In this document: one piece after another, positions 1-64,000 of the stretch
Layout of the letters: each line of letters starts with the position of its first letter
How positions within the stretch are numbered: position 1 is the first letter of the stretch
Virus record (IMG/VR): IMGVR_UViG_3300038548_000082
Span: 30,889 to 94,888 of that record
Source of the DNA: a virus
Taxonomy: Duplodnaviria > Heunggongvirae > Uroviricota > Caudoviricetes
Strand: one strand, 5' to 3'
DNA length: 64,000 nt
Notes under the pieces: generated by a model
Seen by the model: the letters and a program-made list of their open reading frames with translations, nothing else
Databases searched by the model: none
What the model was told of the DNA's origin: nothing
Translations under genes and position numbers: made by a program

Positions 1-153
1 CAAAAAAGCCTGACAGAGGAACAGTTAAAGATGTGCATGGCTGTTAGGTTGAGGACCAAACGAAATGGGATCATCCTTGGAATAATTACCACAGGAATTG
101 GGTTTAGTTTTCTTGTTATTCTGGCATCAGCAATTAAGTCTTTAACAATATAG
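1..153 (+). CDS. 3' end of upstream gene (partial, hydrophobic C-terminus)
   Basis: Open frame from window edge to TAG at 151-153; no start in window. Confidence 0.4.
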   Translation, partial: QKSLTEEQLKMCMAVRLRTKRNGIILGIITTGIGFSFLVILASAIKSLTI

Positions 154-162
154 GGGATTATT

Positions 163-348
163 ATGACAGTACAAGTATTTCTTACAGTATGGTTAGTTCT
201 ACAAATCATCTGCCGATGTTGCAGACAACCTGAGCTAAATAGGTTGCGAGAGCAGACTGAGAAACAATTAGTAGCAGCTATCGGTGGTAATGTTCTTTGG
301 GGTATTGGTATGTTTGCTTGTCTTTATTACGGCGGTTTTTATAATTAA
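163..348 (+). CDS. hypothetical small membrane protein
   Basis: ORF track; hydrophobic/Cys-rich 61 aa. Confidence 0.4.
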   Translation: MTVQVFLTVWLVLQIICRCCRQPELNRLREQTEKQLVAAIGGNVLWGIGMFACLYYGGFYN

Positions 349-362
349 TTAAGAGGTAACTT

Positions 363-566
363 ATGATTGAATGGAAAAACACACGTAAGAATGGGGTAGT
401 TGCTATTGGAACTAAAGCTATTGGTAACAGCTCTATTACATGGGTTATCAAGAAATCTGCTGGTGGGTTAAATTACCAACTGTTTCTAGGTGAGACTGAA
501 AAGAATCCGATGTACTCTAGACCTTCTATTAATGATTGTAAGGTATTAGCAGAAGCCTTTTTGTGA
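363..566 (+). CDS. hypothetical protein
   Basis: ORF track, co-directional tight spacing. Confidence 0.4.
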   Translation: MIEWKNTRKNGVVAIGTKAIGNSSITWVIKKSAGGLNYQLFLGETEKNPMYSRPSINDCKVLAEAFL

Positions 567-634
567 ATTAGGTGTTGACAGTGGTGGGGAGTTGTGAGAA
601 GATACGCTTAACTTAACTGATAGAGGAAAACCAC

Positions 635-1159
635 ATGAGCTTACTTTCATTCCTTACTAAGACTGACCCAGAAGTAACTGAGCTTGAAGCGTGTATTGAA
701 GCCTTACGTATCTTATCTGTTCAGAAGTTCTTCCTACCCGCTACTCTCTCGGAAATTGAGGAAATTAAAAGCTCGGATTTGTTCGGGGAAATCAGTGGGG
801 CAGCTAAGAATAGGTTTGCATATAATGAAAGACGTATAGCAAACGTTAAAGAGCCAGTACTCCAAATTATCGAGGGAATGGTCAATCGCACTATCGACTG
901 GACTAAAGTGAATCACAATGATCCTGATCGTGAGGTACAGGTAACTTACACTTTGATTATCTCTGAGGATGAAGAAATCTCCTTTGAAACTTATCGTGGT
1001 CATCGTGGTAATACTTGTTCTGCTTCTTGGTTGACTGCATCAGAGCGAGGTGTTATCCTAGAGGCAATTCATGGGATTGAGGGAGAGAATCGTGAAAAAG
1101 AAAACAAAGCAGAACGGGAAAGGATCACACAGTTGCTTAAAGCTAAATCCAGTAGCTAA
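635..1159 (+). CDS. hypothetical protein
   Basis: ORF track 174 aa; RBS-like GGAAAA upstream. Confidence 0.5.
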   Translation: MSLLSFLTKTDPEVTELEACIEALRILSVQKFFLPATLSEIEEIKSSDLFGEISGAAKNRFAYNERRIANVKEPVLQIIEGMVNRTIDWTKVNHNDPDREVQVTYTLIISEDEEISFETYRGHRGNTCSASWLTASERGVILEAIHGIEGENREKENKAERERITQLLKAKSSS

Positions 1160-1257
1160 GTATGCTCGTAGGTTCAACCTAGCCACGGTTCAAGAGGATC
1201 GTAAGAAAGCCATGAAGCGTGGTAAGACTAAACACAAGAATTTGAGGAGTTGGTAAC

Positions 1258-2484
1258 ATGGAAACATACTTAGTAGGTGGAGCAGTCAGGGATAAGCTTA
1301 TGGGTTTAACTCCAAAGGATCTAGACTACGTAGTAGTTGGGCAAACACCTGAGAAGATGCTTGAACAAGGCTTCTCTCAGGTTGGTGCTGACTTCCCAGT
1401 GTTCCTACACCCTGAGACAGGTGACGAGTACGCACTAGCAAGGGCTGAGAAGAAAGTTGGAGTTGGTTACACTGACTTCACTTGTGTATGGGACTGTGTG
1501 CCTATCTGGGAGGACTTAGATCGTAGAGACCTAACTATTAACTCTATTGCTATGCATTCTAATGGGGATCTCATGGACCCTTGTAATGGTCAGCAGGATA
1601 TCGAGGATAAGATACTACGACACACCTCAGAAGCCTTCTCAGAAGATCCTGTACGTGTTTTACGTATTGCACGTTTCTTAGCACGTTTTGGCGATGAGTG
1701 GACTGTAGCACCGGAGACTTACGCTCTTTGTCAGCGTGTAGCTTGGGCAGAGTTCAAGCACCTGACACCTGAGAGAGTGTTCAAGGAAATGGATAAGGCT
1801 TTATCTGAGCCTCACCCTTGGCTGTTCTTTGAGTTCCTGCACATGCTTGACTTTCACTGGTTTAAAGAGTTGTGGGATCTAAAAGGTATCCCTCAGCCTA
1901 TCACTCATCACCCTGAGAATTGCACATTTCAGCATACTATGTTAAGCCTTAAGCAAGGTGTGAAGATGAGCTTTTCTAATGAACAGTTGTTCGCTGTTCT
2001 GTGTCATGATCTAGGTAAAGCTCCCTGTTGGAAAGAACGAGGGAATCTACATGGACATGAAAGCGCAGGTATTCCTTTTGTAGAAGCTTTATGTGACCGT
2101 CTTAAAGTTCCCTCATCTTACAGGGAATTAGCTGTGAAGGTGTGTGAGAACCACCAACGGGGTCATAAGGTTATGGATATGAAGCCTGCTAGCATTCATA
2201 ACTTGTTTAAGAAACTTGATTGTATTCGTAAACCTGATATACTGGGTAAATTCACTGAATGTAATTGGGCTGATGCGACTGGTAGGTTGGGGTTTGAAGA
2301 CAAGGATTACCCTCAAAGAGGCTTCTTATTCAGTTGTTTGTTTGCTGTACAAGGGGTAGACACCAAAACTATCGCTGAAGAATGTATTGAAAAAGGTTTG
2401 ACAGGTGCTGACATTGGTGAGAGAATACGTGTAAAGCAAATAGACGCTATTAGAGGAGTTAAGAACACATGGAACAAGAATTGA
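1258..2484 (+). CDS. cca: CCA-adding tRNA nucleotidyltransferase with HD domain
   Basis: N-terminal GGAVRD...DLD head motif and HD motif (LCHDLGK); 408 aa, same size/architecture as bacterial Cca. Confidence 0.85.
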   Translation: METYLVGGAVRDKLMGLTPKDLDYVVVGQTPEKMLEQGFSQVGADFPVFLHPETGDEYALARAEKKVGVGYTDFTCVWDCVPIWEDLDRRDLTINSIAMHSNGDLMDPCNGQQDIEDKILRHTSEAFSEDPVRVLRIARFLARFGDEWTVAPETYALCQRVAWAEFKHLTPERVFKEMDKALSEPHPWLFFEFLHMLDFHWFKELWDLKGIPQPITHHPENCTFQHTMLSLKQGVKMSFSNEQLFAVLCHDLGKAPCWKERGNLHGHESAGIPFVEALCDRLKVPSSYRELAVKVCENHQRGHKVMDMKPASIHNLFKKLDCIRKPDILGKFTECNWADATGRLGFEDKDYPQRGFLFSCLFAVQGVDTKTIAEECIEKGLTGADIGERIRVKQIDAIRGVKNTWNKN

Positions 2485-2918
2485 GAGCATATTTCTTTCA
2501 GAACATGTACTTGCAAGGGATTCATGCAGGTATTCAAAGCCAGCATTGTACTGCTGAGATGTTCTGTAAGTACAGTATCGGTAATGATTTGGATCAACCT
2601 ATGGCAAGAACCTTATATGCTTGGGCTACCTTCCATAAAACAACTATCGTGCTTAATGGTGGCGATGCTTCCAACCTGAAACGTATTGCAACGTTACTGG
2701 ATTCTCACCCACATAATTACCCTTGGACTTACTTCGAAGAAAGTGAAGAAGCCCTTGGTGGTTGTATTACTAACGTGGGGATCATCTTGCCTGAGAAGAT
2801 TTTTAATCACTTTTCTAGTGATGGTGAGATTGTAGAGTGTCCCTACAGTAACACGACATTAACGGAGTTTGAGATTAACTTAGCAATGGAGGTATCACAA
2901 TGCAGGTTGATGAGCTAA
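2469..2918 (+). CDS. hypothetical protein
   Basis: ORF track 149 aa; translationally coupled to neighbours. Confidence 0.45.
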   Translation: MEQELRAYFFQNMYLQGIHAGIQSQHCTAEMFCKYSIGNDLDQPMARTLYAWATFHKTTIVLNGGDASNLKRIATLLDSHPHNYPWTYFEESEEALGGCITNVGIILPEKIFNHFSSDGEIVECPYSNTTLTEFEINLAMEVSQCRLMS

Positions 2919-3421
2919 ACAGTATTGTACAGCACTACGCTGGTTCCTTATCTTATGGGACCAACTTACCCACTTCGGATGTAGATATTCGAGGGGTATT
3001 CTGTGCTGAGCCTAAGAACATTCGTACACCCTTCTACCCTGTACGTGAAGTCACACTACAGGATGAAGAGGATGGTAAGTTATACGAGCTTAGTACATAC
3101 ATGCATCTATACACTCAAGGTAATCCTAATATCTTAGAGACCTTGTGGGTAGACAATACAGATATCATTCAAGGTAGCGATGTTTACTCCTACCTACGAG
3201 GCTATCGTACAGACTTGCTAAGTTCTAAGGTAGCCTTTACCTTTAGTGGTTATGCTATCAGTCAGTTGAAGCGTATCAAAGGTCATAACAAGTGGATAAC
3301 CCAAGAGCAACGTGGGTATGCTAAACTTAGGGCTTCATTACGTTCTGGTGATATTTCTGAGAACCAGATAGTATACCACTTCGGAGAAAAGACTCTAAAT
3401 AAGGTTAAGGAAACAAAATGA
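2900..3421 (+). CDS. predicted nucleotidyltransferase, N-terminal half (pfam10127-like), split gene
   Basis: Motif GSxxYGxxxxxSDVDxRGV typical of pol-beta-fold NTases; stop overlaps HEG start (ATGA). Confidence 0.55.
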   Translation: MQVDELNSIVQHYAGSLSYGTNLPTSDVDIRGVFCAEPKNIRTPFYPVREVTLQDEEDGKLYELSTYMHLYTQGNPNILETLWVDNTDIIQGSDVYSYLRGYRTDLLSSKVAFTFSGYAISQLKRIKGHNKWITQEQRGYAKLRASLRSGDISENQIVYHFGEKTLNKVKETK

Positions 3422-4053
3422 AGTATTATGTGTACACGCTGTCTGATAATCACAAGATTTTTTATATAGGTAAGGGTTCGGGGGACAGGATGTATCGACA
3501 TCTTAAAAAGGTTAAAAGAGGGGCTACAACGGACAATCACCACCTTGACAATAAACTGCAAAAGATGTTACGCGATGGTGTGCAAATCTCATACAACAAG
3601 GTGTATGAAACTGGTGATGAAGGTCTTGCTTATGCTCATGAAAGGGAGCTAGTTGCTAAGGTGGGACTTTCTAATCTCTGTAATATACAAGCAGGGGGTT
3701 ATGGTGGTAACAGTCCCTCACAAGAGACTAGAGACAAAATTAGTGCATCCAAAAAGAGGAAGCCATTGACAGAGGCACACAAACAGAAGTTACGAGAAGC
3801 CAAACTAGGGATAAAACAGACACAGGAAACAAAGGATAAGCGGTCTCTTTCACTGAAAGGTAAGCCACAAACCGATAAACAAAAGGCATCAAACCACAAA
3901 AGGGGTCTTAAGGGTAGAAAACTTACCGAGGAGCACAAGCAGAAGCTACGGGATGCGAAGTTGAAAAACCCGACTAAATACTGGCTAGGAAAAGAAATCC
4001 CAGAAGAAACTAAACAGAAGATATCAACTACTTTAAAGGGGACTGAGAAATGA
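3418..4053 (+). CDS. GIY-YIG homing endonuclease with NUMOD3 repeats
   Basis: KYYVY...IFYIGKGSGDRMYRH GIY-YIG motif; C-terminal repeated KGxKxxEEHKQKLR NUMOD3-like units. Confidence 0.8.
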   Translation: MKYYVYTLSDNHKIFYIGKGSGDRMYRHLKKVKRGATTDNHHLDNKLQKMLRDGVQISYNKVYETGDEGLAYAHERELVAKVGLSNLCNIQAGGYGGNSPSQETRDKISASKKRKPLTEAHKQKLREAKLGIKQTQETKDKRSLSLKGKPQTDKQKASNHKRGLKGRKLTEEHKQKLRDAKLKNPTKYWLGKEIPEETKQKISTTLKGTEK

Positions 4054-4727
4054 ATATAACCAAGTTACTCGCTGATCCTGACGTAAGTCTTTTAACAGAG
4101 GAGAAGCCACAGCACAAAGACTACTTAAAGTTGGTGCAGAACTTTACAACGGCTAAGATTCTACCAAGAGAGTTCAACTTTGATTATTTGCGTGGTCACA
4201 GCATGGTACATTATGGTGGTAATACCTTTGGTGTGGATACTGGAGGAAGTGTTAGTGCTGTTACTGTTGATGGAGATTTCAACGTCTCTGCAAAACAAGC
4301 AGAAAGGAACGCTAACTCAGGTCATACACCTAAGTACATAGTCAAGTACCTAGCAGAAGATTACAAGCTTGCTAAGGAGAAGCATTACAACTACTGGAAC
4401 TGGAAGAACAATCGTAATGAGAAAAGAAGTGCATTAGAAGAAGATTTCGGTTATGATACAAAACATGCCATGCACTTAGTACGATTACTACGTATGGGTG
4501 AAGAGATTCTTTCAGGTCAAGGTGTAATTGTTAAGCGTCCTGACGCTCAAGAGTTATTAGACATTCGAGCTGGTCAGTGGAGCTATGAGGAGTTATTAGC
4601 TTACGCTGAGACGAAGGATGAGCTGATTAGAGGCGAGTTGTACAAGAATACAAGCTTACCTAAGACACCTAACATTAAATTAGCTAGCAAGGTCTTGATG
4701 GAAGCTCAAGACATGTGCTGGAATTAA
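4050..4727 (+). CDS. predicted nucleotidyltransferase, C-terminal half (pfam10127-like helical region)
   Basis: KHAMHLVRLLRMGEEIL motif characteristic of the C-terminal region of the same NTase family; start overlaps HEG stop (ATGA). Confidence 0.45.
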   Translation: MNITKLLADPDVSLLTEEKPQHKDYLKLVQNFTTAKILPREFNFDYLRGHSMVHYGGNTFGVDTGGSVSAVTVDGDFNVSAKQAERNANSGHTPKYIVKYLAEDYKLAKEKHYNYWNWKNNRNEKRSALEEDFGYDTKHAMHLVRLLRMGEEILSGQGVIVKRPDAQELLDIRAGQWSYEELLAYAETKDELIRGELYKNTSLPKTPNIKLASKVLMEAQDMCWN

Positions 4728-4984
4728 GAGGAGGGTTCGCAATGGGTGCTGGAGGATTGAGCTTAGCTTGGGCAGTTAAAGCTACCGCAGGTTATCGACT
4801 TGAAAACTATGATGGTGCTTTTATTGTCTACCCCGGTGCTGCTGCTGATTGCAAATCCTACTGTATTCAAGAGTCATTAGAAGCAGTTGTTATTAACGAA
4901 AAAACAGACCAAATAACCTTGGAGAAATACTATGACGCAACAGGAAAAAGGTACATCAATCCTAACTCGAACGGTTATTTTTAG
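4715..4984 (+). CDS. hypothetical protein
   Basis: ORF track. Confidence 0.3.
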   Translation: MLELRGGFAMGAGGLSLAWAVKATAGYRLENYDGAFIVYPGAAADCKSYCIQESLEAVVINEKTDQITLEKYYDATGKRYINPNSNGYF

Positions 4985-5621
4985 TGGGGGTACGATGGTA
5001 CATGTACGTCCTCATTTTAGTTTGTGTGCTCCAGCTTATGGTAAGGTGGGGAGATCCATAGGCGATTTGTTGACATCATGTACTGGTTTTAATAAAGGTT
5101 CACACCTTATCGAAGTCCTCAGTACAAATATGGCTGGTGGTAACCACGGTATTGAAACCAACAACGACCTTGATACAGCTTTGAGTGGGGTTCTGGCAGA
5201 CCCTTTAACCAAAGTTATTGTTATGGCTGCTGCTGTTTGTGACTTCGAGCCACATCATTTAGAAAACTTTAAAATGATTACTCATGACTTCGGAAAGACT
5301 GAAGAACGTCTTAGTTCACAAGACAGCTACTCACTAACGCTAATACCTTCTGCCAAGATCCTTCAACGTATTAAACAGGAACGTCCTGATATCTTTCTGG
5401 TTAGTTTCAAAACTACCTCTGACGAGGACGTGACAGCTTTGATAAGTAAGTCTAAGCAGAACATGAGTGTGACAGAAGCAGATGTGGTCTTTGGTAATGA
5501 TATAAAACGCCATTTTAACCTGTTAGTTAGTGGGGAAAGTATTACCTCTCTTGATAGATCGGGATGTGTGTCTGAGTTGGTTGGTATTCTAAAAGATGTT
5601 GTTGAGAAGTTCGAGGTATGA
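4932..5621 (+). CDS. CoaB-like (DFP / phosphopantothenoylcysteine synthetase family) protein
   Basis: Alignable by eye to E. coli Dfp CoaB domain: TVIFSGGT..VRPHFS..APAYGKVG vs RVLITAGPT..VRYISNHSSGKMG; AAAVCDF vs CAAVADY; NDI vs NDV. Confidence 0.5.
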   Translation: MTQQEKGTSILTRTVIFSGGTMVHVRPHFSLCAPAYGKVGRSIGDLLTSCTGFNKGSHLIEVLSTNMAGGNHGIETNNDLDTALSGVLADPLTKVIVMAAAVCDFEPHHLENFKMITHDFGKTEERLSSQDSYSLTLIPSAKILQRIKQERPDIFLVSFKTTSDEDVTALISKSKQNMSVTEADVVFGNDIKRHFNLLVSGESITSLDRSGCVSELVGILKDVVEKFEV

Positions 5622-5682
5622 CATTAGCCGGTATACCACTCAAGTGGATTCTCATTATGGCCTCAAGGGGGTTTTGATTATC

Positions 5683-5753
5683 CGCTCAAGCGATTTCTCA
5701 TATACGACTCAAGCGATTTCTGATTCACGCCTCAAGCGATTTCTCATATACGG
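5683..5753. repeat. three tandem direct repeats (~23 bp, core CTCAAGCGATTTCT)
   Basis: Core at 5685-5698, 5708-5721, 5731-5744; degenerate copy at 5661. Confidence 0.7.
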
Positions 5754-5799
5754 GTTTACACGTTTTTACACGAGAATTTGCTTTGAAAAGTGGATTTTT

Positions 5800-5900
5800 A
5801 CGAATACGAATGAGAATCATTATCAAACGCGAATGATTATCATTCAAGGTGTGAATACGAATCATTATCATTATCAAACACGAATAAGAATCATTAGCAT
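5800..5900. repeat. AATACGAAT...AATCATT repeat family (4 copies)
   Basis: Repeated AATACGAATgagAATCATTATCAAAC units; inverse of repeats at 13229-13386. Confidence 0.65.
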
Positions 5901-6014
5901 TTAGAAAACACCGCCCACTCTCTCTTCCTCTCTGATGAGATTCCGCTTAGACTTCCCTGCCTACCCCCTCTCAACAAGGCGAACTTCTTTCGCCCTCTCT
6001 CAAGTAGTGGGGCT

Positions 6015-6042
6015 ATCTTAACAGGCTGATAGCAGCTGTCAA
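6015..6042 (-). promoter_or_regulatory. sigma70-like promoter on minus strand (TTGACA-16-TAAGAT) reading leftwards into ORF-free repeats
   Basis: Reverse complement of 6015-6042 gives TTGACAgctgctatcagcctgtTAAGAT; part of 35-bp perfect inverted repeat. Confidence 0.5.
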
Positions 6043-6277
6043 CACTTTATTAAAAAGAATTTAAAATACTTTATTAGTAATGAGAATCATTCGCATTCGC
6101 TAAATAACGCCCACCTTCCCCTCCTCCGTAGTCAGAATGTATAGAGATCATAACATACTGATTAGCCCCGTCAACCACTAATTACAACTAATCACAAATA
6201 AACCTAAATTAAATTACCTATATAAGAAGCAACAACAAATCAAAAGTATTTTAAATTCTTTTTAATAAAGTGTTGAC
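6038..6277. repeat. 35-bp perfect inverted repeat (arms 6038-6072 and 6243-6277) carrying divergent promoters
   Basis: gtcaacactttattaaaaagaatttaaaatacttt vs its exact reverse complement. Confidence 0.8.
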
Positions 6278-6300
6278 TCTCTCTGTAGCTTTGTTAAGAT
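6273..6300 (+). promoter_or_regulatory. sigma70-like promoter (TTGACT-16-TAAGAT)
   Basis: Consensus boxes upstream of ORF 6340. Confidence 0.6.
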
Positions 6301-6339
6301 AGCACCACTTAAACAAAACGACTAAACAGGTACAAGCGA

Positions 6340-6645
6340 ATGATCACTAAAACCTCTATTAATACAACTGTTATTCTAAAGCTTTTAAAAGCCTTTCGTG
6401 AAGCTCAAAAACACGGAATAGCCCATGTTAGGAATAGGAAAGGAAACGCCTTTTTAGCTGTTAGAAAATTCATTGTTAACGGTAAAGTTTTTTTCCAAGT
6501 GTTAGACAAACATGGTAACAATGTTAAAAGGTTGATAACTTCAATGGTTTGCTCTTTTATGAATGCTGATATTGTTTCTCATAATGTGGCTGGCCTTTTA
6601 GTGGATCGTTTAGCCTACCCTTTCCAATTAGGGCAAAGAGCTTAA
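6340..6645 (+). CDS. hypothetical early protein
   Basis: ORF track; own promoter and conserved leader. Confidence 0.5.
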   Translation: MITKTSINTTVILKLLKAFREAQKHGIAHVRNRKGNAFLAVRKFIVNGKVFFQVLDKHGNNVKRLITSMVCSFMNADIVSHNVAGLLVDRLAYPFQLGQRA

Positions 6646-6652
6646 AAAGTTC

Positions 6653-6681
6653 TTGACAGCTAAATAGATACCCTGTAAATT
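6653..6681 (+). promoter_or_regulatory. sigma70-like promoter (TTGACA-17-TAAATT)
   Basis: Sequence boxes. Confidence 0.5.
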
Positions 6682-6711
6682 ACAAACTCAATTAATTAAA
6701 AGGTTTAGAAA

Positions 6712-6855
6712 ATGACTAATTCAGCGATGCAAAAAATCCGTAAACATCAAAAGCCAAAGACTAACAAGGATCTAGTCAAAGAGCATAAGAGCACAATTCG
6801 CAAGGCGAGAAAAAACCGCCATAATCTTTGGATTATCAAAGGAGATTTATTATAA
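6712..6855 (+). CDS. hypothetical small basic protein (47 aa)
   Basis: ATG after promoter; stop overlaps next start (TAATG). Confidence 0.3.
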   Translation: MTNSAMQKIRKHQKPKTNKDLVKEHKSTIRKARKNRHNLWIIKGDLL

Positions 6856-7145
6856 TGACTAATTTTCTAAACCGTAATGAAGTAGACGCCATTTTATTCG
6901 ACTTACAAGGTCAAATGGTAAGTGTTGACTTTATCAAAAAAGATGGAACAAAACGTAAACTTAACGGACAATTAGTACCTAGCCCCGGTAGCCATAATGG
7001 GCATAGTAATCTATTCACTATTGCGCTAGCTAGTAGCAAAAAGGACAATAAAGCATTTCGTTCTGCTAGTCGTGATAAGATTACGCGAATTGCTGGCAAG
7101 GGTAAAGTTTTTGCTGTACGTAGTAGCCTAGCAAGCTTGATCTAA
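6855..7145 (+). CDS. hypothetical protein
   Basis: Internal ATG with GGAG RBS preferred over ORF-track start 6828. Confidence 0.5.
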   Translation: MTNFLNRNEVDAILFDLQGQMVSVDFIKKDGTKRKLNGQLVPSPGSHNGHSNLFTIALASSKKDNKAFRSASRDKITRIAGKGKVFAVRSSLASLI

Positions 7146-7223
7146 GAGGTTTTAGCCCTTAGCCTATGCGATTGTATAGGCTAATACTAAACCCTTTTAA
7201 ACCGCCTTATAGGACGTTCTACG

Positions 7224-7577
7224 ATGTTTGACGATACCACATTAAAAGCAATACATTGTTATAAATCCTTTGAGCAAGATATAAGCCACAATTACAGTTT
7301 TGACAGAAAAGTTGTTATTTTAAAAAGTGTTGACGGCAGCTATAGATTTTGCTATAAACGTGCATTAGACCAAGGTATACGCGCTTTTGATAGTTGCTTA
7401 ATTGTGAGTAGTTCAAACACTATTACCAGTGTTTACACTGTACCTAGTAAGAGGCGGCAAAAAATAGCTAAACAGCTACTATTAGTAGCACGTTTAACAC
7501 TTGGTAGTGTTTACCATAACGACCATTTAACGGTTAGCGGTAAACTATGGCGAGATAGTGTAGAAAACTTAAAATAA
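7224..7577 (+). CDS. hypothetical protein
   Basis: ORF track; contains internal promoter-like TTGACG-17-TATAAA at ~7327. Confidence 0.5.
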   Translation: MFDDTTLKAIHCYKSFEQDISHNYSFDRKVVILKSVDGSYRFCYKRALDQGIRAFDSCLIVSSSNTITSVYTVPSKRRQKIAKQLLLVARLTLGSVYHNDHLTVSGKLWRDSVENLK

Positions 7578-7581
7578 AGTG

Positions 7582-7609
7582 TTGACAGCTACTATCAACC
7601 TGTTAAGAT
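7582..7609 (+). promoter_or_regulatory. sigma70-like promoter (AAGTGTTGACA-16-TAAGAT) + conserved leader
   Basis: Sequence boxes. Confidence 0.6.
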
Positions 7610-7641
7610 AGCTACAACTTAAACAAAGAGAGCAAACAACC

Positions 7642-8325
7642 ATGACTAAACTTACATTAAAAGCTGCTAAAAAATTCGGTGTCGTTACTAAAGGCAATAG
7701 CAAAATTCATGGTTCTACATTCTCTACTGATCCTTATCGTTGCAAGGTGGGATCTAAGCTTGTCAATGTCGAAGGTAGCACTTGCTCTAATTGCTACGCT
7801 CTTAAGCTTGCTAAAGTTTACCCAAGTGCGGCTAAGTCATGGTCCGATAACTTAGACTTATTTAGGGGCGCTGTTTATACTGGTGAGTTGCTAGAATGGT
7901 GTGAAGCAATCGCACATCAAATCAAAATGATTAGCAATCTAAAAGTTAAAAAAGGCGACAAAGGCGCTATGTTTCATCGGTGGTTTACAGCTGGTGATTT
8001 AGACAGTATGGATATGTTGCGCGCTTTTGTTAAAGTGGCTCAATTATTACCTGAAATCGAGTTTTGGCTACCAACACGAGAAAAGGCACTTGTTAGCCAA
8101 TATAAAAACGGCCTTGGTGTTGTCCCTAGTAACATGGTAATACGTCTCTCAAGCGCAATAATAGACGCTAGACCAATACTAGCAGCTAACACTAGCACTA
8201 CGCACAATAAAGGCGCTAAATCATACGGTTTTAAATGCCCAGCTCAAAAGACTAGCGGCAATTGTAACGATTGTACAACATGCTGGAATTCAGACATTAA
8301 AAACATTTCTTATGAAATACACTAA
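7642..8325 (+). CDS. hypothetical Cys-rich (putative zinc-binding) protein
   Basis: ORF track 227 aa; CxxC...C clusters. Confidence 0.5.
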   Translation: MTKLTLKAAKKFGVVTKGNSKIHGSTFSTDPYRCKVGSKLVNVEGSTCSNCYALKLAKVYPSAAKSWSDNLDLFRGAVYTGELLEWCEAIAHQIKMISNLKVKKGDKGAMFHRWFTAGDLDSMDMLRAFVKVAQLLPEIEFWLPTREKALVSQYKNGLGVVPSNMVIRLSSAIIDARPILAANTSTTHNKGAKSYGFKCPAQKTSGNCNDCTTCWNSDIKNISYEIH

Positions 8326-8333
8326 ATAAGTGT

Positions 8334-8362
8334 TTACAAGCCATACTGCACAATGTAGTATG
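8334..8362 (+). promoter_or_regulatory. promoter-like TTTACA-17-TAGTAT overlapping terminator hairpin
   Basis: taagtgTTTACA resembles cassette -35 consensus. Confidence 0.4.
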
Positions 8363-8370
8363 GCTTTATT
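8340..8370 (+). terminator. rho-independent terminator
   Basis: GCCATACT-loop-AGTATGGC followed by TTTATT. Confidence 0.6.
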
Positions 8371-8394
8371 AATCACTAGTAAGGAAGTAAGGAT

Positions 8395-8619
8395 ATGTCA
8401 TTCAGTAGAGATCAAAAGTTTTGCGGTAAATGCGGTAAACCTTGCGAGGTTATCACTATTGACGATGGCATAGGTAGCCACGAATTTTGGGGTAGTGTGT
8501 CAATTCACCATGATTATATTACCGTATCGGATTGCTGTGAGAGTGAACAGTATTTTGATGAAATAGAAGCTTTTGAGGAGCTAGGTGATAGCCACTTACA
8601 AATTGATTTAAAATTGTAA
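8395..8619 (+). CDS. small zinc-ribbon-like protein
   Basis: CGKCGKPC...DCC motif. Confidence 0.45.
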   Translation: MSFSRDQKFCGKCGKPCEVITIDDGIGSHEFWGSVSIHHDYITVSDCCESEQYFDEIEAFEELGDSHLQIDLKL

Positions 8620-8626
8620 TTAAGTG

Positions 8627-8655
8627 TTGACAAGTTAAAAACCGCTTGATAAGAT
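8627..8655 (+). promoter_or_regulatory. sigma70-like promoter (TAAGTGTTGACA-17-TAAGAT)
   Basis: Sequence boxes; stop codon TAA embedded in extended -35. Confidence 0.6.
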
Positions 8656-8687
8656 AGCTACACATTAAACGAAGCGAGTACAAAGTA

Positions 8688-8975
8688 ATGATATATTCAA
8701 CCATTACAACTGTTAAGAAAACTATTAACGTATTACCTCATAAAGTGCCAGCTATCAAAGATGCAGCTGCGAGGGGTGAGCAAGTTTTCTTCACTAATAG
8801 TGGCTATAATGCTAACAAAGGCACGGTACTCTTTGATGGTGGCTTAAATTATCATGTGTATGGTGGTAAACTGGGTCTAAGTCAAGAAACCATTGAACAA
8901 TTACAAGCTAAAGGCTTGGGTATTCTGGACACAACAAAAGGCTTTTTTCAATTCGCGTATTATGAAAATAAGTAA
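8688..8975 (+). CDS. hypothetical protein
   Basis: ORF track. Confidence 0.5.
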   Translation: MIYSTITTVKKTINVLPHKVPAIKDAAARGEQVFFTNSGYNANKGTVLFDGGLNYHVYGGKLGLSQETIEQLQAKGLGILDTTKGFFQFAYYENK

Positions 8976-8983
8976 ATAAATAC

Positions 8984-9011
8984 TTGCTAATAGCTGTCAG
9001 AGTGTTAAGAT
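8984..9011 (+). promoter_or_regulatory. sigma70-like promoter (TTGCTA-16-TAAGAT)
   Basis: Sequence boxes + conserved leader. Confidence 0.55.
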
Positions 9012-9043
9012 AGCTACAACTTAAACAGAAAGAGTATAAGACA

Positions 9044-9436
9044 ATGAACAACCCAAACATGATTAAAACAGCCCGTAATATCCTAGAAACTTCTATCAAT
9101 GCCGTAGATGCTAGCCCTAGCGATTACACGCTAACAGAGCTAAAGGAGCTTATGGCTGAAATTCTAGACAACACAGAGGTTGACTATTGTCTAGAGTTAG
9201 ACGGTTTTGGTGAGGTTCGTTTAATTCATTCAGATGATATGGCTGAAATCTGGACCGAATCACTACTTGAGCAAATTAAAGACTGTTATGAACTTGATAA
9301 GATTCCCGCCTTTGTTTCTATTGATTGGGAACAGACCGTCGAAAATTGCAAGATTGACGGCATGGGTCACCACTTTTCTAGTTATGATGGCAACGAATAC
9401 AGCTCAGGGGACTGGTATATATTCAGAACTAACTAA
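9044..9436 (+). CDS. hypothetical acidic protein
   Basis: ORF track. Confidence 0.5.
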   Translation: MNNPNMIKTARNILETSINAVDASPSDYTLTELKELMAEILDNTEVDYCLELDGFGEVRLIHSDDMAEIWTESLLEQIKDCYELDKIPAFVSIDWEQTVENCKIDGMGHHFSSYDGNEYSSGDWYIFRTN

Positions 9437-9459
9437 ACCAAGTTATTTTAACAAAGTGC

Positions 9460-9488
9460 TTTACATTGTGAGAGCACTTGATTAAGAT
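9460..9488 (+). promoter_or_regulatory. promoter (TTTACA-17-TAAGAT) with inverted repeat AAGTGCT/AGCACTT in spacer
   Basis: Sequence. Confidence 0.5.
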
Positions 9489-9520
9489 AGCTACAACTTA
9501 AACAAAACGAGTACAGCTCA

Positions 9521-9604
9521 ATGATTAATCTAAATAATGTAGTTAAAGGTGTTTCTTGGGGTTCTATCTTGTTGACAGTAGTCACCGTAGCTTTAGGGGC
9601 CTAA
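9521..9604 (+). CDS. 27-aa hydrophobic peptide
   Basis: ATG directly after conserved leader; single TM-like segment. Confidence 0.3.
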   Translation: MINLNNVVKGVSWGSILLTVVTVALGA

Positions 9605-9608
9605 AACA

Positions 9609-9749
9609 ATGTTAGATACTGCAATTACGCTAACAGGTCTATTTGTCTTTGTAATGGTTTTCGCTATTGGTGGTAGTGTTATTACCAACAAACTGTTAAA
9701 ATCGCTTAAAACGCCTCTCAGGGGCGCTACAAAGCATCCAACTAATTAA
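9609..9749 (+). CDS. 46-aa small membrane peptide
   Basis: ATG 5 nt after previous stop; hydrophobic N-terminus, basic C-terminus. Confidence 0.3.
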   Translation: MLDTAITLTGLFVFVMVFAIGGSVITNKLLKSLKTPLRGATKHPTN

Positions 9750-9837
9750 GAGAATGTATAGAAAAAGCTTGCTATTAGGATTAGTAAGCTTTAATATGTA
9801 GTTTCTTTCAACAGTAAAGCAAAAGCGAGTGCAATTT

Positions 9838-10068
9838 ATGAGTAATGTCGTGTTAGTAGCAACTAGTTATACAGGTTTTTTAAATTCTCAAAAAGCTGTC
9901 AAGGAAGCTTTTGATAATGACAAGGATTTCATTATTAAAAACGTTACAGACAGGTACTATGGTAAACCCTGTAATAAGTCGGATTTGTTACAAGCTACAG
10001 AGTATAATTGTGCTCAAATTTATTATGGTAAGAATAACGCTAAAGTGGTTTGTATTTATTTCAAATAA
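9838..10068 (+). CDS. hypothetical protein
   Basis: ORF track (start moved to MSNVVL). Confidence 0.45.
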   Translation: MSNVVLVATSYTGFLNSQKAVKEAFDNDKDFIIKNVTDRYYGKPCNKSDLLQATEYNCAQIYYGKNNAKVVCIYFK

Positions 10069-10071
10069 GTG

Positions 10072-10099
10072 TTGCATTGTTCTCAAAAGTCTGTAATAT
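10072..10099 (+). promoter_or_regulatory. promoter (TTGCAT-16-TAATAT), leader family 2 (CTTACTTACTTA)
   Basis: Sequence. Confidence 0.5.
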
Positions 10100-10133
10100 A
10101 GATCTTACTTACTTAGACAAGCAAGGCAGCGAC

Positions 10134-10253
10134 ATGAAACAGCATACTAAAGACATACTAGGCGGATTCGTTCAAGTGGTTGAAGTGGCTGACCATGGCA
10201 TAGTAGTTAGCTTGGTTGTCAAGTGTTTATTTCTTACAATTATTATTAAATAA
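10134..10253 (+). CDS. 39-aa small hydrophobic protein
   Basis: Internal ATG downstream of promoter. Confidence 0.35.
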   Translation: MKQHTKDILGGFVQVVEVADHGIVVSLVVKCLFLTIIIK

Positions 10254-10366
10254 GCCGCCACTTTGAGAGAGTGCGAACAGGTCGCTAGTAGGGATTCCAA
10301 ATCTCGAACGCGCCTTATTAGGTATGCTCAAAGCTGGCGCAATTATTATTAAATAGGGTTGACATT

Positions 10367-10618
10367 ATGAAAGCTTTAGTAACTATTAATTCAGTATTGA
10401 CTGTTATCATTAGTGGTCGTGGGTGTCAAGAAATTGACGATAAAACAGCTAAGTTAGTTAGTGCTGGCAATCCTGATAATAAGATTAATAGCTGGTATGT
10501 TGAATATGAGAAAAAGTCAAATACAGCGCCAGTTATCAGTATCCATAAAAACGCTAGTTTGGATCTTTACAAACAAGCGTATGAGACAATCGAAAACTTC
10601 CATAAATATCGTAAATAA
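10367..10618 (+). CDS. hypothetical protein
   Basis: ORF track. Confidence 0.5.
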   Translation: MKALVTINSVLTVIISGRGCQEIDDKTAKLVSAGNPDNKINSWYVEYEKKSNTAPVISIHKNASLDLYKQAYETIENFHKYRK

Positions 10619-10621
10619 GTG

Positions 10622-10648
10622 TTGACAGCTTAAGCCAAGGTCTATAAT
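10622..10648 (+). promoter_or_regulatory. promoter (TTGACA-15-TATAAT), leader family 2
   Basis: Sequence. Confidence 0.6.
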
Positions 10649-10690
10649 ATAGGCCTTACTTACTTAAACAAGCAATCAGGATTACAGAAT

Positions 10691-11086
10691 ATGAGCATTT
10701 TTACTAAATCAACAGTTATCGCATCCTACCCAGCATATGACATTATTAAGCGCGAAAAAGCTAGACAAGGTTATGTCAATCTTGTAGCTGGTGAGACCTT
10801 GGTAAAGTCTGACCATTTAGGCAGCTACAAAATCAATAGTGCGGTATCTTATGCCCTAGAGAATAATCAAGATCCTATTGAATCGTATAATCAGTGCCTG
10901 TCTAATGGTGACGATACCCATTGGATTAACGCTCAAGCGTCTAGCCTATCAGATTGCAAGGAAGCTAAAAAAGTTCATATTGAGATTGACTTTGAAACAA
11001 CTTATATGTTTGAGGGTAAATGGTTCAATATTAAGCCATCTGCTAATAACAACCTAAGGTTAGTACCGGCAACTTTTATCTTGTAA
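10691..11086 (+). CDS. hypothetical protein
   Basis: ORF track. Confidence 0.5.
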   Translation: MSIFTKSTVIASYPAYDIIKREKARQGYVNLVAGETLVKSDHLGSYKINSAVSYALENNQDPIESYNQCLSNGDDTHWINAQASSLSDCKEAKKVHIEIDFETTYMFEGKWFNIKPSANNNLRLVPATFIL

Positions 11087-11093
11087 TTAAGTG

Positions 11094-11122
11094 TTGACAA
11101 GGGGCGCAAGCCCCTATACTAT
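11094..11122 (+). promoter_or_regulatory. promoter TTGACA-[AGGGGCGCAAGCCCCT hairpin]-TATACT
   Basis: Sequence; GNRA-loop hairpin inside spacer. Confidence 0.55.
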
Positions 11123-11153
11123 AGCTACTCATTAAACAAAACGAGCAAAGATT

Positions 11154-11531
11154 ATGAAAACCTTTATTTTCTGGAATCCTGAAAAAGTTAGCGGTAACAC
11201 TACTCTCAACGGTTATACGTGTACCGTAGGGGAGCTACAAACCTTTGAAGCGGAGGAGAGTATTAGTATTAGTAGCACTCTATCGTTAGTTGATGAGGAG
11301 CAAGCCAAGGCGTTTGTAGAAGCTGTTTTATGTGAAGGTGACTTAGAGCTACGCTATGCTGAAATAATAGACTTCCAGAAGCTCTTATCAGTAATGGAGT
11401 GCTTGATTGATACAGTACAGAGTACTACAGACCTAGAAAATGTCTATGATGACAGCAAAGAACAGTCTTTTAGCTGGCAGGAAGTTATGGAACAGTACCA
11501 AGTATTAAAAGTACTTGCTAAGGTTGAATAA
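11154..11531 (+). CDS. hypothetical acidic protein
   Basis: ORF track. Confidence 0.5.
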   Translation: MKTFIFWNPEKVSGNTTLNGYTCTVGELQTFEAEESISISSTLSLVDEEQAKAFVEAVLCEGDLELRYAEIIDFQKLLSVMECLIDTVQSTTDLENVYDDSKEQSFSWQEVMEQYQVLKVLAKVE

Positions 11532-11534
11532 GTG

Positions 11535-11563
11535 TTGACAAGGGGCGCAAGCCCCTATACTAT
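11535..11563 (+). promoter_or_regulatory. promoter TTGACA-[hairpin]-TATACT (duplicate of 11094 module)
   Basis: Near-identical 60-bp module. Confidence 0.55.
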
Positions 11564-11594
11564 AGCTACTCATTCAACAAAACGAGCAAAGACT

Positions 11595-11858
11595 ATGAAA
11601 ACTTCAAAAACCGTATTGTCAGACGCGATTTTCTACTGCATGCAAAGTGAAAAGCTTTGGGACCATAACGACCAAAAATTTAAGGTTTGTGTTGACGTTT
11701 TGCAGCTGCCTTGCTTGATTGATGGGGTGACTGTTAGCGGTCAAAGCATCGTTGACTATGCTAGTGACATGAAAGAGCTGTATGCTGAGGGTAGCTACAG
11801 CCCTAGCGAGTTTCATGACATGTTTATAAGTGTTGAGAATTTCTTAGAGATCCAATAA
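11595..11858 (+). CDS. hypothetical protein
   Basis: Internal ATG after promoter/leader; ORF-track start 11532 would read through promoter. Confidence 0.5.
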   Translation: MKTSKTVLSDAIFYCMQSEKLWDHNDQKFKVCVDVLQLPCLIDGVTVSGQSIVDYASDMKELYAEGSYSPSEFHDMFISVENFLEIQ

Positions 11859-11865
11859 ATAAGTG

Positions 11866-11896
11866 TTGACAAGGGGCTAGCGCCCCTATACTATGG
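11866..11896 (+). promoter_or_regulatory. promoter TTGACA-[AGGGGCTAGCGCCCCT palindrome]-TATACT
   Basis: Sequence. Confidence 0.55.
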
Positions 11897-11928
11897 TTAC
11901 TCTTTAAACGAATACAGGAATTAAACAA

Positions 11929-12099
11929 ATGTACTGCATTTACAGTCTAAACCATACTAGCCAGAAAACATATCTCACAGACTTGGATGGCGAGCGTGTA
12001 ATCTACACAAAGGAGCTAGCAGAGCAACAACTAGAAATCTTTGAACAATTACCGTATAAGTCTTTGTATGTTACTTGGCATATGATCAAATATAGCTAA
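11929..12099 (+). CDS. 56-aa hypothetical protein
   Basis: ATG after leader family 1 variant. Confidence 0.4.
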   Translation: MYCIYSLNHTSQKTYLTDLDGERVIYTKELAEQQLEIFEQLPYKSLYVTWHMIKYS

Positions 12100-12125
12100 T
12101 ACAATCCAGCGAAAGCCTACAAAAC

Positions 12126-12155
12126 CTCTAGTGGTTATCTGCTAGGGGTTTTTCT
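12126..12155 (+). terminator. rho-independent terminator ending early cassette
   Basis: CCTCTAG-loop-CTAGGGG + TTTTT. Confidence 0.6.
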
Positions 12156-12181
12156 ACATCTAGTGCCTACCAACAGTCTAT

Positions 12182-12218
12182 ACCACAACATGTAGTATGA
12201 TACCATATGTTGTGGTAC
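12182..12218. repeat. 11-bp inverted repeat hairpin (TACCACAACAT / ATGTTGTGGTA); partial third copy at ~12311
   Basis: Sequence; also CTACATCTAGTG direct repeats at 12154 and 12237. Confidence 0.6.
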
Positions 12219-12887
12219 AAGTGAACCAATAACACTACATCTAGTGGTATATAAAAACTCTGTTTAATATAACAAAACGTTCTAGGTTAATTTATAACCA
12301 CTACCACTACATGTTGTGGTTTGCAAGTTATTTTTAACTATTATGAACTGTATTCTAAAATAGTGTGGTACAATCTCTATAAGGGTTTTTATAAGGTCTT
12401 ACAAAGCAGTTAAACGCACTATAAAAAGGTTTGTAAGCGAGTATAGCAGCTCCTCAAGAGAATAGATATACCCATAAGGCATAGCCAAAGGGTATAGAGT
12501 GTAAATACTATAAGAGACGTTTAAAGGCCTTTAAAGAGTATGATATTAAATAGGCCTTTTAAAACGTTTTAAGTAGAGTAAAACTTAATCACTCTAGTAT
12601 CGGCTTTGCCTACTACCTCTATTAATACTAGCCTTATAGCGAATAGGCGAGCCGTTAAAGCTCTTATAAGCGAGTTTGCCTAGCATCCTATAAAGAGGGT
12701 AGGGTATAAGCTAACATTGCTTACAGGCTACTATAGGGGCTATGAGAGTTGTCAAGTGTTATTAGCTGCTAATATGAGTTGTAAATTCTTCTACATTGTC
12801 TCTTATTCTCTCTTATGGGTTAGACCCCCTCACATCTTTCCACATATGTCAAGCTTTATTTTAATTATTTCCTCTCGTTAATAAGTG

Positions 12888-13340
12888 TTGACAATACCCT
12901 ACCAGCATGCTAGGCGTATCACTCTAGCTGCTAAGCAATTACCATGCCAGAACTTTCCAATAGTGTGAGCATACTAACAGCCCCTTGTCAACCCTTAATT
13001 AATCCTTGACAATACCCTTGCCCTATGCTAGGGCTATTCCAATCCTCATAGCACACACAAGGCCCCTTGTCAACCCTTGACATTATGTTATCAGTATGCT
13101 ATGAACATCGGTATAGTGTGAGCATACTCTACACTCTATGTCAACCCTTGACAGTATGCTGATAGTATGCTAGTGATGATGAGGTGTTGACAAGGAGTTA
13201 ACAGTATGCTAGCCACAGCATGAGAATGATTCGTATTAGCCATATGATAATGATTCGCATTCAACTAATAATACTTGACAAGGCGATGATAGTATGATAG
13301 TGATAATTAATAGTTGACAAGGCATTGATAGTATGCTAGG
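12888..13340. repeat. array of ~10 units TTGACA-N11-(G/C)(T/C)ATGCTAG, 7 direct and 3 inverted
   Basis: Direct units at 12888, 13006, 13077, 13148, 13187, 13275, 13314; inverted (CCCCTTGTCAACCCTT ... GAGCATACT) at ~12966-12993, 13046-13078, 13121-13150. Confidence 0.75.
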
Positions 13341-13386
13341 AGGATGATGAGAATGATAGTGCGAATGATAATGATTCGTATTCAAT
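13229..13386. repeat. AATGATTCG(T/C)ATT repeat family (inverse orientation of 5800-5900 family)
   Basis: GCGAATGATAATGATTCGTATTC (13362-13384) is 20/23 reverse-complement match to 5853-5875. Confidence 0.65.
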
Positions 13387-13591
13387 AAAAATATTCTTAA
13401 AAACCTATTGACTTTTGATATGGTTTTGTGGTACGGTTAAACACCTATACCGATAAGTTCAAATATTCAAAAGGTACTTCAAAGGGTTAACAACGTTAGG
13501 AGGATATTCTCCCTATAGGAGACAGGAGAAACCCCTTTCAATTGCTGATCGGGGTTATAAAAATTTGGAATTGTGAGGAAGAGGTGTACAA

Positions 13592-13798
13592 TTATTGATC
13601 AATCTTGAAATGGTTCTTAAATGTAGTAGCACTTACATACCCTATCATCCCTCCTGTGTCACACCTACTCAGACGATACCGTTCAATCCCTCTGAAGCCT
13701 CCTAAGGGAGTTGCTACTACTTTGTCATGTAGTTGGTAACGTCCTCTTTGGTCTCTGACAATAGCCACAGCATAGACGTTCTTACCTTTTAGTTCCAT
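13592..13798 (-). CDS. hypothetical protein
   Basis: ORF track, minus-strand block. Confidence 0.4.
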   Translation of the reverse strand: MELKGKNVYAVAIVRDQRGRYQLHDKVVATPLGGFRGIERYRLSRCDTGGMIGYVSATTFKNHFKIDQ

Positions 13799-13975
13799 TT
13801 ATAAATCACCAGATAGTCTCTTGTGTACTCTCCTGTCTTGTCATTCTGTACCAAGGGTGAGGTAGGTACTATCTGAACCACAGCTACCGTTCTAGGGAGT
13901 GCATTAATCACATTTTTAAGTTTGGTAGCAGTACAGTCCTTAGCTTCATTACACATTGTCATATATTACTACCTC

Positions 13976-14167
13976 CTATATTATCACACAACTGAAGATC
14001 CGATAAGTCTCTTCTAAATACCTAGCAGTCAGTGGCATACACTCGTTATCCTCATCATCCCAAGAGAAAGTGATAGGACGCCCGTCTTCGTCTCTGAACT
14101 GATCAACCTCGTCTCTGACACACTGAGGTGCTCCTCCTAAACCTATTACAATTGAATCCCTACTCAT
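13976..14167 (-). CDS. hypothetical protein
   Basis: ORF track. Confidence 0.4.
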   Translation of the reverse strand: MSRDSIVIGLGGAPQCVRDEVDQFRDEDGRPITFSWDDEDNECMPLTARYLEETYRIFSCVII

Positions 14168-14168
14168 G

Positions 14169-14360
14169 TTAATCTCCCATAACAGTTAGTTCTAATGCTT
14201 GTGTTATATGTCTCTTTATGATCCGGTAGCTCTCCTTCCCGTCTAATAGAGTACCATCATCATAAGCTAGTAGGAACTCCAGTTCGTTGTCAATCACATC
14301 ATGAATGATCTTGAAGCCACTCCCATCGTATTTAAGATTTGCCATACTCTTAACCTCCAC
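14169..14360 (-). CDS. hypothetical protein
   Basis: ORF track. Confidence 0.4.
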   Translation of the reverse strand: MEVKSMANLKYDGSGFKIIHDVIDNELEFLLAYDDGTLLDGKESYRIIKRHITQALELTVMGD

Positions 14361-14733
14361 TTCTAGCTATAATATTAATATCCTGTTTACAGGTAGGGCT
14401 ATAATCGTAACCACCTTTAAAGATCTTGCAAACATTAGGATGGTTCTCTGTATCTCTTATCTTGCATCCTACACCAACTTCCAAAGCCCTGCAAGTAAAG
14501 AACCCAGCAGTCTTTAAATACGCCTTGTTGTCCTCTAGTGTAAAGATATAAGGGTTTATCTTCTTAGCCCTACGCTTCGAAATAGGTGTCCAGTACTTAC
14601 GGAGTAACCTACCATCAGTGTAACGTTTCGGATCTTTTAGAAGGTTAGGCCAAACCTTAGCGGGGATGTGAATTACCTCGCAACATTTGGTACACCTACC
14701 TGTAGTGGATATGCAACTCATACCACCCTCCAC
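14350..14733 (-). CDS. hypothetical Cys-rich protein
   Basis: ORF track; multiple CxxC. Confidence 0.45.
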   Translation of the reverse strand: MEGGMSCISTTGRCTKCCEVIHIPAKVWPNLLKDPKRYTDGRLLRKYWTPISKRRAKKINPYIFTLEDNKAYLKTAGFFTCRALEVGVGCKIRDTENHPNVCKIFKGGYDYSPTCKQDINIIARSGG

Positions 14734-14963
14734 TTATATGTGTATTTACGTCTACCTTTAATAAAGTTCTTATTTGATTTTATCACAATTAACATTACAT
14801 CTACGGGTAGGTGTCGATGAAGTTGATACTGAAGGTGTTTGGTGTTACAAAACTTGGGTACTGTGATTATAAGGATTCCTCCTATCACACTCTCCGTGAT
14901 GTCAGCTCTCCACACCCCTGTCAACTTTAAGACGTTTTTTACATCTTGTCTAGTCTTTATCAT
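14718..14963 (-). CDS. hypothetical protein
   Basis: ORF track. Confidence 0.4.
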   Translation of the reverse strand: MIKTRQDVKNVLKLTGVWRADITESVIGGILIITVPKFCNTKHLQYQLHRHLPVDVMLIVIKSNKNFIKGRRKYTYKWRVV

Positions 14964-14972
14964 ACTAACCTC

Positions 14973-15440
14973 CTATATATTACCTGTTGCTAAATACTTA
15001 ACCTTATCCCATAAAGTCGCTTTAGGGTCTTCTTCAAACCTTGTCTCCCACGTTTGAGGGGGTGTGGGGTTAGGTGCTAAGGGTGTGTTAAAATACGAAA
15101 TAGCCTTTTCTAATTGTGTATCCAGTAACTCCCTCTGAGAAGGAATAGTATGAGAATTTTTAGTGAAAGTATACAACTCCTCTACCTCTCCTGTCCCTAC
15201 ATTAGTCCTGAACTTAAGTCTAGGCTTCTCAACATCTTGTTCTTCCAATGTAAGGAGTTCCTCGACTGCTCTAGCTATGGTGATCATACCAGAACCTAGG
15301 ATATGATTCAACCCTACCTTATCTGTGTACCACGCCTCAAACTCTTCACCAGAGTCAAACTTGTCTAGGTAGTCATTGTATATTCCTGCACCAGTACTAT
15401 GGTACTGTTCATACCACTTGAGTGTTTTTCTTTTAAACAT
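14973..15440 (-). CDS. hypothetical protein
   Basis: ORF track. Confidence 0.5.
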   Translation of the reverse strand: MFKRKTLKWYEQYHSTGAGIYNDYLDKFDSGEEFEAWYTDKVGLNHILGSGMITIARAVEELLTLEEQDVEKPRLKFRTNVGTGEVEELYTFTKNSHTIPSQRELLDTQLEKAISYFNTPLAPNPTPPQTWETRFEEDPKATLWDKVKYLATGNI

Positions 15441-15443
15441 AGA

Positions 15444-15641
15444 CTATTCCTGTACCCTGAATATCTCAGAGAGTTCCTTAGCTTTAAACATAATCCACTC
15501 ATTATCAAGTCGGTAAGTTTCTTGACCATCTTTACTCTCCACAAGCAGTGACCCCTCTACAGTGATATCCGTGTACCCTGTGTTGGTTCTTGAAACCAAA
15601 GTACTAGCTACTTTTGATAGCTGATTGTTTGTGGGTCTCAT
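15444..15641 (-). CDS. hypothetical protein
   Basis: ORF track. Confidence 0.4.
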   Translation of the reverse strand: MRPTNNQLSKVASTLVSRTNTGYTDITVEGSLLVESKDGQETYRLDNEWIMFKAKELSEIFRVQE

Positions 15642-15937
15642 TATGAAGTCTCCTTAGGGTACACTATCACCTCAGCCTCGTCTCTAGCTTCCTTAGCTAC
15701 TAACAACGCCTTAGCGTATTCACAGGCTTTGATAATAGTGTCTAAGGAACTTGGGTTATCAGTCCTAATCTCTAAGAAAGGGGTACGAACTTCTTCCTCA
15801 AGATTTTCTCTAGACACAAGATCACCTGCTTCACGTTCAATGTTACTTGTTGCGAGGACTATAGCAGCCACTCCACTTGATTTGTAAATACCTGCACTTA
15901 CTACTGTCTTACCATCACCTAATTCTAAGGTAAACAT
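15641..15937 (-). CDS. hypothetical protein
   Basis: ORF track. Confidence 0.45.
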   Translation of the reverse strand: MFTLELGDGKTVVSAGIYKSSGVAAIVLATSNIEREAGDLVSRENLEEEVRTPFLEIRTDNPSSLDTIIKACEYAKALLVAKEARDEAEVIVYPKETS

Positions 15938-15966
15938 ATTAATTCTCCTTATGGTTAAAGTTATCT

Positions 15967-16449
15967 CTACAGCCCTTGCTGTACATAGAAGTCATTAAGT
16001 TTAAACTTACTCTTAGCTTCACCCAAGATAGTGAAAGCTTCATGATACTTCTGCACACGTAGTGCATCCTTAACTGACAGCCCCTTTAAACGTGTGATAC
16101 AAGAGTTATGCTCCAGATCCTTACGCTTAACTCGTATGGCATCTAAGTTAGTTGTGATACCTGCAATGTAGGTCTCAAGATAGTCATCACCATCTTTGTG
16201 GGTTAACAAGTCTAATGCACCACGAACACGAGAGCTAAACCCCTCTACCAGAAGATACCCCATAGTGATTTGACTATCCTCAATCACATCATGTAACACA
16301 GCGATAGTTGCTAGCTGTGTATCAAACATTAATTGATTCATCAAATGCAGTGGATGTAAGATATAAGGTTTACCACCCTTATCGAACTGTCCTGTGTGAG
16401 CTTTTGTGGCTATCTCAATAGCTGTTGCTAGTTGTTCCATTTCGTTCAT
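15967..16449 (-). CDS. HD-domain (p)ppGpp hydrolase-like (small alarmone hydrolase / SpoT-hydrolase-like)
   Basis: KGGKPYILHPLHLMNQL and AVLHDVIEDS motifs = RelA/SpoT HD hydrolase signature. Confidence 0.7.
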   Translation of the reverse strand: MNEMEQLATAIEIATKAHTGQFDKGGKPYILHPLHLMNQLMFDTQLATIAVLHDVIEDSQITMGYLLVEGFSSRVRGALDLLTHKDGDDYLETYIAGITTNLDAIRVKRKDLEHNSCITRLKGLSVKDALRVQKYHEAFTILGEAKSKFKLNDFYVQQGL

Positions 16450-16455
16450 ATATAA

Positions 16456-16854
16456 TTACTCCTTAAAAGCGTTATTAATAACTCTGGTAGTTCGATAAAG
16501 GTCGCTATCTATATAGGCGATACCACCAGTCCGTTTAACTAGGTCAACAACAGCTTTAAGACTTCTCAACTGGAATTCATCGAATCCTTCTGGAATCACA
16601 TGTAAGATGGTGACCTTACCTTTGGTATTAGCTGAATCTACTACTTCCGCTATACTGAAAACACCTGTCATCTTTTTGGTGATAACATAAAGGTGAATAT
16701 CACACTCCATTTCTTTTTCATACTCTTCTATCGCTTGACAATCTGGTGTCCAATCCTTAACAACTGGATTGAAGGATGATACCCCTAGGGACAGAATAAG
16801 ATAATCCCTCCATGACGTACCAGCACAAGTTCCACCTAAAAATACTTTACTCAT
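16456..16854 (-). CDS. hypothetical protein (possible nucleoside 2-deoxyribosyltransferase-like Rossmann fold)
   Basis: N-terminal VFLGGTCAGTSW glycine-rich start; weak resemblance only. Confidence 0.4.
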   Translation of the reverse strand: MSKVFLGGTCAGTSWRDYLILSLGVSSFNPVVKDWTPDCQAIEEYEKEMECDIHLYVITKKMTGVFSIAEVVDSANTKGKVTILHVIPEGFDEFQLRSLKAVVDLVKRTGGIAYIDSDLYRTTRVINNAFKE

Positions 16855-16855
16855 A

Positions 16856-17110
16856 TTAACCTCCTAATAATTCAACATACCCTTCCAAGCTTCCTAACAT
16901 AGCCTCATCCAGAAAGGTATACAAGCGTTTAAGACCTTCAGGATCTAATGTGACGCTAGTCAAAACCCTCTCACCATTTGTCATGATCTCGATATTAAGC
17001 TCATCAATATTAGGCATGTGTGTAAGAGTGATAGTATCCTCTGGAGATAGGTTACAGGGTAGCGTTAAGACACTAATGTCACTCATCTTGTTTCTCCTTA
17101 ATTTGCTCAA
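16856..17110 (-). CDS. hypothetical protein
   Basis: ORF track. Confidence 0.4.
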   Translation of the reverse strand: MSKLRRNKMSDISVLTLPCNLSPEDTITLTHMPNIDELNIEIMTNGERVLTSVTLDPEGLKRLYTFLDEAMLGSLEGYVELLGG

Positions 17111-17291
17111 TCATGTGATATTCTACCATGATTTTGTGATATCTGCAAGTAAATTCATGCTCCATATAATCAGGAGTCTTGGTACAGCAATCACAAGACC
17201 CTATGACATCTACCAGCATCTTTAACTTCCTATCAGTAAGGTCCGTCATCAACATCCCCACTGGACTTAGAAGCTTTGAAGGGTTCACCAT
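17079..17291 (-). CDS. hypothetical Cys-rich protein
   Basis: ORF track. Confidence 0.35.
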   Translation of the reverse strand: MVNPSKLLSPVGMLMTDLTDRKLKMLVDVIGSCDCCTKTPDYMEHEFTCRYHKIMVEYHMIEQIKEKQDE

Positions 17292-17481
17292 TACCCATCA
17301 TAAGGATTGTACCTACCATCACCTCCTCTACTGTACGACAGGATTGTGTGACCCTCTGTGGGGTTGCTCTCTTAAGGGCTTCCATACGTTCTTTGTATTC
17401 CCTATGAGCTTTATAACGTGTGTAGACTATACCTACCCCAGTTAGCACCAACAACGCTAAAAACACTGTTAAAGTAACCAT
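17233..17481 (-). CDS. small membrane protein (N-terminal TM)
   Basis: ORF track; hydrophobic N-terminus. Confidence 0.4.
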   Translation of the reverse strand: MVTLTVFLALLVLTGVGIVYTRYKAHREYKERMEALKRATPQRVTQSCRTVEEVMVGTILMMGNGEPFKASKSSGDVDDGPY

Positions 17482-17483
17482 AT

Positions 17484-17651
17484 CTACTTCTCCTTCTTAG
17501 CTGCTGCAACTAACTGATTAGCTAATTCCATTAGAGCGAAGTTAAGATTAAAAGGCTTGTCCTTCTTCTCTACTCCATCTTCAAGAGACAAAGTGATCTT
17601 CACACCCTCTGCCTCATCTTCAAAAATCTTTGTATATGTCTTCTCTGTCAT
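17484..17651 (-). CDS. 55-aa acidic protein
   Basis: Minus-strand ATG at 17651; stop abuts next start; below ORF-track cutoff. Confidence 0.3.
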   Translation of the reverse strand: MTEKTYTKIFEDEAEGVKITLSLEDGVEKKDKPFNLNFALMELANQLVAAAKKEK

Positions 17652-17758
17652 CTTTTAAACCCCTCTCCTAACGCCGAAACTGTGAATAACACGCAGACTA
17701 CAAATAACACTATAGCTGCGCAGGTAATAGCCCCTACTACTGCAAGGAATGTTAGCAT
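17648..17758 (-). CDS. 36-aa membrane peptide
   Basis: Minus-strand ATG at 17758; ATGA overlap with next gene. Confidence 0.3.
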   Translation of the reverse strand: MLTFLAVVGAITCAAIVLFVVCVLFTVSALGEGFKR

Positions 17759-17952
17759 GTTATCTCCCCACGACCTTTAACAGTCTCTGTACCTGTGTCA
17801 TCAGGACCACCTGTAGCCTGTTCCCAACATACTCCCATAATAAAGCCAATAGCTAACACCGCAATAAAGCTTAAACTTAAAATCAAACCCATATCAACTC
17901 TCCTTAAATATTGATGCATAGATATTATGCACTTGTTTTGTAATCCTACCAC
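17752..17952 (-). CDS. small membrane protein
   Basis: ORF track. Confidence 0.3.
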   Translation of the reverse strand: MVGLQNKCIISMHQYLRRVDMGLILSLSFIAVLAIGFIMGVCWEQATGGPDDTGTETVKGRGEITC

Positions 17953-18499
17953 CGTTTAAGTGGTCTAGACGCTGTAAAAGCACCATAGCTTCGTTATTGT
18001 CTCTCAAGTTGTAAGTGGGTATACCTAATTTCATAGCTAGGTTAACAGCAGTCCTAGTCCCACCAAGAACTTGACCATACTCATCTGTTGGTGCGTAGTA
18101 GACTACAAAATCACTCTTAACCTTCTCCTTACCAAGCACCTGAAAGACGTTACGAGCGTGGAAAGCTTGTGTCATATCATCCATCTTGTCGAATTTAGGT
18201 AGAACCTCAGACTTTATCAACTGTTTCCTCGCCCATTGGAAAGCTTTATCATTCAAAGTCAAGTAATTGACACCATCAATGTTAGTAGCCTTCCTAAAAC
18301 CACCCCAAGGTAGGTAAATTGATGTCTTATTAGGTGAAATGCTTGCAGCACCTCTCTCAAAGTTAATATCACTACCAGATGCATGACCTGAACGCAGCAC
18401 TAAGCCCGCATGAGCAAGGTGAGCAGCAATAGCCACTTGAGCGAAAGCTACTTCTACGGGTACTCCCTCTTCCCTACAACCAATACCTGTATAAAACAT
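17894..18499 (-). CDS. DprA/Smf-like Rossmann-fold (SLOG superfamily) protein
   Basis: LRSGHASGSDINFERGA resembles DprA SGxAxGID..AHxGAL nucleotide-binding motif. Confidence 0.45.
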   Translation of the reverse strand: MFYTGIGCREEGVPVEVAFAQVAIAAHLAHAGLVLRSGHASGSDINFERGAASISPNKTSIYLPWGGFRKATNIDGVNYLTLNDKAFQWARKQLIKSEVLPKFDKMDDMTQAFHARNVFQVLGKEKVKSDFVVYYAPTDEYGQVLGGTRTAVNLAMKLGIPTYNLRDNNEAMVLLQRLDHLNGGRITKQVHNIYASIFKES

Positions 18500-18553
18500 C
18501 AGTGTACCTCCGACGAGAAGTTCTGAGGTACTATTTTACCTTCAAAAACTGCT

Positions 18554-18841
18554 TTAACCAGACGTTGCCTCATCTCGTCCTCTTCTTTTTGGAGCTGCAT
18601 TAATTCTTGCAGCGAGAGTAGTATCACCTTCATCTTTTGACCTCCTATCCATAACTGTACCTTTTAATGAATGTTTACACATCCTACCGATCATAACGTT
18701 CCTGTTCGGGTTACCTGTGTTCAACAATACACTAAGAGAAGTCTCATTGTCAAATAATTTAGTGTTACTTAACCCGAAAACTTCATCAATTAGGGCTAGA
18801 AACTCTTCTTTGGAAGTGGTTTTAACGTGATTAATGGTCAT
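18554..18841 (-). CDS. hypothetical protein
   Basis: ORF track. Confidence 0.45.
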   Translation of the reverse strand: MTINHVKTTSKEEFLALIDEVFGLSNTKLFDNETSLSVLLNTGNPNRNVMIGRMCKHSLKGTVMDRRSKDEGDTTLAARINAAPKRRGRDEATSG

Positions 18842-18850
18842 ATACTCCTC

Positions 18851-19291
18851 CTAGTAACTCCAAAGCCTTGGGGCTGCTCTACGTTCATCTAAATGGATAA
18901 AACGGCTCCCTGAGTCTCCTGTGAGGTTTATACCTATACCTGTGTATCCAAGTGCAAAGGCTTGTTTAACAATCTTGTGGCAATCTTCTGTCGGCACTCG
19001 AAAGTCGATGGCGGCAATGCTATGATATCCGGGTTTGGATTTGTCCACTTCGATAGGATGGGTTGGGGAACGATAAGCACTATTGACATACATAGGCTTA
19101 TCGTACCAATCACGGATTTCCTGAATACCGTCCATAAGTTGTGTGAATTCTTCGACATTGGGGTTTTCCTCTCCAGTGTGTTGGCAGACTAACTCTTCTT
19201 TTGTGAAGTTAGGCCAGCGATCATAATCATACATAATCATGTTCCTCTTAGTTAGAATGTTGTTGGTTGAGCTATCCCTCGGATCACCCAC
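18851..19291 (-). CDS. peptidase M15 family (zinc D-Ala-D-Ala carboxypeptidase fold; putative endolysin or cell-wall hydrolase)
   Basis: SAYRSPTHP ... HSIAAIDF ... FIHLD motifs (H/D/H zinc ligands of M15). Confidence 0.6.
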   Translation of the reverse strand: MGDPRDSSTNNILTKRNMIMYDYDRWPNFTKEELVCQHTGEENPNVEEFTQLMDGIQEIRDWYDKPMYVNSAYRSPTHPIEVDKSKPGYHSIAAIDFRVPTEDCHKIVKQAFALGYTGIGINLTGDSGSRFIHLDERRAAPRLWSY

Positions 19292-19476
19292 ATAAAACCT
19301 TGTTGTAAGTTGGTCTTACCTAAGGCGACACACCGTTGGTCAATAGCATCAGAACCCTCTATCTTGGCTAAGAACTCTTTGCATTCTTCTGCTAGGGCCT
19401 TACCCTCGTTCATCAGGGCTATCTCTGCTACGTTAAGGTCTCTGTAACCTTTGATCATCTTGTGTTGGTTGTCCAT
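19252..19476 (-). CDS. hypothetical protein
   Basis: ORF track. Confidence 0.4.
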   Translation of the reverse strand: MDNQHKMIKGYRDLNVAEIALMNEGKALAEECKEFLAKIEGSDAIDQRCVALGKTNLQQGFMWVIRGIAQPTTF

Positions 19477-19477
19477 A

Positions 19478-19924
19478 TTACATCTCCTTGTTTAAATGGG
19501 GTCTTTCACCGTTAACCCAACCTGAGTAACTAACCTCGTAATCCTTTCTTTGGAAGGCGTAGTGTATCACTACATTGTTGGTATTGACAGTAGTTTCTGT
19601 GTGATCATGATCTACTTGTAGTAGCCAGCACCGCTCTGAGAATATCATGTCATCTACGAGGTTGCATAGTTCACAGTCATCTTCAGGGTGGGGCTTGCTT
19701 AATAGCAGATCCTCAACATTACAGATAGCTTGTTCGGCTTGAGACTTTGTAGGGTTGTGGATAACAAACCAACCTTTGTGAGTAGGGTCAGTGTTCAATA
19801 ACCTTCGTTGGATAGCACCCCTGCTAACCCCAAACCGCATAGCAATAGGTGTTATACTGGGGTATAGTCCTTCTGGGGTATTATATACTCTTGTAAATTT
19901 AGCGTTTCTTACTCTTTTAAACAA
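19478..19924 (-). CDS. HNH endonuclease with N-terminal HTH
   Basis: CELC...VDHDH His-Me finger motif; N-terminal helix-turn-helix-like IAMRFGVSRGAIQRRL. Confidence 0.5.
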   Translation of the reverse strand: MFKRVRNAKFTRVYNTPEGLYPSITPIAMRFGVSRGAIQRRLLNTDPTHKGWFVIHNPTKSQAEQAICNVEDLLLSKPHPEDDCELCNLVDDMIFSERCWLLQVDHDHTETTVNTNNVVIHYAFQRKDYEVSYSGWVNGERPHLNKEM

Positions 19925-20200
19925 AATAATGTCCTTTTTCCGGTGGGTATACAGTTTTATCTTTTTATGTGTTATAGTTTATTCCCTCTTTAAAGCTTCT
20001 TTTAGGTTCTCTTAACCTAACCTTTAGGGATTTAGAGTAAGGGAGGGATTACCCCCTCCTTTGTTTACTTAAACCCCTATATATTTAAAGTATATTAATA
20101 ATCTATAAAGACCTTTAAAGCATATTTATAGCTAATAGGGTATCACACAATTCTGTATTGTCAACCCCCTAATTATAAACTATTTTAAGGGGACAATAAT

Positions 20201-20332
20201 ATGCAGACTAACAGTGATAAAGATGCTGAAAGCCAAGCAGAACGAAGTGATGTGGAATTAAACGAATTGTTATCAGAGGTTCCTGAGTTAGAGGACTCGA
20301 TAGAACAGAATAAGGAACCAGATGATGAGTGA
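20201..20332 (+). CDS. 43-aa highly acidic protein
   Basis: ATG with upstream GGGGA; overlaps next start. Confidence 0.3.
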   Translation: MQTNSDKDAESQAERSDVELNELLSEVPELEDSIEQNKEPDDE

Positions 20333-20702
20333 TACCCCTGTAGAGGAAACAAGCCAAGAAGACCCTCAAAAGCGTAAAGGCTTCGGAAGTAATCCTGAGA
20401 ATATCAATAGGAAAGGTAGACCTAAAGGCAGTCGTAACAAGTCTAAGCTTATTCAAGCTCAGTTAGCATTTGACGACTATTCAACTCTTGCAGTAGAACG
20501 TCTAAAGCAGATCATGATGAATGATACAGCTGCGTTAGGAGTGAAAGAAGTCCCCGTATCGATGCAAGTACAAGCTGCTAAGGTAATCATTGATAAGGCT
20601 ATCGCTAACGAGAAAGAGAAAGACGCCAAGGCTAAAGCTAATACACCTACTAGGGAAACCCCGCAGGTTCCTAAAGTCTTTTCAACAGCTTCAGCAAACT
20701 AA
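20322..20702 (+). CDS. basic DNA-binding-like protein (GRPKGSRNK AT-hook-like motif)
   Basis: ORF track; could be regulator or small terminase-like, unresolved. Confidence 0.45.
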   Translation: MMSDTPVEETSQEDPQKRKGFGSNPENINRKGRPKGSRNKSKLIQAQLAFDDYSTLAVERLKQIMMNDTAALGVKEVPVSMQVQAAKVIIDKAIANEKEKDAKAKANTPTRETPQVPKVFSTASAN

Positions 20703-20715
20703 TTCAAAATAGGTG

Positions 20716-20744
20716 TTGACAGAAGCTGAAACAGGGCTTATACT
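20716..20744 (+). promoter_or_regulatory. strong sigma70 promoter (TTGACA-17-TATACT) driving tRNA-Arg
   Basis: Sequence. Confidence 0.6.
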
Positions 20745-20762
20745 TGTCGCATACAAATTAAA

Positions 20763-20836
20763 AGCCCCTTACTTAACAGGAGAAAGCTTAGTTTACGAAA
20801 CTAAGGATCAGGGTTCGAGTCCTTGAGGGGCTGCCA
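20763..20836 (+). tRNA. tRNA-Arg (anticodon ACG)
   Basis: Manual fold: acceptor AGCCCCT/AGGGGCT, AC stem TTAGT/ACTAA loop TTACGAA, T-loop TTCGAGT, CCA encoded. Confidence 0.7.
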
Positions 20837-21143
20837 ACATAGGAGAAGTTAAAATGAAAGTAACATGCAGTAAAGTTAAACGTCTCCGACAAGGTGGCGG
20901 CTCTAGTAACAGTCCTACAGTTACCAGTAAAGTAACAGCATTCCGATGGCAACCTAAAGACCTAAGCGATATTAAAGGTATTTAGGGTTACGGACACAAG
21001 GTGTCAGAAGGATTCCAAACCCTTCTTACGGGGAGCATTACCTCGGTAGCCTGCCAAAGAGAGAACAACGGATTAAGGGACAGGTACTTGCATCCTGCTT
21101 ATCGACGCTGTAACAAGCTTAGCAAGAAAAGTAAAATAAAGAG

Positions 21144-21171
21144 TTGACATATACAAGAGTCGTGTTATTAT
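21144..21171 (+). promoter_or_regulatory. promoter (TTGACA-16-TATTAT) with hairpin across -10
   Basis: Sequence. Confidence 0.5.
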
Positions 21172-21287
21172 AACCACTCTTGAAGAAAGAAATCCAAAGT
21201 AACTTAACAGAAACTAAGGAGGACGATATGCAAATCGGGGGCTAAAGACCCTCAGCCAAGAAAAGTAGAATTAACTGTTGACAGTGA

Positions 21288-21315
21288 GTAAAAACGTGTT
21301 ATACTGTGCAACATA
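21288..21315 (+). promoter_or_regulatory. promoter (TTGACA-16-TATACT) upstream of tRNA-Lys
   Basis: Sequence. Confidence 0.6.
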
Positions 21316-21376
21316 ACTTAAACTAACCCATAAGGAGGGTTTCAATGAAACAATCAGACAAACCCAATAAACTTAT

Positions 21377-21452
21377 GGGTGTGTAGCTCAATTGGTAGAG
21401 CAGGGAGCTTTTAACTCTCAGGTCGTCGGTTCAATCCCGACCACACCCACCA
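21377..21452 (+). tRNA. tRNA-Lys (anticodon TTT)
   Basis: Manual cloverleaf; GGGTGTG/CACACCC acceptor, loop CTTTTAA, CCA encoded. Confidence 0.85.
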
Positions 21453-21849
21453 AAGAGTGTATTTAAAGGAGACCTTTAACCACAACAGTTATAACATCGT
21501 GTTGATGTAGAAACAGTAAAGTTAGAGATCTCGTTTAAGTATATTCACTTGAAATAGATAATTCAGTGTAGCCTAAGAAGCAGCTTGAATGTACTTATAG
21601 ATCCTTTTAATTGACACATAGCAGCTAGTAATGAGTGACTAATTAGTCAATGTGTTCTATAAAATATTAACAATGAAACATTTGCTCTACGCACTAAACA
21701 GTAGAAACACATCTTATAAAGAAGATTAGTGGATGTAGAGCACTTAATTAAGGAGATTATCATGGAATCACGAGAGATTATAACCGATCCCAGATAACTC
21801 ACCGCAAACTATAAACGGTTGTGGTGGGTTTTATTTAGGATCACTACAA

Positions 21850-21926
21850 CCGAGTGTGGGGCAGTTTGGTAGCCTACTCTGTTTGGAACGGAGGTGTCGC
21901 AGGTTCGAATCCTGCCACTCGGACCA
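21850..21926 (+). tRNA. tRNA-Pro (anticodon TGG)
   Basis: Manual cloverleaf; loop TTTGGAA; T-loop TTCGAAT. Confidence 0.8.
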
Positions 21927-21939
21927 ATTTTTAAATTGT

Positions 21940-22015
21940 GTCCTTATAGTTTATATGGTTAGAACGGTGGGCTTTCACCCCGCAGAACCGAGTTCGATCC
22001 TCGGTAAGGACACCA
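21940..22015 (+). tRNA. tRNA-Glu (anticodon TTC)
   Basis: Manual cloverleaf; loop CTTTCAC. Confidence 0.8.
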
Positions 22016-22017
22016 AT

Positions 22018-22093
22018 GCTCTGGTAGCTCAGTTGGTAGAGCAAACGGTCGATAACCGTTAGGTCATTGGTTCAAGTCCAATACAGAGTACCA
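22018..22093 (+). tRNA. tRNA-Ile (anticodon GAT), C at position 33
   Basis: Manual cloverleaf; loop TCGATAA; 7-66 mismatch. Confidence 0.6.
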
Positions 22094-22100
22094 AATTAAT

Positions 22101-22170
22101 GCGGATAAGCTTAAGGTTAGTCGCTGGGTTTCCAACCCATGTAGTTAGGGTTCGACTCCCTGTATCCGCT
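22101..22170 (+). tRNA. tRNA-Gly (anticodon TCC), 3' CCA not encoded
   Basis: Acceptor GCGGATA/TATCCGC as in T4 tRNA-Gly; loop TTTCCAA; ends ...GCT then CAA. Confidence 0.7.
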
Positions 22171-22321
22171 CAAACATTGACAGCAAGATCTGAGGAAAGG
22201 TGGTTTCATGCAGTGAGATGCAGTCCTCTATAAATCTCGTAAAGCTCCTAATGTAGGAGTCGAACCACACGCTGTTAATTAGTCCATATGCTTTGGAAGA
22301 GTAATGGACGACCAAATTAAA

Positions 22322-22396
22322 GGTTTTGTAGCTCAGAGGCAGAGCAGTCGGTTGTCAGCCGTCAGGTCGGGATTTCAAAATTCCTCAAAACCGCCA
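22322..22396 (+). tRNA. tRNA-Asp (anticodon GTC)-like, noncanonical T-arm
   Basis: Acceptor GGTTTTG/CAAAACC; loop TTGTCAG; U-U mismatch in AC stem, weak 53-61 pair; possibly pseudogene. Confidence 0.45.
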
Positions 22397-22398
22397 AT

Positions 22399-22474
22399 GC
22401 TCGAATAGCTCAGTTGGCAGAGCGCCTCCCTTGTAAGGAGGATGTCGTGGGTTCAACTCCTACTTTGAGCGCCA
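22399..22474 (+). tRNA. tRNA-Thr (anticodon TGT)
   Basis: Manual cloverleaf; loop CTTGTAA. Confidence 0.8.
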
Positions 22475-22557
22475 AATTAAACGGGGGTGCTATAGACAAG
22501 GCTGGATAATTACCAGATGATATAGATTCCATCTCCGACCAAACAATTGCGGTATAG

Positions 22558-22633
22558 AGAAGTGGTTATCTCGTTGGGTTCATAACCCAAAGATCGGGGG
22601 TTCAAATCCCTCTACCGCTACCAAACATTAATT
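22558..22633 (+). tRNA. tRNA-Met (CAT), initiator-like
   Basis: GGG/CCC in anticodon stem, A11-U24, 1-72 mismatch (T-T); loop TTCATAA. Confidence 0.75.
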
Positions 22634-22655
22634 AATACAAGGCTGTATATATTAA

Positions 22656-22865
22656 ATGAGCGTGATACATTTAACGACTAAGATACAAGAAACAATTAAA
22701 ACGATCCTTACCCCTTTGGAAAAGACTGAAATGGAAGAGGTGATCGAGTCAGTAAATGATGAAAGTACTATTCGAGGCGAATGGGCTTTTGAAGCTGGTA
22801 AAAAGGCTAGAGATGTAGGAAGAACTAATTCACCACCTGAAGTCTACGATGTTTTAGTAGACTGA
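22656..22865 (+). CDS. hypothetical protein
   Basis: ORF track. Confidence 0.4.
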   Translation: MSVIHLTTKIQETIKTILTPLEKTEMEEVIESVNDESTIRGEWAFEAGKKARDVGRTNSPPEVYDVLVD

Positions 22866-22888
22866 AGTTACTTAACAAGTACAAACAA

Positions 22889-22965
22889 TTCCTCGTGGGG
22901 CGCAAGGTGTGCCGAGTGGCTGTTAACCACTGTCGTAGTAACGTTCGATTCGTTAACGGGGAGCC
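22889..22965 (+). tRNA. tRNA-Asn (anticodon GTT)
   Basis: Acceptor TCCTCGT/ACGGGGA, AC stem AGTGG/CCACT loop CTGTTAA, T-loop TTCGATT; 7-nt variable loop. Confidence 0.65.
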
Positions 22966-23048
22966 AATTTCGACTAGACATACTTAAATCGTGAGTTCAC
23001 GAGCCTTCGGGTGGGTTGGTCAAGTCTCTGTTAATATGGAGACAAAAC

Positions 23049-23423
23049 ATGAAAGTTTGCACTTTGTGCGAAGAGAATAAACCCTTAACCGAGTTTAGGA
23101 AAAGGGCTAATAGAACCGGGTATCATGTACACTGTAAACCCTGCCAAGTCCTTTACGTGAGTAATAGGAGAAGGGAAATAAAGAAGCAGTGTCTTGAGTA
23201 TAAAGGTGGGTGTTGTTCAAAGTGTGGTTACGATAAATCAGACTATGCTTTAGAGTTTCACCACAGAGACCCCGAAAAGAAAGACTTCAGTATAAATAGA
23301 GGAGCTTCTTTAGTTTTTGATAAACTAAAAGAGGAACTTGATAAATGTGACTTACTTTGTGCTAATTGCCACAGAGAGGAACACGAACGATTAACACATA
23401 CACTAGGAGATTCGTCATTATGA
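23049..23423 (+). CDS. HNH endonuclease
   Basis: CTLC...C..C zinc knuckle, EFHHRDP and CANCH motifs. Confidence 0.65.
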   Translation: MKVCTLCEENKPLTEFRKRANRTGYHVHCKPCQVLYVSNRRREIKKQCLEYKGGCCSKCGYDKSDYALEFHHRDPEKKDFSINRGASLVFDKLKEELDKCDLLCANCHREEHERLTHTLGDSSL

Positions 23424-23500
23424 ACTTTACTTATCAACATAGCCAATTTAGTTTCCAATATTACTTTAGTTAGATAAGTAGGTTCCCGAGTGGATGCTTA

Positions 23501-23584
23501 TTTAATATAGGGTCTGCTCGCATGATGGAGAATGCACCGCACTGTAAATGCGCTACGAGAGTTGTCTTGGTTCGATTCCAAGTA
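23501..23584 (+). tRNA. tRNA-Tyr (anticodon GTA), type II
   Basis: Loop CTGTAAA, long variable arm, T-loop TTCGATT. Confidence 0.6.
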
Positions 23585-23591
23585 GGCCCAC

Positions 23592-23677
23592 CAAAATTTA
23601 GGAAGATTGGCAGAGCGGTAATGCAGCTCCCTGCTAAGGAGTACAGTCGAAAGGCTGCGTAGGTTCGATTCCTACAT
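23592..23677 (+). tRNA. tRNA-Ser (anticodon GCT), type II
   Basis: Acceptor GGAAGAT/ATCTTCC, loop CTGCTAA, long variable arm. Confidence 0.8.
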
Positions 23678-23678
23678 C

Positions 23679-23754
23679 TTCCGCCAAGGGTCTGTAGCTC
23701 ATCTGGTAGAGCATCGGTGTGAAGTACCGAGTGTAATAGGTTCAAGTCCTATCA
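23679..23754 (+). tRNA. tRNA-Phe (anticodon GAA)
   Basis: Manual cloverleaf; loop GTGAAGT. Confidence 0.8.
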
Positions 23755-23877
23755 GGCCCACCAAATTATAGTGGTGGTCTAATGCAAACAGGTGAGCAGC
23801 TGGATTGTGATTCCAGTGATATGGAGTTCGAGACTCCAAGGCCACACATCTATTCTATCAACGTCGAGGAGACTGTT

Positions 23878-24264
23878 ATGGATACAAAAACGAAGGCTAA
23901 ACAAAAGAAAGCCCTTCAACTTGGTATGAACCCTGCCACAGCGAGTGGTAGGTTGGTTAAAGATACGCTATTCCGCTTAGCTGTATCTACAGGACACAAG
24001 TGCTTCCAGTGCGGTGAAGAACTAACCAGAGAAACGTTCTCCATAGAGCACATGGAACCGTGGTTAGATAGCGAAGACCCTAAAGGTAACTTCTTTGACC
24101 AAGGTAATATAGCTTTTAGCCACCTTAGTTGTAATCGTGCAGCAGCCCGCCCCAGACCACGTACAGCAACTCGTGCAGAGGCACAAGCTACCTTTCGAGG
24201 TAGATTGGGTAAAACCGAACAGGCTAGACGACGAAAGGAGCAGTACCAACGTACAGGCACCTAG
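23878..24264 (+). CDS. HNH endonuclease (terminase-associated type?)
   Basis: CFQCGEEL...SIEHMEPW...SHLSCN; internal ATG with GAGGAG RBS chosen over 23782. Confidence 0.55.
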   Translation: MDTKTKAKQKKALQLGMNPATASGRLVKDTLFRLAVSTGHKCFQCGEELTRETFSIEHMEPWLDSEDPKGNFFDQGNIAFSHLSCNRAAARPRPRTATRAEAQATFRGRLGKTEQARRRKEQYQRTGT

Positions 24265-24559
24265 ACACCAATTAATAAGGTTTTTATTATGAGTACAGAA
24301 GTGTAACTTACGTCAATAAGACGACAGTAAACATCAAAATTAAGGAGCTACAAAAGCTTCTTAAAACTGCACAGAACCCCATTATAAAAGATAGGCTTCT
24401 GGTAGACTTAAAGTCATATAGGGCAATAAAGCACCTATTAGATCAAAAAGATTAAAAGGAAATATACCAATGTTCAAAATTACTTACATACTATTATCGC
24501 TCTCGTTATCCCTTAAATAGGGAGGATGAGTAGCACCTTATCTTCCTTAACAATACATT

Positions 24560-24645
24560 GGAAGGTAGGGCTTAGTGGTAAGCAACTAGTCTTGAAAACT
24601 AGCCCTGTGTAAAAGCAGATGGTTCGACTCCATTACCTTCCTCCA
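24560..24645 (+). tRNA. tRNA-Ser (anticodon TGA), type II
   Basis: Acceptor GGAAGGT/ACCTTCC, loop CTTGAAA. Confidence 0.75.
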
Positions 24646-24652
24646 AACAATC

Positions 24653-24729
24653 GCTCCGGTGGTCAAATTGGAATAGGCAGCAGACTTAAAATCTGTGGAT
24701 TGCGAGTTCAACTCTCGCTCGGAGCACCA
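24653..24729 (+). tRNA. tRNA-Leu (anticodon TAA) with short variable loop
   Basis: Loop CTTAAAA, A73 discriminator, 5-nt variable loop (atypical for Leu). Confidence 0.65.
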
Positions 24730-24734
24730 AACAT

Positions 24735-24811
24735 GGGCTGGTATAAGAATTGGCATATTTGCCTCGCTTAGAACGAGGAGTTTTCGGGTTCGAGTCCCGA
24801 TCAGCCCACCA
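24735..24811 (+). tRNA. tRNA-Leu (anticodon TAG) with short variable loop
   Basis: Loop CTTAGAA, A73, 5-nt variable loop. Confidence 0.65.
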
Positions 24812-24830
24812 AATTCAAGACTAACCTCTA

Positions 24831-24881
24831 GGGCCTCTAGCTCAATTGGTTAGAGCACTCGACTCTTGGGAAGGCCCACCA
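24831..24881 (+). pseudogene. truncated tRNA-like element (acceptor + canonical D-arm + 3' acceptor-CCA; anticodon/T arms missing)
   Basis: GGGCCTC TAGCTCAATTGGTTAGAGC ... AAGGCCC A CCA, 51 nt. Confidence 0.35.
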
Positions 24882-25031
24882 AATCCACTAGATAGAACAC
24901 CAAACCCTTGTTAAACGACAGACGGAGGTGAACAGACGGCTTAGTATGCGTCATATCTTGGCTTGCAGGAAAGACTGCTATAAGGCTCGTCGTGAGACGC
25001 CCTGCCCCACCCACTACTTATTAAGGTTCTC

Positions 25032-26600
25032 ATGAGTGCTAATGTTTACAGACCCCAAGAGGGTGCTCAAGAAATAGCTATGAATGCTCCACAGGACATC
25101 GTAATTTATGGTGGGGCTGCTGGTTCTGGTAAAACGCACTTAATGCTACTTAGACCACTATTACAAATTCACGATCCAAAATTTAATGCTATCTTCTTCC
25201 GTAGAACAGGCCCTCAGTTATCTGGTGCTGGTTCTGTATGGGATGAGGCTAAACAACTTTATTCGGAATTCGGAGCACGTATCCGAGAGAATGATAGAGA
25301 GATCATCTTCCCCTCAGGTGCGAAGATTAAGTTTTCTCACATGGAACACGAAAAGAACAAAATAGACCACCAAGGTAAGCAGTATACTCATGTCTACTTT
25401 GATGAAGGTACACACTTTACTCAAGGCCAAATAACATATCTTATGTCTCGACTGCGTTCGGCAGCTGAGGTAAAGAGTTCTATGTTTATTTCTTGTAACC
25501 CTGATCCTGATAGCTTCATCGCCCAATTAATTGATTGGTGGTTAGATGAAGATGGCTTCCCAGATAAAAAGAAGTCAGGAGTTACCAAGTATTATGGTAG
25601 TGTCAAGAACGACATATACTTTACAGATACTGAAGAGGAGATGGCTGAACTGTATCCACAAGTTTGCTGGGTATGGAATCCGTTAACAGAAAAAAAGATT
25701 TACGTACCACCAAAGACTATCACCTTTATAGGTGGGACTATCTTTGATAACCCTGCCTTGATTATGGCTAACCCTAACTATCTTGCTGAGCTTAACGCTT
25801 TGCCTCAGATAGAGAAGGATCGTTTATTACATGGTAACTGGTATGCTAGACCTGAAGGTTCCTCACATTTCCAGAGGAAATGGTTAACAGTTGTAGATCG
25901 AGTTCCAGAGTCAGCTATTAATTGCAGAGCTTGGGATAAGGCAGCTACAGAACCTTCTGAAAAGAATACTCACCCAGATTATACAGCCTCTATAAGAATG
26001 GCTAAAGATCGTCATGGTTTCTTCTACTTGATAGGAGACTTTCAGGAAGATAACTATGATAAAAAAGATTGTAAACAGAATAAGGTACTTGGACGATTCA
26101 GAGAACGTTCCGGTAGGCGAGACGTACTGATACATAAACAAACGGAACACGATGGTAGTAGTTGCACTGTAGTCTTTTCACAAGACCCCGGTTCAGCTGG
26201 TATAACGGAATTCACAGAATCCGCTAAGAAACTTATTTGTGAGGGATACGTGGTTAAAAAAGATCCTATGCCCACACAAAGTGGTAAGCTCACTAGATAC
26301 CTACCTTTTTCAAGTGCAGCAGAGAATGGACTTGTTTACTTAGTCAAAAACACTTTCAACCCTGCAACACTAGAAGCATTCTTTAAGGAGAATGAAGCTT
26401 TTGATGGGGAGAGGTCTAGTGACCACAGGAAAGATGATTGGCCTGATACAGTTGCTTCTGCTTTTAATCACTTATCCTCTGCACGAACAGTTAGATTGGT
26501 ATGTCGTAACCAAAACAGAACGAGTACGATGGCTTCAGAAATACTCGCTACAGAGTCTGTTAAGGTTTCCGATCTTGAACGGATGGATATGAAAATTTAA
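25032..26600 (+). CDS. terL: terminase large subunit
   Basis: Walker A GGAAGSGKT near N-terminus; 522 aa; position upstream of portal. Confidence 0.85.
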   Translation: MSANVYRPQEGAQEIAMNAPQDIVIYGGAAGSGKTHLMLLRPLLQIHDPKFNAIFFRRTGPQLSGAGSVWDEAKQLYSEFGARIRENDREIIFPSGAKIKFSHMEHEKNKIDHQGKQYTHVYFDEGTHFTQGQITYLMSRLRSAAEVKSSMFISCNPDPDSFIAQLIDWWLDEDGFPDKKKSGVTKYYGSVKNDIYFTDTEEEMAELYPQVCWVWNPLTEKKIYVPPKTITFIGGTIFDNPALIMANPNYLAELNALPQIEKDRLLHGNWYARPEGSSHFQRKWLTVVDRVPESAINCRAWDKAATEPSEKNTHPDYTASIRMAKDRHGFFYLIGDFQEDNYDKKDCKQNKVLGRFRERSGRRDVLIHKQTEHDGSSCTVVFSQDPGSAGITEFTESAKKLICEGYVVKKDPMPTQSGKLTRYLPFSSAAENGLVYLVKNTFNPATLEAFFKENEAFDGERSSDHRKDDWPDTVASAFNHLSSARTVRLVCRNQNRTSTMASEILATESVKVSDLERMDMKI

Positions 26601-26628
26601 AATAATTTAAACAAAGGGGTCACAATTA

Positions 26629-27111
26629 ATGACACAAGAGAATAAACCAGATCGCCTAGTAATCTTATCTAAAGGTTTCGGCGCACGTTTTGAAAAAGAA
26701 TTCTTCCTGCGAATCCAAGAAGCATTTGATGGTGGTTATCGTATCGCAGAAACAGATCTACGTGATGACGTATCTATGCGTAATTTCCGTGGGCATCAGG
26801 GACGTGCTGTATTGTATCTAGAAGGTACTGCTCCTGAGAAGTGGACCCCAGTGGTTGTTAAAGCCGAGGCTGAACTGGTAAAGGACAAAGCACCTATTGT
26901 TAAAGAAGAAGTTAAAGAAGTGGCAACAGGTGCAGCAGAGAATAAGCCACTTTCCTCTCTTGAAGAACTAAACACACTATCAAAGGCTAAAGAGCTTAAA
27001 GAGTTCGCTGTTAAGCACAAGATAGAACTTCCAAACGATGTTAAGGCTGCTAAAGCTATCAAGAAGTTTCTCCAAGATAATCTAGAAGCTCTGGATGCTC
27101 CAGAATCTTAA
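26629..27111 (+). CDS. hypothetical protein (C-terminal HeH/SAP-like helix pair)
   Basis: ORF track. Confidence 0.45.
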   Translation: MTQENKPDRLVILSKGFGARFEKEFFLRIQEAFDGGYRIAETDLRDDVSMRNFRGHQGRAVLYLEGTAPEKWTPVVVKAEAELVKDKAPIVKEEVKEVATGAAENKPLSSLEELNTLSKAKELKEFAVKHKIELPNDVKAAKAIKKFLQDNLEALDAPES

Positions 27112-27142
27112 TCAATAAACCCTCTGTCACAGGATAGATAAT

Positions 27143-28762
27143 ATGTCTGATATAGAAAAGGCAGAGAGTACTAGTACAGTGGTGACCCGTCCCCTTACAG
27201 AGAAGGGTCAACCTCAAATACTGACATCAACCCGCTTTATACAAGACCAACGAAAAGTTGACTTGGTAATGCCTAAACGTCTATGTACGTTCGATAAGAT
27301 GGCAGAGGATGATGCTGTAGCTAACTCTATAGATGTTACCAACATCTTGGTAACCACTGCAATAAAGAATGGGGAGTTTGTTTCTCCTAGTGGAAGTGCA
27401 TCTAGTAAGTTAGCAGCAGACTTTCTTAATTACGCAATCAGGAATCTAACTTCAGGTACTTGGTTAGAGTCTGTGAATAACTCTACTACTGATCTTCAGT
27501 ATGGCTTCTCATTACAAAACATTGTAGTGGAAACTAGAAGAACTGGTCAGTTCGCTGGCGCTAAAGTCCTTAAGAAACTATCCCCACGAGATCAAAAGTC
27601 AGTTTTTGGTTGGGTCTGGGATAAAAGTTTACGAGATTTAAAAGGTTTTGTACAGAAGCCTAACAGGGTACAACTCAGAGAACCTAAAGCATCACAATTC
27701 GAGAACGGGATTTTACTTTCTAGTATTTCAGGGGGTTTGTTAAGACCTCGATACCCGTTTATTAGTAAACAACAAATGCTTCACTTCAGGCATAACCCTA
27801 CTAACAATAATCCACAAGGCGACTCCCCATTAACTCATATCTATGATGCGTGGCTGGAAAAGAAACTTGTAGAACGTTACGAAGTAGTGGGTGTATCTAA
27901 AGACCTTGGTGGGGCTGTCGTATTACGAGTTCCATCTGAGTTAGTAGAACGAGCTAACGATCCTGTAACCTACCCTGTTGAAGCAGCTGAGTATTCGCAA
28001 CTTCAAAAAGACGCAGGCGCATTACACGCTGGTGAATCTAGTTTTATTGTTTTGACCTCAGATGTGGATGAAAACACAAAGACGCCTTTATTCGATTTCG
28101 AATTAAAAGGTATTGATGGTGGTGGTAAGCAGTACAACACTTCTGACATTATTGATCAGAAGCGTAAAAGTATTTACAACATGTTTGGTACTGGTTTTCT
28201 ATTAACTGGTCAATCTGGGCATGGCTCTAACGCTCTATCATCTAACCAAATGACTACTCATGACTACTATGTTAATCGTAGTGTTATGTGGAAAGAAGAT
28301 GTTATCAACACCCAATTGGCACCACGTCTTCTTGCAATAAACAACATAAAGTTAGATTGGAAAGACATGCCGGTGTTTAAGTCAGCTGATCCTTCCAAAC
28401 CTGACCTAGATGTTGTTTCTAAAGTGTTACAACGTGCTGACTCAGTTAATGCTCTAACACCTAAAGCGTTTGAGTCTTTATACGCAGATGCTGGGTGGAG
28501 CACTGACGGGCTAGAGGAGTTCCTTGATAAGCGGGCTGCTGATGCAGAGGCTGCTGCTACAGCTGTTAACGAAAGTAAAGCTGGTGGTGCTAACGGTGGA
28601 ACAAGCGGTACAGGTAACTCTCAAAGCGGTAAATCTGGTGGCTCTAACACTAATAACAGTGTTGCTAAGAGCTTAAGAGTTGAAGGTGATAGAATCATCG
28701 ACAATGATACTGATGAAGTAGTTAACCTTGAAGAATTAGACGATGAAGGTAACTACAAATAA
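27143..28762 (+). CDS. portal protein
   Basis: 539 aa, follows terL; glycine-rich C-terminus. Confidence 0.75.
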   Translation: MSDIEKAESTSTVVTRPLTEKGQPQILTSTRFIQDQRKVDLVMPKRLCTFDKMAEDDAVANSIDVTNILVTTAIKNGEFVSPSGSASSKLAADFLNYAIRNLTSGTWLESVNNSTTDLQYGFSLQNIVVETRRTGQFAGAKVLKKLSPRDQKSVFGWVWDKSLRDLKGFVQKPNRVQLREPKASQFENGILLSSISGGLLRPRYPFISKQQMLHFRHNPTNNNPQGDSPLTHIYDAWLEKKLVERYEVVGVSKDLGGAVVLRVPSELVERANDPVTYPVEAAEYSQLQKDAGALHAGESSFIVLTSDVDENTKTPLFDFELKGIDGGGKQYNTSDIIDQKRKSIYNMFGTGFLLTGQSGHGSNALSSNQMTTHDYYVNRSVMWKEDVINTQLAPRLLAINNIKLDWKDMPVFKSADPSKPDLDVVSKVLQRADSVNALTPKAFESLYADAGWSTDGLEEFLDKRAADAEAAATAVNESKAGGANGGTSGTGNSQSGKSGGSNTNNSVAKSLRVEGDRIIDNDTDEVVNLEELDDEGNYK

Positions 28763-28789
28763 CCCCTTTAAAAGAGAGCAAACAATTAT

Positions 28790-30169
28790 ATGAATATTAA
28801 TGTAGATAAAGCTACGGTGGAAAATCAACGCCGTTTACTGTCAGATGCGGTTACTGATGGGTGGGTAACAGACTTTGATCTTGATAGTAGTGAGGTGTTT
28901 ATTGAAAGATGGCAGGGGGATAAACATAGAACATTCCGCCACACTTTCACTATGACAGATACCTCAGTGGAAATTTCTGAAGATAGTACAGAGGTTATAC
29001 GAACTACTGATTTTAAAGATGTTGAGAAATCTCTAGAAGTACCTGTCACAGAAAGTAAACTTATGGCTATACTAGACAAGTTCTTCGGTGGCTCTAAGCG
29101 ACAGGTTAACGTTATCAAGCAGTTTGGTGATGACAGCGAAATGTATTGTATCGAGCCTCTTTATACTGCTCCCGGTGAGACAGATGGTCATGGCGATGTC
29201 ATGGATCTGGAAGGTCTTACTGGAATGGTTGACAGCATTAACAAAGCTAATGACGAAGGCCGTTTGCAGAATGGTTTGTTTCACAAGCACAAGACAAACG
29301 TATGGTCTCTTGAGAAAGCTTGGATCAACCCTACCGAATGTATGATCGGAGACACATTGGTTCCTGAAGGTCAGCCTATTGCTAAGACAGTCTTCAATAA
29401 CGAACGTGCTTTCCAAATGCGTGTTGATGGTGATATCTCTGGACTTAGTATCGGAGCACGAGCGACAGGTACTGTTGATCTGACTAAAGATCTAGCCGAC
29501 ATCCAAGCACGTCCTACAGCTGTTCGTAAGCTACTAGGTGTACACTTCGACTGGGATCACCCAGAACTAACATACACAAGTCCTTCTCAAGGAGGAGCAG
29601 CCAGTTTGAAAAACGAATCATACGAAATTAGCAAGGCCAAGAAAGCTACAATCAAAGACCTTGATAAAGAACAAACATTAATCTTGAAAGAGATTGATGA
29701 AGAATTTGTCTCACTTGAAAAACATTTAGGTGTAGATGATAACCAGACCCCTTCTTCCTCGGCTGAGGCTAAGGTTGGGGAAGATAACCAAGTAACTAAA
29801 GGTACTAATATGACTGACGTAACTCGTGAAGAGTTTGAAGCCCTTCAAAAGGCACTGGCAGTTTCTGAGGCAGTAAACGCATTAAGTGGGTACGGTTTTG
29901 AAACTGATATTAATAAAGCCGTAGCTGGCGCTATCGCTGCTCTGGACGACGAAGGTAAGGAAGCTGTTACAAAAGCTTTCGATGCACTTGTAGCTCGTAC
30001 AGAAGCAGAAGTAGAAAAAGCTAAAGCAGCTACCCCTGAAGAAGAAAGCGAACTGTCAAAAGCTCTCTCTAAAGAAGCTGGTGAAGGTGGTGAAGCAGAG
30101 GAGCCTGTTGAAAAATCTCTTGCAGAACGTGCTCGTGACGCCCAAGATAAAATGAAAGGAGATAAGTAA
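28790..30169 (+). CDS. prohead protease / scaffolding protein (Mu gpI-like)
   Basis: Position; C-terminal acidic coiled-coil scaffold-like segment. Confidence 0.55.
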   Translation: MNINVDKATVENQRRLLSDAVTDGWVTDFDLDSSEVFIERWQGDKHRTFRHTFTMTDTSVEISEDSTEVIRTTDFKDVEKSLEVPVTESKLMAILDKFFGGSKRQVNVIKQFGDDSEMYCIEPLYTAPGETDGHGDVMDLEGLTGMVDSINKANDEGRLQNGLFHKHKTNVWSLEKAWINPTECMIGDTLVPEGQPIAKTVFNNERAFQMRVDGDISGLSIGARATGTVDLTKDLADIQARPTAVRKLLGVHFDWDHPELTYTSPSQGGAASLKNESYEISKAKKATIKDLDKEQTLILKEIDEEFVSLEKHLGVDDNQTPSSSAEAKVGEDNQVTKGTNMTDVTREEFEALQKALAVSEAVNALSGYGFETDINKAVAGAIAALDDEGKEAVTKAFDALVARTEAEVEKAKAATPEEESELSKALSKEAGEGGEAEEPVEKSLAERARDAQDKMKGDK

Positions 30170-30837
30170 TGCCAGTTAACGCTACCGCTCGTAAATTCCT
30201 AACCGATCTAGTAAAAGCTGTTGATAACTTCGCTGAAGATACAGCTGTTCGTTTTAATTTTGAAACCGTAGGTGTAGAAGGTTCTGGTGATGTCGATAAC
30301 ATTGGTATTCCTCTGTTGTGGGACGAAACTGCCGCTGCATTCCTAGAACTAGCTGCTCCTGCTGATTGGACTGCTAGTGTCGTTACTGCTGTTGGGGATG
30401 TTGTCAAGCCCACTACTCGTGACGGTAATGAGTACGTTTGTACTGTAGCCGGTACTACTAATGACACTGAAGGTGAGCCTACTTGGGTCACAACCCTTGG
30501 TGGTGAAACTATCGAAACTGATTTAGTACAATGGACAGCTCGTAAAGCTTACGCTGTAGATTCCGCAGGTACATCACCTCTTAAGAACAAGTCCCGTATC
30601 GCTGTAACTGTAGGTGATCTGTTCGGAGTAGGTTTCAACAAGAAAGATACAACTCTGTCAGGTACTCCTGTAAATATGACAGTTATTTATCGTGGTGAAG
30701 CTGCCTTGATTAATGAAGGCTTTATCTGGGGAAGTGTTGCAGCTGCCGACCAAGCTGAGTTCTTATTAGCTCTGGAAGACGCTCGTATCACAACTATCAC
30801 CAATGCTGAAGTTGTTTCTCCAACATTCACTTCTTAA
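30169..30837 (+). CDS. head protein (possible decoration protein)
   Basis: Position between scaffold and major capsid gene. Confidence 0.4.
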   Translation: MPVNATARKFLTDLVKAVDNFAEDTAVRFNFETVGVEGSGDVDNIGIPLLWDETAAAFLELAAPADWTASVVTAVGDVVKPTTRDGNEYVCTVAGTTNDTEGEPTWVTTLGGETIETDLVQWTARKAYAVDSAGTSPLKNKSRIAVTVGDLFGVGFNKKDTTLSGTPVNMTVIYRGEAALINEGFIWGSVAAADQAEFLLALEDARITTITNAEVVSPTFTS

Positions 30838-30854
30838 TTTAAGGATAACAATAC

Positions 30855-31937
30855 ATGAAAATTGAACAAAGTGGAATCGAATTCGATAAGGCGCTAAGCC
30901 CTGCACAAGGAAGCGATTTTGAGATGGAGGACGTAAGTCCTCTCGTGGAACGAACTGAGGTCTCTCCGGGCCTCTTGACTGCCCTTTTAGGTGGGATGAC
31001 TAACGATGTTTTCCTAGAAACTAATACCATCAAGTATGATGAACTGGATGACACCGCTCAGTTGCCTGACGGTAAGGCGTTTGATGCTTACGGTCCAGAC
31101 ATTCAGAAAGACAAAGCTCGTCAGTTAATCTACGAAGTAGGTTCTTTCGGGATTCGTTCTAACGTAGCTCCTAAGGATTACGCAAATAAGCGTGTTCCCG
31201 GTACACAGGAACTAATGGATGAAGCATACCTGTTAGGTCGTATGAACATGAAGGCTGAGAAGTCTTGGGCAATGTTCGATGAGCTGGCTTTTGCTCAGCT
31301 ACTGACTCTGGATACAAACATCACTCGTGGTGGTCCTCAGCCAGTATACAACTACCATACAGATATTCTGGGTGGTGCTCGTCCCGCTAAGATCTCTATG
31401 AACTTGGCTGGTTCTGTAGATCACTTCCAACTGTTTGCTGAGCAACTTGACTTGCTGGAAACTGACGTTGAGAAGACCAACAACACTATGGATATGCCAG
31501 TGGTTATCTGTGGTAAGGACTTCTTCAACACACGTCTGACTATTGAGAAGCAAGAAGGACTAGCCCGTGATATGCGTGGTATCCTTGATCTGCAAACAAT
31601 GGGTGTACCAACTAGTAGCTTCGGTTCTGGTAATGGTCGTTTCCAATATCAGTGGTTCGATTCTTTCGACGGTCTACGTTACATCCGTTACAGTGCCTCT
31701 ATTCTGGGTACTAAGATGATCGGTGACGACGATGCTTACTTGATCCCTATCGGTGCTGAAACGTTCATGAAACGTGCTTATGCTCCTGCTCAGACACGTA
31801 CATACGTTAATACCACTGCTCAGAAGCGTTATGCTTGGAGTCGTGAGCATGAGCGTAATGGCGTAACAATGAATCAGGAAAGTAATTGCCTTCCTATCGA
31901 CGTGAATCCACAACTGATTCGTGCGTTGACTGTTTAA
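30855..31937 (+). CDS. major capsid protein
   Basis: 360 aa, position, followed by strong terminator. Confidence 0.65.
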   Translation: MKIEQSGIEFDKALSPAQGSDFEMEDVSPLVERTEVSPGLLTALLGGMTNDVFLETNTIKYDELDDTAQLPDGKAFDAYGPDIQKDKARQLIYEVGSFGIRSNVAPKDYANKRVPGTQELMDEAYLLGRMNMKAEKSWAMFDELAFAQLLTLDTNITRGGPQPVYNYHTDILGGARPAKISMNLAGSVDHFQLFAEQLDLLETDVEKTNNTMDMPVVICGKDFFNTRLTIEKQEGLARDMRGILDLQTMGVPTSSFGSGNGRFQYQWFDSFDGLRYIRYSASILGTKMIGDDDAYLIPIGAETFMKRAYAPAQTRTYVNTTAQKRYAWSREHERNGVTMNQESNCLPIDVNPQLIRALTV

Positions 31938-31957
31938 TCACAGGTTCAGCTTTAACA

Positions 31958-31990
31958 AAAGAGCTACAATTAAGTAGCTCTTTTTGCTAT
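31958..31990 (+). terminator. rho-independent terminator after capsid gene
   Basis: AAAGAGCTAC-AATTAA-GTAGCTCTTT + TTTTT. Confidence 0.65.
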
Positions 31991-32028
31991 TTGTTTTTCA
32001 TAAAGAATAAATAGCAAAAATCATATTC

Positions 32029-32547
32029 TTGGAGGAAACCGTGGCAACAATAGATAGAGCACAATTACTAACAGAGGAAAAGGTATGGTTGCCAACTGAC
32101 AATGTCTTAACTGATGCCCATATGAACGCGATTAACGAAAGTGTCATCGCTAATCAAATTCCTGCTGATAACGATGTATATTTTGCTGAAGCATTATGTA
32201 AAGGTCTTAGAGCAATAGCTTTCGCTAATAAATCAAAGTTCCAAGTAGATTCCAAAGGTATAAAGAAAGAGAAAGTCGGTGATGTTGAGGTAGAGAAATT
32301 CGCATCAACAGGTTCAGATCCTTGGGGCGACTTTATTAAGTCATTAGTAGACCTTTGTCCTCTCTTTGGTTTCACAGGATTGAAGAATGCAGGCCCAACA
32401 AGTATCGGTATGCAAATCAGCCCTAGTGACGGATTCAAAATTACTGATGAAGCAAATGCTGATAGTCTTATAGATGTAGATATCACTTGCCCCAACACAG
32501 GTACTTCCTCAGTATTAAGGGATGATACAGGGTTATTAACCCTCTAG
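32029..32547 (+). CDS. hypothetical virion-associated protein
   Basis: ORF track. Confidence 0.45.
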   Translation: MEETVATIDRAQLLTEEKVWLPTDNVLTDAHMNAINESVIANQIPADNDVYFAEALCKGLRAIAFANKSKFQVDSKGIKKEKVGDVEVEKFASTGSDPWGDFIKSLVDLCPLFGFTGLKNAGPTSIGMQISPSDGFKITDEANADSLIDVDITCPNTGTSSVLRDDTGLLTL

Positions 32548-32620
32548 TGTAAACACACTAAAGAGACATACAACTGATATGTCCATTGAAGATAAATATT
32601 AACAGATATAGGATAATAAA

Positions 32621-32875
32621 ATGGTTACTCGCGCATACCTTCAAGACCCAGCTTCAGATGTAATTCCAGTAACTAAAGCTGACGCTGATCTCCCAGACGG
32701 TGTATGTAAAGCCCTCCTGATTGGTTCAGCTGGTACTCTCAATGTCCAAATGCTTGGCATAGATGGTGTAGCTGTCACCAGAGCTAGTTTACCTTTAGAA
32801 GCAGGGATATACCCTTTCCAGTGCGTACAAGTACGAACAGGTGGGACAGCAGATAATATCCACGCTATTTACTAA
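32621..32875 (+). CDS. hypothetical protein
   Basis: ORF track. Confidence 0.4.
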   Translation: MVTRAYLQDPASDVIPVTKADADLPDGVCKALLIGSAGTLNVQMLGIDGVAVTRASLPLEAGIYPFQCVQVRTGGTADNIHAIY

Positions 32876-33048
32876 GGGGTTTAACTATGAAATTAAATAG
32901 GATGCTATCTTTTAGACTAGGATTCTTTCCAACAAAAAATTACACTGATGGTATAGGTTTACTTTTAAACTGGATTTTGACCACAGGTTTTTGGGTTGAT
33001 GATAATATTTGGCTGGATGAAGCCCTATGGAATGATGGAGTATAATAA

Positions 33049-34407
33049 ATGGCGAAGATAACACCAGTAACCAATGGGTTACAAGGTCTAACAACTAGAA
33101 CTCAGCTTAACGAGGCTATGAAAACTGTTGAGGTATCCTCTAAGTTTTCTGGCGATGGTTCTGAAGGTAGTACCTTAGATATTGATAATATTCCTTGGGG
33201 AACTCTTAACGGCACTTTGAGTAATCAGACTGACCTACAAACTGCTCTTGATGCAAAACAAATAGCATATCAAAAACAAGTTGTAGTTAACTCTATGTCT
33301 GATTTCCCAGCACCAGTGACTGGGGTTATTACCTTAGTAGCTGATACTAGATATTTAATTGCAAACGACTTAACAACAAGTGATCGTTTTGTATTACCAA
33401 ATAACTGTACTCTTAAAGGGTTATCAACCAACGTATCTACTATGACTTATACTGGTACGGGAGATATGTTCACTTGGGTCAATTCTGGAATCATTTTAGA
33501 AGATTTCATTATTGTAGCAGCTTTAGGAAGGGTTATTAATGCTAGCAACACTGGACAAGTACTACGTTTTGAAAACATCGTAATCCTTGAGTGTGATCGT
33601 ATAGGGATTTTCGCAGGATCATCCTCACCTAGATTTACGTTTTTCACTTGTGTTGATGCTAAAACTGATGGAATTGAGTTTAGTGGAACATTTGCTAATG
33701 TACTTTATGGTCCGAGTTTGATGGTTCTTAATGGTGGAACTATGTTTAAACTAGGTTCATCTACCTTTGATTCTTTTACTGTAAATCCTATTGATATAAC
33801 TTTAGGTGTTGGTACAACATTTATTTCTGGCTTAGCTAACTCAGGTAACATTAACGTAGGTGGGACAGGACAAGTCCTTACAAGTAGATTCTCAGGCGCA
33901 GGTACAATCTTAGCAGATATAAACATCGACGATATACGTTGGGTGTTCGATAACAACGACGACATTTCTGATACTAACCCCGACTCGTTAATAGCGATAA
34001 CTGATAATGCTACCGAGACTGTTATCGCTAATCCAAGTACAGACGGAACAAACGCAGTTTTAGTTACAGGGACATGGGATTTAATTCGTGAGTCTCAGTA
34101 CTCTAGTACAGCTGCTGGGCGTGTAACTGCATTAGCACCGAGACCTATGGCGCAACCTGTAGATATCCAAGTGACAGCAGCAGCTGTATCAGGGACTAAC
34201 AAAGTTGTGGCTATATACTTAGCTGTAGATGGAGTTGTAATCCCAGCAGCTAGGAGTGTAAACAAGGTAGGTCAAAACGATCCAAGGACTTTTAGTATTC
34301 CTTGGCAGATCAACTTCACAACAGGTAAGTTTATTGAAGTCTTCGTTGAAAACCAATCAGATGCAGTAAACATTATAGTTACTGATGCGATCATTAGAGT
34401 AAGATAA
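33049..34407 (+). CDS. structural protein with predicted beta-helix repeats (fiber/depolymerase-like)
   Basis: Repetitive G/T/N/S-rich 452 aa typical of beta-helix fibers. Confidence 0.45.
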   Translation: MAKITPVTNGLQGLTTRTQLNEAMKTVEVSSKFSGDGSEGSTLDIDNIPWGTLNGTLSNQTDLQTALDAKQIAYQKQVVVNSMSDFPAPVTGVITLVADTRYLIANDLTTSDRFVLPNNCTLKGLSTNVSTMTYTGTGDMFTWVNSGIILEDFIIVAALGRVINASNTGQVLRFENIVILECDRIGIFAGSSSPRFTFFTCVDAKTDGIEFSGTFANVLYGPSLMVLNGGTMFKLGSSTFDSFTVNPIDITLGVGTTFISGLANSGNINVGGTGQVLTSRFSGAGTILADINIDDIRWVFDNNDDISDTNPDSLIAITDNATETVIANPSTDGTNAVLVTGTWDLIRESQYSSTAAGRVTALAPRPMAQPVDIQVTAAAVSGTNKVVAIYLAVDGVVIPAARSVNKVGQNDPRTFSIPWQINFTTGKFIEVFVENQSDAVNIIVTDAIIRVR

Positions 34408-34425
34408 ACAGTTTGTGGAGGAGCT

Positions 34426-34920
34426 ATGTCAGTTAGTTTTAAAATGAAAAAGGTTGGAAACAGCTTACAAAAAATCACACAGCAATTCCACAAGATTGAT
34501 AATGAATCGGTAGAGGTAGGACACTTTAAAGAACAAGGCACACACCCTTCGGGGTTCACCTATGCTCAACTAATGGCCTTACACCATAATGGCGGTAATC
34601 CATCGGGTAGTGCGCCTATCCCACCTAGGCCTGTCTTAGACTTACTATTCTTCAAGAATTCGAACCTCTCTGATCCAAAGTTTGCAGCTGCATTTAAAGC
34701 TTGGAGGGGGAGAACCTTAAGCGAAAGTTCTAATGGTATACTCCTAGCACAAATAGGAATTATCCTTAGGAAGAAAGAAAAGGCTATATTCGGATCATCA
34801 GCACTAGCCCCTAATGCGGTTCCTCCTAAAGACAGGAATGACCCTCTGGTAGACACTGGTGAACTTAGGTCTAAGGTCGCTTATAAGACCTCTATTAACA
34901 AACAAGTGAAGGAGGAGTAA
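34426..34920 (+). CDS. virion morphogenesis / head-tail joining protein
   Basis: Position. Confidence 0.4.
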   Translation: MSVSFKMKKVGNSLQKITQQFHKIDNESVEVGHFKEQGTHPSGFTYAQLMALHHNGGNPSGSAPIPPRPVLDLLFFKNSNLSDPKFAAAFKAWRGRTLSESSNGILLAQIGIILRKKEKAIFGSSALAPNAVPPKDRNDPLVDTGELRSKVAYKTSINKQVKEE

Positions 34921-35304
34921 TTGCTTAAACTATTAAAGACATCAACCCTCACAATAACAAGGGATAACGGTGGTGGTTTCTGGGATGATAAGGGGCGATG
35001 GACAGAAGACGCAACCCCAATTGACTTCGATATTCTATGTAGCATCCAGCCATTCAAGTTGGGGGATATACAGAAGGTACTCCCTGAGGGTATCACAACA
35101 AACGACGCAGTTATTGTCAGAACTAAAACAAGCTTAAAGACTTCAGAGCAGATCGGAGTTAAAGAGAAGGCAGATACAACCAACCTTGATGGGTTCACGT
35201 ATGAAGCCTTCTTCTCTGAGAACTGGAGTCGCTTTGGACTTTCAACCGATCACTATAAAGTCACGTTTCTCCGTAAGGATCAACCATCTGGAGGTTCCTT
35301 ATGA
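34921..35304 (+). CDS. neck/tail completion protein (TTG start)
   Basis: ORF track. Confidence 0.4.
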   Translation: MLKLLKTSTLTITRDNGGGFWDDKGRWTEDATPIDFDILCSIQPFKLGDIQKVLPEGITTNDAVIVRTKTSLKTSEQIGVKEKADTTNLDGFTYEAFFSENWSRFGLSTDHYKVTFLRKDQPSGGSL

Positions 35305-35882
35305 GTCTTGATTATGATGGTATTTTAGATAAGTTTATTCTGGTTGCACAAGAAGCTTTACCTACTGAACTTTCTTTAATAGGTATTAATTCTGATCTCC
35401 CTGCGGTTATTAGGGCAAGACAAACAGGCCCTAAACCTGATTACCCTTATGTAACGATAGATGTGTTAGACACAATAGATGAGTCTGGTTGGTTAACCAA
35501 TACGCATATCGACACTAACGATGACACTGTTGTCGAAACAAATAAACAACTCTTAATTAATTATAGAGTTTATGGTGGTAATGCCATCAACATAGCTAAT
35601 AGTCTTTACGGATTCTTTCGATTGAATAGAGTCCTTGGAGATGTTAGAAGCACATTGGGGGGTTCTGTAGTATCTACTTCAGATATAGATCAGTTACCAA
35701 TTCTATTGGCAGATGAGTTTCTGGAGTCTGCTTCCTTTAACCTAATTTTTAATATTACGGATACCTTTACTGACACCTCTGGGTCTGACGCTTTTGATAA
35801 GGTCAATTTAGATGGTGAATTATTTGATAGTGCAGGCTCACCTGTATTACCTAATATAAGTATCACTGTACCCACACCTTAA
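35301..35882 (+). CDS. neck/tail completion protein
   Basis: ORF track; overlapping start. Confidence 0.45.
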   Translation: MSLDYDGILDKFILVAQEALPTELSLIGINSDLPAVIRARQTGPKPDYPYVTIDVLDTIDESGWLTNTHIDTNDDTVVETNKQLLINYRVYGGNAINIANSLYGFFRLNRVLGDVRSTLGGSVVSTSDIDQLPILLADEFLESASFNLIFNITDTFTDTSGSDAFDKVNLDGELFDSAGSPVLPNISITVPTP

Positions 35883-35902
35883 CGCATAAAAGGAGAATTA
35901 TC

Positions 35903-37249
35903 TTGGCCTTACAAGATATCGTAAACGTATCTATCTCCCTTCAAACTACAGCAGTTTCAAGGGCAGGATTTGGTACACCAATCTTTATCGGAGCACACCG
36001 TTGGTTCACAGAACGTGTACGCTCTTATACTTCAACTACAGCTGCTGCTGTTGACCTCCCCTCTGGTTCAGAAGAACTAGCGGCGATTAACTCGGCATTC
36101 TCACAGGATGTATCTCCATCCGTAGTTAAAGTTGGTCGTCGTGACGTAGACCTATTAACCTACACTCCAGACGCTGTATTAGCTGTTGGTGAAGTTTTTG
36201 AGATTACTGTAGTTGGTACTGATGATGTAGCTATTGCTGCTTCTTTCACAACTATCACAGGCTCAGAGACACCTACAGAGATTGTAACTGCACTTACCTC
36301 TGACCTATCAGCTATTGTCGGTGTTACTGTTGGTGGTACAGCTACTTTAACATTAGCTGAAGCTACTCCCGGTACGCCTTTTGCGGTTACTAAGATCACT
36401 AAGTTGACTCAAGTGGCAACAGTTACAGAAACTGCTGGTGACACGCTTACTGCGATTGAAGCTGTTGATATAGACTTCTACTTTATTGCAGCTAACGACC
36501 ATACAGAGGCTTTCGTCCTTGCTATGGCAGCAGCGGTAGAAACACGTAGTAAGATCTATTTTGTCTCTACGGACGAAGCAGGAGCACTAGCTACCCTCGC
36601 AATACCTGCTACAGACATCTTAGGTAAGCTGGCAGAAAATAACCAATTCCGTACTTCAGGTTGGTTCCATCAAAATGCAGATACAACATTCCCAGAAATG
36701 GCGTTTATCTCTCTTGCTGCTCCTTCTGATCCGGGAAGTAAAGTTTGGGCTAACAACAAGATTGCAGGTGTTCCATCCTCTCGTGATGCGCTAGGTATTC
36801 CACTTACTTTCACACAACAAAGTAACTTGGATGCTCGTAACGCTAACTGGATTGCCACAGTTGGTGGTGTTGATATCTCTAGACGAGGTAAAGTAGCTGG
36901 TGATGAATGGATCGACACTATCCGTAATCGTGACTTCCTTGAAGCACGTTTAACAGAAGGTTTGCAGAACTTACTGATCAACCAACCTGTTATCCCTTAC
37001 ACGGATAGTGGTATTAGTACAGTACGTAGCACAGTTACTTCTGTGTTGAATCGTTCTGTATCTACTTCAACAACACCATCTATCTTGCAAGAAAATAACC
37101 CGTACACAACTGACTTCCCAAGAGCAGCTGACGTACCTTTCGCGGATAAGCAGAACAGAGAATTAAATGCCTCGTTCGTTGGCTTCCTAGCCGGTGCTAT
37201 CCAAATCACTAACATCACAGGTGTTCTCACCTTTGATAACTTAGCTTAA
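35903..37249 (+). CDS. tail sheath protein
   Basis: 448 aa immediately upstream of ~170-aa tube gene; contractile-tail gene order. Confidence 0.6.
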   Translation: MALQDIVNVSISLQTTAVSRAGFGTPIFIGAHRWFTERVRSYTSTTAAAVDLPSGSEELAAINSAFSQDVSPSVVKVGRRDVDLLTYTPDAVLAVGEVFEITVVGTDDVAIAASFTTITGSETPTEIVTALTSDLSAIVGVTVGGTATLTLAEATPGTPFAVTKITKLTQVATVTETAGDTLTAIEAVDIDFYFIAANDHTEAFVLAMAAAVETRSKIYFVSTDEAGALATLAIPATDILGKLAENNQFRTSGWFHQNADTTFPEMAFISLAAPSDPGSKVWANNKIAGVPSSRDALGIPLTFTQQSNLDARNANWIATVGGVDISRRGKVAGDEWIDTIRNRDFLEARLTEGLQNLLINQPVIPYTDSGISTVRSTVTSVLNRSVSTSTTPSILQENNPYTTDFPRAADVPFADKQNRELNASFVGFLAGAIQITNITGVLTFDNLA

Positions 37250-37262
37250 GGGGTAAGTTTAA

Positions 37263-37763
37263 ATGGCACTTCCTGTATATTCAAGTCGTGATGTAAGCAT
37301 TGCATGGGCTGGGGTAGCCTTAGACGGTTTAGCCCCAGATACTTTTGTAACGTTCTCACGTAGCGTTGACCTAACTGATGAAGAAGTTGGTTCGGATGGT
37401 AAAGTTGCAATCTCACGTACTCCAGATAAAACTGGTAGTTGTACTTTGTCTTTCCAACAAAACTCAGAAGCTAACTTAATCCTGTCTGGTGTAATGGCAG
37501 CACAAGAGGGTAGCTCTACTTTCATCACAGGTAGTATTACGGTTGTAGATCCTTCTGGCAGTACGGTAGCTTTGCTAACCAACTGTCACATTAAGACTGC
37601 ACCTGAAACTACTCTAGGTATTACCGCAACAGGCCAATCAAAAGATTGGGTATTTTTCTGTGAAGGCATGAACTTCACTTCAGCTCCAGAGGGAGTTGCT
37701 TCAAGTTCAGAAGAAGCAGCACGAATCGCCAGCGGGATTAGTACTATCTTAGGTAATATTTAA
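37263..37763 (+). CDS. tail tube protein
   Basis: 166 aa, followed by terminator then chaperone pair. Confidence 0.6.
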   Translation: MALPVYSSRDVSIAWAGVALDGLAPDTFVTFSRSVDLTDEEVGSDGKVAISRTPDKTGSCTLSFQQNSEANLILSGVMAAQEGSSTFITGSITVVDPSGSTVALLTNCHIKTAPETTLGITATGQSKDWVFFCEGMNFTSAPEGVASSSEEAARIASGISTILGNI

Positions 37764-37777
37764 AAAGTAAAAACAAA

Positions 37778-37806
37778 GGGAGAAGTGTAACAGCTCTCCC
37801 TTTTTC
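37778..37806 (+). terminator. rho-independent terminator after tube gene
   Basis: GGGAGA-loop-TCTCCC + TTTTT. Confidence 0.65.
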
Positions 37807-37827
37807 TAATTTAGGAGGAAACTAAAT

Positions 37828-38304
37828 ATGAGCGATATCGCATCAATAGCAGCAAAAACTTTAGAACAAGCTGGGGTACACTCAGTTACAATTAAGGATA
37901 AGGCATACACAATTACCTTACTCCCTGCTACCCAATCCTTGGCAGTAGCTACTCAACTCTTTAAACTATTTCTTCCATCTCTGGGTGCGTATTTTGACTC
38001 AGCTGAAAGTGCAGATTTAGTCTTACCAGAAGACAGTAACCCCTTCACAGAGATCTGTTTACTTCTCGTGGGACAATTGGATAAGATCAGCGTCCTAGAA
38101 ATTGTTACGATCCTAACACAAGGGATTAAACGTAATGGTGTTGACATTGACGTAGATGAAGAATTCAAAGGGGATCTAGCTGGATTACTCACAATCCTAG
38201 AATATATTCTGAGAGAGAATTGTGGTAATTTTTTAGCAGATTGGCTGGCGGTAAAGGGTATCACTCTCCCCTCAATGGGAACTCTGATGCAGAGTCAGGC
38301 GTAA
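37828..38304 (+). CDS. tail assembly chaperone (G-like)
   Basis: Position before tape measure; slippery site near 3' end. Confidence 0.6.
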   Translation: MSDIASIAAKTLEQAGVHSVTIKDKAYTITLLPATQSLAVATQLFKLFLPSLGAYFDSAESADLVLPEDSNPFTEICLLLVGQLDKISVLEIVTILTQGIKRNGVDIDVDEEFKGDLAGLLTILEYILRENCGNFLADWLAVKGITLPSMGTLMQSQA

Positions 38305-38534
38305 ACCACAGATCAGTCATGAAATCGATAGAGAAAACTTCTTCTCTTGAAAATAATGACTGGTTCTTTCTTAATATTCTTGCTTCAAAAAGTTGTAGAG
38401 GGGAGACCCTCCACAGCTTGATGTATCAATACTCCCTCCCAGAAATTTTAAAGTTAAAAGAGTTTGTGGAGATTATGGAAGATGTTGAACGGGCTGCCTA
38501 CAAAGACCAAAAAGCAGAAAGTAAGACTAAATAA
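37828..38534 (+). CDS. tail assembly chaperone -1 frameshift product (GT-like)
   Basis: Slippery heptamer T_TTT_TTA at 38229-38235 in frame of 37828 ORF; -1 frame open to 38534. Confidence 0.55.
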
Positions 38535-38581
38535 GAACAGCTACAACAAATGTATAAATAACAACAGCAGGGGATAGATTA

Positions 38582-40516
38582 GTGACTACACAGGTAATAA
38601 ATGATTGGCTTGTAAAAGTTGGCTTCGATGACTCTGAGGTTACAAAAGGTTCTAAAAGAACTTTAGCTACAATGCAGAAAGTGGCTAAGGCTCAGAACTC
38701 AGCTTTAACCAAGCAAGAAAGGGCCGCAGCTAAAACAACTAACCACTTAAGAGCACAAAACGCTTTAGAATCTAAGCGACTACAGCTACTTAGATCCATA
38801 GACCGAGCTAAAGATTTAGGATTAAAAACTGGTGGATTCACTCAATCCCTAAGGGGTGGTAATCCTGTTAGGTTAGAGCAACGTAGGTTAGAGCTTGAAA
38901 AGCTAGTAACACAAGAGAAAAGAAAGCAGAAAGATTTAGCAGCCAGAGCTACACCACAAGGTTTGAAAGCTAGGCCAAGGCCAAAGGCTTTTGGTTTAGG
39001 TGAAACTGGTGAGCTACAAGCTACTAATAAGATAGACACAGTAGTGAGAGCAGCTGAACGGGGTTTAGGTAAAACCTCTGAAGAGTTTAAGAGAATTAAT
39101 GCAGAAGCTATTAAACTAAAAAAGACTTTCTCGACTATCACTTCTAAAACTGGTTTGATCAAACTTAACAATCAAATCCTACGTTTGAGAGAAAGAACAA
39201 CCGCTGCTACTTCTGCTGCCAGAAGACAGACAGGGGTTATGGAGTCTCAGAAGTCTGCTGCTAATAACTTACGAGCTAGTATTCTCCAGCTAGGTAAATC
39301 ATACGCTTCGATCTTTGCTATTATCGAAGGTGGTAGAGCTTTCTTCCGAGCTGGTACAGAGATTGAATCCCTCAAGGCGACTTTCCTTGCAGCTTCAGGG
39401 AGTATAGAAGAGGCAGGACAAAACTTCGAGTTTGTTAAAGGTGCTGCAAATGATATTGGGATAAGCTTAGTAGCCGCAGGTAAAGGTTATGCTAAGATAG
39501 CGGCCTCTGCCAAAGGGGCTGGACTTGGTATGGCAGAAACCAACGAAATCTTTCTGGCTGCCGCTGAATCTTCTCGTACCTTCGGTCTAAATGCTGAAAG
39601 AACTAACTTAGTCTTCTTAGCATTTTCTCAGATCTTATCTAAGGGTAAGGTATCTCAGGAAGAATTACGTAGACAGTTAGGTGAGCAGCTTCCCGGTGTA
39701 ATGACAACAGCCGCGAAAGCTATGAATGTCACCACAGGGGAATTAGAAAAAATGATTGCGGCAGGTATTCCTGCTGAAGACTTTCTTGGGAAATTCTCTA
39801 AGCAACTACGTTTGCAAGTAAGGGAGAACGGAGCACTTTCAGCTGCTCAAGGAAAGCTATTAGCTAACTTTGATAGATTTAAGAACTCACTAGTACTCTT
39901 CTCTTCAACCCTTTTTGAAATGGGTGGGATAGGTAAAAGTTCAGGTCGAGCACTTAACGCAGTTGGTAAATTAGTAAAGTCAATTACACCGTTCTTCACA
40001 GTACTCGCTAAAGGTATAAGTTTCCTTATAGACATAATCACAGGTGTGATTGATGGTGTCTCTCTTGCAATAGATATCTTTACCATGTTCACAGGCATCT
40101 TAATAGATGGTGATAGTAGTATTAAAGACTACACCAGTTCGTTAAGGATTCTTATAGGAATGTTTAAAATCCTTGGTGGGGTATTGTTGCTACCTTTTGC
40201 ATTAATGACTGATATGGCTAGTATCTTTGATAGATTCAAAGATACTATTGACACTTCATCTTTTGCTAAGTTCGCATCTACTCTCGTAGGTGTTGGTCTT
40301 GAAGTACGTAGGTCAGTGCTTTTATCTGCTGGAGATATTGGTGGGGCTGAGTTTACTAATCCCTTCCTAGGTGATAAGAAGGGTTCAGAAGGTAAGACGA
40401 TAAACTCTAACAATACCTTTAGTCCACAAATTACTGTACAAGGAACTGGTGACCCAGAAGCTATTACAGGTGCCTTAGATGACTGGTGGAATGATAAAAT
40501 GAGGTTAGCAAACTAA
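38582..40516 (+). CDS. tail tape measure protein (GTG start)
   Basis: 644 aa, coiled-coil/Ala-rich, follows chaperone pair. Confidence 0.75.
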   Translation: MTTQVINDWLVKVGFDDSEVTKGSKRTLATMQKVAKAQNSALTKQERAAAKTTNHLRAQNALESKRLQLLRSIDRAKDLGLKTGGFTQSLRGGNPVRLEQRRLELEKLVTQEKRKQKDLAARATPQGLKARPRPKAFGLGETGELQATNKIDTVVRAAERGLGKTSEEFKRINAEAIKLKKTFSTITSKTGLIKLNNQILRLRERTTAATSAARRQTGVMESQKSAANNLRASILQLGKSYASIFAIIEGGRAFFRAGTEIESLKATFLAASGSIEEAGQNFEFVKGAANDIGISLVAAGKGYAKIAASAKGAGLGMAETNEIFLAAAESSRTFGLNAERTNLVFLAFSQILSKGKVSQEELRRQLGEQLPGVMTTAAKAMNVTTGELEKMIAAGIPAEDFLGKFSKQLRLQVRENGALSAAQGKLLANFDRFKNSLVLFSSTLFEMGGIGKSSGRALNAVGKLVKSITPFFTVLAKGISFLIDIITGVIDGVSLAIDIFTMFTGILIDGDSSIKDYTSSLRILIGMFKILGGVLLLPFALMTDMASIFDRFKDTIDTSSFAKFASTLVGVGLEVRRSVLLSAGDIGGAEFTNPFLGDKKGSEGKTINSNNTFSPQITVQGTGDPEAITGALDDWWNDKMRLAN

Positions 40517-41091
40517 TGTCAATCTATTACATTATAGACGAAGACGGTGTTATCTATGCTTTAGACGCTACCACTCAAGTCGCTTATACAGAGACTGGGG
40601 TAGCTACTGATAACGTTATTGAGTCAGGGGATTCAGCCTCTGACCATTTCGTCAACAAGCCTTTGACTATTAGTTTTCAAGGTGTTATCTCTGATACGAA
40701 ATCTGTATCTTCTTCGGAGATAAATTCAAAGACACCAGAAGACTATATCAACGGACTTCGAAGTCTAAAACAAAGTAAGCGTTTTGTTTCATTCTTTTAT
40801 GGGGAGAAGCTAGGAAGAATAAGTAATTGTCTTATAACACAGTTACTTATTACCCAGAACCGCAGGAACGGGTCTTTTAATGGGATAGATAGTTTTTCTA
40901 TCAAATGCTCATTAAAGCAAGTACGTATAGCTCAAAGAGCATTAGTTACTCCTTTCAGAGACCCTACAAAAGCAGATGACTTCCAAGACCAAGTAGACGG
41001 AAAAGCAGGTACAGAAGAAAAAGAACCAGCAACCGCTGTTGGTAGAGCACTAGCCTTAATAGAGTCTGGTGTTGAAGATGTTACTAACTAA
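40516..41091 (+). CDS. tail protein (DNA circulation/tail X-like position)
   Basis: Position. Confidence 0.4.
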   Translation: MSIYYIIDEDGVIYALDATTQVAYTETGVATDNVIESGDSASDHFVNKPLTISFQGVISDTKSVSSSEINSKTPEDYINGLRSLKQSKRFVSFFYGEKLGRISNCLITQLLITQNRRNGSFNGIDSFSIKCSLKQVRIAQRALVTPFRDPTKADDFQDQVDGKAGTEEKEPATAVGRALALIESGVEDVTN

Positions 41092-41108
41092 CCCTGAGGA
41101 ACCGTAAG

Positions 41109-41435
41109 ATGCCGTTAAGTTTACCTGTACCTGATGCAGCTTGGTCTAGCCAAGGTATTACCTTAGGTGGGAAAGACTACACGTTTACCTTCTCCTACAA
41201 TACTAAAGATAGTCGGTGGAGGTTTGACATATCCTTAGGTGGAGTAGTAGTCATTGCTGGTGTTAAAGTAATGGAGAACCAATCCCTACTCAGTAGGTAC
41301 ATCCTAGAAGACTTTGATCACGGTGATATACTTTGTATGAGATTTAAGGATGATGACCTTCCTGTGGGAAGAGATAACTTGGGGTTAGGCAAACCCTACG
41401 AGCTAATTTATTTCACTAATGAAGAATTGAGTTAA
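41109..41435 (+). CDS. tail protein
   Basis: ORF track. Confidence 0.4.
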   Translation: MPLSLPVPDAAWSSQGITLGGKDYTFTFSYNTKDSRWRFDISLGGVVVIAGVKVMENQSLLSRYILEDFDHGDILCMRFKDDDLPVGRDNLGLGKPYELIYFTNEELS

Positions 41436-41444
41436 GAGGTTTTA

Positions 41445-42428
41445 ATGGAGGACGTATTTAATCGTAGATACTCTTTAACCATAGGGAGGTCTGCACAACT
41501 GATCCAAAGAACTATCCCTGCCTCCATCATTAAACCGGGTGGAGTAGAGAGTACACCTTCGCCAGCAGGAGCAGGGTTTACTCTTGCAGATGGTAGCTAT
41601 AAAGACTTTCTCGTGAAGCCGGGGGGTGCTATAACACTCTCAGAATTACGTGTGACAGCAAGTGTAGAGTATACCAAAGAAGGTAAAACAAACAAACAAA
41701 CAACAGTCATAACTATCTTTAATCTATCCCAAACTAATCAGCAATTTATTAGGTCTGAGGATACTGTTCTCTTCAGAGCAGGTTATGATAAGGATGGGGA
41801 AACCCCTCCGTTAGTTTTTGTAGGTCAGATTAAGAGTGTGACTACAGAGAAGAAAGGACAAGACACTATTACGAAACTTCTGTGTACCGATGCCGAAATT
41901 CCTAGGAAGAATGTTAGGATTAGTAGGCCACCTACCAGAGATGAGACTAGCGAGACAATAGCACAATGGTTTGCAGATATAGCAGCTAAAAATGGGATAC
42001 CAACGGGCAACGTATTTGTTCCAATAGCTATTCCTTATCCTTCTGGACTACCTTTAGCTGGACCGTTATTTCCTCTTATGGAAGACTTCTGTGATAGAAA
42101 CAACCTTAAAGCTTATGTCACTTTAGGAAGACTTTACATAGAACCAATAGATAGCATCCCAGTTAGTGAAAAGGTTGATATAGAAGCTATAAACATAAAG
42201 GGTTCTATAAGAAAAGAAGATGACTCCACAAGTAAGAGTTCATTAGATAGCGATAAACGTTCCGGTATTATCTTTAACGTTTTCCTTAATGGGAACATCA
42301 CTTTGGCTACTGTAGTTAACATTAAGTTTGGAGACTATAGAGGTGAGTATGATATTTCCTCCCTAAAAGTTAAGTTGGATCTTGAAGGGAAGGATTGGGA
42401 CACGATAGTTAGTTGTAAGAGGAGGTAA
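41445..42428 (+). CDS. baseplate hub / tail protein D-like
   Basis: 327 aa preceding spike gene, Mu gp44/P2 gpD position. Confidence 0.5.
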   Translation: MEDVFNRRYSLTIGRSAQLIQRTIPASIIKPGGVESTPSPAGAGFTLADGSYKDFLVKPGGAITLSELRVTASVEYTKEGKTNKQTTVITIFNLSQTNQQFIRSEDTVLFRAGYDKDGETPPLVFVGQIKSVTTEKKGQDTITKLLCTDAEIPRKNVRISRPPTRDETSETIAQWFADIAAKNGIPTGNVFVPIAIPYPSGLPLAGPLFPLMEDFCDRNNLKAYVTLGRLYIEPIDSIPVSEKVDIEAINIKGSIRKEDDSTSKSSLDSDKRSGIIFNVFLNGNITLATVVNIKFGDYRGEYDISSLKVKLDLEGKDWDTIVSCKRR

Positions 42429-42430
42429 CA

Positions 42431-43102
42431 ATGGCATCAGTAGAATTGTCAGATATAGTGCTAAGATTGATGGAGCAGTTTGTAAAAGAACGTATGTACA
42501 CATCCACTCTTGCTACAGTTTTGAATACAGATAACTTTGGAGAAGATCAAACAATAGATGTTCAACCAGATATCAATAATGTGTTTGATGATGGAGTTAT
42601 TTTAGAGCTTCCCCCTATCCTTGATGTACCCGTACAGTTTCCTTCTGCTGGTGGTGGTATAATGTCTTTTCCAATTAAAAAGGGAGACACGGTACTGTTA
42701 GTATTCTCCATGCATAGTCTTGATGAATGGATGGAAGGAAAAGCAGCTGACACTGGTTCAATTACACCAGCGGATAGACGGATGTATAACCTTAATGACG
42801 CTATTGCGATTCCGGGGGTGTATACTAAACACACTAATCTCAGTCCTAACATTACCGACACTGAGTTAAAGTTTAATGAGTTATCTATAAAGCTTGAAGA
42901 AGCTGGTGATGTAAGTGTATCAAACCCTACCCACTCCCTTAAGTTAAAAGCTAACGGTGATGTACTGCATTCCAGTGGAGCTAAGATAACAGCGGCAGGG
43001 GATTTTATTACAGCGTCTGGTATCTCTTTAGATAACCATGTACATGTTGGTTCTGCAACTGCACCAGATGGCCCAGTATCAAACACAGGAGCGGCTCAAT
43101 AA
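42431..43102 (+). CDS. baseplate spike (gpV-like)
   Basis: C-terminal ...DNHVHVGSATAPDGPVS motif typical of gpV spike apex. Confidence 0.65.
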   Translation: MASVELSDIVLRLMEQFVKERMYTSTLATVLNTDNFGEDQTIDVQPDINNVFDDGVILELPPILDVPVQFPSAGGGIMSFPIKKGDTVLLVFSMHSLDEWMEGKAADTGSITPADRRMYNLNDAIAIPGVYTKHTNLSPNITDTELKFNELSIKLEEAGDVSVSNPTHSLKLKANGDVLHSSGAKITAAGDFITASGISLDNHVHVGSATAPDGPVSNTGAAQ

Positions 43103-43494
43103 TGGCAGTTGATATATTTTTAAACCCAGCTACGGATGATATAGATATCTCCAGCAATAAAACTATGAGGCTAACTAGTAATATTGAGGAGAGTTCAAGG
43201 CAGCAAGTTTTAATTAACCTAGCTACTTTCAAAGGTGAGTGGTTCGCTAATATCTTGTCTGGACTCCCCTACCTTAAAAACGATAATAACCCAGAACAAT
43301 TGATGGGGCAGACTGAAACGTTAAACTTCGATATAGCGATTAAGGAAGGTATTTTAAGTAGGGAAAACATTACCTCCTTAGCTTCATACACTTCTGAGTT
43401 CGATAGGCAGGAACGAGTTTTCACAGTTAGCTTCACAGCCATAACAAATACAGGAGAAGTCATTACAGTTGATGATCTCTCAGTAGTAATATAG
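43102..43494 (+). CDS. baseplate wedge protein gpW/gp25-like
   Basis: 130 aa, position after V. Confidence 0.6.
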   Translation: MAVDIFLNPATDDIDISSNKTMRLTSNIEESSRQQVLINLATFKGEWFANILSGLPYLKNDNNPEQLMGQTETLNFDIAIKEGILSRENITSLASYTSEFDRQERVFTVSFTAITNTGEVITVDDLSVVI

Positions 43495-43505
43495 GAGGAA
43501 TACCC

Positions 43506-44960
43506 TTGGCAGGTTTAGATGAGAATGGTCTTACGATATTAAGACTCCCAGAAGTAATCGAAGAAGTAGAAACGTCTGAGCAAACAAATATAGATCCAAA
43601 CATCAACACACAAGATGATGAGTTACTGGGACAACTTAACACTATCTTTTCAGCAGCTATTGCAGAACAGTGGGCGATAGGACAAGCAGTTAACGATAAC
43701 TTTAACCCACTTAAAGCAGAGGGAAAGAACTTAGATGATGTAGCAGCTATTATTGGTATTACCAGAATAGGTGCAACTAAGTCCTCTACAGATAGCCAAG
43801 AGTTTACAGGGGATGAAGGTACATCTATTCCTGTTGAGACTATCCTTGAGAACCCAAATACTACTGATAGATTTGTAACTACAACAGCGTTAATCCTTTC
43901 CATTGCGAGTGCTATCGCCGCTAACTTAAATGTGCAATCAGTTTTAGATAACACAACCTACACAGTTTTTGTTAACGCTACTCAGTATGATTTCCTTAGT
44001 GATGGCACAGCTACTGAAGGTGAAATACTTGCGGGCCTTAAAGCTGCTATAGATGCTGATGGGGCTGCAACATGGACAGCAGATGTTGTTGGTTCTGATT
44101 TAATTATCACAACCTCTGACACAAGTAACATTGCAGTTTCTGGTCTTGTTAACATGGTTGCTAATAAGGCAACAGACAATACGGATGCTTCAGCAGTTGT
44201 TACTGGTTCTATCTCTGCTACTACAAACTCAGTTGTAACTTTAATCTCAACTATCGCAGGACTAGATTCTACTACCAACACCTCTGCATATGTGGTAGGT
44301 AGAGATACTGAAACTGATGAAGAGTTCAGAATACGTATCATAACTTCCCAACAAATCTCTGGTAGATCTACTGTACCTGCTATTGAAGATGCAGTCGCTA
44401 ATGTTATTGGGGTGTCTAGTACAAAAGTTTTTGAAAACAGAACTCTTATAACTGATGGCGATGGTCGTCCCGGTAAATCATTCGAGACAATTGTTTCTGG
44501 TGGTACAGATACCGATGTTTCACAAGAGATTTATGATTCTAAACCAGCAGGTATAGAAACCTTTGGTACTACTAATTCTGAAGAAGTTTTAGACTCACAA
44601 GGAGAGACAGCACTAGATAGTGATGGTGCTCCTGTGTTAATTAACTTCACAAGACCTTCCGCTATTAGTTTAGGGTTTAGAGTTAGATATACTAAGTATG
44701 ATGAAGAAACTTTCCCAGCTGATGGTGATACAGCGATTAACAATGTCGTAGTCGCGTTTACAAATGCCCTTGGGGTTGATGTAGATGTTATACCGAGCCG
44801 TTATTTCGGACCTATCTATGCAGCTGTTGAAGGTATTAATTCTTTAACTGTGGAAGTGGAGCTTATTTCTAGTCCCGGTTTCCAGACTACTAAATTACCA
44901 ATAGACTTCAGAGAGTTTGCATCAACTATTACAGCTAATGTTGATGTAGCGGAGGTGTAA
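43506..44960 (+). CDS. baseplate J-like protein
   Basis: 484 aa, position W-J-I. Confidence 0.65.
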   Translation: MAGLDENGLTILRLPEVIEEVETSEQTNIDPNINTQDDELLGQLNTIFSAAIAEQWAIGQAVNDNFNPLKAEGKNLDDVAAIIGITRIGATKSSTDSQEFTGDEGTSIPVETILENPNTTDRFVTTTALILSIASAIAANLNVQSVLDNTTYTVFVNATQYDFLSDGTATEGEILAGLKAAIDADGAATWTADVVGSDLIITTSDTSNIAVSGLVNMVANKATDNTDASAVVTGSISATTNSVVTLISTIAGLDSTTNTSAYVVGRDTETDEEFRIRIITSQQISGRSTVPAIEDAVANVIGVSSTKVFENRTLITDGDGRPGKSFETIVSGGTDTDVSQEIYDSKPAGIETFGTTNSEEVLDSQGETALDSDGAPVLINFTRPSAISLGFRVRYTKYDEETFPADGDTAINNVVVAFTNALGVDVDVIPSRYFGPIYAAVEGINSLTVEVELISSPGFQTTKLPIDFREFASTITANVDVAEV

Positions 44961-44961
44961 T

Positions 44962-45528
44962 GTGACAGAAATAGTTTTTGTAGATCAAGTTACGCAAGGG
45001 CTTGAAAGGCTTATCACTCAGTGGAAGGATAAGCCTAATGTAGTGGGGCTTCTTACCTCTTATCTTGAGAATGTTCAGGAGGTCCAAGACACATACCAAC
45101 AGCTTAATGATGAACGTGGCTTAGAGACAGCAATAGGAGCACAACTTGATGTTCTAGGGATTATCATTGGTGAGTCAAGAGTTGGACGAAATGACACTGA
45201 CTACCGAGTAGCTCTTAAAACTAGAATTGCTATTAATACTTCTGATGGTACAGAACCTAAAATTACTGAAGCATTAAAAATCCTTACTGGGGTTTCTAAC
45301 TTCTCAGTTAGAGATAGCTACCCCGCAGCAATTCGTGTAGTTTTTGGGGTAGGTTTAGAAGAGTCTGAACTACAAGCAATTTTTGATGCTCTAGATCAGA
45401 TTGTATCTGCAACGATACTCCCTGCATTAGATGCAGAGTTTGAATTAGTTTTTGATGATGGTAATACCTTAGGGGTCTCTCAAAGCCCTGACGATAACTT
45501 CAGTGTTATCACATCTATAACCTCTTAA
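44962..45528 (+). CDS. baseplate/tail protein I-like
   Basis: 188 aa after J. Confidence 0.5.
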   Translation: MTEIVFVDQVTQGLERLITQWKDKPNVVGLLTSYLENVQEVQDTYQQLNDERGLETAIGAQLDVLGIIIGESRVGRNDTDYRVALKTRIAINTSDGTEPKITEALKILTGVSNFSVRDSYPAAIRVVFGVGLEESELQAIFDALDQIVSATILPALDAEFELVFDDGNTLGVSQSPDDNFSVITSITS

Positions 45529-45544
45529 GAAGAACAGGACATTT

Positions 45545-46006
45545 ATGGCAAATGTAAGATTAAGTACAAGACCAGATGCCCCTACAGGTATTGATCCATC
45601 CTCTATTGTTTGGGTGGAACGAGATACTGGGGGTAGTGTTTTTGTAACAGAAAAAACCACGGTAGGTGCTTTGGTAACCCCTGAGTTTATTTCCAGAGCA
45701 GATGCTTATACTGCTATTGCTGGGGATCATATTCTTCCAGACAACTCAGCTGGTGTGTTGACTATTAATTTACTAGCAACACCTAGTACAGGAGATACTG
45801 TAATTTTCAGGCCAACCAAGGATCAGTTATATTCTGTCTTTGCATTGACCGTAGGGAGAAACGGATCAACTATTATGGGTCTTGCAGAAGATACTGTAGC
45901 TGGTTTTGATGGGGCAACTACAGAAGATAACATAGAATTTGAATTTAAATATAACGGAACAACTTGGGTTATTTCCCAAACAGCCGTTATTGGAACAACA
46001 CTCTAA
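45545..46006 (+). CDS. tail fiber-associated protein
   Basis: ORF track. Confidence 0.4.
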   Translation: MANVRLSTRPDAPTGIDPSSIVWVERDTGGSVFVTEKTTVGALVTPEFISRADAYTAIAGDHILPDNSAGVLTINLLATPSTGDTVIFRPTKDQLYSVFALTVGRNGSTIMGLAEDTVAGFDGATTEDNIEFEFKYNGTTWVISQTAVIGTTL

Positions 46007-46020
46007 GAGGAGGAAAACTT

Positions 46021-47892
46021 ATGAGTAATATTGGAGATTTTTTTGGAGGTGGTGGTGTAGGAAGCCCTGAGTGGCAGTACATTACCAAAGACCTAGGAAC
46101 AGCTGGTGTTTATTCCGCAGTAGATGGCGATGATTTGCAGGTGGATACTGTAGATGCTACGGCTGTTGTAGTTGCGGTAGCACCTCATGATACTTCTTGG
46201 GTAGATGTGGCAGAGTCCACTATAGCGCAACCTAGGATAACAGCTTCAAGTGCTAATATGGGAACTGTCTCAACCACAGACGTATTCACTACGACAGATT
46301 CACAGAGCATTACGATAAGCGATTATCTGGCTACTTCTGCGTCAAATGAAGTTTTTATAGGCTTTGCAGATATTGCAGCCTCTGCGTCACCAGCAGTCGC
46401 ATCAGACATTTTTTACAATATATCCGTCAGGAATAATACAAGCTTTGTATTTGTAGATGGTTCCTCGGTATATAACCACGGCGCTCAAGCTATTACAGCA
46501 GAAGTGCAATTGAGGCTCAATGGCGATGTTGTCTTTTGGATGGACGAAGAAATTGTACATACAGCAACCGGAAGAACTACAAGCCTGAGACCTTCGGTTA
46601 TCATTCTTCCTATAAATGACTGGGTAGAGACTCAGCTATCTGCACGTGCAGAAGATGGCAAAACAGGTTACACAATTGAACTTCCGGTCACAGATATTGC
46701 TGCTGTAAACATGGTATTGATTGATGATTGGTCTAAGGATTTCGACGTATTTCCTATGACTATCAAAGGTCAATCCGGTGACACTGTAACAGGTGAGACT
46801 GAACTAACACTAGATACTGTAACCGAAGCTAGAGATTTTGTTTCAGCTATTGGGTCTACTGATTGGGCTATTGCAGATAAAGCGATAGTAGCAGCTCCAG
46901 AGGCTATAATCCCACCTAAACGTAGTACTGAATTCCCTAATAGGAACTTAGCAAATGCTGTCTATAATACAGGAGCAGCGAATTCGGCAGTAATAGATAG
47001 TACTACTCAGCGTGGGTCTTACTTACCTATATCGGATTCCTCTGATGATATGATCAGTATTAGGTTAAGTGATCCTGAAGCTGTCACTAGTATTCAAACA
47101 TTAGTAAGGAAGAATATAGTAACATACAGTCAAGTCTGGTCTAAAACCACCATAGACGGTATTAATCATCGGAGTAACTTCCACTATGACGTAGCTGGGG
47201 GTAAGATATGGTTAGTGTTAGGCTCAAATAGTGTCGTCACCGCCTTGGTAGAAATAAATATTCTAACAGGGGCTGAAACTTCTCATGCATTTTCATCGAG
47301 TTTTAATACCCAGACTGATAACGACCCTTTTGCTGCGACACCTAACTTATACCGATTAGCAAGTGGTAACTTTATACTTCTATGGGTTAACGTTACCGCA
47401 GTTACTGCTATCCCTGAGATGCAGTATCAAGAATTCACAGCAACAGGTACGTTAGTTGGTGCTATTACTACCGTGCAAGTTAATGGAACAGATGCCTTCT
47501 TTAATGGTACTTACATTACTAAAGATAATAAGACCATGTGTGATTCTATTTATGAATCTACCCATAAGGTTGGGGCATCTAACATTAATATCTACAGAGG
47601 TGGGGGTATAATGAATGTCACCTACTCCGGAGCTACTTCCGAGCAATTAGGATCAACTAACATAGTTAGTAGCCAACAAGACACCTTAATGTTTGCTACT
47701 AAAATCATGGTCTGGGGGGAGGATACAGTGGCTATTGTAGCCGACCAAACCCCTGTAGACCCTCGTGTTTTCCAACCTGTATATGGGGTTAGGTTCTTCG
47801 ACAGGACAGACTTTGATAGATGGTTAAATGAACTGGCAGATGTTTATGATATGCCACTTGGCGTAGACCTACTAAACGGATTGGTGCAATAA
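46021..47892 (+). CDS. tail fiber protein
   Basis: ATG with AAGAGGAGG RBS; G/T/S-rich repetitive 620+ aa. Confidence 0.55.
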   Translation: MSNIGDFFGGGGVGSPEWQYITKDLGTAGVYSAVDGDDLQVDTVDATAVVVAVAPHDTSWVDVAESTIAQPRITASSANMGTVSTTDVFTTTDSQSITISDYLATSASNEVFIGFADIAASASPAVASDIFYNISVRNNTSFVFVDGSSVYNHGAQAITAEVQLRLNGDVVFWMDEEIVHTATGRTTSLRPSVIILPINDWVETQLSARAEDGKTGYTIELPVTDIAAVNMVLIDDWSKDFDVFPMTIKGQSGDTVTGETELTLDTVTEARDFVSAIGSTDWAIADKAIVAAPEAIIPPKRSTEFPNRNLANAVYNTGAANSAVIDSTTQRGSYLPISDSSDDMISIRLSDPEAVTSIQTLVRKNIVTYSQVWSKTTIDGINHRSNFHYDVAGGKIWLVLGSNSVVTALVEINILTGAETSHAFSSSFNTQTDNDPFAATPNLYRLASGNFILLWVNVTAVTAIPEMQYQEFTATGTLVGAITTVQVNGTDAFFNGTYITKDNKTMCDSIYESTHKVGASNINIYRGGGIMNVTYSGATSEQLGSTNIVSSQQDTLMFATKIMVWGEDTVAIVADQTPVDPRVFQPVYGVRFFDRTDFDRWLNELADVYDMPLGVDLLNGLVQ

Positions 47893-47893
47893 C

Positions 47894-48424
47894 ATGAAGA
47901 AGTTTAATTATGAAGAACGTGGTGGTATTTACGGAGCGCAGATTAAGTATCCTGATGATACTTTTGATGAGAATGGAGTCCTGATAGTAGATGGCATGTA
48001 CTTGTGGGTAGCTGCCTCTCGATTAGGTAACATAGTTATTGGCTACTATAAAGGTACTTTGGAACTTGAAGACTATGTCCCAGATGTACCTCCAGTAGTC
48101 CCAGTAGCTATAACATCCCTTACAGGAGCCTTAACAGTCTCTCAGGACTTCTCAACAGCAGTAGTAACAGAGTTAACGCCCTTTACCTTTACTGCTAGCG
48201 TACCTCTAGGTGTAGACTCAACATTCTTAATGCCCATTAAGAGAATTGATACTGGCAGAACTGTTTACGTGACTGCTAACGTAGTTTCAGATGTCCTGAC
48301 AGTTACAGCTTCCTTACCAACATCTGGTAAGTGGGTTTGCGGGGAAGATGAAATTAATTCCAACTTGACAGATGAAACATTTAGTTTCTCTTTCTCTGGT
48401 ATTACTATCACAGCAGTCCAATAA
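47894..48424 (+). CDS. tail fiber assembly / distal fiber protein
   Basis: Position. Confidence 0.4.
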   Translation: MKKFNYEERGGIYGAQIKYPDDTFDENGVLIVDGMYLWVAASRLGNIVIGYYKGTLELEDYVPDVPPVVPVAITSLTGALTVSQDFSTAVVTELTPFTFTASVPLGVDSTFLMPIKRIDTGRTVYVTANVVSDVLTVTASLPTSGKWVCGEDEINSNLTDETFSFSFSGITITAVQ

Positions 48425-48435
48425 GGCGGTTTGTA

Positions 48436-48666
48436 ATGAAAGGTATTAAAAGGTACTTTTGGAATATCCTGATCTGGGTTACTCAAGGGCTTAACACTTT
48501 CCTTGGCGGTAATCCTGATGAGGCTACTAGCTCTCGTTGTTGGAGACTTAGGTACAAACCTTTCTGGAAACACCTTAGACGTTTAATTGATAAGTTGTTT
48601 GGAGAAGGACATTGTGAAGCTGCTTATGAAGCAGAGAAAAGAAAAGTAGAATCTTGGAAGAAGTAG
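48436..48666 (+). CDS. hypothetical protein
   Basis: ORF track. Confidence 0.35.
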   Translation: MKGIKRYFWNILIWVTQGLNTFLGGNPDEATSSRCWRLRYKPFWKHLRRLIDKLFGEGHCEAAYEAEKRKVESWKK

Positions 48667-48742
48667 TTTCCTCCTACGATGGACCGTACTGACGGGAAAG
48701 GACTCCCATAATTTACAGTATAAAGAATGACGGGAGTTATTA

Positions 48743-49075
48743 ATGCCACCATTCGATGATTTAATAGGTTGGTTTTTTAAAGTAGCTATTGCGGGAATTA
48801 TGTCTTTCCTATGGTGGGGTAAGAAAGAGGACAAGAAATTGTTAGAATCCCATTCAGAAGAAATTGTAAAACTTAGATCAACGGCTGTTACGGAAGATAA
48901 AGTGAGAGAAATTATCACTGAAGTTACCTGTACAGCTATTCATCCTATGATCGAAACCATGTCGGAAATTAAACGACTGGTAAGTGATAATAGGGAAATA
49001 ACAAAGTCTCTCCAACTTAAAATGGCAGAGCAAGAAGGGTATCAAAAAGCTCTTAAAGAAATGACAGATAAGTAA
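48743..49075 (+). CDS. membrane protein with N-terminal TM (lysis-module candidate)
   Basis: Hydrophobic N-terminus + charged coiled C-terminus. Confidence 0.4.
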   Translation: MPPFDDLIGWFFKVAIAGIMSFLWWGKKEDKKLLESHSEEIVKLRSTAVTEDKVREIITEVTCTAIHPMIETMSEIKRLVSDNREITKSLQLKMAEQEGYQKALKEMTDK

Positions 49076-49085
49076 CAGGTGAACT

Positions 49086-49514
49086 ATGGCGTACATACTT
49101 ACTCTACTATTTATTGCACCTTTCATTGATAGGAAGGAGAGTAGGTGGTTCGTTAGTGCATACGCTTTTATATTCTTTGTTACGAGAGAACTCCACAGCA
49201 TTTTTAATGTTGTAGGAGCTGATGGGTTCTTAGTAAACTCTTACGTTCAAATGGCCTGTATGTGTCTGAGCGTCTTTCTCCTTGAGGGTAAGGAAAGGGT
49301 TATCTCTGCCTTAGTCTTTCTCCTGTTTGCTACCTACAACGTTTGTGTAGCTCTCTGGTGGGGAGTTATCCCTTTGTTCTTTCATCCGTGGTTAGTCGTT
49401 GGGGTTATCATGTTACAAATGACAATAGTAACTTTCAAAGAGAGAGGTATTGTTAAAAACACACTTATGATATGCATAGCTACTATAGTAAACTTTGTGG
49501 CGATTAGGTACTAA
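49086..49514 (+). CDS. multi-pass (4 TM) membrane protein
   Basis: Hydropathy by eye. Confidence 0.45.
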   Translation: MAYILTLLFIAPFIDRKESRWFVSAYAFIFFVTRELHSIFNVVGADGFLVNSYVQMACMCLSVFLLEGKERVISALVFLLFATYNVCVALWWGVIPLFFHPWLVVGVIMLQMTIVTFKERGIVKNTLMICIATIVNFVAIRY

Positions 49515-49516
49515 TT

Positions 49517-49747
49517 ATGAAGAAGCCAGCTCACCAGCATTTGAGAGATTGGAGAATAGTTCAAATCGGAGTAACAGGTTTTCTATGTTACGTCCTTTAC
49601 GTTCTAGTTGTATGGATGGTGGCAACACCTTTTGTAAGTTTACAAACTTGGCACTTAGCACCAATCACAATTGCATTCCCAGCCCTAGTAACTGGATTGT
49701 TCGCAATTGTTAACACTATCATGAAAAGGAATGAGAAGGAGGAATGA
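49517..49747 (+). CDS. holin-like small membrane protein (2 TM)
   Basis: 76 aa, two hydrophobic stretches, charged C-terminus. Confidence 0.45.
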   Translation: MKKPAHQHLRDWRIVQIGVTGFLCYVLYVLVVWMVATPFVSLQTWHLAPITIAFPALVTGLFAIVNTIMKRNEKEE

Positions 49748-50165
49748 TATGGCTTGGTACTCAACACTGTTATCCCCGTTGGTTTCAACCATTGGCGGTT
49801 ACTTTAAAGATAAGCAAAAGAATAAAGCAGATAAAAGCAAGCGTAAGGATGAGTTAACACAAGCTAAGCATGAAGCTTCTGTTGAAAGAATTAAACGAGG
49901 TGATAAGGCTGAAGCGGATTATGATAGAATAGCTCAGCAAGCTAAGAAGAATACTATGATGGACGAGATCCTAATTCTTTGGACGCTTGTCATTGTAACA
50001 CTACTCTTTATTCCAGCTACAGCCCCAATTGCAACAGCAGGTTTTGTAGCTTTAGGAACTGCACCAGTTTGGTTCCAGCTAATCTTTATCGGCTGCTATA
50101 TCTCAACCCTTGGTTTGCGATTCTTATTCAGCGGTAGAACGCTGCTAGGTAAAGTAGTTAAGTAA
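49731..50165 (+). CDS. membrane protein (basic N-domain, 2 C-terminal TM)
   Basis: ORF track. Confidence 0.45.
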   Translation: MRRRNDMAWYSTLLSPLVSTIGGYFKDKQKNKADKSKRKDELTQAKHEASVERIKRGDKAEADYDRIAQQAKKNTMMDEILILWTLVIVTLLFIPATAPIATAGFVALGTAPVWFQLIFIGCYISTLGLRFLFSGRTLLGKVVK

Positions 50166-50205
50166 TTTATATCTCAGTTCCTCCTGTTGGTTGTAATGAC
50201 CAACC

Positions 50206-50238
50206 TTGCCTCCTTAGAGAAATCTTTGGAGGCTTTTT
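50206..50238 (+). terminator. rho-independent terminator
   Basis: GCCTCC-loop-GGAGGC + TTTTTT. Confidence 0.65.
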
Positions 50239-50243
50239 TGTGC

Positions 50244-50272
50244 TTGACAGAAAGTGAAGCTCATGGTATACT
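50244..50272 (+). promoter_or_regulatory. sigma70 promoter (TTGACA-17-TATACT) for HEG
   Basis: Sequence. Confidence 0.6.
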
Positions 50273-50297
50273 AACGTTTTATCAAATAGAGTTTAAA

Positions 50298-50906
50298 ATG
50301 AGTAAAGCTACGAGAAAAACCTACGTATACCAGATAGCACGACAAAAAGATGTAGGAGATACAACTAAGGGGTACATTGGGGTCAGCTATAGACCAATGT
50401 ACAGGTTTGCTCAGCACAAGGGACATAGCCCGTGTAATTTAATACTGACCAGAAATTTCAATAAGTACGAGGACTTAGTTATGAAGATACTATTTGAGGG
50501 AACCGAGCAGGAGGCTTATAAGAAAGAGGAAGAGTTACGACCTGATCCAGCGATGGGTTGGAATATAGTACAAGGGGGTAACATACCTCCAACTCGTATG
50601 GGTGGAAAGGTTAGCGACGAGACAAAGTTAAAACAGTCTAAGGCTAAGTTGGGAAATACAAATGTTGGGGAGGGGGAGAACCACCACTTTTACGGTAAAG
50701 TAGGTAAAGACTCTGTTAGGTTCGGTACTAAAGGAGAAAAATCACCCAATCATAAAGGCTTTTGGTTGACGCCAGAAGGAAAATTTGGTTCAATGTCCTT
50801 AGCGGCAGATCATTTTGGTTTGGCTAAGTCCACAATACACTACAGATGTAAAACAAGTACCGCTTGGCAAAAGAAAGGTTGGTGCTTTTTGGATAAGGAG
50901 GAGTAA
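50298..50906 (+). CDS. GIY-YIG homing endonuclease (NUMOD3 + C-terminal HTH)
   Basis: YVYQI...GYIGVS GIY-YIG motif; repeated KxxxHxxKxxxSxxxK; start moved downstream of promoter. Confidence 0.75.
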   Translation: MSKATRKTYVYQIARQKDVGDTTKGYIGVSYRPMYRFAQHKGHSPCNLILTRNFNKYEDLVMKILFEGTEQEAYKKEEELRPDPAMGWNIVQGGNIPPTRMGGKVSDETKLKQSKAKLGNTNVGEGENHHFYGKVGKDSVRFGTKGEKSPNHKGFWLTPEGKFGSMSLAADHFGLAKSTIHYRCKTSTAWQKKGWCFLDKEE

Positions 50907-50909
50907 GCT

Positions 50910-52085
50910 ATGTTAGAAGTACAAAAGTTTTTAAACAGAGAGACAGCGAACTACGGGGTAGGGGATGAGCAGCGAAAGGGGGAGCATGCACTTGCCATGC
51001 TAAAAGAAGCATACGGGATAAAAGCTAACATCTGGAAAGGGCAACTAGTTTGCTTAAACTATTGCCAGATAGAAAGCCCTAAGACTCACCCTATCACGAT
51101 AGAGTCCCGTTCTTTAGTACTAGAATTTGGATCTTGGGAGGTTATTTCAAGGTCGTTCTCAAGGTTCTTTAATCTAGGAGAGATCGGTGAGGTGAATGAA
51201 GAGTGGGTTCCTTGTCCTACTAAAGGTGTGAGTCGATTCCGTACTATGACCTTCCACGAGAAGATGGATGGTTCTTTGATTGGTATCTTCACTTACAAGA
51301 ACCAATTACTTTACCGTACTCGTTCTCTGATTATGCCAGAAGGGGATATCAATGGGACTGGAACTACTTGGAAGGAAGCTATTGAGTCTTGTTTACCTAT
51401 CTCTTGGCGACCTCCTTACAGTAGTGCTCTTGACGTTACATTGATCTGTGAGCTTACTTGTAGGGAGAATCGTGTGGTTGTTAAGTATGATGCCAAACCT
51501 GACTTGACGTTACTGGCTATAAGAGGTCGTGATGGTAAGTATCACGATGCTGAAACAGCTACGTTTATAGCAGACCGTTATGGTTTCTCACTTCCACATA
51601 CCTATAACTTTAGCACAACAGCTGACTGTTTAAGGGCTTGTAAAGAGCTACCAAACCTTGAAGAGGGTTACGTAGGTTATAACCCTGCTGGGATACCTTG
51701 TGTAAAGATTAAGAACCCAGCTTATGTAGCTGCTCATCACTTACGAGGTGAAGGCTTAAATGAGAAACGTATTCTTGATATAATCATTATGCATGAAGAG
51801 GTAGAGTACTTGACACTCTTCCCAGAAGATGAGAACATGTTCGAACCGTATACAGATGCTTATGCTGAAATGGTACAGTCTTTCTATACGTTAGAGAAGC
51901 TGATTAATGAATGGCACTTTGTTCAGATGGATCAGAAGACCTTTGCTATGTTCTTCAAGGACATGCATTACTCTGCTATGGCTTTCCAGATCAGGAAAGG
52001 TAAGACTTGGAAGCAAACGTTTGAAGGGTTGACACAACAGAAGAAACGTGATTTAATACTGAACTACAAAGGAGGATTAGAATGA
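50910..52085 (+). CDS. rnlA: RNA ligase 1 (T4 RnlA-type)
   Basis: Motif [10 protein letters not shown] (T4: KEDGSLVS), EGYVGY (motif IV) and [12 protein letters not shown] (T4: KIKSDWYVSLH). Confidence 0.8.
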
Positions 52086-52249
52086 AAAACAAACGAGGGT
52101 TTACCCTAATTGAACTTATGATTGTTGTTGCTGTTATGGGGATTCTGGCATCAGTGACAGTTCCAGCTTATGAAGATTATCAAGCACGTCAAAACGGCAC
52201 AATGATTTCTTCTGAGAAAAGTGTTGACAACGGTATGATGCTTCAGTAA
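52082..52249 (+). CDS. 55-aa type IV pilin-like (prepilin) peptide
   Basis: MKNKRG|[31 protein letters not shown]: class III signal with G-1, F+1, E+5; AGGAGG 6 nt upstream; ATGA overlap with rnlA stop. Confidence 0.55.
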
Positions 52250-52252
52250 GAT
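52224..52252 (+). promoter_or_regulatory. promoter AAGTGTTGACA-17-TAAGAT (within 3' end of pilin-like ORF)
   Basis: Same extended -35 as early cassette. Confidence 0.55.
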
Positions 52253-52304
52253 ATACAAACTTTAAACTTAACTATTAAAATTAACTAACAAGAGGAAATA
52301 TTAT

Positions 52305-53183
52305 ATGAAAAACATTACACTTCCAAAACTGATCGGCGGTGTTGCCGCTTTACTTCTTACCCTTATCGTGAGCTTGAATAGCTTTACAATCTGTGGTGTA
52401 GGTGAGGAATGCACAGCAACAGCCTTTGGTAAGGTTGTACAAGAAGATATCACGGGTTTTGAAATCATGCCTTTCTGGTATACCGTTCATACCATGAACA
52501 TAAAGGATCAATCTTGGTCTTTTAATGACATGGGAGTACCAGCTAAAGATAAGTTCAAAACGTCAATGGACGTAAGCTTTAATGGTAAGTTTATGTCTGG
52601 GTTCGGTGGGGAGATTACGACTAATGTCGGTACTACGAGTCAGTTCCTCCGAACGCACGTAAACAAGCCTATGCGTTCTTGTGTTATTAAGGCGGGTACT
52701 GCTACTGACAACTCCAAGGAGTTCTTTGATGAAGCAACTCAACGGTTAATGGCACAGACAGCTAAAGAGTGTGTCAACACATACCTTGAGAACATTAAGG
52801 ACACTGGTGGAGCCTTTAAGGTTACAGAAGTACGGTTCTCTGATATCCGATTAGACTCTCGTGTTGAGGCGATGATCGTCAAGACTAAAGAACGAGAAGA
52901 AGCTGAAGAACGTCAAGCATCTCAACTACGTATCAAAGACCTTGAAGCTCAAGAGGTTCAGAAAGTTGCAGCAGCTAACAAGCTAGCAGCAAAGGATAAC
53001 AAAGATGCTGCGATCTCTAAAGCAGAGGGGGTTAAGGAATCTATGATTCTGGAGGCGGAAGGTAACGTCAAGTTAGCTAAGTCAATTACTCCTGCCCTTG
53101 TAGAGTATATCAAGGCTAAGAACTGGGATGGTAAACGGTCTACCCACGTCCTTGGATCAAACACTTCAATGTTCTTGAAGTAA
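52305..53183 (+). CDS. SPFH/band-7 (HflK/C-, stomatin-like) membrane protein
   Basis: N-terminal TM, SPFH core, C-terminal EREEAEERQ...coiled coil. Confidence 0.7.
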   Translation: MKNITLPKLIGGVAALLLTLIVSLNSFTICGVGEECTATAFGKVVQEDITGFEIMPFWYTVHTMNIKDQSWSFNDMGVPAKDKFKTSMDVSFNGKFMSGFGGEITTNVGTTSQFLRTHVNKPMRSCVIKAGTATDNSKEFFDEATQRLMAQTAKECVNTYLENIKDTGGAFKVTEVRFSDIRLDSRVEAMIVKTKEREEAEERQASQLRIKDLEAQEVQKVAAANKLAAKDNKDAAISKAEGVKESMILEAEGNVKLAKSITPALVEYIKAKNWDGKRSTHVLGSNTSMFLK

Positions 53184-53202
53184 ACTAAAGAAAGGAAATA
53201 AA

Positions 53203-53230
53203 GGGGTTGCTTCGGCAGCCCTTTTGTGTT
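53203..53230 (+). terminator. rho-independent terminator (UUCG tetraloop)
   Basis: GGGGTTGC-TTCG-GCAGCCC + TTTTGTGTTT. Confidence 0.65.
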
Positions 53231-53259
53231 TATATAGAGAAAACACAGAGGAGGTTCTT

Positions 53260-53544
53260 ATGAAAGGCTACAGAGTTATTGTAACAAGGCACTGTCAAGT
53301 TAGAGCAAAGCAAAGGTTAAGACTTTTCCTTAGACAACATGAGCTGGAGAACATAGAACGTTTCATAAGACAAGAGTTTAAAGATGCTTATAAATGTATC
53401 CAAATAAACAACGTACCCTTCTACAAAGCTAATGTAGGTTGCGAGATCTTCATTACAAAGTTTGTTAAGTTCTACTGTAAGGTGGAAGGTGAGGTCATCA
53501 TTATAAAGACGATTGTAAAGAATAGAGGTGAATGGAGATATTAG
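53260..53544 (+). CDS. DUF4258-like small protein (possible toxin-fold)
   Basis: VTRHCQVRAKQR resembles DUF4258 FTKHALERMKER motif; GAGGAGG RBS. Confidence 0.35.
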   Translation: MKGYRVIVTRHCQVRAKQRLRLFLRQHELENIERFIRQEFKDAYKCIQINNVPFYKANVGCEIFITKFVKFYCKVEGEVIIIKTIVKNRGEWRY

Positions 53545-53606
53545 TTCTTGACACTAACCTTATTTTGTGTTTATATAAACTTACTTAAACAAAACGGAGA
53601 TTCAAT

Positions 53607-54515
53607 ATGAGCTGGGAAACCCCTTACACAGTAGTCTATGAAGATGATGCAATCCGCTTACTCTGCTTCCGAGAAGTTGATGGCAATCCTATAGTAATCG
53701 TACCTCCACAGGCAGGACATTCAAGTTGGATTGCTGATTACGGTAAAGGTCAAAGCCTTGTCGCAGCTGCAATGGAAACCAGCAATGCTCCTGTGTATTG
53801 TATCGATTTCAAAAGTTGCACATTTGCCAGAAAGCGTGAAGGTATTATGGACCTGCTAAGTCAAGTTGAGATTGCCATAAGCCATGCTGGTGATTGTCCA
53901 GTACACCTTATTGGTCTATGTCAAGGTGGTTGGTTGTCTACGATATTCACTGCCCTCTATCCAGAGCAAGTTGCAAGTCTTACAGTTGCTGGTGCTCCTA
54001 TCGATGCTCATGCTGGCGATTGTATCCTTGCAGATGCTATTAAGAAACCTATGTGGCAATATGAGCTGGTAGTCAAAATGGGTTTAGGTTTAGTTCATGG
54101 GGAGTTTATGCTTGCCAATTGGAAAGCTCCCAATGCTCGAAAGCACTACATAGATCGTTATTTGTTCCCAAGTGAGCGTAATGAGAAATTCTACTCTTGG
54201 TACGATAAAACTTGTGATATAGCAGGCGGCTGGTATCTTTGGTGTATTCAGAACCTTTTTAAAAACAATGATCTTATTCATAATCGTATGGAGATTGATG
54301 GACAAGAAGTGAAGCTATCAAACATCGATTGCCCTGTGTATCTAATTGCAGGAGAGCGTGATGATATCTCTCCAAAAGAGCAAACATTTAATCTGGCTGA
54401 TGCTGTAAGTGGTTATTCACTTAATATCTTGATTCCAAATGCAGGTCATATTGGAGTCTTCATGGGGCCTAAGTCTATGCCAGTTTGGAAGGAACACATC
54501 TTTTCTAAAATGTAG
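53607..54515 (+). CDS. alpha/beta hydrolase with Cys nucleophile (PhaC/PhaZ-like lipase box GLCQGG)
   Basis: G-x-C-x-G-G box, Asp and His candidates downstream. Confidence 0.5.
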   Translation: MSWETPYTVVYEDDAIRLLCFREVDGNPIVIVPPQAGHSSWIADYGKGQSLVAAAMETSNAPVYCIDFKSCTFARKREGIMDLLSQVEIAISHAGDCPVHLIGLCQGGWLSTIFTALYPEQVASLTVAGAPIDAHAGDCILADAIKKPMWQYELVVKMGLGLVHGEFMLANWKAPNARKHYIDRYLFPSERNEKFYSWYDKTCDIAGGWYLWCIQNLFKNNDLIHNRMEIDGQEVKLSNIDCPVYLIAGERDDISPKEQTFNLADAVSGYSLNILIPNAGHIGVFMGPKSMPVWKEHIFSKM

Positions 54516-54576
54516 TTTACATCTAATCCCACTTGTGGTTTAATAGCTTCACTTAAACAGAACGGAGAAACAAAGT

Positions 54577-56229
54577 ATGAAGAACACAGCAGAACAGAAC
54601 ACTTGCGTAGACATTTATTCAGATAAGAAACCTTTCAAGGTTGAAGCTGTAGCAGGTTCTGGTAAAACTACCACTGTTCGTATTATGGCTGAGTCAGATA
54701 TGGAACGTTCAGCTTTGTACTTAGCTTTCAACAAGGCTGCTGCTGATGAAGCTGCTGAGAAGATGCCTTCTAACACAGAGTGTCGTACAACTCACTCTAT
54801 CGCTTACCGTTCAATCATAGGCAGTCCTAACTCGGTACTGGGAAGTAAGCTCTCACGTCCTGCATGGAACCCTAAGAAGTATGTTAATGCTGGTGGTACT
54901 GTGAAAGAGATTAAGAACTTGGCTAAAGTTAAAGATGTACCGGGAGCTAATAAACTAGCTATCGCTCGTGTGGCTAAGCAGTCTGTAGCTTGTTTTGAAG
55001 CTTCTGCATCTAATGCTATCACTGAAGACCACATTCCTTATGTTGAGCTTCAGAAGCTACGTGATAAGGCGGCTAAACTAGATACAGCGTTCTCTGAAAA
55101 GCAGTTTATCAAAGGTGTGCTGTGTTGTGCTGAGACACTTTGGCAAGCTCGTATCGATGAAACTTCACCTGTAGTGATGAGTCATGATACTTATCTAAAG
55201 CTTTACCAACTGAGCAAGCCAGTACTCAACTACGATGTGATCTTCTTAGATGAAGCACAAGATACCTCTGATTGCGTTATCGATATTGTTATGCAGCAGA
55301 TGGATCGAGGTACACAGGTTGTATGTGTTGGTGATACCTACCAGTCCATATACGGCTGGAGAGGCGCTGTAAACGCTTTAGCTAAGATAGACACCAAGAG
55401 TACCCCTTTATCTCAATCGTGGCGCTATGGCCCTGAGGTTGCGTCTGTGGCTACTTATATCCTCGATAGTAAGATGATTGTTAAGGGTTCACCACATTTA
55501 GACACAAAAGTAGGTACTGTTGATACCACCAAGCCTTATACACAGTTATTCCGTACTAACATTAAGTTGATCCAGCAAGGTATTAAGCTTATCCGTCAAG
55601 GTGTAAAGGTCCGTATGGATGTAGATGTTAAGGGCTTTGTAAAGATGCTAACTTCTTTGATCGCTCTTAAGTATGGTGACAACAAGAACGTTAAGCATGA
55701 GGACGTAGTTATACACTCTACTTGGGATGATCTTCTGGATGAGGCTGAGGTAGTTAAGGGCGAGTTAAAGCTCCTGTCAAGCCTTGTAGAGCGTGGTAAT
55801 GCACAGGAAGTACTTGACATCCTTGGCGGTTATACTAAGGCTAGAAACCCTCATGTAATCCTCTCTACTGCACATAAGTCTAAGGGTATGGAATACCCTC
55901 AAGTAATCCTTGGTGATGACTTCATGGATGTATTTGATGATGAAGGTAACTTCATTGAGCCTAGTGATATGGAACGTAACCTTATGTACGTTGCTGCTAC
56001 TCGTGCTATAGAGTGTTTGCAGTTGAATAAGACTGTCTCTGATATCATTGCTCATCGTAAGCGTGGTTCTGACCTATCATTTGAAGAAGATCATGATCGT
56101 TCAGATATGGATAACTTTGAATTAGAGGGATTACTTGAAATGGAAGCGTCTAGCATTGAAGAAAAGTTTGACAAGGTAGTGGGAAATCAAGTAAGATCAC
56201 TTCAAACAGACTTACCTTGGAGGGCGTAA
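54577..56229 (+). CDS. UvrD/PcrA-family DNA helicase
   Basis: Walker A AGSGKTTT, DEAQD box, motif III GDTYQSIYGWRGA. Confidence 0.8.
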   Translation: MKNTAEQNTCVDIYSDKKPFKVEAVAGSGKTTTVRIMAESDMERSALYLAFNKAAADEAAEKMPSNTECRTTHSIAYRSIIGSPNSVLGSKLSRPAWNPKKYVNAGGTVKEIKNLAKVKDVPGANKLAIARVAKQSVACFEASASNAITEDHIPYVELQKLRDKAAKLDTAFSEKQFIKGVLCCAETLWQARIDETSPVVMSHDTYLKLYQLSKPVLNYDVIFLDEAQDTSDCVIDIVMQQMDRGTQVVCVGDTYQSIYGWRGAVNALAKIDTKSTPLSQSWRYGPEVASVATYILDSKMIVKGSPHLDTKVGTVDTTKPYTQLFRTNIKLIQQGIKLIRQGVKVRMDVDVKGFVKMLTSLIALKYGDNKNVKHEDVVIHSTWDDLLDEAEVVKGELKLLSSLVERGNAQEVLDILGGYTKARNPHVILSTAHKSKGMEYPQVILGDDFMDVFDDEGNFIEPSDMERNLMYVAATRAIECLQLNKTVSDIIAHRKRGSDLSFEEDHDRSDMDNFELEGLLEMEASSIEEKFDKVVGNQVRSLQTDLPWRA

Positions 56230-56750
56230 TGACAACGATAGTTATAGACAGACTTAATAAAAGGTTGTACACTGACTCTAGAGTAACGATTACCCCGAAG
56301 GCTACTAAAATCTTTGGAAAGGTAATCTACAGGAAGGGTGAGGAGAGCATCAGGGATGACTGGTGTAAGGTGATGTACAGTACACGTAATAGGATTATAA
56401 CAGGAAGTGGTAACGTTGCTCTGATACAGAAGTACCGAGACTACCTATTAGGTAAGCGTAAGTTCTGTCCTAAGTTAGTTGACACAACGGTATACGATAT
56501 TACTTTCGCTCCTACCTTCAAAGTCATCTGTAATGATGACGGGAAGATCCACGAGTGTACTGGGGACTTCCACGTAACTGGAAGTGGGGCTGACTATGCA
56601 TGTGGTGCTATTGTGGCAAGACCTTTCGCTGAAAGTAAAGATAAAGTGACTACTGCAATAAAAGCAGCTATAAAACTTGACAAGTATTCTGGGGGCGACA
56701 TTGTTGAATACGATCTCTCAGGACGCTGGTACGATGAAGATAAATGTTAA
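56229..56750 (+). CDS. HslV-like Ntn-hydrolase peptidase (proteasome beta family)
   Basis: MTTIV N-terminus (Thr2 nucleophile after Met removal), GSGNVAL and TGSGADYACGAIVA aligning to HslV GFAGGTADAF / IGSGGPYAQAAARA. Confidence 0.6.
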   Translation: MTTIVIDRLNKRLYTDSRVTITPKATKIFGKVIYRKGEESIRDDWCKVMYSTRNRIITGSGNVALIQKYRDYLLGKRKFCPKLVDTTVYDITFAPTFKVICNDDGKIHECTGDFHVTGSGADYACGAIVARPFAESKDKVTTAIKAAIKLDKYSGGDIVEYDLSGRWYDEDKC

Positions 56751-56764
56751 AAGGAGAATAAAAT

Positions 56765-57898
56765 ATGTTACCAACACTATACGGTAAAGCAAGTAATGGA
56801 AAGATTAGGCAGTGGGTTGTCTACGTGGAAGACGATGAAGTTGTTGTCTTATCTGGGCAAGTTAATGGCAAGCAAAAGGAAGATCGCTCTACCAGTGCTC
56901 CCAAGAATATCGGTAAGTCCAATGAGACTACCGCCCACCAACAAGCATGGTTGGAAGCAGAGTCAAAGTGGAAGAAGAAACTTAAGCAAGACTATCGGGA
57001 ATCTGTAGAAGATATCCCTCAGTCAACACTACCTAATCTTGCTCATAAGTATCAAGAGAAGGCTCACACTATCAACTGGAATCAAACTTGGGAACTACCT
57101 AAGCTAGATGGAGTTCGTGGTAGTAGCTTCTATAAGAACAATGGTCAGATTCTTCAGTCACGAGGTGGTGAAGAGTATCCAGTTATTCAGGAGATAGCTG
57201 ATGAACTTGAAGAGTGCTTCTTTGCGGATTATCCAGATTCATTTGTTGATGGTGAGCTTTACTGTCATGGTATGTACTTGGAGGATATTACAGCCTGTGT
57301 TAAGAAGCACAATGAGGATACTAAGAAGATTGAATTTCATGTATTCGATTGGTTGCATAACCAAGATGACAATCATGGATGGTATGAGCGTTATAACAGG
57401 TACTCAAATAAACTAAGTTTGTACTACATGGGCTTAGGGGGAGACTACAACGGACGTATTAAAGGTGTTTACGCAGCCCCCTGTCCATCAGAGCAATTGA
57501 TGTTAGACACTCACGCGATGTATGTTAAACAGGGTTACGAAGGTATCATCCTACGTGACCAGTTCGAGAAGTACAGCTTCGGTAACCGTACAACAGGTAT
57601 CATCAAGTACAAGGTGCCAGAGTCTGAGGAGTTTGTAGTAGACTCCTTCGAGATCTCTAAGCGAGGTGAGGGTACACCTTGGTGTATGTATGTAGGTCTT
57701 GATGGTAAGCCGGGATTATTTAAAGCCCCAGTTGCTACGACTATTGAACGCCGTAAGTTCTATGCTCAGAACCCAGAGAAGTTCATTGGTAAGCATTTAA
57801 CAGTTGACTTTGAGAAGCTTTCGAAGTATGGTAAACCAACTAAGCCAATTGGCAAAGCATTTAGGGAGGTAGATTTAGATGGCAACCCGAAAACATAA
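56765..57898 (+). CDS. ATP-dependent DNA ligase
   Basis: KxDG motif LPKLDGVRG; 377 aa (T7-ligase size). Confidence 0.8.
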   Translation: MLPTLYGKASNGKIRQWVVYVEDDEVVVLSGQVNGKQKEDRSTSAPKNIGKSNETTAHQQAWLEAESKWKKKLKQDYRESVEDIPQSTLPNLAHKYQEKAHTINWNQTWELPKLDGVRGSSFYKNNGQILQSRGGEEYPVIQEIADELEECFFADYPDSFVDGELYCHGMYLEDITACVKKHNEDTKKIEFHVFDWLHNQDDNHGWYERYNRYSNKLSLYYMGLGGDYNGRIKGVYAAPCPSEQLMLDTHAMYVKQGYEGIILRDQFEKYSFGNRTTGIIKYKVPESEEFVVDSFEISKRGEGTPWCMYVGLDGKPGLFKAPVATTIERRKFYAQNPEKFIGKHLTVDFEKLSKYGKPTKPIGKAFREVDLDGNPKT

Positions 57899-58088
57899 AA
57901 GTAATATGAAATACGAGATAGGGGATGAAGTAAACTTCTATCAGAATAAAGAGGTCCGTACAGGCACTGTCAGTTTTATTGGTAGTAGTTTTATTTCTGT
58001 TTACCCAAACACGGCAGAAGTTTCAGATGCAGCTGGTGAGCCTATACGAGAGATTGAATATGTTGTTGAGAAAGGAGATATTATATGA
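57879..58088 (+). CDS. hypothetical protein
   Basis: ORF track. Confidence 0.35.
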   Translation: MATRKHKSNMKYEIGDEVNFYQNKEVRTGTVSFIGSSFISVYPNTAEVSDAAGEPIREIEYVVEKGDII

Positions 58089-58942
58089 GTAGTTTTACAG
58101 TGAGGTTATGTGGAACCAGACAATCTTATTGCACAATGGAGTACACTCTTTTTAATGGTGGTGAAGTAAACCTACGGTTACCTGAGAATTTCCTAGGTAA
58201 TCCAGAGGTGGGGTCAGTTATTGTTGACGCTTGGCTGCAAAGTTCAGATGATATTATAGCTTTGTGTATGCTCACTGATGCGTTGAAACGAGAATATCCA
58301 GTTGCCAAGTACCAACTTCTAATAAACTATATCCCCTATGCTAGGCAGGATAGAGTGTGTAATGAAGGCGAGGCTTTATCTATTAAGGTTTTTGCTAATA
58401 TTATTAATACTCTAAGCTTCGATTCTGTGGCGTTAATAGACCCACATAGTGAAGTCGCAGGTGCTGTACTGGATAATGTAACTCGTGTAGTCACACAAGA
58501 TGAGATTATACAAACGTCCCCTGTGTTAGCTACTAAGCTAAGCGAAAAAGGCGTCATTCTGATTTCCCCTGATGCTGGAGCTACGAAGAAGACTGAAACC
58601 GTTTCTAAAGCTTTTGGTGGTGTACCAGTAGTTCAGGGTTATAAGCAACGGGATCTAGCCACAGGAGCATTATCAGGCTTCGGTGTTAGCGATCCTGAAG
58701 GACTACTACATCAAGCTGATTGTCTAATTGTAGATGATATCTGTGATGGTGGTGGAACTTTCCTAGGGTTAGCTGCTGAACTACGTAAGGCTGGTGCTCA
58801 AACTGTTTCACTCTATGTCACTCACGGTATCTTTTCACAAGGAATTGAGAAACTACTGGACAATGGTATTGACCGTGTGTACACTACGGATTCATTCTTA
58901 AGTGGGGAACAGCATGAGCGACTTGAAGTTATCAAACTGTGA
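58085..58942 (+). CDS. prs: ribose-phosphate pyrophosphokinase (PRPP synthetase)
   Basis: PRPP-binding loop LIVDDICDGGGT. Confidence 0.8.
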   Translation: MSSFTVRLCGTRQSYCTMEYTLFNGGEVNLRLPENFLGNPEVGSVIVDAWLQSSDDIIALCMLTDALKREYPVAKYQLLINYIPYARQDRVCNEGEALSIKVFANIINTLSFDSVALIDPHSEVAGAVLDNVTRVVTQDEIIQTSPVLATKLSEKGVILISPDAGATKKTETVSKAFGGVPVVQGYKQRDLATGALSGFGVSDPEGLLHQADCLIVDDICDGGGTFLGLAAELRKAGAQTVSLYVTHGIFSQGIEKLLDNGIDRVYTTDSFLSGEQHERLEVIKL

Positions 58943-59235
58943 GATCAAAGACTACATCTTGCTGAAGCACGTAAGCAGAGATAGTGGTAAACTTAGAACT
59001 TATTTCATCAAGAGGAGCACTTTGGATGGGAACAGCTACGAGTTTGAAGATGGTTTCAACGAGCGGTATGCTATGCTGCTATCAGACATTGTTACGGAAG
59101 GTCATCTTGTATTCAAATGCAGGTACGACATTAACACCCTACTACTGTTAGGATTAAACATTTATTAAATAATGGTGGACACTTACTCAGTAAATCAGTA
59201 TAGTGTCCTCACTAACTAATACAAAGGAGAAACAC

Positions 59236-60984
59236 ATGAGTAATTTCCCAGCCACTTTGAGTTCAGACGTCTATAAGGTATTCCACCCAGCAGCAGGTCA
59301 CCCTGATATTGTGGCAACCTACGAGAACTTTACAAACCGTAGTGGACGTTTGAGTAACGTCAAAGATAATAAGGCTGTAGTCAATGTAGGTTGGCAGGCT
59401 GTTATTAAGAAGCACTTGATTGACCGTTGGAATAACACCTTCTTCAAGGTAGAGAAGTCTAAGGCTATTGCCCGTTACAAGGTGGTAACTACATCTATCC
59501 TAGGTTACGAAGTCTCTACCACTCACTTGGAGAAGCTACATGATCTTGGCTACTTGCCACTACGTGTTAAGACTTACCCCGAAGGTACTTTAGTTCCTTA
59601 TAGTGTCGCTAGTGCTACATTTGAAACAACTGTATTTGGTTTTGAATGGTTGCCCGGTATGCTTGAGACTGTTATCTCTCAAGAGGTTTGGCCCATTCAG
59701 ACTGCGGCTACCACCTCTCTTGCGTATCAGCGTAAGCAGAAACAGTTATTTGAAGAAACTGGTGGTCCTATGGAGCTGTTACCTTTCATGATTCACGACT
59801 TCTCAGCGCGTGGTGGCTTTGGTGAAGAAGCTTCTGCAATGTCAGGTTTTGGTCACCTAGCAGCAGGTTCAGCAGGTTCGGATACTATCGCAGCAGGTAT
59901 GTTTGCTGAGGAGTACTACTGTGCTGACTGGGAGAATGAATTGATTATGGCTTCCGTCAACGCCACTGAACATAGCGTTACCTGTGGATGGTTAGAAGAA
60001 GGTGAAGCAGTATACTTCAAGCACTTGATGGAGAACGTTGCACCTGAGGGCATCCTGTCCGTTGTATCGGATACTTGGGACTTCTGGCACACTGTTACTG
60101 TAATTGCAGACGAGCTTAAAGAAGTTATCATGAACCGTAATGGTAAGCTTGTGTTCCGTCCTGATAGTGGTGACCCTGTTGATATCTTGTGTGGTACAGG
60201 AGCTGAGTTTAATTTTGAAACCTTGGAAGACGCTCTAGATGAATTTGAGGACTACCACTCTAACCAAGCAACCGAAGATTGTGAGGGTGCTTATAATATT
60301 GGCAACGAGAGCTACACTGATCTAGTTCAGGCTGACGGTAAATACTACGAGATCACTACCAAGTTTGAATATAACCGCCACGACAAGATGTACTACTTCA
60401 TTGACAATTATACCTCTGGATATGGAGAACCTGTTGCAGTGGAAGTAGAAGCTACACCAGAAATGAAAGGTCTTGTAGAAGTCCTATGGGATACCTTCGG
60501 TGGTACAGTTACTGACAAAGGTTTCAAGATGCTTGACGAACACGTTGGTGCTATCTACGGTGATGCAATCACATTAGAACGTCAGGACCAGATTGGTGAC
60601 CGTTTGAAGGCTAAAGGCTTCGTACCTCAGGTAGTACTTGGTGTAGGCTCTTTTAGTTTCCAGTACGTTACTCGTGATACTCACGGCTCAGCTATGAAGG
60701 CTACTAATGTGACTAAGGTAGATCATGTAGCTGCTTCTGAGACGTTTGGGGAGACCCCAACTTATGACCAACCAATCTTCAAAGATCCTAAAACGGATTC
60801 TAAGAAGAAGTCTGCTAAAGGTCTACTACGAGTAGAACGTGAAGATGGTCAGCTTGTTCAATACGACATGCAAACTCGTGAGCAAGAGAAAGAAGGCTTA
60901 CTACAAGTTGTCTTTGAAGATGGTGTGCTGTACAATGAGCAAACCTTAAAAGGCATCCGAGAGCTTGTTGCAAGTCAGCTGTAA
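59236..60984 (+). CDS. nadV: nicotinamide phosphoribosyltransferase
   Basis: N-terminal NFPATLSSDVYKVFHP and overall ~580 aa NAMPT-like; AAGGAG RBS. Confidence 0.8.
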   Translation: MSNFPATLSSDVYKVFHPAAGHPDIVATYENFTNRSGRLSNVKDNKAVVNVGWQAVIKKHLIDRWNNTFFKVEKSKAIARYKVVTTSILGYEVSTTHLEKLHDLGYLPLRVKTYPEGTLVPYSVASATFETTVFGFEWLPGMLETVISQEVWPIQTAATTSLAYQRKQKQLFEETGGPMELLPFMIHDFSARGGFGEEASAMSGFGHLAAGSAGSDTIAAGMFAEEYYCADWENELIMASVNATEHSVTCGWLEEGEAVYFKHLMENVAPEGILSVVSDTWDFWHTVTVIADELKEVIMNRNGKLVFRPDSGDPVDILCGTGAEFNFETLEDALDEFEDYHSNQATEDCEGAYNIGNESYTDLVQADGKYYEITTKFEYNRHDKMYYFIDNYTSGYGEPVAVEVEATPEMKGLVEVLWDTFGGTVTDKGFKMLDEHVGAIYGDAITLERQDQIGDRLKAKGFVPQVVLGVGSFSFQYVTRDTHGSAMKATNVTKVDHVAASETFGETPTYDQPIFKDPKTDSKKKSAKGLLRVEREDGQLVQYDMQTREQEKEGLLQVVFEDGVLYNEQTLKGIRELVASQL

Positions 60985-60998
60985 GTAAAGGAGCACCT

Positions 60999-61169
60999 AT
61001 GAGGTTTATTCTAGTACTGGGATTACTATTATTACTTCATGGGTGCTCTACACAGTTGGAAAAGAACGATGAAGGTTGGGATAGACCTACAATTGGAGAA
61101 GGGGCTTGTCGAGTACGAGGTAAGATTTGGAAAGGTGAGCCTAAACTTAAATGCGAGTGGGCTTTTTAA
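60999..61169 (+). CDS. 56-aa lipoprotein candidate (signal MRFILVLGLLLLLHG|C)
   Basis: AAGGAG RBS, lipobox-like LHGC; alternative to ORF-track 61039..61371 in another frame. Confidence 0.4.
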   Translation: MRFILVLGLLLLLHGCSTQLEKNDEGWDRPTIGEGACRVRGKIWKGEPKLKCEWAF

Positions 61170-61363
61170 TAGGAGGGAGAATGTTCTTATTCTATCTAAT
61201 TTTGGTGTACGTGAGAAAGACCCGCTCAGTGTATACCATGACACAGAAAGGGGTTCAGAGCCTCATTCAACGAGGAGAGACTGTTGTCTCGTGGATACCG
61301 CACTTCTTGAGGTAGTGTATGGGTCTAAAATGAAAATAAATCAGAAGAGGAGTTTGAACACGT

Positions 61364-61624
61364 ATGATTAAAGTAGAGAGTAAAGATGGAAAGGTTTTTG
61401 ACTTTACAAAAATAGATGAGGTTAAGCTATTAGACTCCTCAGTAGATATAGTAAATATCTGGTGGATTGTCTTTTGGGTTATCATCTTCTTTCCTATCGC
61501 TATTGTGTTGGCAGTACTTGGTATGAGTAGTAAGAAATATACTTGCGTAGTTAAAAGCGATGATTATAATGGAGTCCATACATTTGATAAAGTTAATTAT
61601 CACCGATTAATGGTTGGGCTGTAG
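61364..61624 (+). CDS. small membrane protein
   Basis: ORF track; central TM. Confidence 0.4.
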   Translation: MIKVESKDGKVFDFTKIDEVKLLDSSVDIVNIWWIVFWVIIFFPIAIVLAVLGMSSKKYTCVVKSDDYNGVHTFDKVNYHRLMVGL

Positions 61625-61626
61625 CT

Positions 61627-61992
61627 ATGAGTGAAGTTGAAATGTACAAACCATTACCAGATAATCCATTACTTGTAGCACATCCTGCTGGGGATGGTAG
61701 TGTAGCAACACATCAAAGGTTTGTGGCAGGGGTTGCAAATATGGCAAAGGATGGTACAATCTTTCTAGGAGTGAGACACTTCTGTCCGTTGATGCGTCAG
61801 AACCTTGACAACTGGATAGCAGCCAAGGGTATCGATGGAGTCCCTGAGAGAGGTATGGCACAAGGTTTTGTAGACCAACATGGTACTTTCATGGATCGTA
61901 AAGAAGCTAAGCTTGTTGCTGTAGCGGCTGATCAGATTAAACGTGAGATAGACTATTGCGGCGATGAACTGTTTTCAGAACATTTACACTAA
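61627..61992 (+). CDS. hypothetical protein
   Basis: ORF track. Confidence 0.45.
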   Translation: MSEVEMYKPLPDNPLLVAHPAGDGSVATHQRFVAGVANMAKDGTIFLGVRHFCPLMRQNLDNWIAAKGIDGVPERGMAQGFVDQHGTFMDRKEAKLVAVAADQIKREIDYCGDELFSEHLH

Positions 61993-62054
61993 GGGGTTGT
62001 TTAATTCACGGAGTTGGTATACAATGGCTTCAACTTAACAAAGAGGACACTATT

Positions 62055-62492
62055 ATGTTAAAACGAGAAGTTACTATTACCGTGGAAAACACATACTGCG
62101 TCTATGCCTGTATCGTCAAACCGCGTATAAAGTTTGGTTGTTCTGGTCGTTCAGTAGATGATTATGAGGATTCTATTATCGTGTTCTTAACAGAAGAAGA
62201 ATGTGAGCAGATTAAACGCATCAACCCCAAAGCGGTGAAGGAGTACACAGACCTTGATTTCTTAAAACGTTTTAAGATACCTCCCGCAGCTGATCTTAAT
62301 GGTAAGGCTTATGTCATGACTTTAACTAACCCTTGTAAGGATACTGTAGTTTTGGATTCCTCAGGTAACCGAGTAACTACTGACCCTGTTGGGAAGTTTG
62401 CAGTATCTTCTGTGACCTTTACCGAGGTTGATTGGGAGTCTCAAAGTCAGAAGGGAACGAGCCTACGGTTGAAAAGTGTAACAATTATGTAA
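62055..62492 (+). CDS. hypothetical protein
   Basis: ORF track. Confidence 0.45.
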   Translation: MLKREVTITVENTYCVYACIVKPRIKFGCSGRSVDDYEDSIIVFLTEEECEQIKRINPKAVKEYTDLDFLKRFKIPPAADLNGKAYVMTLTNPCKDTVVLDSSGNRVTTDPVGKFAVSSVTFTEVDWESQSQKGTSLRLKSVTIM

Positions 62493-62503
62493 GAGGAGAA
62501 AAT

Positions 62504-62929
62504 ATGACTAAATGGGATGAACGCTACTTAGATCTATGTGACTTGGTAGCATCTTGGAGTAAAGACCCTTCCAGTAAATTTGGAGCTGTCATTGTGGACA
62601 AACAAAACAGGGTAGTAGCTTTAGGCTTTAATGGTTTTGCATCAGGCTTCGAGGATACAGAAGAACGTTGGAATGATCGACAGTTTAAATATCGACATGT
62701 TATTCATGCAGAAGAACAAGCAATCTTACACGCTAAGGTTGACTTAAGTGATTGTAGGGTGTATATTCAAGCTCCACCTTGTAGCAGCTGTATGTCTAAG
62801 ATTGCTCAATCTGGTATAAAGCAAGTTATTTGTCGTAGTCCCAGTGAGGATTATCTGTCCAGATGGAGTGTTGATGAGCCTATGCAAGTAGCCAAAGAGT
62901 GTGGCGTAACTGTAACAATGCTTGACTAA
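62504..62929 (+). CDS. dCMP deaminase
   Basis: HAEEQAI ... PCSSCMSKI zinc-binding CDA motifs. Confidence 0.8.
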   Translation: MTKWDERYLDLCDLVASWSKDPSSKFGAVIVDKQNRVVALGFNGFASGFEDTEERWNDRQFKYRHVIHAEEQAILHAKVDLSDCRVYIQAPPCSSCMSKIAQSGIKQVICRSPSEDYLSRWSVDEPMQVAKECGVTVTMLD

Positions 62930-62972
62930 AGGAGAAAAGTATGATTAATGAATTTTCAGGGGGTAAGAAAAT

Positions 62973-63254
62973 ATGAAAAAGTTGTATAAGTTCTATTGGG
63001 ATTGTGGTCGTATGGGGTCGCTTGATGGTATCTTCATAGCAGACGAGAAAGATGTGGCTGACCTTATTGGTAAAGAGATCAGCTTCGGTGAGGTTCTAGG
63101 GAAACACTCTGACGTCTTCGGGACACTAGATAAAGAAGATCTTGAAGTGGTTTCAGAAGACCAAGACCTTATTCAAAAGATTGAGGACATCTTGGGAGAA
63201 ACATTGGGGGGATTTAACCCCTTGGATTATTATGAACCCGAAGAGGAGAATTAG
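62973..63254 (+). CDS. hypothetical acidic protein
   Basis: ORF track. Confidence 0.4.
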   Translation: MKKLYKFYWDCGRMGSLDGIFIADEKDVADLIGKEISFGEVLGKHSDVFGTLDKEDLEVVSEDQDLIQKIEDILGETLGGFNPLDYYEPEEEN

Positions 63255-64000
63255 ATGACAATAAGTGCTAAAATTATAGCGGATTCAATCAGTAACGGTA
63301 AAAGGATTACAACATGGGAATTAGAGTATCCCCGTTTTATTCATGCAGAGCTTATGACGCATCGGTTGTTTAGCCGTAATGCTGCTAGCTCTCGTGCTAT
63401 CCCTATTGACAAAACTCTTGATCAAGTTCTTAACAATGCTGCAAGCCCTGAAGAGTGGGGTTACAACCAAGCAGGTATGCAAGCTGAGAAGTCCATGTCA
63501 GGTTGGCGTGTAGTCACTGCTAAGTGGTTGTGGAAACAGGCTGCTAAGTTTGCTGTAATGGCAGCAAAGAACCTTCAAGATTTTGGCTTACATAAGCAGA
63601 TTGTAAATCGTGTATTAGAACCATTCGTTCATATGAAAGTGGTAGTTACTGCTACTGAGTGGAACAACTGGTTTTACTTACGTGATCATAAAGATGCACA
63701 ACCAGAGATTCGCATCCTTGCAGCTATGATGAAAGAGATCGTAACTGATGCAACACCACAAGAGCTTAAAGCTGGTGAGTGGCATTTGCCTTATGTAGCC
63801 AATGAGAGACACAGGGGGGGCTTACGAAGCAAACTAGAGGATGGAACTTTGATAACTCTAGAAGATGCTAAGAAGGTCTCATCTTCTTGTTGTGCTCAAG
63901 TAAGTTACCGAGTTCTTGACGAAAGTTTGGAGAAGGCTTTAAAGATCTATGATCAACTTGTAACTATGACTCCAGTACATGCTAGTCCTTTTGAGCATCA
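63255..64000 (+). CDS. thyX: flavin-dependent thymidylate synthase ThyX (3' end beyond window)
   Basis: ThyX motif LMTHRLFSRNAASSRA (RHRx7S); ORF open to window end. Confidence 0.75.
   Translation, partial: MTISAKIIADSISNGKRITTWELEYPRFIHAELMTHRLFSRNAASSRAIPIDKTLDQVLNNAASPEEWGYNQAGMQAEKSMSGWRVVTAKWLWKQAAKFAVMAAKNLQDFGLHKQIVNRVLEPFVHMKVVVTATEWNNWFYLRDHKDAQPEIRILAAMMKEIVTDATPQELKAGEWHLPYVANERHRGGLRSKLEDGTLITLEDAKKVSSSCCAQVSYRVLDESLEKALKIYDQLVTMTPVHASPFEH

Follow-up and report, generated by a model that had tools for sequence, protein, structure and literature searches.

Background

A close described counterpart of the locus reported here is the nrdA gene of Aeromonas phage Aeh1, which is split by mobE and has been reviewed among phage "genes in pieces" (PMC2988022). 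Translational coupling across overlapping start and stop codons has been discussed in this context for T4 nrdA/mobE, and gene 43 of T4-like phages furnishes a further precedent, in that it is found split either with or without a seg gene (PMC2988022). An entirely separate line of work has only recently established the biochemistry of RlaP, an enzyme that restores RNA 3′ ends after damage (PMC12776372). The RlaP proteins of Pseudomonas fluorescens and P. aeruginosa are single chains of ~250 aa encoded in RtcB operons, and the addition of one or two NMPs to RNA 3′-OH ends has been reported only for these Pseudomonas enzymes (PMC12776372). The RlaP crystal structure shows an NTase domain and a helical domain with a cleft between them; the substrate is bound in this cleft, which both domains form, and the last helix packs on the helices of the N-domain (PMC12776372).

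Here, we describe a locus from the window (i.e., the whole 64,000-nucleotide stretch of a caudoviricete genome that was analyzed) which we consider, with high probability, to be an RlaP-family gene split by a homing-endonuclease insert, whose product is made as two polypeptides that reassemble.

Organization of the locus

The locus comprises three plus-strand ORFs in three different reading frames with stop codons between them: an RlaP-family nucleotidyltransferase ORF of 173 aa (the N-half; 2900–3421); an intact, free-standing GIY-YIG/NUMOD3 endonuclease of 211 aa with its own start and stop (3418–4053); and an ORF of 225 aa (the C-half; 4050–4727) composed of a leader, a phage-specific middle region and a helical C-terminal domain with KHAMHLVRLLRMG. 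An earlier note on this DNA had reported these ORFs together with ATGA overlaps at both junctions, and reading of the sequence bears this out: the N-half stop overlaps the endonuclease start at 3418–3421, and the endonuclease stop overlaps the C-half start at 4050–4053. A GGAGG Shine–Dalgarno motif lies upstream of the N-half (2888–2892), an AAGGA Shine–Dalgarno-like motif ahead of the endonuclease start (3407–3411) and a GGGGA motif ahead of the C-half start (4038–4042). By analogy with the T4 case, the ATGA layout suggests translational coupling. A promoter and terminator scan turned up nothing notable within the three-gene unit.

The same note placed the split gene next to cca and saw in this a role in tRNA or RNA repair. 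The cca tRNA nucleotidyltransferase gene (1258–2484, plus strand) is indeed nearby, but it is not the immediate neighbor: a phrog_3668 ORF (2469–2918, plus strand) lies between it and the N-half, and this order of cca and the phrog_3668 ORF also precedes intact nucleotidyltransferase genes in the related loci L002, L100 and L101. The proposed role agrees both with RlaP biochemistry (PMC12776372) and with the gene content of the window, which encodes an Rnl1-like RNA ligase and 16 tRNA genes in addition to cca. No close relative of the phage was found, its TerL reaching at most 49% identity; likewise, neither a megablast search of the phage collection with this region nor an IMG/VR scan with the C-half alone returned a match.

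Two parts of one RlaP-family enzyme

The pol-beta-type motif and the helical signature that the earlier note had recognized at the N- and C-terminal ends are present in the respective halves as AGSLSYGTNLPTSDVDIRGV and KHAMHLVRLLRMGEEIL. As for the family assignment that it had proposed, the N-half matches PF10127 (RlaP) with 40.9 bits (E = 2.5e-10), well above the cut-off of 23, whereas a profile search with the C-half gave no Pfam match. Nevertheless, the C-half shares 63–71% identity with intact, ~350-aa proteins that do match PF10127, and both halves match phrog_388 ("nucleotidyltransferase") over contiguous stretches of the profile, namely positions 32–179 for the N-half (E = 7e-38) and 178–335 for the C-half (E = 2e-32). 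When joined, the halves align in one piece, over 98–100% of their length, with single-ORF nucleotidyltransferases; in 191 of 262 matching phage records at least 80% of the joined sequence is covered in one place, the single-ORF homologs measuring ~350 aa. The flanking ORFs thus belong to one family, as had been claimed. The N-half contains a complete pol-beta-type catalytic domain followed by a 36-aa tail: the G[GS]/DxD motif residues (G15 S16, D27 and D29) are present and invariant in the homolog alignment, and D58, which we infer to be the third catalytic carboxylate, is invariant across 41 and 51 homologs. Based on these comparisons, ORF 2900–3421 is the N-terminal part and ORF 4050–4727 the C-terminal part of a single predicted RNA 3′-end nucleotidyltransferase of the RlaP family (PF10127).

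Both pieces appear to be under selection, since the ORFs are full length with invariant catalytic and signature residues in the homolog alignments of each, and since pN is below pS in every segment across dozens of lineages. The latter support is qualitative only, as pS is saturated (0.8–0.9); the same ORF lengths recur throughout these lineages saturated at synonymous sites.

In the predicted domain layout, the split separates the catalytic domain from the helical one. An AF2 model of the joined halves (pTM 0.72) has confident cores and is helical from residue 275 on, with pLDDT mostly 85–98 in the C-half core and a dip to 69–75 around model residues 291–310. The tail and leader score 59–70 in this single-chain model, values that are uninformative as there are no paired rows for them. 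The helix spanning residues 111–140 scores 63–74 when the N-half is modeled alone as against 79–98 with the C-half present. A fold search yielded only weak, superfamily-level matches to KNTase-type enzymes, and a sequence search of the PDB gave no match.

The insert and its flanking codons

Intact single-ORF homologs in relatives without the endonuclease, which the earlier note had suggested seeking, exist in the syntenic loci L100 and L101, where an uninterrupted gene occupies the same position. The N-core of the window is 82% identical to that of L100 and 80% to that of L101, and the DNA matches L100 in two blocks, at window positions 2916–3297 (L100 5032–5413) and 4099–4165 (L100 5431–5497). 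With respect to these relatives, the insert is of 784 nt, at ~3311–4094, and its junction lies between GHNKWITQEQ and T-EEKPQHKDY. The endonuclease gene (3418–4053) does lie between the halves, as had been described, but the junctions are not bare: the insert also adds a 36-codon tail to the N-half (3311–3418, plus strand; residues 138–173), which is without counterpart in intact genes, and a 15-codon leader to the C-half (4050–4094, plus strand; residues 1–15, MNITKLLADPDVSLL), which is missing from them, i.e., 51 codons in all. These extra codons, the wide spread of the layout and the possibility that the endonuclease was not the original splitter go beyond the earlier note.

Alignments show the tail to be conserved in other split alleles, with pN < pS between carriers, although among tails of type A that of the window has diverged furthest (26–35% identity). 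In the AF2 model of the N-half alone, residues 141–170 are predicted to be helical with pLDDT of 90–93. Conserved and confidently folded in prediction, the tail looks functional. In split alleles of type A, the leader keeps the pattern L.D(P/A)D(V/I).LL(T/S); correspondingly, intact homologs cover 92–93% of the C-half as against 97–100% for split C-halves. Pfam matches end at profile positions 140–147 in every form of the gene and are uninformative as to whether the tail is canonical RlaP sequence. A MAFFT placement hinted that the tail might have arisen by duplication of the sequence immediately following the split and then diverged; this was rejected, the hhalign probability being only 2%.

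The endonuclease

The middle ORF matches the GIY-YIG domain PF22945 (E = 3e-12), NUMOD3 PF07460 over residues 166–203 (E = 6e-10) and phrog_314 "homing endonuclease" (E = 3e-20), in agreement with its earlier identification. Residues Y4, Y6, Y16, G18, R24, H28, E75 and N89 do not vary among 25 homologs, and the enzyme is, by all sequence indications, catalytically intact. It also weakly resembles endonucleases of group I introns, below the cut-off (E = 1e-4 with TIGR01453).

Its close relatives form a clade of 22 clusters at 46–57% identity, followed by a sharp drop. Members of this clade sit inside the same nucleotidyltransferase gene in other phages, and at least 11 of the 22 clusters come from a contig of the same length as one bearing an N-half of type A, which we take to be the same contig. 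Of 80 relatives from IMG/VR that are more distant (28–43% identity), none is near this nucleotidyltransferase gene. The close clade is, in the sequences surveyed, restricted to this position of this gene; at the same time, the endonuclease is absent from the syntenic L100, L101 and L002.

Recurrence and turnover of inserts

The triad of N-half, endonuclease and C-half is also found in L005, L008, L009, L011, L020 and L182, and this layout recurs in many uncultivated phages; across the related loci both halves always co-occur in the same order. Elsewhere, the same gene is split by three other nuclease types, so that the kinds encountered at it are GIY-YIG, two PD-(D/E)xK-like types and a DUF7487-like protein. 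Some phages instead carry an intein (L084, L017 and L093), with the signature GYD|C...H(G/S)N|(T/S)KHAMH, at a site other than that of the window's split. Among 60 intact genes, the insertion sites coincide with the three most conserved 24-nt segments of the gene, that of the window being the second most conserved.

Closely similar phages can carry different inserts. In L011, L013 and L015, three different inserts accompany N-cores that are 87–92% identical; between L011 and L013, DNA identity is 95.5% as far as codon 135, whereas the inserts themselves cannot be aligned. The N-core of the window is 80–82% identical to intact alleles as against 51–66% to other carriers of the same insert; hence, the inserts have a patchy distribution that does not track exon relatedness. 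Endonuclease genes are decaying in L014 and L020, and certain alleles lack the endonuclease and still consist of two ORFs, namely L092 with a 64-nt spacer and L017/L018 with a 97-nt spacer. One in-frame form among the relatives is either re-fused or ancestral, and in L093 an unsplit protein has the tail and leader module in frame.

Proposed mechanism and alternatives

The three cistrons probably share a single mRNA and are translated in a coupled manner, because each has its own ribosome-binding motif and the ATGA overlaps join them. The enzyme would then most likely consist of two polypeptides that reassemble without a covalent link, thereby rebuilding the active-site cleft between the domains, a process that may be assisted by the leader and by the tail, which is conserved and predicted to be helical; as an RlaP-family member, it would be expected to add nucleotides to damaged RNA 3′ ends. 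The endonuclease most likely spreads by cutting the highly conserved, intact KGHNKWINNPQ-coding sequence in co-infecting phages, its presumed target being the intact KGHNKWINNPQP-coding sequence of alleles such as L100 and L101, upon which it would be copied in during repair together with the tail and leader.

Whether the endonuclease was also the agent of the original split can be viewed differently. The split could predate the present endonuclease, with a tolerant junction hosting unrelated nucleases and the GIY-YIG gene being a later tenant, an origin that is possible though in our view doubtful. It would explain why tails of type A are homologous to those of type B (hhalign probability 93%, E = 3e-7) even as they adjoin unrelated nucleases, the homology of the type D tail being suggestive (E = 4.5e-4), and it is in keeping with the endonuclease-free split alleles, with the decay of endonuclease genes, and with the precedent of gene 43. 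Given the homologous tails beside unrelated nucleases and the endonuclease-free split alleles, the present endonuclease need not have caused the original split. However, the exons of the window are 80–84% identical to intact alleles versus 51–68% to any other split allele, and, being far closer to the former, they indicate that the tail, endonuclease and leader were probably acquired together in the lineage of the window; moreover, the close endonuclease clade is found at this site only. For the window itself, an older split is largely compatible with insertion by the homing endonuclease and two reassembling polypeptides; the two views part only over how the split first arose in the wider family. 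As a still more adventurous proposal, which we advance tentatively and regard as somewhat unlikely, the tail and leader, rather than being incidental read-through, would constitute a dedicated reassembly module that makes a domain-boundary cut tolerable, and the junction a long-lived landing pad. If so, nucleases from no fewer than three or four unrelated families would occupy this junction, replace one another and leave it again, the split being kept even without an endonuclease, and the tail and leader would amount to a portable "split-tolerance adaptor" that evolves in concert with the selfish elements.

The remaining alternatives concern the fate of the product. That the insertion inactivated the gene, leaving two decaying, functionless ORFs, might be read from the minority status of split alleles (5 of 80 IMG/VR loci, as against about 70 intact) and from the divergence of the window's tail; yet both ORFs are full length with invariant catalytic and signature residues, their lengths are stable across dozens of lineages with pN < pS throughout, every cistron retains a ribosome-binding motif and a coupled start, and elsewhere the split outlasts loss of the endonuclease without further decay, all of which makes inactivation very unlikely. 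It is also conceivable, though we think quite unlikely, that the halves have parted ways, with the N-half and its tail acting as a minimal nucleotidyltransferase and the C-half doing something else: the N-half does hold the whole catalytic domain, and the tail, if it is the compact helical unit that is predicted, could shield the surface that the split leaves exposed. Such independence sits poorly with an RlaP substrate cleft to which both domains contribute and a last helix that packs on the N-domain (PMC12776372), with a helix 111–140 that is confidently modeled only in the presence of the C-half, and with the constant pairing of the halves in one order. Restoration of a single product by a group I or group II intron, an intein, a split intein or ribosomal bypassing deserves hardly any credence. 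Inteins are in-frame, begin with Cys or Ser and end in His-Asn followed by Cys, Ser or Thr; a genuine in-frame intein-like insert does occur in relatives of the gene, but at a different site, and the above-noted weak TIGR01453 similarity of the endonuclease is the other pointer in this direction. Here, the three frames with intervening stop codons exclude an intein, and a split intein was rejected because the tail and leader total only 51 aa, without a first-position Cys/Ser or a terminal Asn. In line with the earlier note, which saw no intron-like structure, an Rfam search with cmscan of 3100–4400 at E ≤ 10 detected no group I or group II intron and just two chance snoRNA matches, and the insert outside the endonuclease ORF has only 107 and 41 nt, both of which code for conserved protein. 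The endonuclease-free relatives bear directly on this point and on the two-polypeptide product that had been proposed: as they still encode two separate ORFs, 64–97 nt apart, two polypeptides are the only reasonable reading.

Implications

The locus is a new example of a known phenomenon, the endonuclease-split phage gene. What is new comes from the related loci, whose sequences mark this gene as a recurrent target of several selfish elements. Within one gene one can capture the stages of a selfish-element life cycle: intact alleles, four nuclease types, an intein, decay, an endonuclease-free split and an in-frame form. The related loci also yield new candidates for site-specific endonucleases whose target can be predicted. 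From the viewpoint of the virus, an RlaP encoded beside cca, an RNA ligase and tRNA genes presumably counters host nucleases that attack tRNA. As what is most likely a natural two-piece enzyme, cut between its predicted catalytic and helical domains, it offers a system for studying domain cooperation and bears on how split proteins reassemble, a question left by the T4 "genes in pieces" literature.

Comparison with known systems

The RlaP proteins of bacteria share with the phage enzyme the Pfam family and, as predicted for the phage enzyme, the succession of an NTase domain and a helical domain, as well as a setting reminiscent of RNA repair, which in the window takes the form of the RNA ligase, cca and tRNA genes; the phage form differs in having an extra middle region of ~110 aa and, here, in being split, and its activity is presumptive. 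A distant member of the family, T4 NrdC.11 (PF10127, E = 5e-12; 24% identity to the window enzyme), likewise keeps company with a homing endonuclease, the HNH gene mobD lying directly upstream with a 17-nt overlap; however, mobD sits beside nrdC.11 and leaves it intact.

The resemblance to Aeh1 nrdA/mobE is closer: in both, a free-standing endonuclease gene lies inside a conserved phage enzyme gene, and the two resulting polypeptides are collinear with a single-chain homolog and have overlapping or coupled starts and stops. In contrast, the host gene here codes for an RlaP RNA nucleotidyltransferase rather than a ribonucleotide reductase, the endonuclease is of the GIY-YIG/NUMOD3 rather than the HNH type, the function of the split enzyme, shown for Aeh1, is one we infer here, and a conserved tail and a conserved leader come with the insert. 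Gene 43 of the Aeromonas phages 25 (with seg43) and 44RR (with an endonuclease-free spacer) displays the same split with and without an endonuclease, and there, too, one may ask if the endonuclease is the cause of the split or an invader of an already split gene. The present family differs from it in that at least four unrelated nuclease types occupy this site or a neighboring one, with an intein at a third, and in that it extends over far more lineages, all of them metagenomic.

A nucleotidyltransferase gene in two pieces

We found that the locus at 2900-4727 is made up of an N-half ORF (2900-3421, 173 aa), an endonuclease ORF (3418-4053, 211 aa) and a C-half ORF (4050-4727, 225 aa), which occupy three different reading frames and are joined by ATGA stop/start overlaps at 3418-3421 and 4050-4053. 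Each is preceded, at a distance of 6-8 nt, by a Shine-Dalgarno-like motif: GGAGG (2888-2892), AAGGA (3407-3411) and GGGGA (4038-4042), respectively. The ORF coordinates and overlaps of the earlier note are exact, and the two motifs it quoted, that of the nucleotidyltransferase (NTase) in the N-half and a helical signature in the C-half, are both present.

The N-half matches PF10127, the RlaP family of RNA 3′-end nucleotidyltransferases (E=2.5e-10; 40.9 bits, cut-off 23), and the central ORF matches the GIY-YIG domain PF22945 (E=3e-12) and NUMOD3 (E=6e-10). The proposed membership of both halves in PF10127 holds in Pfam for the N-half; a Pfam profile search of the C-half returned no match, yet both halves fall in phrog_388 (“nucleotidyltransferase”), the N-half on profile positions 32-179 (E=7e-38) and the C-half contiguously on 178-335 (E=2e-32). 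In tblastn searches, the joined halves give a single alignment, spanning 98-100% of their length, with single-ORF NTases of ~350 aa; of the 262 matching phage records, 191 have at least 80% of the query covered in one place. These records include Salmonella phage PVP-SE1 (gp166) and Vibrio phage 496E54-1, whose gene order (cca, phrog_3668 ORF, NTase) is that of the window. The C-half core is most closely related to intact proteins (63-71% identity), two of which, from the phage loci L100 and L101, share upstream synteny with the window, thereby providing the endonuclease-free single-ORF homologs that the earlier note called for. Thus, the shared profile and one-piece alignments place the flanking ORFs in one family, and they represent one gene.

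Boundaries of the insert

Homology to L100 and L101 extends through ...KGHNKWITQEQ of the N-half (residue 137) and restarts at residue 16 of the C-half (T-EEKPQHKDYLKLVQNFT), the corresponding junction in L101 being KGHNKWINNPQ-P-EEKPKHKDYLKMVQNFT. At the DNA level, 2916-3297 and 4099-4165 of the window match L100 5032-5413 and 5431-5497. Hence, the window carries ~784 nt (3311-4094) that are absent from intact genes, namely a 36-codon N-half tail (residues 138-173), the endonuclease gene and a 15-codon C-half leader (residues 1-15); we label this insert type A.

An Rfam search of 3100-4400 (E<=10) gave two snoRNA matches, both due to chance, and none to introns of group I or II; outside the endonuclease ORF the insert comprises just 107 and 41 nt, both coding for conserved protein, so an intron is rejected. 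An intein is ruled out by the three frames and stop codons; as a split intein, tail and leader (51 residues) are too short and lack both the nucleophile and the terminal Asn. Endonuclease-free relatives keep two separate ORFs, 64-97 nt apart. The Rfam, frame and two-ORF evidence goes against an intron or intein that restores a single product, which in the earlier note would have refuted the split, and the note's overall reading of an endonuclease-split NTase gene is supported, with reassembly of the products as the inferred step.

Recurrence of the split and conservation of the tail

Searches with the N-half recovered dozens of 174-190-aa proteins covering 94-99% of it, with the tail included and clearly conserved. 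The triad of N-half, GIY-YIG/NUMOD3 gene and ~225-aa C-half is also seen in L005, L008, L009, L011 and L182, several of these in other surroundings, between gp32/UvsX and UvsW. Split alleles are a minority, at 5 of the 80 IMG/VR loci retrieved, with ~70 intact. No earlier description of an RlaP or NrdC.11 gene in split form was found in the literature. The endonuclease belongs to a clade of 22 clusters (46-57% identity), beyond which identity drops to 42% or less; at least 11 of the 22 come from contigs equal in length to those carrying type A N-halves and were taken as lying on the same contigs, and one member lacking such a pairing is also located inside the NTase gene. Another 80 relatives, at 28-43% identity, are more distant, and not one of them is close to the NTase gene. 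The GIY-YIG core residues are invariant across the homologs, so the endonuclease in the window appears active.

Between carriers, the tail has pN<pS (with synonymous sites saturated) and, when modelled with tail-bearing homologs, it is predicted to form confident helices (pLDDT 90-93, residues 141-170). It does not derive from duplication of the downstream exon (hhalign probability 2%). Type A tails match those of the type B inserts described below (hhalign probability 93%, E=3e-7), the nucleases being unrelated, and a type D tail gives a suggestive match (E=4.5e-4). Such homology across unrelated nucleases argues that the tail is part of the split gene and not of any one endonuclease.

A hot spot for selfish elements

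The NTase gene has taken in selfish elements of several kinds. Type B (L010, L013), a 340-aa NUMOD3 and TnsA-like nuclease, lies a few codons upstream of the type A site; type D (L097), a 330-aa DUF7487-like protein, sits in the same place as type B; and type C (L015, L016), a 250-aa TnsA-like nuclease, follows YWxWK. Further, an in-frame insert of ~340 aa at GYD|C...H(G/S)N|(T/S)KHAMH, found in L084 3956-6043, L017 4611-6434, L093 3947-6292 and also L018, has LAGLIDADG-like motifs and weak matches to intein-containing models and appears to be an uncatalogued intein allele. Among 60 intact genes, the three 24-nt windows ranking highest in conservation encode YDTKHAMHL, IKGHNKWIN and NYWTWKKNR, which are the intein, type A/B/D and type C sites, respectively. 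Such conserved sequences are typical homing endonuclease targets.

Endonuclease genes are decaying in L014 (5600-6379; type B, 259 aa vs 340) and L020 (4519-5106; type A, 195 aa vs ~222), and type A homologs of 189-197 aa form a whole sub-clade, consistent with decay after fixation. Split alleles devoid of the endonuclease occur in L092 and L017/L018, with L017 combining the intein-like insert with a type A split minus its endonuclease. The L093 insert lies in a single 781-aa ORF (3947-6292) with a type B-like tail and leader joined in frame, which represents a re-fusion that followed loss of the endonuclease or else an ancestral form, never split, that has the module.

The RlaP family draws endonuclease elements both into the gene and alongside it. 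Directly upstream of intact RlaP-family genes are a 339-aa ORF of Vibrio phage 2.275.O (L004 2964-3983), annotated as a GIY-YIG domain protein and here giving only a weak SegE_GIY-YIG match (E=0.016), and, upstream of nrdC.11 in T4, the HNH endonuclease gene mobD (L099 8430-9209). Beside the intact RlaP gene of Pseudaeromonas phage KLEP7, cca is annotated as two ORFs (L001 2776-3309 and 3379-4020), and may likewise be split, or else frameshifted.

Mobility and history of the inserts

With its tail removed, the window's N-half shares 82% and 80% identity with the intact L100 and L101, against 51-66% with other carriers of type A. For the last 88 residues of the NTase the figures are 84% and 78% vs 57-68%. 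Likewise, this N-half core is 87-92% identical among L011 (type A), L013 (type B) and L015 (type C), and endonuclease-free type B L092 is 82% and 89% identical to type C L016. L011 and L013 DNA is 95.5% identical up to N-half codon 135, unalignable over the insert and the first 136 C-half codons, and 88% identical beyond, a pattern that a swap of the insert plus flanks would produce. Insert type thus does not track exon relatedness, which is evidence for mobility. The type A inserts themselves are old, given 45-55% identity of the window's endonuclease to the others and saturated synonymous sites.

A partly rival history is that the gene was split once and the junction then served as a landing pad for successive nucleases, which the homology of type A and type B tails, found beside unrelated nucleases, supports. 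However, the exon-versus-insert mismatch suggests that tail, endonuclease and leader were acquired jointly in the window's lineage. The same question on the origin of the split has been raised for the split gene 43 of T4-like phages (PMC2988022).

A predicted role in RNA repair

Pseudomonas RlaP adds one or two nucleotides to RNA 3′-OH ends and aids repair of damaged tRNA; its active-site cleft lies between an N-terminal NTase domain and a C-terminal helical domain, the final helix packing against two N-domain helices, and T4 NrdC.11 is a family member (PMC12776372), matching PF10127 in our profile search. The window's split falls at the boundary of these domains; the joined halves are modelled at pLDDT 86.7 and pTM 0.72 with tail and leader as a lower-confidence excursion, and helix 111-140 of the N-half goes from poor support in the N-half model to good support once the C-half is included. 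From these we infer that three coupled cistrons on one mRNA would yield two polypeptides reassembling into an active enzyme.

The RNA-repair role predicted in the earlier note fits cca, a T4 Rnl1-like RNA ligase (50910-52085; PF09511, E=4e-15; phrog_562) and 16 tRNA genes (20763-24811), which with the RlaP gene suggest an RNA-repair toolkit. In the relative L100, a Pnkp-like gene is also located close to cca. Within the tRNA cluster, small ORFs at 23016-23423 and 23782-24264, the latter overlapping tRNA-His, show weak HNH matches (E=7e-4 and 3e-3, both below cut-off), paralleling segB in the T4 tRNA cluster. A DFP-like ORF just downstream of the split gene (4932-5621; PF04127, E=3e-11) and a nicotinamide phosphoribosyltransferase (59203-60984) are auxiliary metabolic genes. 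The window comes from a novel tailed phage, which appears to be a myovirus and has a TerL at most 49% identical to known phages. The match of this terminase (25032-26600) to phrog_979 begins only at profile position 148; the closest homologs, from Aeromonas phages such as 2L372X (H59-H66), are annotated as two ORFs and align in two pieces, and may be interrupted.

Comparison with known systems

The arrangement is of the same kind as nrdA/mobE of Aeh1, 39-60/mobA of T4 and gene 43/seg of phage 25, from each of which it differs in both host gene and endonuclease. Three further features stand out: the conserved tail and leader, the number of unrelated elements in one gene and the endonuclease-free split alleles.

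Follow-up and report, generated by a model that had tools for sequence, protein, structure and literature searches.

To our knowledge, only a few model phages have known replication origins or early non-coding RNAs, and in large uncultured virulent phages such features are almost never mapped. In T4, origins are located near transcriptional divergence points, and oriE has an early-mode promoter together with direct repeats at even spacing, for which an iteron role has not been established (PMC3016281). T4 oriF and oriG pair a promoter with an A/T-rich unwinding element and work via an R-loop, and R6K gamma has been mentioned as an iteron-origin analogy (PMC3016281). By analogy with these systems, the phage locus described here most resembles a site where RNA would activate the start of replication.

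The locus lies in a window of 64 kb (the whole stretch of DNA analyzed), which represents about two-thirds of the ∼95-kb genome of an uncultured virulent phage, the size being taken from the contigs of three relatives. This phage carries several T4-style genes (rIIB-like, PNKP, RNA ligase, UvrD-type helicase and DNA ligase), and its recognizable DNA-metabolism genes are ∼45 kb from the locus. The gene-free stretch of interest is a control hub (hub 1) that heads the early gene cluster and forms a transcriptional divergence point. All features listed for it in an initial annotation are present and well above what chance would give. Comparison across genomes points to a conserved core of four parts: back-to-back sigma-70-type early promoters, a non-coding element of ∼112 nt, a variable operator stretch and 18-bp iterons.

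The hub is common to two distant relatives, L020 and L022, whose adjacent protein is 47–54% identical, and the leftward promoter (P_A), the ∼112-nt element and the iterons are retained in all three genomes. Its conserved neighbor is the first early gene (6340–6645, plus strand), which encodes a 101-aa protein with homologues P0050–P0052 (47–59% identity). This protein matched no Pfam family, and a PDB fold search with its AlphaFold2 model (pLDDT 79) gave no significant match. The gene upstream of the hub varies, being DFP-like here and DUF7695 in L020 and L022; across genomes it is the early genes, rather than this upstream gene, that the hub accompanies. Both relatives' contigs end 5.4–6.5 kb downstream of the first early gene, that of L022 inside the equivalent of a second hub (hub 2, below) and that of L020 still among early genes. 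No relatives were found when hub DNA was compared with 50,697 phage records in near and distant searches, when IMG/VR was searched with the two flanking proteins or the iteron pattern, or in metagenome and genome scans. The promoter pattern gave two matches in IMG/VR, of which the one inspected (58% GC) is unrelated, and RNA-motif scans of IMG/VR recovered only the L020 contig. Homologues of the DFP protein were at most 50% identical and not syntenic. Vibrio phage eugene and Aeromonas phage 2L372X, compared via the CCA enzyme and large terminase, have no equivalent hub. Gene-free stretches of Pseudaeromonas phage KLEP7 hold a 22-nt inverted repeat and three Fur-like sites, a resemblance that is weak in DNA of 35% GC.

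The leftward promoter called in the initial annotation was confirmed. P_A (6015–6072, minus strand) has a -10 element TAAGAT at 6020–6015 with a TG extension, a -35 element TTGACA at 6042–6037 and an A/T-rich UP-like element at 6043–6072. Its TTGACA-16-TAAGAT core (6042–6015) is a near copy of real early promoters and is kept in the relatives, as TTGACA-16-TAAGAT in L020 and TTGACT-16-TAAAGT in L022. Over 6012–6051, P_A is identical at 38/40 positions to the promoter (7582) of gene 7642–8325, and a family alignment places it, by sequence, as a genuine member of the phage early-promoter family. Facing away from it, promoter P_R of the early gene cluster (6243–6309, plus strand) has a UP-like element at 6243–6272, TTGACT at 6273–6278 and TAAGAT at 6295–6300, a spacing of TTGACT-16-TAAGAT (6273–6300); it too carries the TG extension, and its equivalents are TTGACA-16-TAAGGT in L020 and TTGCAA-17-TATAGT in L022. 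A third promoter, P_B, had been overlooked; it lies on the minus strand with TTGACG-16-TATGAT at 6174–6147. No early-family promoters were seen in the 15 kb upstream of the hub.

Both P_A and P_B are directed into an easily unwound segment, as in T4-type origins. The second least stable duplex segments of 40, 100 and 200 bp in the window fall in the hub (6047–6086 and 6178–6277 among them), and 5781–5900 is A/T-rich. Low duplex stability is not specific to the hub, as another divergent promoter region at ∼20.0–20.2 kb shows the same property.

The stretch had been described as ORF-free. Mechanical ORFs do exist (5596–5904, plus strand; 5725–5877 and 6074–6178, minus strand), but none is credible as a gene. 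The two longer ones were ruled out by codon usage, with scores of -0.34 and -0.17 against +0.01 to +0.27 for every real small gene, and by gene calls in an independent assembly, which placed none in this region. The remaining ORF, of 34 codons, scored +0.14; it overlaps P_B and begins ahead of the transcription start predicted for that promoter, and was discarded for this reason. Conserved mini-ORFs after the purine run of the element below were also rejected, as their lengths and sequences vary between genomes. The stretch that P_A would transcribe is thus predicted to be non-coding.

Immediately downstream of P_A lies the conserved purine-rich element of ∼112 nt (5897–6008, minus strand), the 5' end of which is the predicted P_A start site. 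Its identity between the three genomes is 68–74%, compared with 64–67% for the adjacent gene and 46–63% for DNA further left. The element includes the C/T-rich tract noted earlier at 5903–6005, which was verified (69/103 pyrimidines, 41 C versus 13 G); the predicted RNA accordingly has 41 G versus 13 C over its first ∼100 nt. It also includes the hairpin GGCGAA-CTTCT-TTCGCC, which is real (-6.1 kcal/mol as DNA, z = -4.8) but lies at 5978–5994 rather than 5969–5985. In an RNAalifold consensus, 9/30 pairs show compensatory change, in a structure derived from the same three sequences that were aligned. With that same provision, 91% of pair positions are paired, versus 44–58% with shifted partners, and 0–1 of 500 shuffles match. 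The fold is strand-specific by virtue of 23 G-U pair positions, with 91% paired versus 67% on the opposite strand. Single-sequence fold z-scores are weak (-1.2, -2.6 and -0.4); in two of the sequences another, local hairpin at the 5' end is favored instead. All three keep a GGGAGG-type purine motif in a single-stranded stretch. On the minus strand, a search for canonical intrinsic terminators gave none; a U-run after the 3' strand of helix 2 is all that is seen. With covariance model R1, the window, upstream DNA and KLEP7 yielded no further copy of the element.

The initial annotation had offered a non-coding RNA locus as one option, and this option gains support: two distant relatives keep promoter, element and iterons, conservation of the element exceeds that of the flanking gene, and its compensatory changes are strand-specific. 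From these sequence comparisons, it is quite probable that the hub contains a conserved early non-coding transcription unit. We infer that P_A produces the RNA. For the predicted ∼112-nt RNA, Rfam gave no match over 5000–7000 at E up to 10, nor any in hub 2.

Further left, the hub carries an array of direct repeats at 5632–5752, with a pitch of 23 bp and the core CTCAAGCGATTTCTCAT. Tandem repeats of ∼23 bp had been noted here, but there are five in register, not three; the last three are near-identical and the first two degenerate (TRF reports 3.0 copies at 5685–5752, score 108). No tandem repeat in the window is stronger than this array, to which the core CTCAAGCGATTTCT is confined. At the homologous position, L020 has three copies of CTCACGAGCTTTTTCAT and L022 four of CTCGTAAGGTTTTTCAT, with a frame, CTCnnnnGnnTTTyTCAT (CTCNNNNGNNTTTYTCAT), common to the three genomes. 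The 18-bp iterons are identical inside each genome and different between genomes, while their position is kept in all three. This pattern looks like that expected for sites co-evolving with a phage-encoded binding protein. As in iteron origins, at least three direct repeats are phased at about two helical turns; the flanks hold the DFP-like gene and the 101-aa gene without a family, and no recognizable cognate initiator gene adjoins the iterons. Pfam and PHROGs detected no initiator-like (Rep/O-type) domain in the flanking and early proteins. DnaA boxes are not enriched in the hub (two matches with at most one mismatch versus a background of 1.7 per kb), and the IHF consensus is absent from hub 1. 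Next to the array, at 5756–5776, two copies of a short direct repeat, TTTACACG, can be read from the sequence, with CACGTAAACGCAC...CACACACG as the L020 equivalent; a single DnaA-box-like match (8/9) lies at 5764. The idea that each 23-bp repeat forms an RNA hairpin was rejected, since the best-conserved copies do not keep the stems.

Between iterons and element, the initial annotation recognized four AATACGAAT..AATCATT repeats. The repeats are present as five to six partly overlapping sites, and they are better described as Fur-type operators of the 7-1-7 type (5802–5898; for example, TGAGAATCATTATCA at 5811–5825) than as members of the iteron set. We took the Fur consensus, GATAATGATAATCATTATC, and its 7-1-7 form, TGATAATnATTATCA, from PMC7536154. 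The operators, of the form TGAnAAT-n-ATTnTCA, match 11–13/14 positions of the 7-1-7 consensus and 13–15/19 of the classical box. Matches to at least 13/19 of the Fur-box consensus number 10 versus 0.4 expected, and 0/500 shuffles reach 10. Fur boxes normally sit over the -35 and -10 elements of the regulated promoter (PMC7536154), but the sites here are at +40 to +200 or upstream of -55 relative to the strong promoters; the sole promoter-like match that they overlap is a weak TTGAAT-17-GATAAT at 5847–5819. In addition, one half-site is systematically CGAAT, not ATAAT. The motif is kept in L020 (TAAGAATCATTCTCA) and L022 (TGAGAATGATTATCA), whereas the iterons change, and in hub 1 of L022 a different 17-bp repeat stands in place of the operators.

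The same operators occur in hub 2, a second gene-free stretch (12100–13590) that lies beyond the early cluster on its other side, so hub 1 is not unique in carrying them. There the motif is in the opposite orientation (13222–13264 and 13343–13385), accompanied by nine TTGACA-N12-TATGCT units and a back-to-back TGTCAACCCTTGACA. Eight of the nine core operator sites in the window fall in one or other hub. Hub 2 is partly conserved in L022, the contig of which terminates in an operator.

The most eye-catching feature of hub 1, a perfect inverted repeat that headlined the initial annotation, did not prove to be a conserved part. Its 35-nt arms (6038–6072 and 6243–6277) are indeed 100% complementary, with 0 such repeats expected by chance, but they contain TTGAC rather than the full TTGACA reported; the sixth -35 base falls just outside the arm and is A on the left and T on the right. 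Similarity of the arms returns past a diverged spacer (6006–6023 and 6292–6309, 17/18). Between the arms lies a lineage-specific insert (6076–6242, minus strand) composed of an operator copy (6076–6100), an incomplete copy of the RNA element's 3' part (6101–6126), P_B and A/T-rich filler; a direct repeat of 75% identity links 5883–5930 to 6079–6126. In a whole-hub alignment, L020 and L022 lack the insert; they have two promoters ∼80 bp apart and neither the inverted repeat nor a third promoter, and covariance model R1 does not match the insert. The inverted repeat and P_B arose by a lineage-specific duplication of ∼160 bp, in which the UP element, an operator and the RNA element's 3' part were copied. 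As judged from these alignments, they are not core parts of the hub, and the inverted repeat is a recent duplication outside the proposed machinery. Plus-strand RNA over 5995–6320 folds at -88.8 kcal/mol (z = -11). A k = 31 assembly breaks precisely where the arms lie, so that k-mers do not tell which way round the intervening segment runs.

We tentatively propose, by analogy, that the early RNA and the iterons together form a transcription-activated origin of the T4 oriE type, although we place this somewhat short of an even chance. The proposal fits because the iterons are genome-specific, an early promoter is aimed at them, its transcript is G-rich and the hub is a transcriptional divergence point. 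Host RNA polymerase would fire P_A right after infection, making a G-rich, C-poor RNA toward the A/T-rich operator stretch and the iterons, where the DNA could be opened or primed. A phage protein co-evolved with the iterons might then assemble there and recruit the replication machinery. Every step of this role in replication is one that we infer. Several observations speak against an origin: DnaA boxes are not enriched, hub 1 has no IHF site, neither the flanking nor the early proteins gave an initiator-like domain, the recognizable DNA-metabolism genes are ∼45 kb distant, the RNA fold has weak thermodynamic support, no minus-strand terminator was found, and neither the low duplex stability nor the operators are particular to hub 1. 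The hub nonetheless offers a concrete candidate: a promoter, a conserved RNA of ∼112 nt absent from Rfam and apparently co-evolving iterons, common to three genomes.

The main rival to an origin is that P_A makes a trans-acting early regulatory RNA of ∼110 nt, which would target host or phage mRNAs, the ribosome (via its exposed GGAGG-like purine run) or a protein, with iterons and operators serving transcription control of the early region rather than replication. Conservation of promoter and element, with covariation, is consistent with this possibility, as are the single-stranded GGGAGG-type motif in 3/3 sequences, the recurrence of operators beside promoter-like units in hub 2 and the fact that the hub travels with the early genes rather than the upstream gene. 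But no clear terminator was found, the fold z-scores are weak, no target was identified, and the genome-specific iterons kept immediately downstream are left unexplained; we regard such a function as possible but doubtful. A link to host iron is unlikely, though it would be compatible with either an origin or a trans-acting RNA. The sites would then be real Fur boxes, and Fur would gate leftward transcription according to the iron status of the host, or boxes on replicating DNA would soak up Fur and derepress host iron uptake. The consensus matches (11–13/14 and 13–15/19) and the concentration of 8/9 core sites in the two hubs speak for it, and a motif that stays constant in L020 and L022 while iterons change fits a constrained host factor. 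Yet the sites lie off the -35 and -10 elements of strong promoters, carry CGAAT instead of ATAAT in one half-site and give way to another 17-bp repeat in hub 1 of L022, and a conserved phage protein could be the binder instead. If the operators really bind Fur, the early programme of a lytic phage would be linked to host iron sensing. The fullest version of this idea seems to us quite improbable: that ∼95-kb virulent phages of one family flank their early module with host Fur-box arrays, one of them wired to an undescribed early RNA and genome-specific iterons, and thereby gate an RNA-primed origin by iron status or act as a Fur sponge that turns on host iron uptake.

Leftward early transcription might collide or pair with transcripts reading through from the upstream operon (rII to DFP), which converges on it, and so separate the two programmes; read-through RNA over both arms could form a duplex of ∼60 bp cleavable by RNase III. 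In its favor, the plus strand has no strong terminator following the DFP gene and none was found on the minus strand, the plus-strand fold over 5995–6320 is stable, and the 15 kb upstream are devoid of early-family promoters. However, the long duplex needs the inverted repeat, which is missing in the relatives, and neither the iterons nor the apparently conserved fold within the element is accounted for, so an insulating or antisense role is distinctly improbable. We give very little credence to the view that the backward promoter and gene-free DNA are functionless leftovers of recombination between repeated promoter cassettes, as in the PeSLs of T4-like phages. P_A is admittedly a mosaic of two promoters (35/35 with the upstream part of P_R, 38/40 with the 7582 promoter core), the P_B insert and inverted repeat are lineage-specific, and composite hairpin-in-promoter repeats in the early cluster (11094, 11535 and 11866) resemble PeSLs (PMC4122927). 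But the leftward promoter, element and iterons are conserved across genomes with only ∼50% protein identity, and because of this conservation a by-product would account only for the inverted repeat and the P_B insert. Equally hard to credit is an invertible promoter switch, in which the arms flank P_B as recombination sites, or a scheme in which hubs 1 and 2 bound a terminal repeat or a first-injected early segment. Perfect arms around a 170-bp promoter-bearing segment, the k = 31 assembly break exactly there, two hubs bracketing the early cluster with the operator motif in opposite orientations and the ends of both relatives' contigs 5.4–6.5 kb past the first early gene would all suit these models. 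They are set against the lack of a recombinase (the serine-invertase motif is absent from the window and from the flanking proteins), the missing arms in L020 and L022, and the fact that assembly by itself is expected to break contigs at repeats.

Like the PeSL cassettes of T4-like phages, the early cluster has repeated early promoters with embedded stem-loops flanking small genes of unassigned function, and its mosaic promoters fit copy recombination; such cassettes explain gene shuffling, but not a conserved non-coding element plus iterons. The operators resemble Fur boxes in being heptamer inverted repeats, clustered and overlapping like multi-dimer Fur sites, and differ in lying off the -35 and -10 elements and in the frequent CGAAT half-site.

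R-loop priming of the ColE1 RNA II type likewise involves a promoter and a transcript that could stay hybridized, but RNA II is ∼550 nt and RNase H-processed, unlike the hub RNA. Lambda ori, which is bound by the O protein, resembles the hub in its direct repeats about two helical turns apart, its adjoining A/T-rich DNA and its need for nearby transcription, as proposed for the hub. The hub differs from R6K gamma and lambda ori in that no initiator gene was found near it, DnaA boxes are not enriched and its carrier is a large virulent phage, not a plasmid or temperate one; it is like them in having three to five genome-specific repeats next to A/T-rich DNA. T4 oriF and oriG rely on MotA-dependent middle promoters and have no iterons, but there too a promoter is followed by a transcript able to stay hybridized, and the 41 G versus 13 C of the hub RNA and the low-stability A/T-rich DNA downstream would, by composition, suit a predicted R-loop whose RNA primes the leading strand. 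T4 oriE is the model for the candidate phage origin. Its repeats are 12 nt, as opposed to 18 bp on a 23-bp pitch, genes like repEA and repEB were not recognized in our phage, and the predicted phage RNA is conserved and apparently partly structured. What the two have in common is an early-mode promoter that host polymerase can use with no phage factors, a non-coding transcript (a predicted one in our phage), adjoining evenly spaced repeats, a nearby switch in the direction of transcription and a genome equipped with T4-style auxiliary genes.

The window belongs to a large virulent phage whose genome we put at ~95 kb, because the contigs of its relatives span 93.8–94.9 kb. It carries 16 tRNA genes (20.8–24.8 kb) and a large terminase gene (25032–26600) whose product has only ~49% identity to those of Aeromonas and rV5-like phages. 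The gene-free control region analyzed here, hub 1 (~5620–6340), fills the gap between a DFP-like gene (4932–5621) and a run of small plus-strand genes (6340–12100), each of which has its own near-consensus sigma-70 promoter. T4-style auxiliary genes lie both upstream (rIIB-like, PNKP, CCA-adding enzyme) and downstream (RNA ligase, UvrD-type helicase, DNA ligase). Within the upstream RNA-repair cluster, a GIY-YIG/NUMOD3 homing-endonuclease-like gene (3418–4053) is flanked by the RlaP-like and nucleotidyltransferase genes. A Logan assembly of SRR12660648 contains the same sequence, identical up to base 6067, and a JGI sample contains one upstream protein of this phage.

Most searches for relatives found none. 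Two ~94-kb contigs, L020 (JGI/IMG-VR) and L022 (NCBI), encode homologues of the first early protein (54% and 47% identity), and both are syntenic with the window. Hub layout is the same in all three genomes: iterons, short ACACG-type repeats, variable repeats, a C/T-rich tract with ACCGCCCAC, a leftward promoter, ~80 bp of A/T-rich DNA, a rightward promoter and the early gene. The upstream neighbor differs (DFP in the window genome, DUF7695 in L020 and L022), which argues that the hub belongs with the early module.

All features listed in the initial annotation are present, well above chance. These include the minus-strand TTGACA-16-TAAGAT promoter (P_A; 6015–6072), the plus-strand TTGACT-16-TAAGAT promoter of the early cluster (P_R; 6243–6309), the perfect complementarity of the 35-nt arms and the C/T-rich tract (41 C versus 13 G). 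The annotated hairpin exists as well, at 5978–5994 rather than where it had been placed. A further minus-strand promoter, P_B (TTGACG-16-TATGAT; 6174–6147), had been overlooked. The early promoters of this phage share AAtAAGTGTTGACA, a 16–17-nt spacer, TAnnAT and AGCTAC..TTAAAC, and the 15 kb that precede the hub contain none of this family. By sequence, P_A is a genuine member: its core (6012–6051), spacer included, matches the promoter of gene 7642–8325 at 38 of 40 positions, and the 35 nt upstream of it are identical to those upstream of P_R. Read by eye, this upstream part agrees with the UP-element consensus of E. coli at 16 of its 17 specified positions. The hub was described as ORF-free, and its two longer mechanical ORFs indeed score as non-coding. 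A 34-codon ORF overlapping P_B was rejected as a gene; it starts upstream of the predicted P_B start site.

From the predicted P_A start site, ~112 nt (5897–6008, minus strand) align in the three genomes at 68–74% identity, compared with 64–67% for the adjacent coding gene and 46–63% for the DNA between this element and the iterons. RNAalifold predicts from the three sequences a consensus of four helices and 30 pairs, 9 with compensatory changes. Counting one sequence at one pair as a position, 91% of positions are paired in this structure, which was predicted from the same three sequences, versus 44–58% with partners shifted; 0–1 of 500 shuffles reached the observed values. The fold is specific to the strand transcribed from P_A because 23 positions are G-U pairs, and only 67% are paired on the other strand. 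Support is strongest for a 5-bp hairpin, which has the loop A-N-GGAA-R and compensatory changes at three pairs, and for a long-range helix of UUCGCC with GGGCGG, both strands of which differ in L022. Folded singly, the sequences give weak z-scores (-1.2, -2.6 and -0.4), and the window and L020 sequences prefer an alternative local 5' hairpin. Rfam gave no match, a covariance model found no second copy, and the short reading frames that follow the purine run of the element are not conserved among the three genomes. P_A and the element probably form an early non-coding transcription unit.

The iterons (5632–5752) are the top tandem repeat of the 64 kb and occur only at the hub. The 23-bp repeats had been counted as three; there are five copies in register (CTCAAGCGATTTCTCAT). 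The L020 unit, CTCACGAGCTTTTTCAT, is spaced by 41 and 23 bp, and that of L022, CTCGTAAGGTTTTTCAT, by 41, 41 and 23 bp. Copies are near-identical inside each genome and different between genomes, within a common frame, CTCnnnnGnnTTTyTCAT. Such a pattern would be expected if the sites co-evolve with a binding protein encoded by the phage; domain searches of the flanking and early proteins, and a fold search with the first early protein, recognized no such protein.

The AATACGAAT..AATCATT repeats (5802–5898) were likewise borne out, with 10 Fur-consensus matches versus 0.4 expected. They are made up of 7-1-7 sites (for example TGAGAATCATTATCA) that match the Fur heptamer consensus (PMC7536154) at 11–13 of 14 positions. 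One half-site is often CGAAT, and the sites do not lie over core promoters. Eight of nine core sites in the window fall in hub 1 or, with reversed orientation, in a second gene-free region, hub 2 (12.1–13.6 kb). Hub 1 of L020 has one. That the motif stays constant while the iterons change points to a binder under constraint, which may be host Fur; the CGAAT half-site and the placement of the sites speak against it. A functional Fur link would be compatible with the other readings of the hub, and we consider it doubtful.

Hub 2 (12100–13590), 1.5 kb in length, lies at the end of the early cluster opposite hub 1. Nine TTGACA-N12-TATGCT(AG) units, absent elsewhere in the window and unlike a sigma-70 promoter in their 12-nt spacing, occur there together with three pairs of TGTCAACCCTTGACA arranged back to back, palindromes of the ACCACAACATGTAGT type (12179–12320) and a plus-strand pyrimidine tract (12780–12879). 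In Pseudaeromonas phage KLEP7 (OM654377.1), which is a cultured but distant relative, 1.6 kb free of genes (15933–17507) lie where gene direction changes. They contain a perfect 22-nt inverted repeat (16777–16798/16913–16934) and three Fur-like sites, one of them the perfect palindrome TGAGAATCATTCTCA; these sites may be chance, as the genome is 35% GC. In an unrelated phage lineage reached through DFP homologues, ORF-free stretches of ~1 kb (L003, 5215–6225; L004, 1945–3003) look alike by eye over the first ~650 nt, followed by tRNA-model matches whose length of 125–131 nt suggests inserts of ~50 nt or more. ARAGORN made no call on these matches, and the upstream part falls in no Rfam family.

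In three early promoters (11089–11134, 11530–11575, 11861–11900) the spacer between -35 and -10 contains a G+C-rich stem-loop (GGGGCGCAAGCCCC); these promoters resemble PeSLs, the composite promoter-terminator cassettes of T4-like phages. Two copies appear identical by eye over ~46 nt, and a Logan contig ends at ~11117, inside the first. The first early protein (6340–6645) belongs to a family of four; its AlphaFold2 model is fairly confident (pLDDT 79), consists of a helix followed by three strands and two helices, and matches no PDB structure significantly. The next two genes of the early cluster, its second and third (6712–6855, 6828–7145), are conserved along with the hub. They encode a very basic 47-aa peptide (48% identity to L020) and a 105-aa protein (77%) with a weak WYL_2/Sm-like beta-barrel Pfam match (E = 0.004), and are candidates for operator-, iteron- or RNA-binding factors.

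The -35 elements are 78–82 bp apart in the relatives, where the leftward promoters are TTGACA-16-TAAGAT (L020) and TTGACT-16-TAAAGT (L022), versus 230 bp in the window. The extra DNA (~6076–6242) consists of a 75% copy of the 3' part of the element plus one operator, and further holds P_B and a duplicated UP element. The 35-bp perfect repeat is therefore a lineage-specific duplication, and it accounts for the breaks between Logan contigs at 6067 and 6248.

How the hub works can be read in several ways, ranked here approximately. That the transcript is a trans-acting early regulatory RNA is the foremost rival, and we think it rather unlikely; the Fur link follows. An insulator or antisense role for leftward transcription is less probable still. 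A recombination by-product would account for the inverted repeat and P_B only, and is very improbable as an explanation of the hub. We give equally little credence to an invertible switch or terminal-repeat boundary: no recombinase was found when the window was searched for a serine-invertase motif. The L022 contig (JBFPEG010000634.1; 94.8 kb) ends at 14770–14790 in two overlapping operators (TGAGAATGATTATCATTATCA) at its hub-2 equivalent; this may reflect a repeat at which assembly stopped, or it may hint at genome ends in hub 2.

By analogy with T4 oriE, the non-coding unit may act together with the iterons as a transcription-activated origin, a reading to which we assign somewhat less than an even chance. 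Against it, DnaA boxes are not enriched in the hub, and no initiator was found among the flanking and early proteins. Low-stability DNA is present at another divergent promoter region of the window too. In T4, oriE pairs an early promoter with direct repeats at even spacing; at oriF and oriG, which work through R-loops, the promoter is accompanied by an A/T-rich unwinding element, and T4 origins are located at points of transcriptional divergence (PMC3016281). In favor of the origin reading here are a G-rich predicted transcript, low-stability DNA nearby and T4-like gene content. The putative RNA family is previously undescribed and known from three genomes; the hub itself belongs to known kinds, the phage early RNA and the origin-like iteron region.

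Follow-up and report, generated by a model that had tools for sequence, protein, structure and literature searches.

Clusters of predicted Fur-binding sites at both borders of an early-gene cassette in a tailed phage

Results

Organization of the early cassette and its borders

The window analysed here is a 64-kb stretch of the genome of a tailed phage (Caudoviricetes). Its early small-gene cassette lies on the plus strand at 6273..12157, and begins with the first plus-strand promoter and closes with a terminator-like hairpin and T-run at ~12127-12157 (the terminator was read by eye). Most of the small plus-strand genes, located at 6340-12099, have their own sigma-70-type promoter, and a promoter-like array occupies 12888-13337. 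In the Pfam searches, no DNA-binding, HTH or regulator family was found in the cassette, and no recombinase, integrase, invertase or transposase was found among the 36 ORFs from 6340 to 20700, which cover the cassette and the adjoining minus-strand operon. No lysogeny genes were detected in the region examined.

On the left side of the cassette, two strong sigma-70-type promoters face leftward. The first is located on the minus strand at 6015..6042 (TTGACA-16-TAAGAT with TG; hereafter the 6042 promoter), and over 40 nt it shares 95% identity with the promoter (7573-7612) ahead of the early gene 7642-8325. The second is at 6147..6174 on the same strand (TTGACG-16-TATGAT with TG; the 6174 promoter). 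Farther to the left, five 23-bp direct repeats, CTCAAGCGATTTCTCAT..., at 5638..5752 follow the upstream plus-strand operon, in which the last gene ends at 5621, and precede the left repeat cluster described below. On the right side, two promoter-like elements of the form TTGACA-N12-TATGCTAG are present on the plus strand, at 13187..13212 and 13314..13339. Since the 12-bp spacing of TTGACA-N12-TATGCT misfits sigma-70, we treat these elements as putative promoters only.

Two repeat clusters of opposite polarity

Both borders of the cassette carry copies of the AATGATTCGYATT repeat family. With at most one mismatch, this family has eight matches in the 64-kb window, all confined to the two clusters at 5802-6100 and 13220-13385 (matches at 5809-6097 or 13225-13382). 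Dinucleotide-preserving shuffles yield a mean of 0.12 such matches and a maximum of 2. The left and right clusters are of opposite polarity: the exact 8-mer AATGATTC has four minus-strand copies (5814, 5859, 5888 and 6084) in the left cluster and three plus-strand copies (13225, 13249 and 13370) in the right cluster. Only a single stray copy, at 33488, lies elsewhere in the window, and the motif is thus not scattered across the window. The G+C content of the region is low (36-38%, lower than that of the remaining window) and the motif is AT-rich, as a chance likeness of low-complexity DNA would have it. The shuffles and the complete absence of AATGATTCGYATT matches beyond the clusters refute this explanation, as does an exact 20-mer common to bacteria and other phages (see below), and we regard its probability as negligible.

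The initial annotation had described inverted repeat copies bracketing the early cassette, and this description is borne out, with several refinements. The best inverted pair in our self-comparison is 5852-5872 against 13364-13384, with 21/21 complementary positions; the pair had been reported as a 20/23 match of a 23-bp stretch, with coordinates one base off register. The right cluster begins at ~13220, rather than at 13229. The repeats do enclose the small-gene cassette and the promoter-like array, except that the right cluster is interleaved with the final elements of the 12888-13337 array and does not lie beyond it.

The clusters were built by local tandem duplication. The left cluster contains a 51-bp unit (5802-5844 / 5853-5895, 84% identical), and the right cluster contains a 127-bp unit (13147-13230 / 13274-13357). 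Because the clusters grew in this manner, the uniform polarity inside each of them provides no independent evidence, and the mirrored polarity of the two clusters is weak evidence, as only two independent lineages remain. Moreover, the motif is nearly palindromic, and therefore the term "inverted" depends solely on the asymmetric half TTCGYATT.

Could the clusters be the inverted repeats of a recombination system, between which the 7.5-kb segment inverts or excises, as the initial annotation had suggested? The 21-bp perfect inverted match and the opposite cluster polarity are the features expected in this case. However, the two sides resemble each other only in short copies of the multi-copy site, without unique end sequences, and the 36 ORFs include no candidate recombinase, invertase or transposase. 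The same phage was also assembled independently (Logan SRR12660648), and this assembly is colinear with the window over 1-6067, 6248-11117 and 11545-25440, including 5900-6067 and 13386-11545 and both outer flanks. In addition, the cassette orientation is constant among the relatives, and in one of them (L110) the arrangement persists although the boxes of one side have no long identical stretch in common with those of the other. We consider an invertible or excisable module to be extremely improbable.

The repeat family matches Fur-binding sites of bacterial iron-gene promoters

What protein would recognize these repeats? A binding site of the ferric uptake regulator (a Fur box) is recognizable by a match to the 19-bp classical consensus GATAATGATAATCATTATC, or by at least three NATWAT hexamers. 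Among the 19-mers with at least 14/19 matches to GATAATGATAATCATTATC, 11 are present in the window and 8 of these are inside the two clusters, with a best score of 15/19; the matches beyond the clusters equal the shuffle background. Overlapping matches in a 6-nt register occur only in the two clusters (5806/5812, 5851/5857, 6076/6082 and 13355/13361/13367). This spacing corresponds to the documented architecture of Fur clusters, in which overlapping sites are exactly 6 bases apart (PMC2189734). The phage clusters thus share both the sequence family (GATAATGATAATCATTATC, GATAAT arrays) and the 6-bp overlap of the proteobacterial Fur boxes, and their lengths, 25-100 bp, agree with the sizes reported for Fur footprints (PMC2189734).

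The left array (5802..5900, minus strand) consists of two tandem 51-bp units with overlapping 19-mers at 5806, 5812, 5829, 5851, 5857 and 5880, which match GATAATGATAATCATTATC at 13-15 of the 19 positions in a 6-nt register. A hexamer repeat, ATCATT x2.7, was detected by TRF at 5861-5876. An isolated box, AATGAGAATCATTCGCATT, at 6076..6100 on the minus strand (14/19 at 6076 and 13/19 at 6082) is located between the two leftward early-type promoters, and belongs to a duplicated unit of 48 nt (5883-5930 / 6079-6126). On the right side, all sites are on the plus strand. Boxes 1 and 2, GAGAATGATTCGTATTAGC and GATAATGATTCGCATTCAA, at 13220..13264 match 14/19 each and are exact members of the family. 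Array 3 at 13343..13385 is hexamer-phased, with four overlapping 19-mers at 13343, 13355, 13361 and 13367 and a GATAAT x5.5 repeat at 13343-13375 (TRF). It holds the perfect 21-mer partner of 5852-5872, and a 41-bp stretch of it is 90% identical to the Fur array of an unrelated phage contig, L002. A weaker Fur-like 19-mer (13296..13314, 14/19) lies inside the tandem duplicate.

The left array includes an exact 20-mer, AATGATAATGATTCGYATTC, which is present in the genomes of 63 bacterial species, nearly all of them gamma- or beta-proteobacteria, whereas we estimate that ~2 occurrences of a 20-mer would be expected in 596 Gb. The bacterial copies are mostly intergenic. Among the 99 ORFs flanking them, Pfam identified 9 TonB-dependent receptor Plug domains, 6 FeoA/FeoB, 6 FTR1, 6 ECF sigma factors and 3 TonB, as well as one FUR, one ferritin and one siderophore-type periplasmic binding protein; the Duganella fur gene adjoins one of the copies. 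In 29 of the 63 loci, AATGATAATGATTCGYATTC covers the promoter -10 and spacer (with a -35 hexamer of at least 5/6). One phage site is thus letter-for-letter the operator found beside feoAB, FTR1, TonB-dependent receptor, tonB and fur genes.

These matches argue that the repeat family very probably represents binding sites for the host Fur. The window encodes no Fur homologue, and therefore the binding protein would be that of the host. The phage CCA-adding enzyme is ~50% identical to the Pseudoalteromonas, Colwellia and Alteromonas enzymes, which hints at a gammaproteobacterial host. The in-silico prediction of host-factor boxes in phage genomes has been unreliable elsewhere (PMC10976474). The operator of a phage-encoded repressor would be a lineage-specific motif near a cognate DNA-binding gene; the present motif is instead shared by 63 bacterial species and by phages with almost no proteins in common with this one, and the Pfam searches detected no HTH or regulator family among the cassette genes. 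The suggestion of the initial annotation that common operators flank a regulated domain therefore appears sound with respect to the type of site, while the predicted regulator is host Fur rather than a phage factor, and the early cassette's own promoters are not overlapped by Fur-type sites.

Position of the boxes relative to promoters

No box overlaps any of the strong consensus promoters, the 6042 and 6174 promoters included. The left boxes are located ~100-200 nt downstream of the strong 6042 promoter, which is atypical for a repressor. A candidate Fur-controlled promoter is present at 5819..5847 on the minus strand (TTGAAT-17-GATAAT, 9/12), under the boxes at 5806, 5812 and 5829, and an analogue read from the L110 sequence, ATGAGA-17-TATAAT (~13215 to 13187), also lies under a Fur box. 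The promoter matches overlapped by boxes (5847 to 5819, 13198-13227, 13220-13248 and 13325-13354) are each weak, at 9/12, and AT-rich DNA contains many matches of this type (52 in this region versus 27 expected). On the right side, the boxes lie at positions ~+0 to +30 relative to the TTGACA-N12-TATGCT elements: the 13187 element is immediately upstream of boxes 1 and 2, which begin ~10 nt past it, and the 13314 element is immediately upstream of array 3. The geometry of TTGACA-N12-TATGNT followed by a box 5-17 nt on occurs twice in the window, and also in L110 and in another phage contig, L071.

Related and unrelated phages

In the syntenic relative L110/L111, whose CCA enzyme is 68% identical, the early cassette is likewise bordered on both sides by Fur-box clusters (13195-13242 and 19082-19218), and their polarity is mirrored in the same way. 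Another relative, L106, has the same architecture with zero Fur boxes, so the lineage can do without them. In both relatives the cassette occupies the same locus in the same orientation, and the first early gene (47-50% identity) and the GP88-domain gene have homologues there. As the cassette keeps its place with or without boxes, the boxes do not define its ends. We therefore find no support for the horizontally acquired island of the initial annotation; the repeats are multi-copy internal sites rather than unique terminal repeats.

The main rival to a role in phage transcription is that the arrays act in trans as a decoy. The replicating genome, with roughly a dozen boxes per copy, would titrate host Fur and derepress the iron-uptake regulon, and this could supply more iron for phage-directed synthesis or blunt a Fur-dependent host response. 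The many boxes per genome, multiplied by tandem duplication, and the strong promoters free of box overlap are consistent with such titration, and Fur-controlled genes are known to be derepressed when Fur boxes are supplied in multicopy, which is the FURTA principle (PMC3145626). Arrays are also present in two unrelated phage contigs: L002 has 6 matches in 120 bp, and the larger array of L084 comprises 26 overlapping matches, with near-canonical boxes and three perfect copies of the Fur 19-mer, over 560 bp of tandem repeats reaching the contig end. However, L110/L111 carries only 2 boxes at one border and 3 at the other, which is operator-like, and L106 manages without any. Furthermore, the boxes stand at a fixed short distance past promoter-like elements in three phages, and titration would presumably become relevant only late, at high copy number, when host expression is perhaps moot. 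We consider titration possible, though unlikely, as the main function.

Alternatively, the sites may serve another protein or DNA function and merely resemble Fur boxes, as targets of a phage regulator or AT-tract binder, or as the AT-rich unwinding part of an origin. The left array adjoins the five direct repeats and has the 23-bp period in common with them, and two DnaA-box-like 9-mers (8/9 and 7/9, read by eye) are located at 5755-5780. Iteron-like repeats are found at the corresponding position in both L110 and L106, those of L106 being different repeats, and an iteron-like block also adjoins the Fur array of L084. Nevertheless, in the 63 species the exact 20-mer identifies Fur-regulon promoters, and it recurs in phages with which this one shares almost no proteins; the cassette has no detected regulator family, and an origin would leave the second cluster, 7.4 kb away, unexplained. 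We regard this explanation as improbable.

Discussion

A model for host Fur at the cassette borders

The most likely reading, which we hold with even confidence, is that the iron-loaded host Fur binds the arrays and gates outward-facing promoters at both borders. We infer from the DNA sequence that Fur would bind during infection, which promoters it would control, and what the physiological outcome would be. That the main role of the boxes is the cis control of border transcription seems to us nearly an even call. The arrangement suggests that the phage couples transcription at the edges of its early block to the host iron status, as follows.

Iron-replete host: Fe2+-Fur dimers would occupy the hexamer-phased arrays, overlapping at 6-bp steps, and the bound Fur would stop transcription exiting the early region. 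On the left, the targets would be the leftward promoter that lies under the boxes (5847 to 5819) and any read-through from the strong 6042 and 6174 promoters. On the right, the target would be rightward transcription from the 13187 and 13314 elements, whose predicted start sites are 0-10 nt ahead of the boxes.

Iron-starved host: Fur would be released, and the border transcripts could then fire or extend. They would cross the iteron-like repeats and run antisense into the 3′ ends of both flanking operons. The phage programme would thereby be tied to the host iron status.

Comparison with known systems

Unlike the bacterial iron promoters, the phage arrays have no iron gene nearby and no overlap with strong promoters, and they form two sets 7.4 kb apart that flank an early-gene block. 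In lambdoid coliphages, a fur box upstream of sitABCD controls a cargo of temperate phages (PMC6969025). That case likewise places a host Fur operator on a phage genome, but it is a single operator before an iron-related cargo operon expressed from the prophage, whereas the present arrays are at the regulatory borders of the early region of a phage in which the part examined revealed no lysogeny genes. In lytic cyanophages, the host PhoB controls phage genes through Pho boxes in phosphate limitation, and the binding was shown for S-PM2d (PMC10976474). Our phage would similarly borrow a host nutrient-stress operator, so that its transcription would track the nutrient status. PhoB, however, is an activator upstream of individual genes, while Fur is a repressor, with multi-site arrays here. 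A replicating phage that carries about a dozen boxes is, in formal terms, equivalent to the multicopy replicon of FURTA, which is a laboratory assay; we found no natural phage-borne Fur sponge in the literature searched.

A bolder proposal, to which we assign a low probability jointly with its variants, is that host Fur-box arrays are a device in their own right in some, apparently lytic, phages of marine gamma-proteobacteria. In one variant, a sponge would remove Fur from the host chromosome and turn on iron uptake during infection. In another, two Fur-bound anchors would keep the 7.4-kb early domain insulated or looped out only when iron is plentiful, and the early-to-late programme would be iron-gated. 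If true, the arrays in L002 and L084 and the conserved two-border layout in two lineages would reflect a general phage strategy, and a so far undescribed way for phages to read or rewrite host iron homeostasis.

A predicted transcript at the left border

The 6042 promoter would also produce a purine-rich non-coding transcript, predicted on the minus strand at 5896..6008 and ending at the Fur array. It has no match in Rfam. An alignment indicates that it is conserved in L106, and the two RNAs have the same predicted 5′ hairpin, formed by different stem sequences.

Organization of the phage genome around the early cassette

The window covers 64 kb of a large tailed phage. Its genes include those for the portal, the major head protein, the tape measure and the large terminase (25032-26600), for a CCA-adding enzyme, NAMPT and homing endonucleases, and for 16 tRNAs (20763-24811). 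A long plus-strand operon ends at 5621 and is followed by a plus-strand block of small genes (6340-12099), most of which have their own consensus sigma-70 promoter. A 1.5-kb non-coding stretch (12100-13590) then separates this early cassette from a minus-strand operon, which runs from 19924 down to 13592. A Megablast search of 5000-14000 against 50,697 phage records gave no match, and the identity of the large terminase to its homologues does not exceed 52%, the top ones being from FelixO1/rV5-like and Aeromonas phages; thus, the isolates are only distantly related to this phage. For the CCA-adding enzyme (1258-2484), homologues from phages are 55-76% identical and the Pseudoalteromonas, Colwellia and Alteromonas enzymes about 50%, a sequence similarity that hints weakly at a gammaproteobacterial host. 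An independent assembly of the same phage (Logan, SRR12660648) is 100% identical to the window over 1-6067, 6248-11117 and 11545-25440.

Mirrored repeat clusters border the early cassette

The initial annotation described the early cassette as bracketed by inverted copies of one repeat family. This family is indeed confined to two clusters: with at most one mismatch, AATGATTCGYATT has eight matches, all within 5809-6097 or 13225-13382, as compared to an average of 0.12 in shuffled sequences. The opposite polarity also holds, as the 8-mer AATGATTC occurs four times on the minus strand in the left cluster and three times on the plus strand in the right cluster, with a single stray copy elsewhere in the window. 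The best inverted pair is a perfect 21-mer (5852-5872 and 13364-13384), rather than the 20/23 match originally quoted, the coordinates of which were one base out of register. The repeat units are the phased hexamers GAATNN, GATAAT and ATCATT, and Tandem Repeats Finder independently detected 5.5 copies of GATAAT at 13343-13375 and ATCATT at 5861-5876. Local tandem duplications have expanded each of the clusters, in 51-bp units on the left (direct repeat D13) and 127-bp units on the right (direct repeat D7).

The proposal that the repeats delimit an invertible or recombination module is unlikely. A Pfam scan of 36 ORFs from the cassette and the minus-strand operon found no recombinase or transposase family, the similarity between the left and right clusters is confined to short multi-copy sites, and the Logan assembly is colinear with the window on both outer flanks. 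The breaks in that assembly fall at other repeats. One is a perfect 35-bp inverted repeat (6038-6072 and 6243-6277), with arms 170 nt apart and Logan contig ends at 6067 and 6248; its arms are the duplicated AT-rich upstream element and -35 hexamer of two divergent promoters. The other is a direct repeat of 74 nt, a promoter-plus-leader unit that precedes two adjacent early genes (11088-11161 and 11529-11602; 97% identical). The promoter spacers of this unit contain GC hairpins (GGGGCGCAAGCCCC), which might also terminate transcription of the gene upstream.

The repeats resemble Fur boxes

Fur boxes are textbook elements, and the repeat units resemble the classical Fur consensus, GATAATGATAATCATTATC; the resemblance was tested independently by a genome scan. 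Within the window, eight of the 11 19-mers that match the consensus at 14 or more positions lie in the two clusters (the best at 15/19). These matches overlap in a 6-nt register, and those outside the clusters are at the shuffle background. Fur binding regions are known to contain overlapping sites exactly 6 bases apart, in clusters of as many as 14 sites that span up to 140 bp (PMC2189734).

The exact 20-mer AATGATAATGATTCGYATTC, which is present in both clusters, was found in 63 of 185,579 species (exact scan, one genome per species), against a chance estimate of about 2. These species are almost all gamma- or beta-proteobacteria, and the sites are mostly intergenic. The Pfam families of the flanking ORFs (n=99) include the TonB-dependent receptor Plug (9), FeoA/FeoB (6), FTR1 (6), ECF sigma factor (6) and TonB (3), with Fur, ferritin and a siderophore-type binding protein once each. 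This is the core Fur regulon; the loci are partly orthologous across related MAGs, and still represent at least five iron-gene classes. In Duganella, one copy adjoins the fur gene itself. In 29 of the 63 loci, AATGATAATGATTCGYATTC covers the -10 hexamer and spacer of a promoter whose -35 hexamer matches at 5/6 or better. No Fur homologue is encoded in the window. Judged by sequence, the repeat family very probably consists of Fur boxes, that is, of binding sites for the protein of the host.

Syntenic relatives retain the layout

Two syntenic lineages were recovered, one represented by the near-identical strains L110 and L111 (CCA-adding enzyme 68% identical to that of the window) and the other by L106 (73%). 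They have a common layout with the window: the plus-strand operon is followed by iteron-like direct repeats, a short “slot”, a leftward transcript with a strong sigma-70 promoter, a divergent promoter with the early cassette, about 1.5 kb of non-coding DNA with TTGACA-N12-TATGNT elements, and the minus-strand operon. L110 and L111 have Fur-box clusters at both borders, with two boxes on the left (13195-13242) and three on the right (19082-19218), and the polarity is mirrored as in the window. L106 lacks Fur boxes, and its left slot holds a different repeat, CATTTAGTTATAAA, which does not recur at its right border. The two-border arrangement is thus kept in two diverged lineages, and is inessential to the architecture. 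The first early gene (47-50% identity) and a GP88-domain gene are common to the window and these relatives; the cassette is ancestral, and not the acquired island that had also been suggested.

Searches of IMG/VR with each of three single window proteins, and of JGI metagenome contigs with the aligned sequences of the first early protein, yielded no relatives. The search for homologues of the DFP-like gene (4932-5621) ended at a 200-kb phage without synteny to the window, and the more distant CCA-enzyme relatives (L107/L108, L109, L113 and L114) were set aside as comparators, with their different layout around the CCA gene and no Fur clusters.

Other elements at the two borders

The left border also contains a set of five direct repeats, each 23 bp long with CTCAAG as its core (5638-5752), immediately 3′ of the final gene in the plus-strand operon. 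Each repeat contains a small palindrome with co-varying arms (CCAC..GTGG, CGC..GCG), and beyond the set, at about 5755-5780, are two 9-mers that resemble DnaA boxes. At the corresponding position, L110 (13035-13140) and L106 (11741-11830) also have iteron-like repeats. Such repeats may denote an origin of replication, a site of packaging or an array bound by protein. A purine-rich non-coding transcript is predicted on the minus strand (5896-6008) from a strong leftward early-type promoter, with GGAGG-type runs and the end ...GGGCG, and it has a short paralogue at 6100-6140 on the same strand. The transcript aligns with L106 12003-12112 (minus strand), and the two have a common 5′ hairpin formed by different stems (GGGCGAA/UUCGCC and GGCCA/UGGCU); z-scores for folding are modest, at -1.3 and -1.8. 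An Rfam search of 5000-20500 returned nothing at E values up to 1, which sets the border transcripts apart from RyhB, PrrF and all other curated RNA families.

On the right, the element TTGACA-N12-TATG(C/A)T occurs ten times in the window (1.0 expected), always within a 450-bp array (12888-13337). Seven copies have plus-strand and three minus-strand orientation, and three form back-to-back pairs (TGTCAA-CCC-TTGACA). The element lies at the same place in the relatives (L106 19030 and 19172; L110 19044) and at operon starts in other phage contigs (L002 8829; L071 9186). Its fixed 12-bp spacing does not fit sigma-70; the element may represent a promoter class of its own, as in sigma appropriation, or a site to which a protein binds.

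Two further features of the non-coding DNA are conserved. A ACCACAAnATGTAGTGG-like motif is repeated in both orientations after the early cassette in the window (12160-12340) and in L110 (18120-18270). A stretch of about 180 nt that separates the end of the minus-strand operon from the right Fur cluster (window 13408-13590; L106 19325-19560; L110 19280-19520) opens with a promoter-like, TG-extended TTGACT-N18-TACGGT, followed by GTTAA(A/G)CACCT, and may be a rightward small RNA or antisense unit.

Possible gating of outward transcription by Fur

How might the boxes act? On the right, they start 5-17 nt after the TATGNT of a TTGACA-N12-TATGNT element in four instances from three phages (window 13187 and 13314; L110 19044; L071 9186). 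If TATGNT is a -10 hexamer, the boxes cover about +0 to +30. A degenerate IMG/VR scan for TTGACA-N12-TATGNT ... RAKAATGAT listed more than 120 matches, mostly expected by chance. On the left, a candidate leftward promoter underlies the boxes in the window (TTGAAT-17-GATAAT, 5847 to 5819, minus strand), and another was read from the sequence in L110 (ATGAGA-17-TATAAT). In addition, strong leftward promoters at 6042 and 6174 direct the predicted short purine-rich transcripts toward the left array. On the basis of this geometry at the right border, and of the box-overlapped candidates and strong promoters at the left, we tentatively favour the gating of outward transcription by Fe-Fur at both borders, an even chance at best, with the regulatory target being inferred. 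Once released, the border transcripts would extend over the iteron-like repeats and, in antisense orientation, into the flanking operons.

Several observations weaken such gating in cis. The promoters under the boxes are weak matches, the 12-bp spacing is non-canonical for sigma-70, L106 has no boxes, and the evidence for polarity comprises two independent lineages. Box predictions in phages can also fail (PMC10976474). Moreover, bacterial AATGATAATGATTCGYATTC lies in reverse orientation relative to the promoter in 20 cases and forward in nine; since bacteria use both orientations, the argument from “outward” box polarity is statistically weak. A Fur-regulated, C/U-rich small RNA on the plus strand, downstream of the boxes, is a possibility; the search for it found only weak promoter matches in support, the strong promoters being on the other strand.

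Fur-box arrays in other phages

Two IMG/VR contigs that have hardly any proteins in common with the window phage also contain AATGATAATGATTCGYATTC, and a scan found the perfect canonical 19-mer in 32 viral contigs, L084 among them. L002 and L084 (IMGVR_UViG_3300033068_002045) encode a terminase and a portal, and are thus both real tailed phages. L002 has an array of about five boxes, one of them near-canonical, and a 41-bp stretch of this array is 90% identical to window 13343-13383. The L084 contig ends (region 10540-11325) in a tandem array of at least 560 bp of near-canonical boxes, three of them perfect copies of the 19-mer, preceded by a block of GCTAAGTSCCAGG repeats. With 26 overlapping Fur-type matches at 14/19 or better, it is the most extreme phage Fur-box array among those seen. 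Arrays such as this one, the number of boxes and their tandem growth, and the FURTA principle (PMC3145626) speak for the main rival to cis gating, namely a sponge that titrates the Fur of the host, which we nevertheless regard as improbable.

Temperate phages place Fur operators before iron cargo genes, such as sitABCD (PMC6969025), and lytic cyanophages borrow the PhoB boxes of their hosts (PMC10976474). In the full-text literature searched, the coverage of which is incomplete, so that this is absence of evidence only, we encountered no account of arrays of Fur boxes in virulent phages, of arrays at both borders of an early region (here in a phage for which the region examined yielded no lysogeny genes), or of recurrent arrays in unrelated phages. 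If the present reading is true, Fur would join the short list of host nutrient regulators borrowed by lytic phages. Over much of the ocean, bacteria are limited in growth by iron, and Fur-regulated iron transporters are numerous among phage receptors. With functional Fur operators in a virulent phage, or enough of them to titrate Fur, the infection outcome would depend on, or alter, the iron regulation of the host, and the operators would provide a concrete, testable handle on phage-iron interactions.

Additional genes in the window

A GIY-YIG/NUMOD3 homing-endonuclease ORF (3418-4053) interrupts an RlaP-type nucleotidyltransferase gene (2900-4727), leaving two ORFs (2900-3421 and 4050-4727); relatives have this gene in one piece (347-357 aa). 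In the minus-strand operon, a 74-aa ORF (19252-19476, minus strand) matches the Acb2/Tad1 hairpin domain of the anti-CBASS/anti-Thoeris sponge family, a similarity suggesting that this operon carries anti-defence genes.
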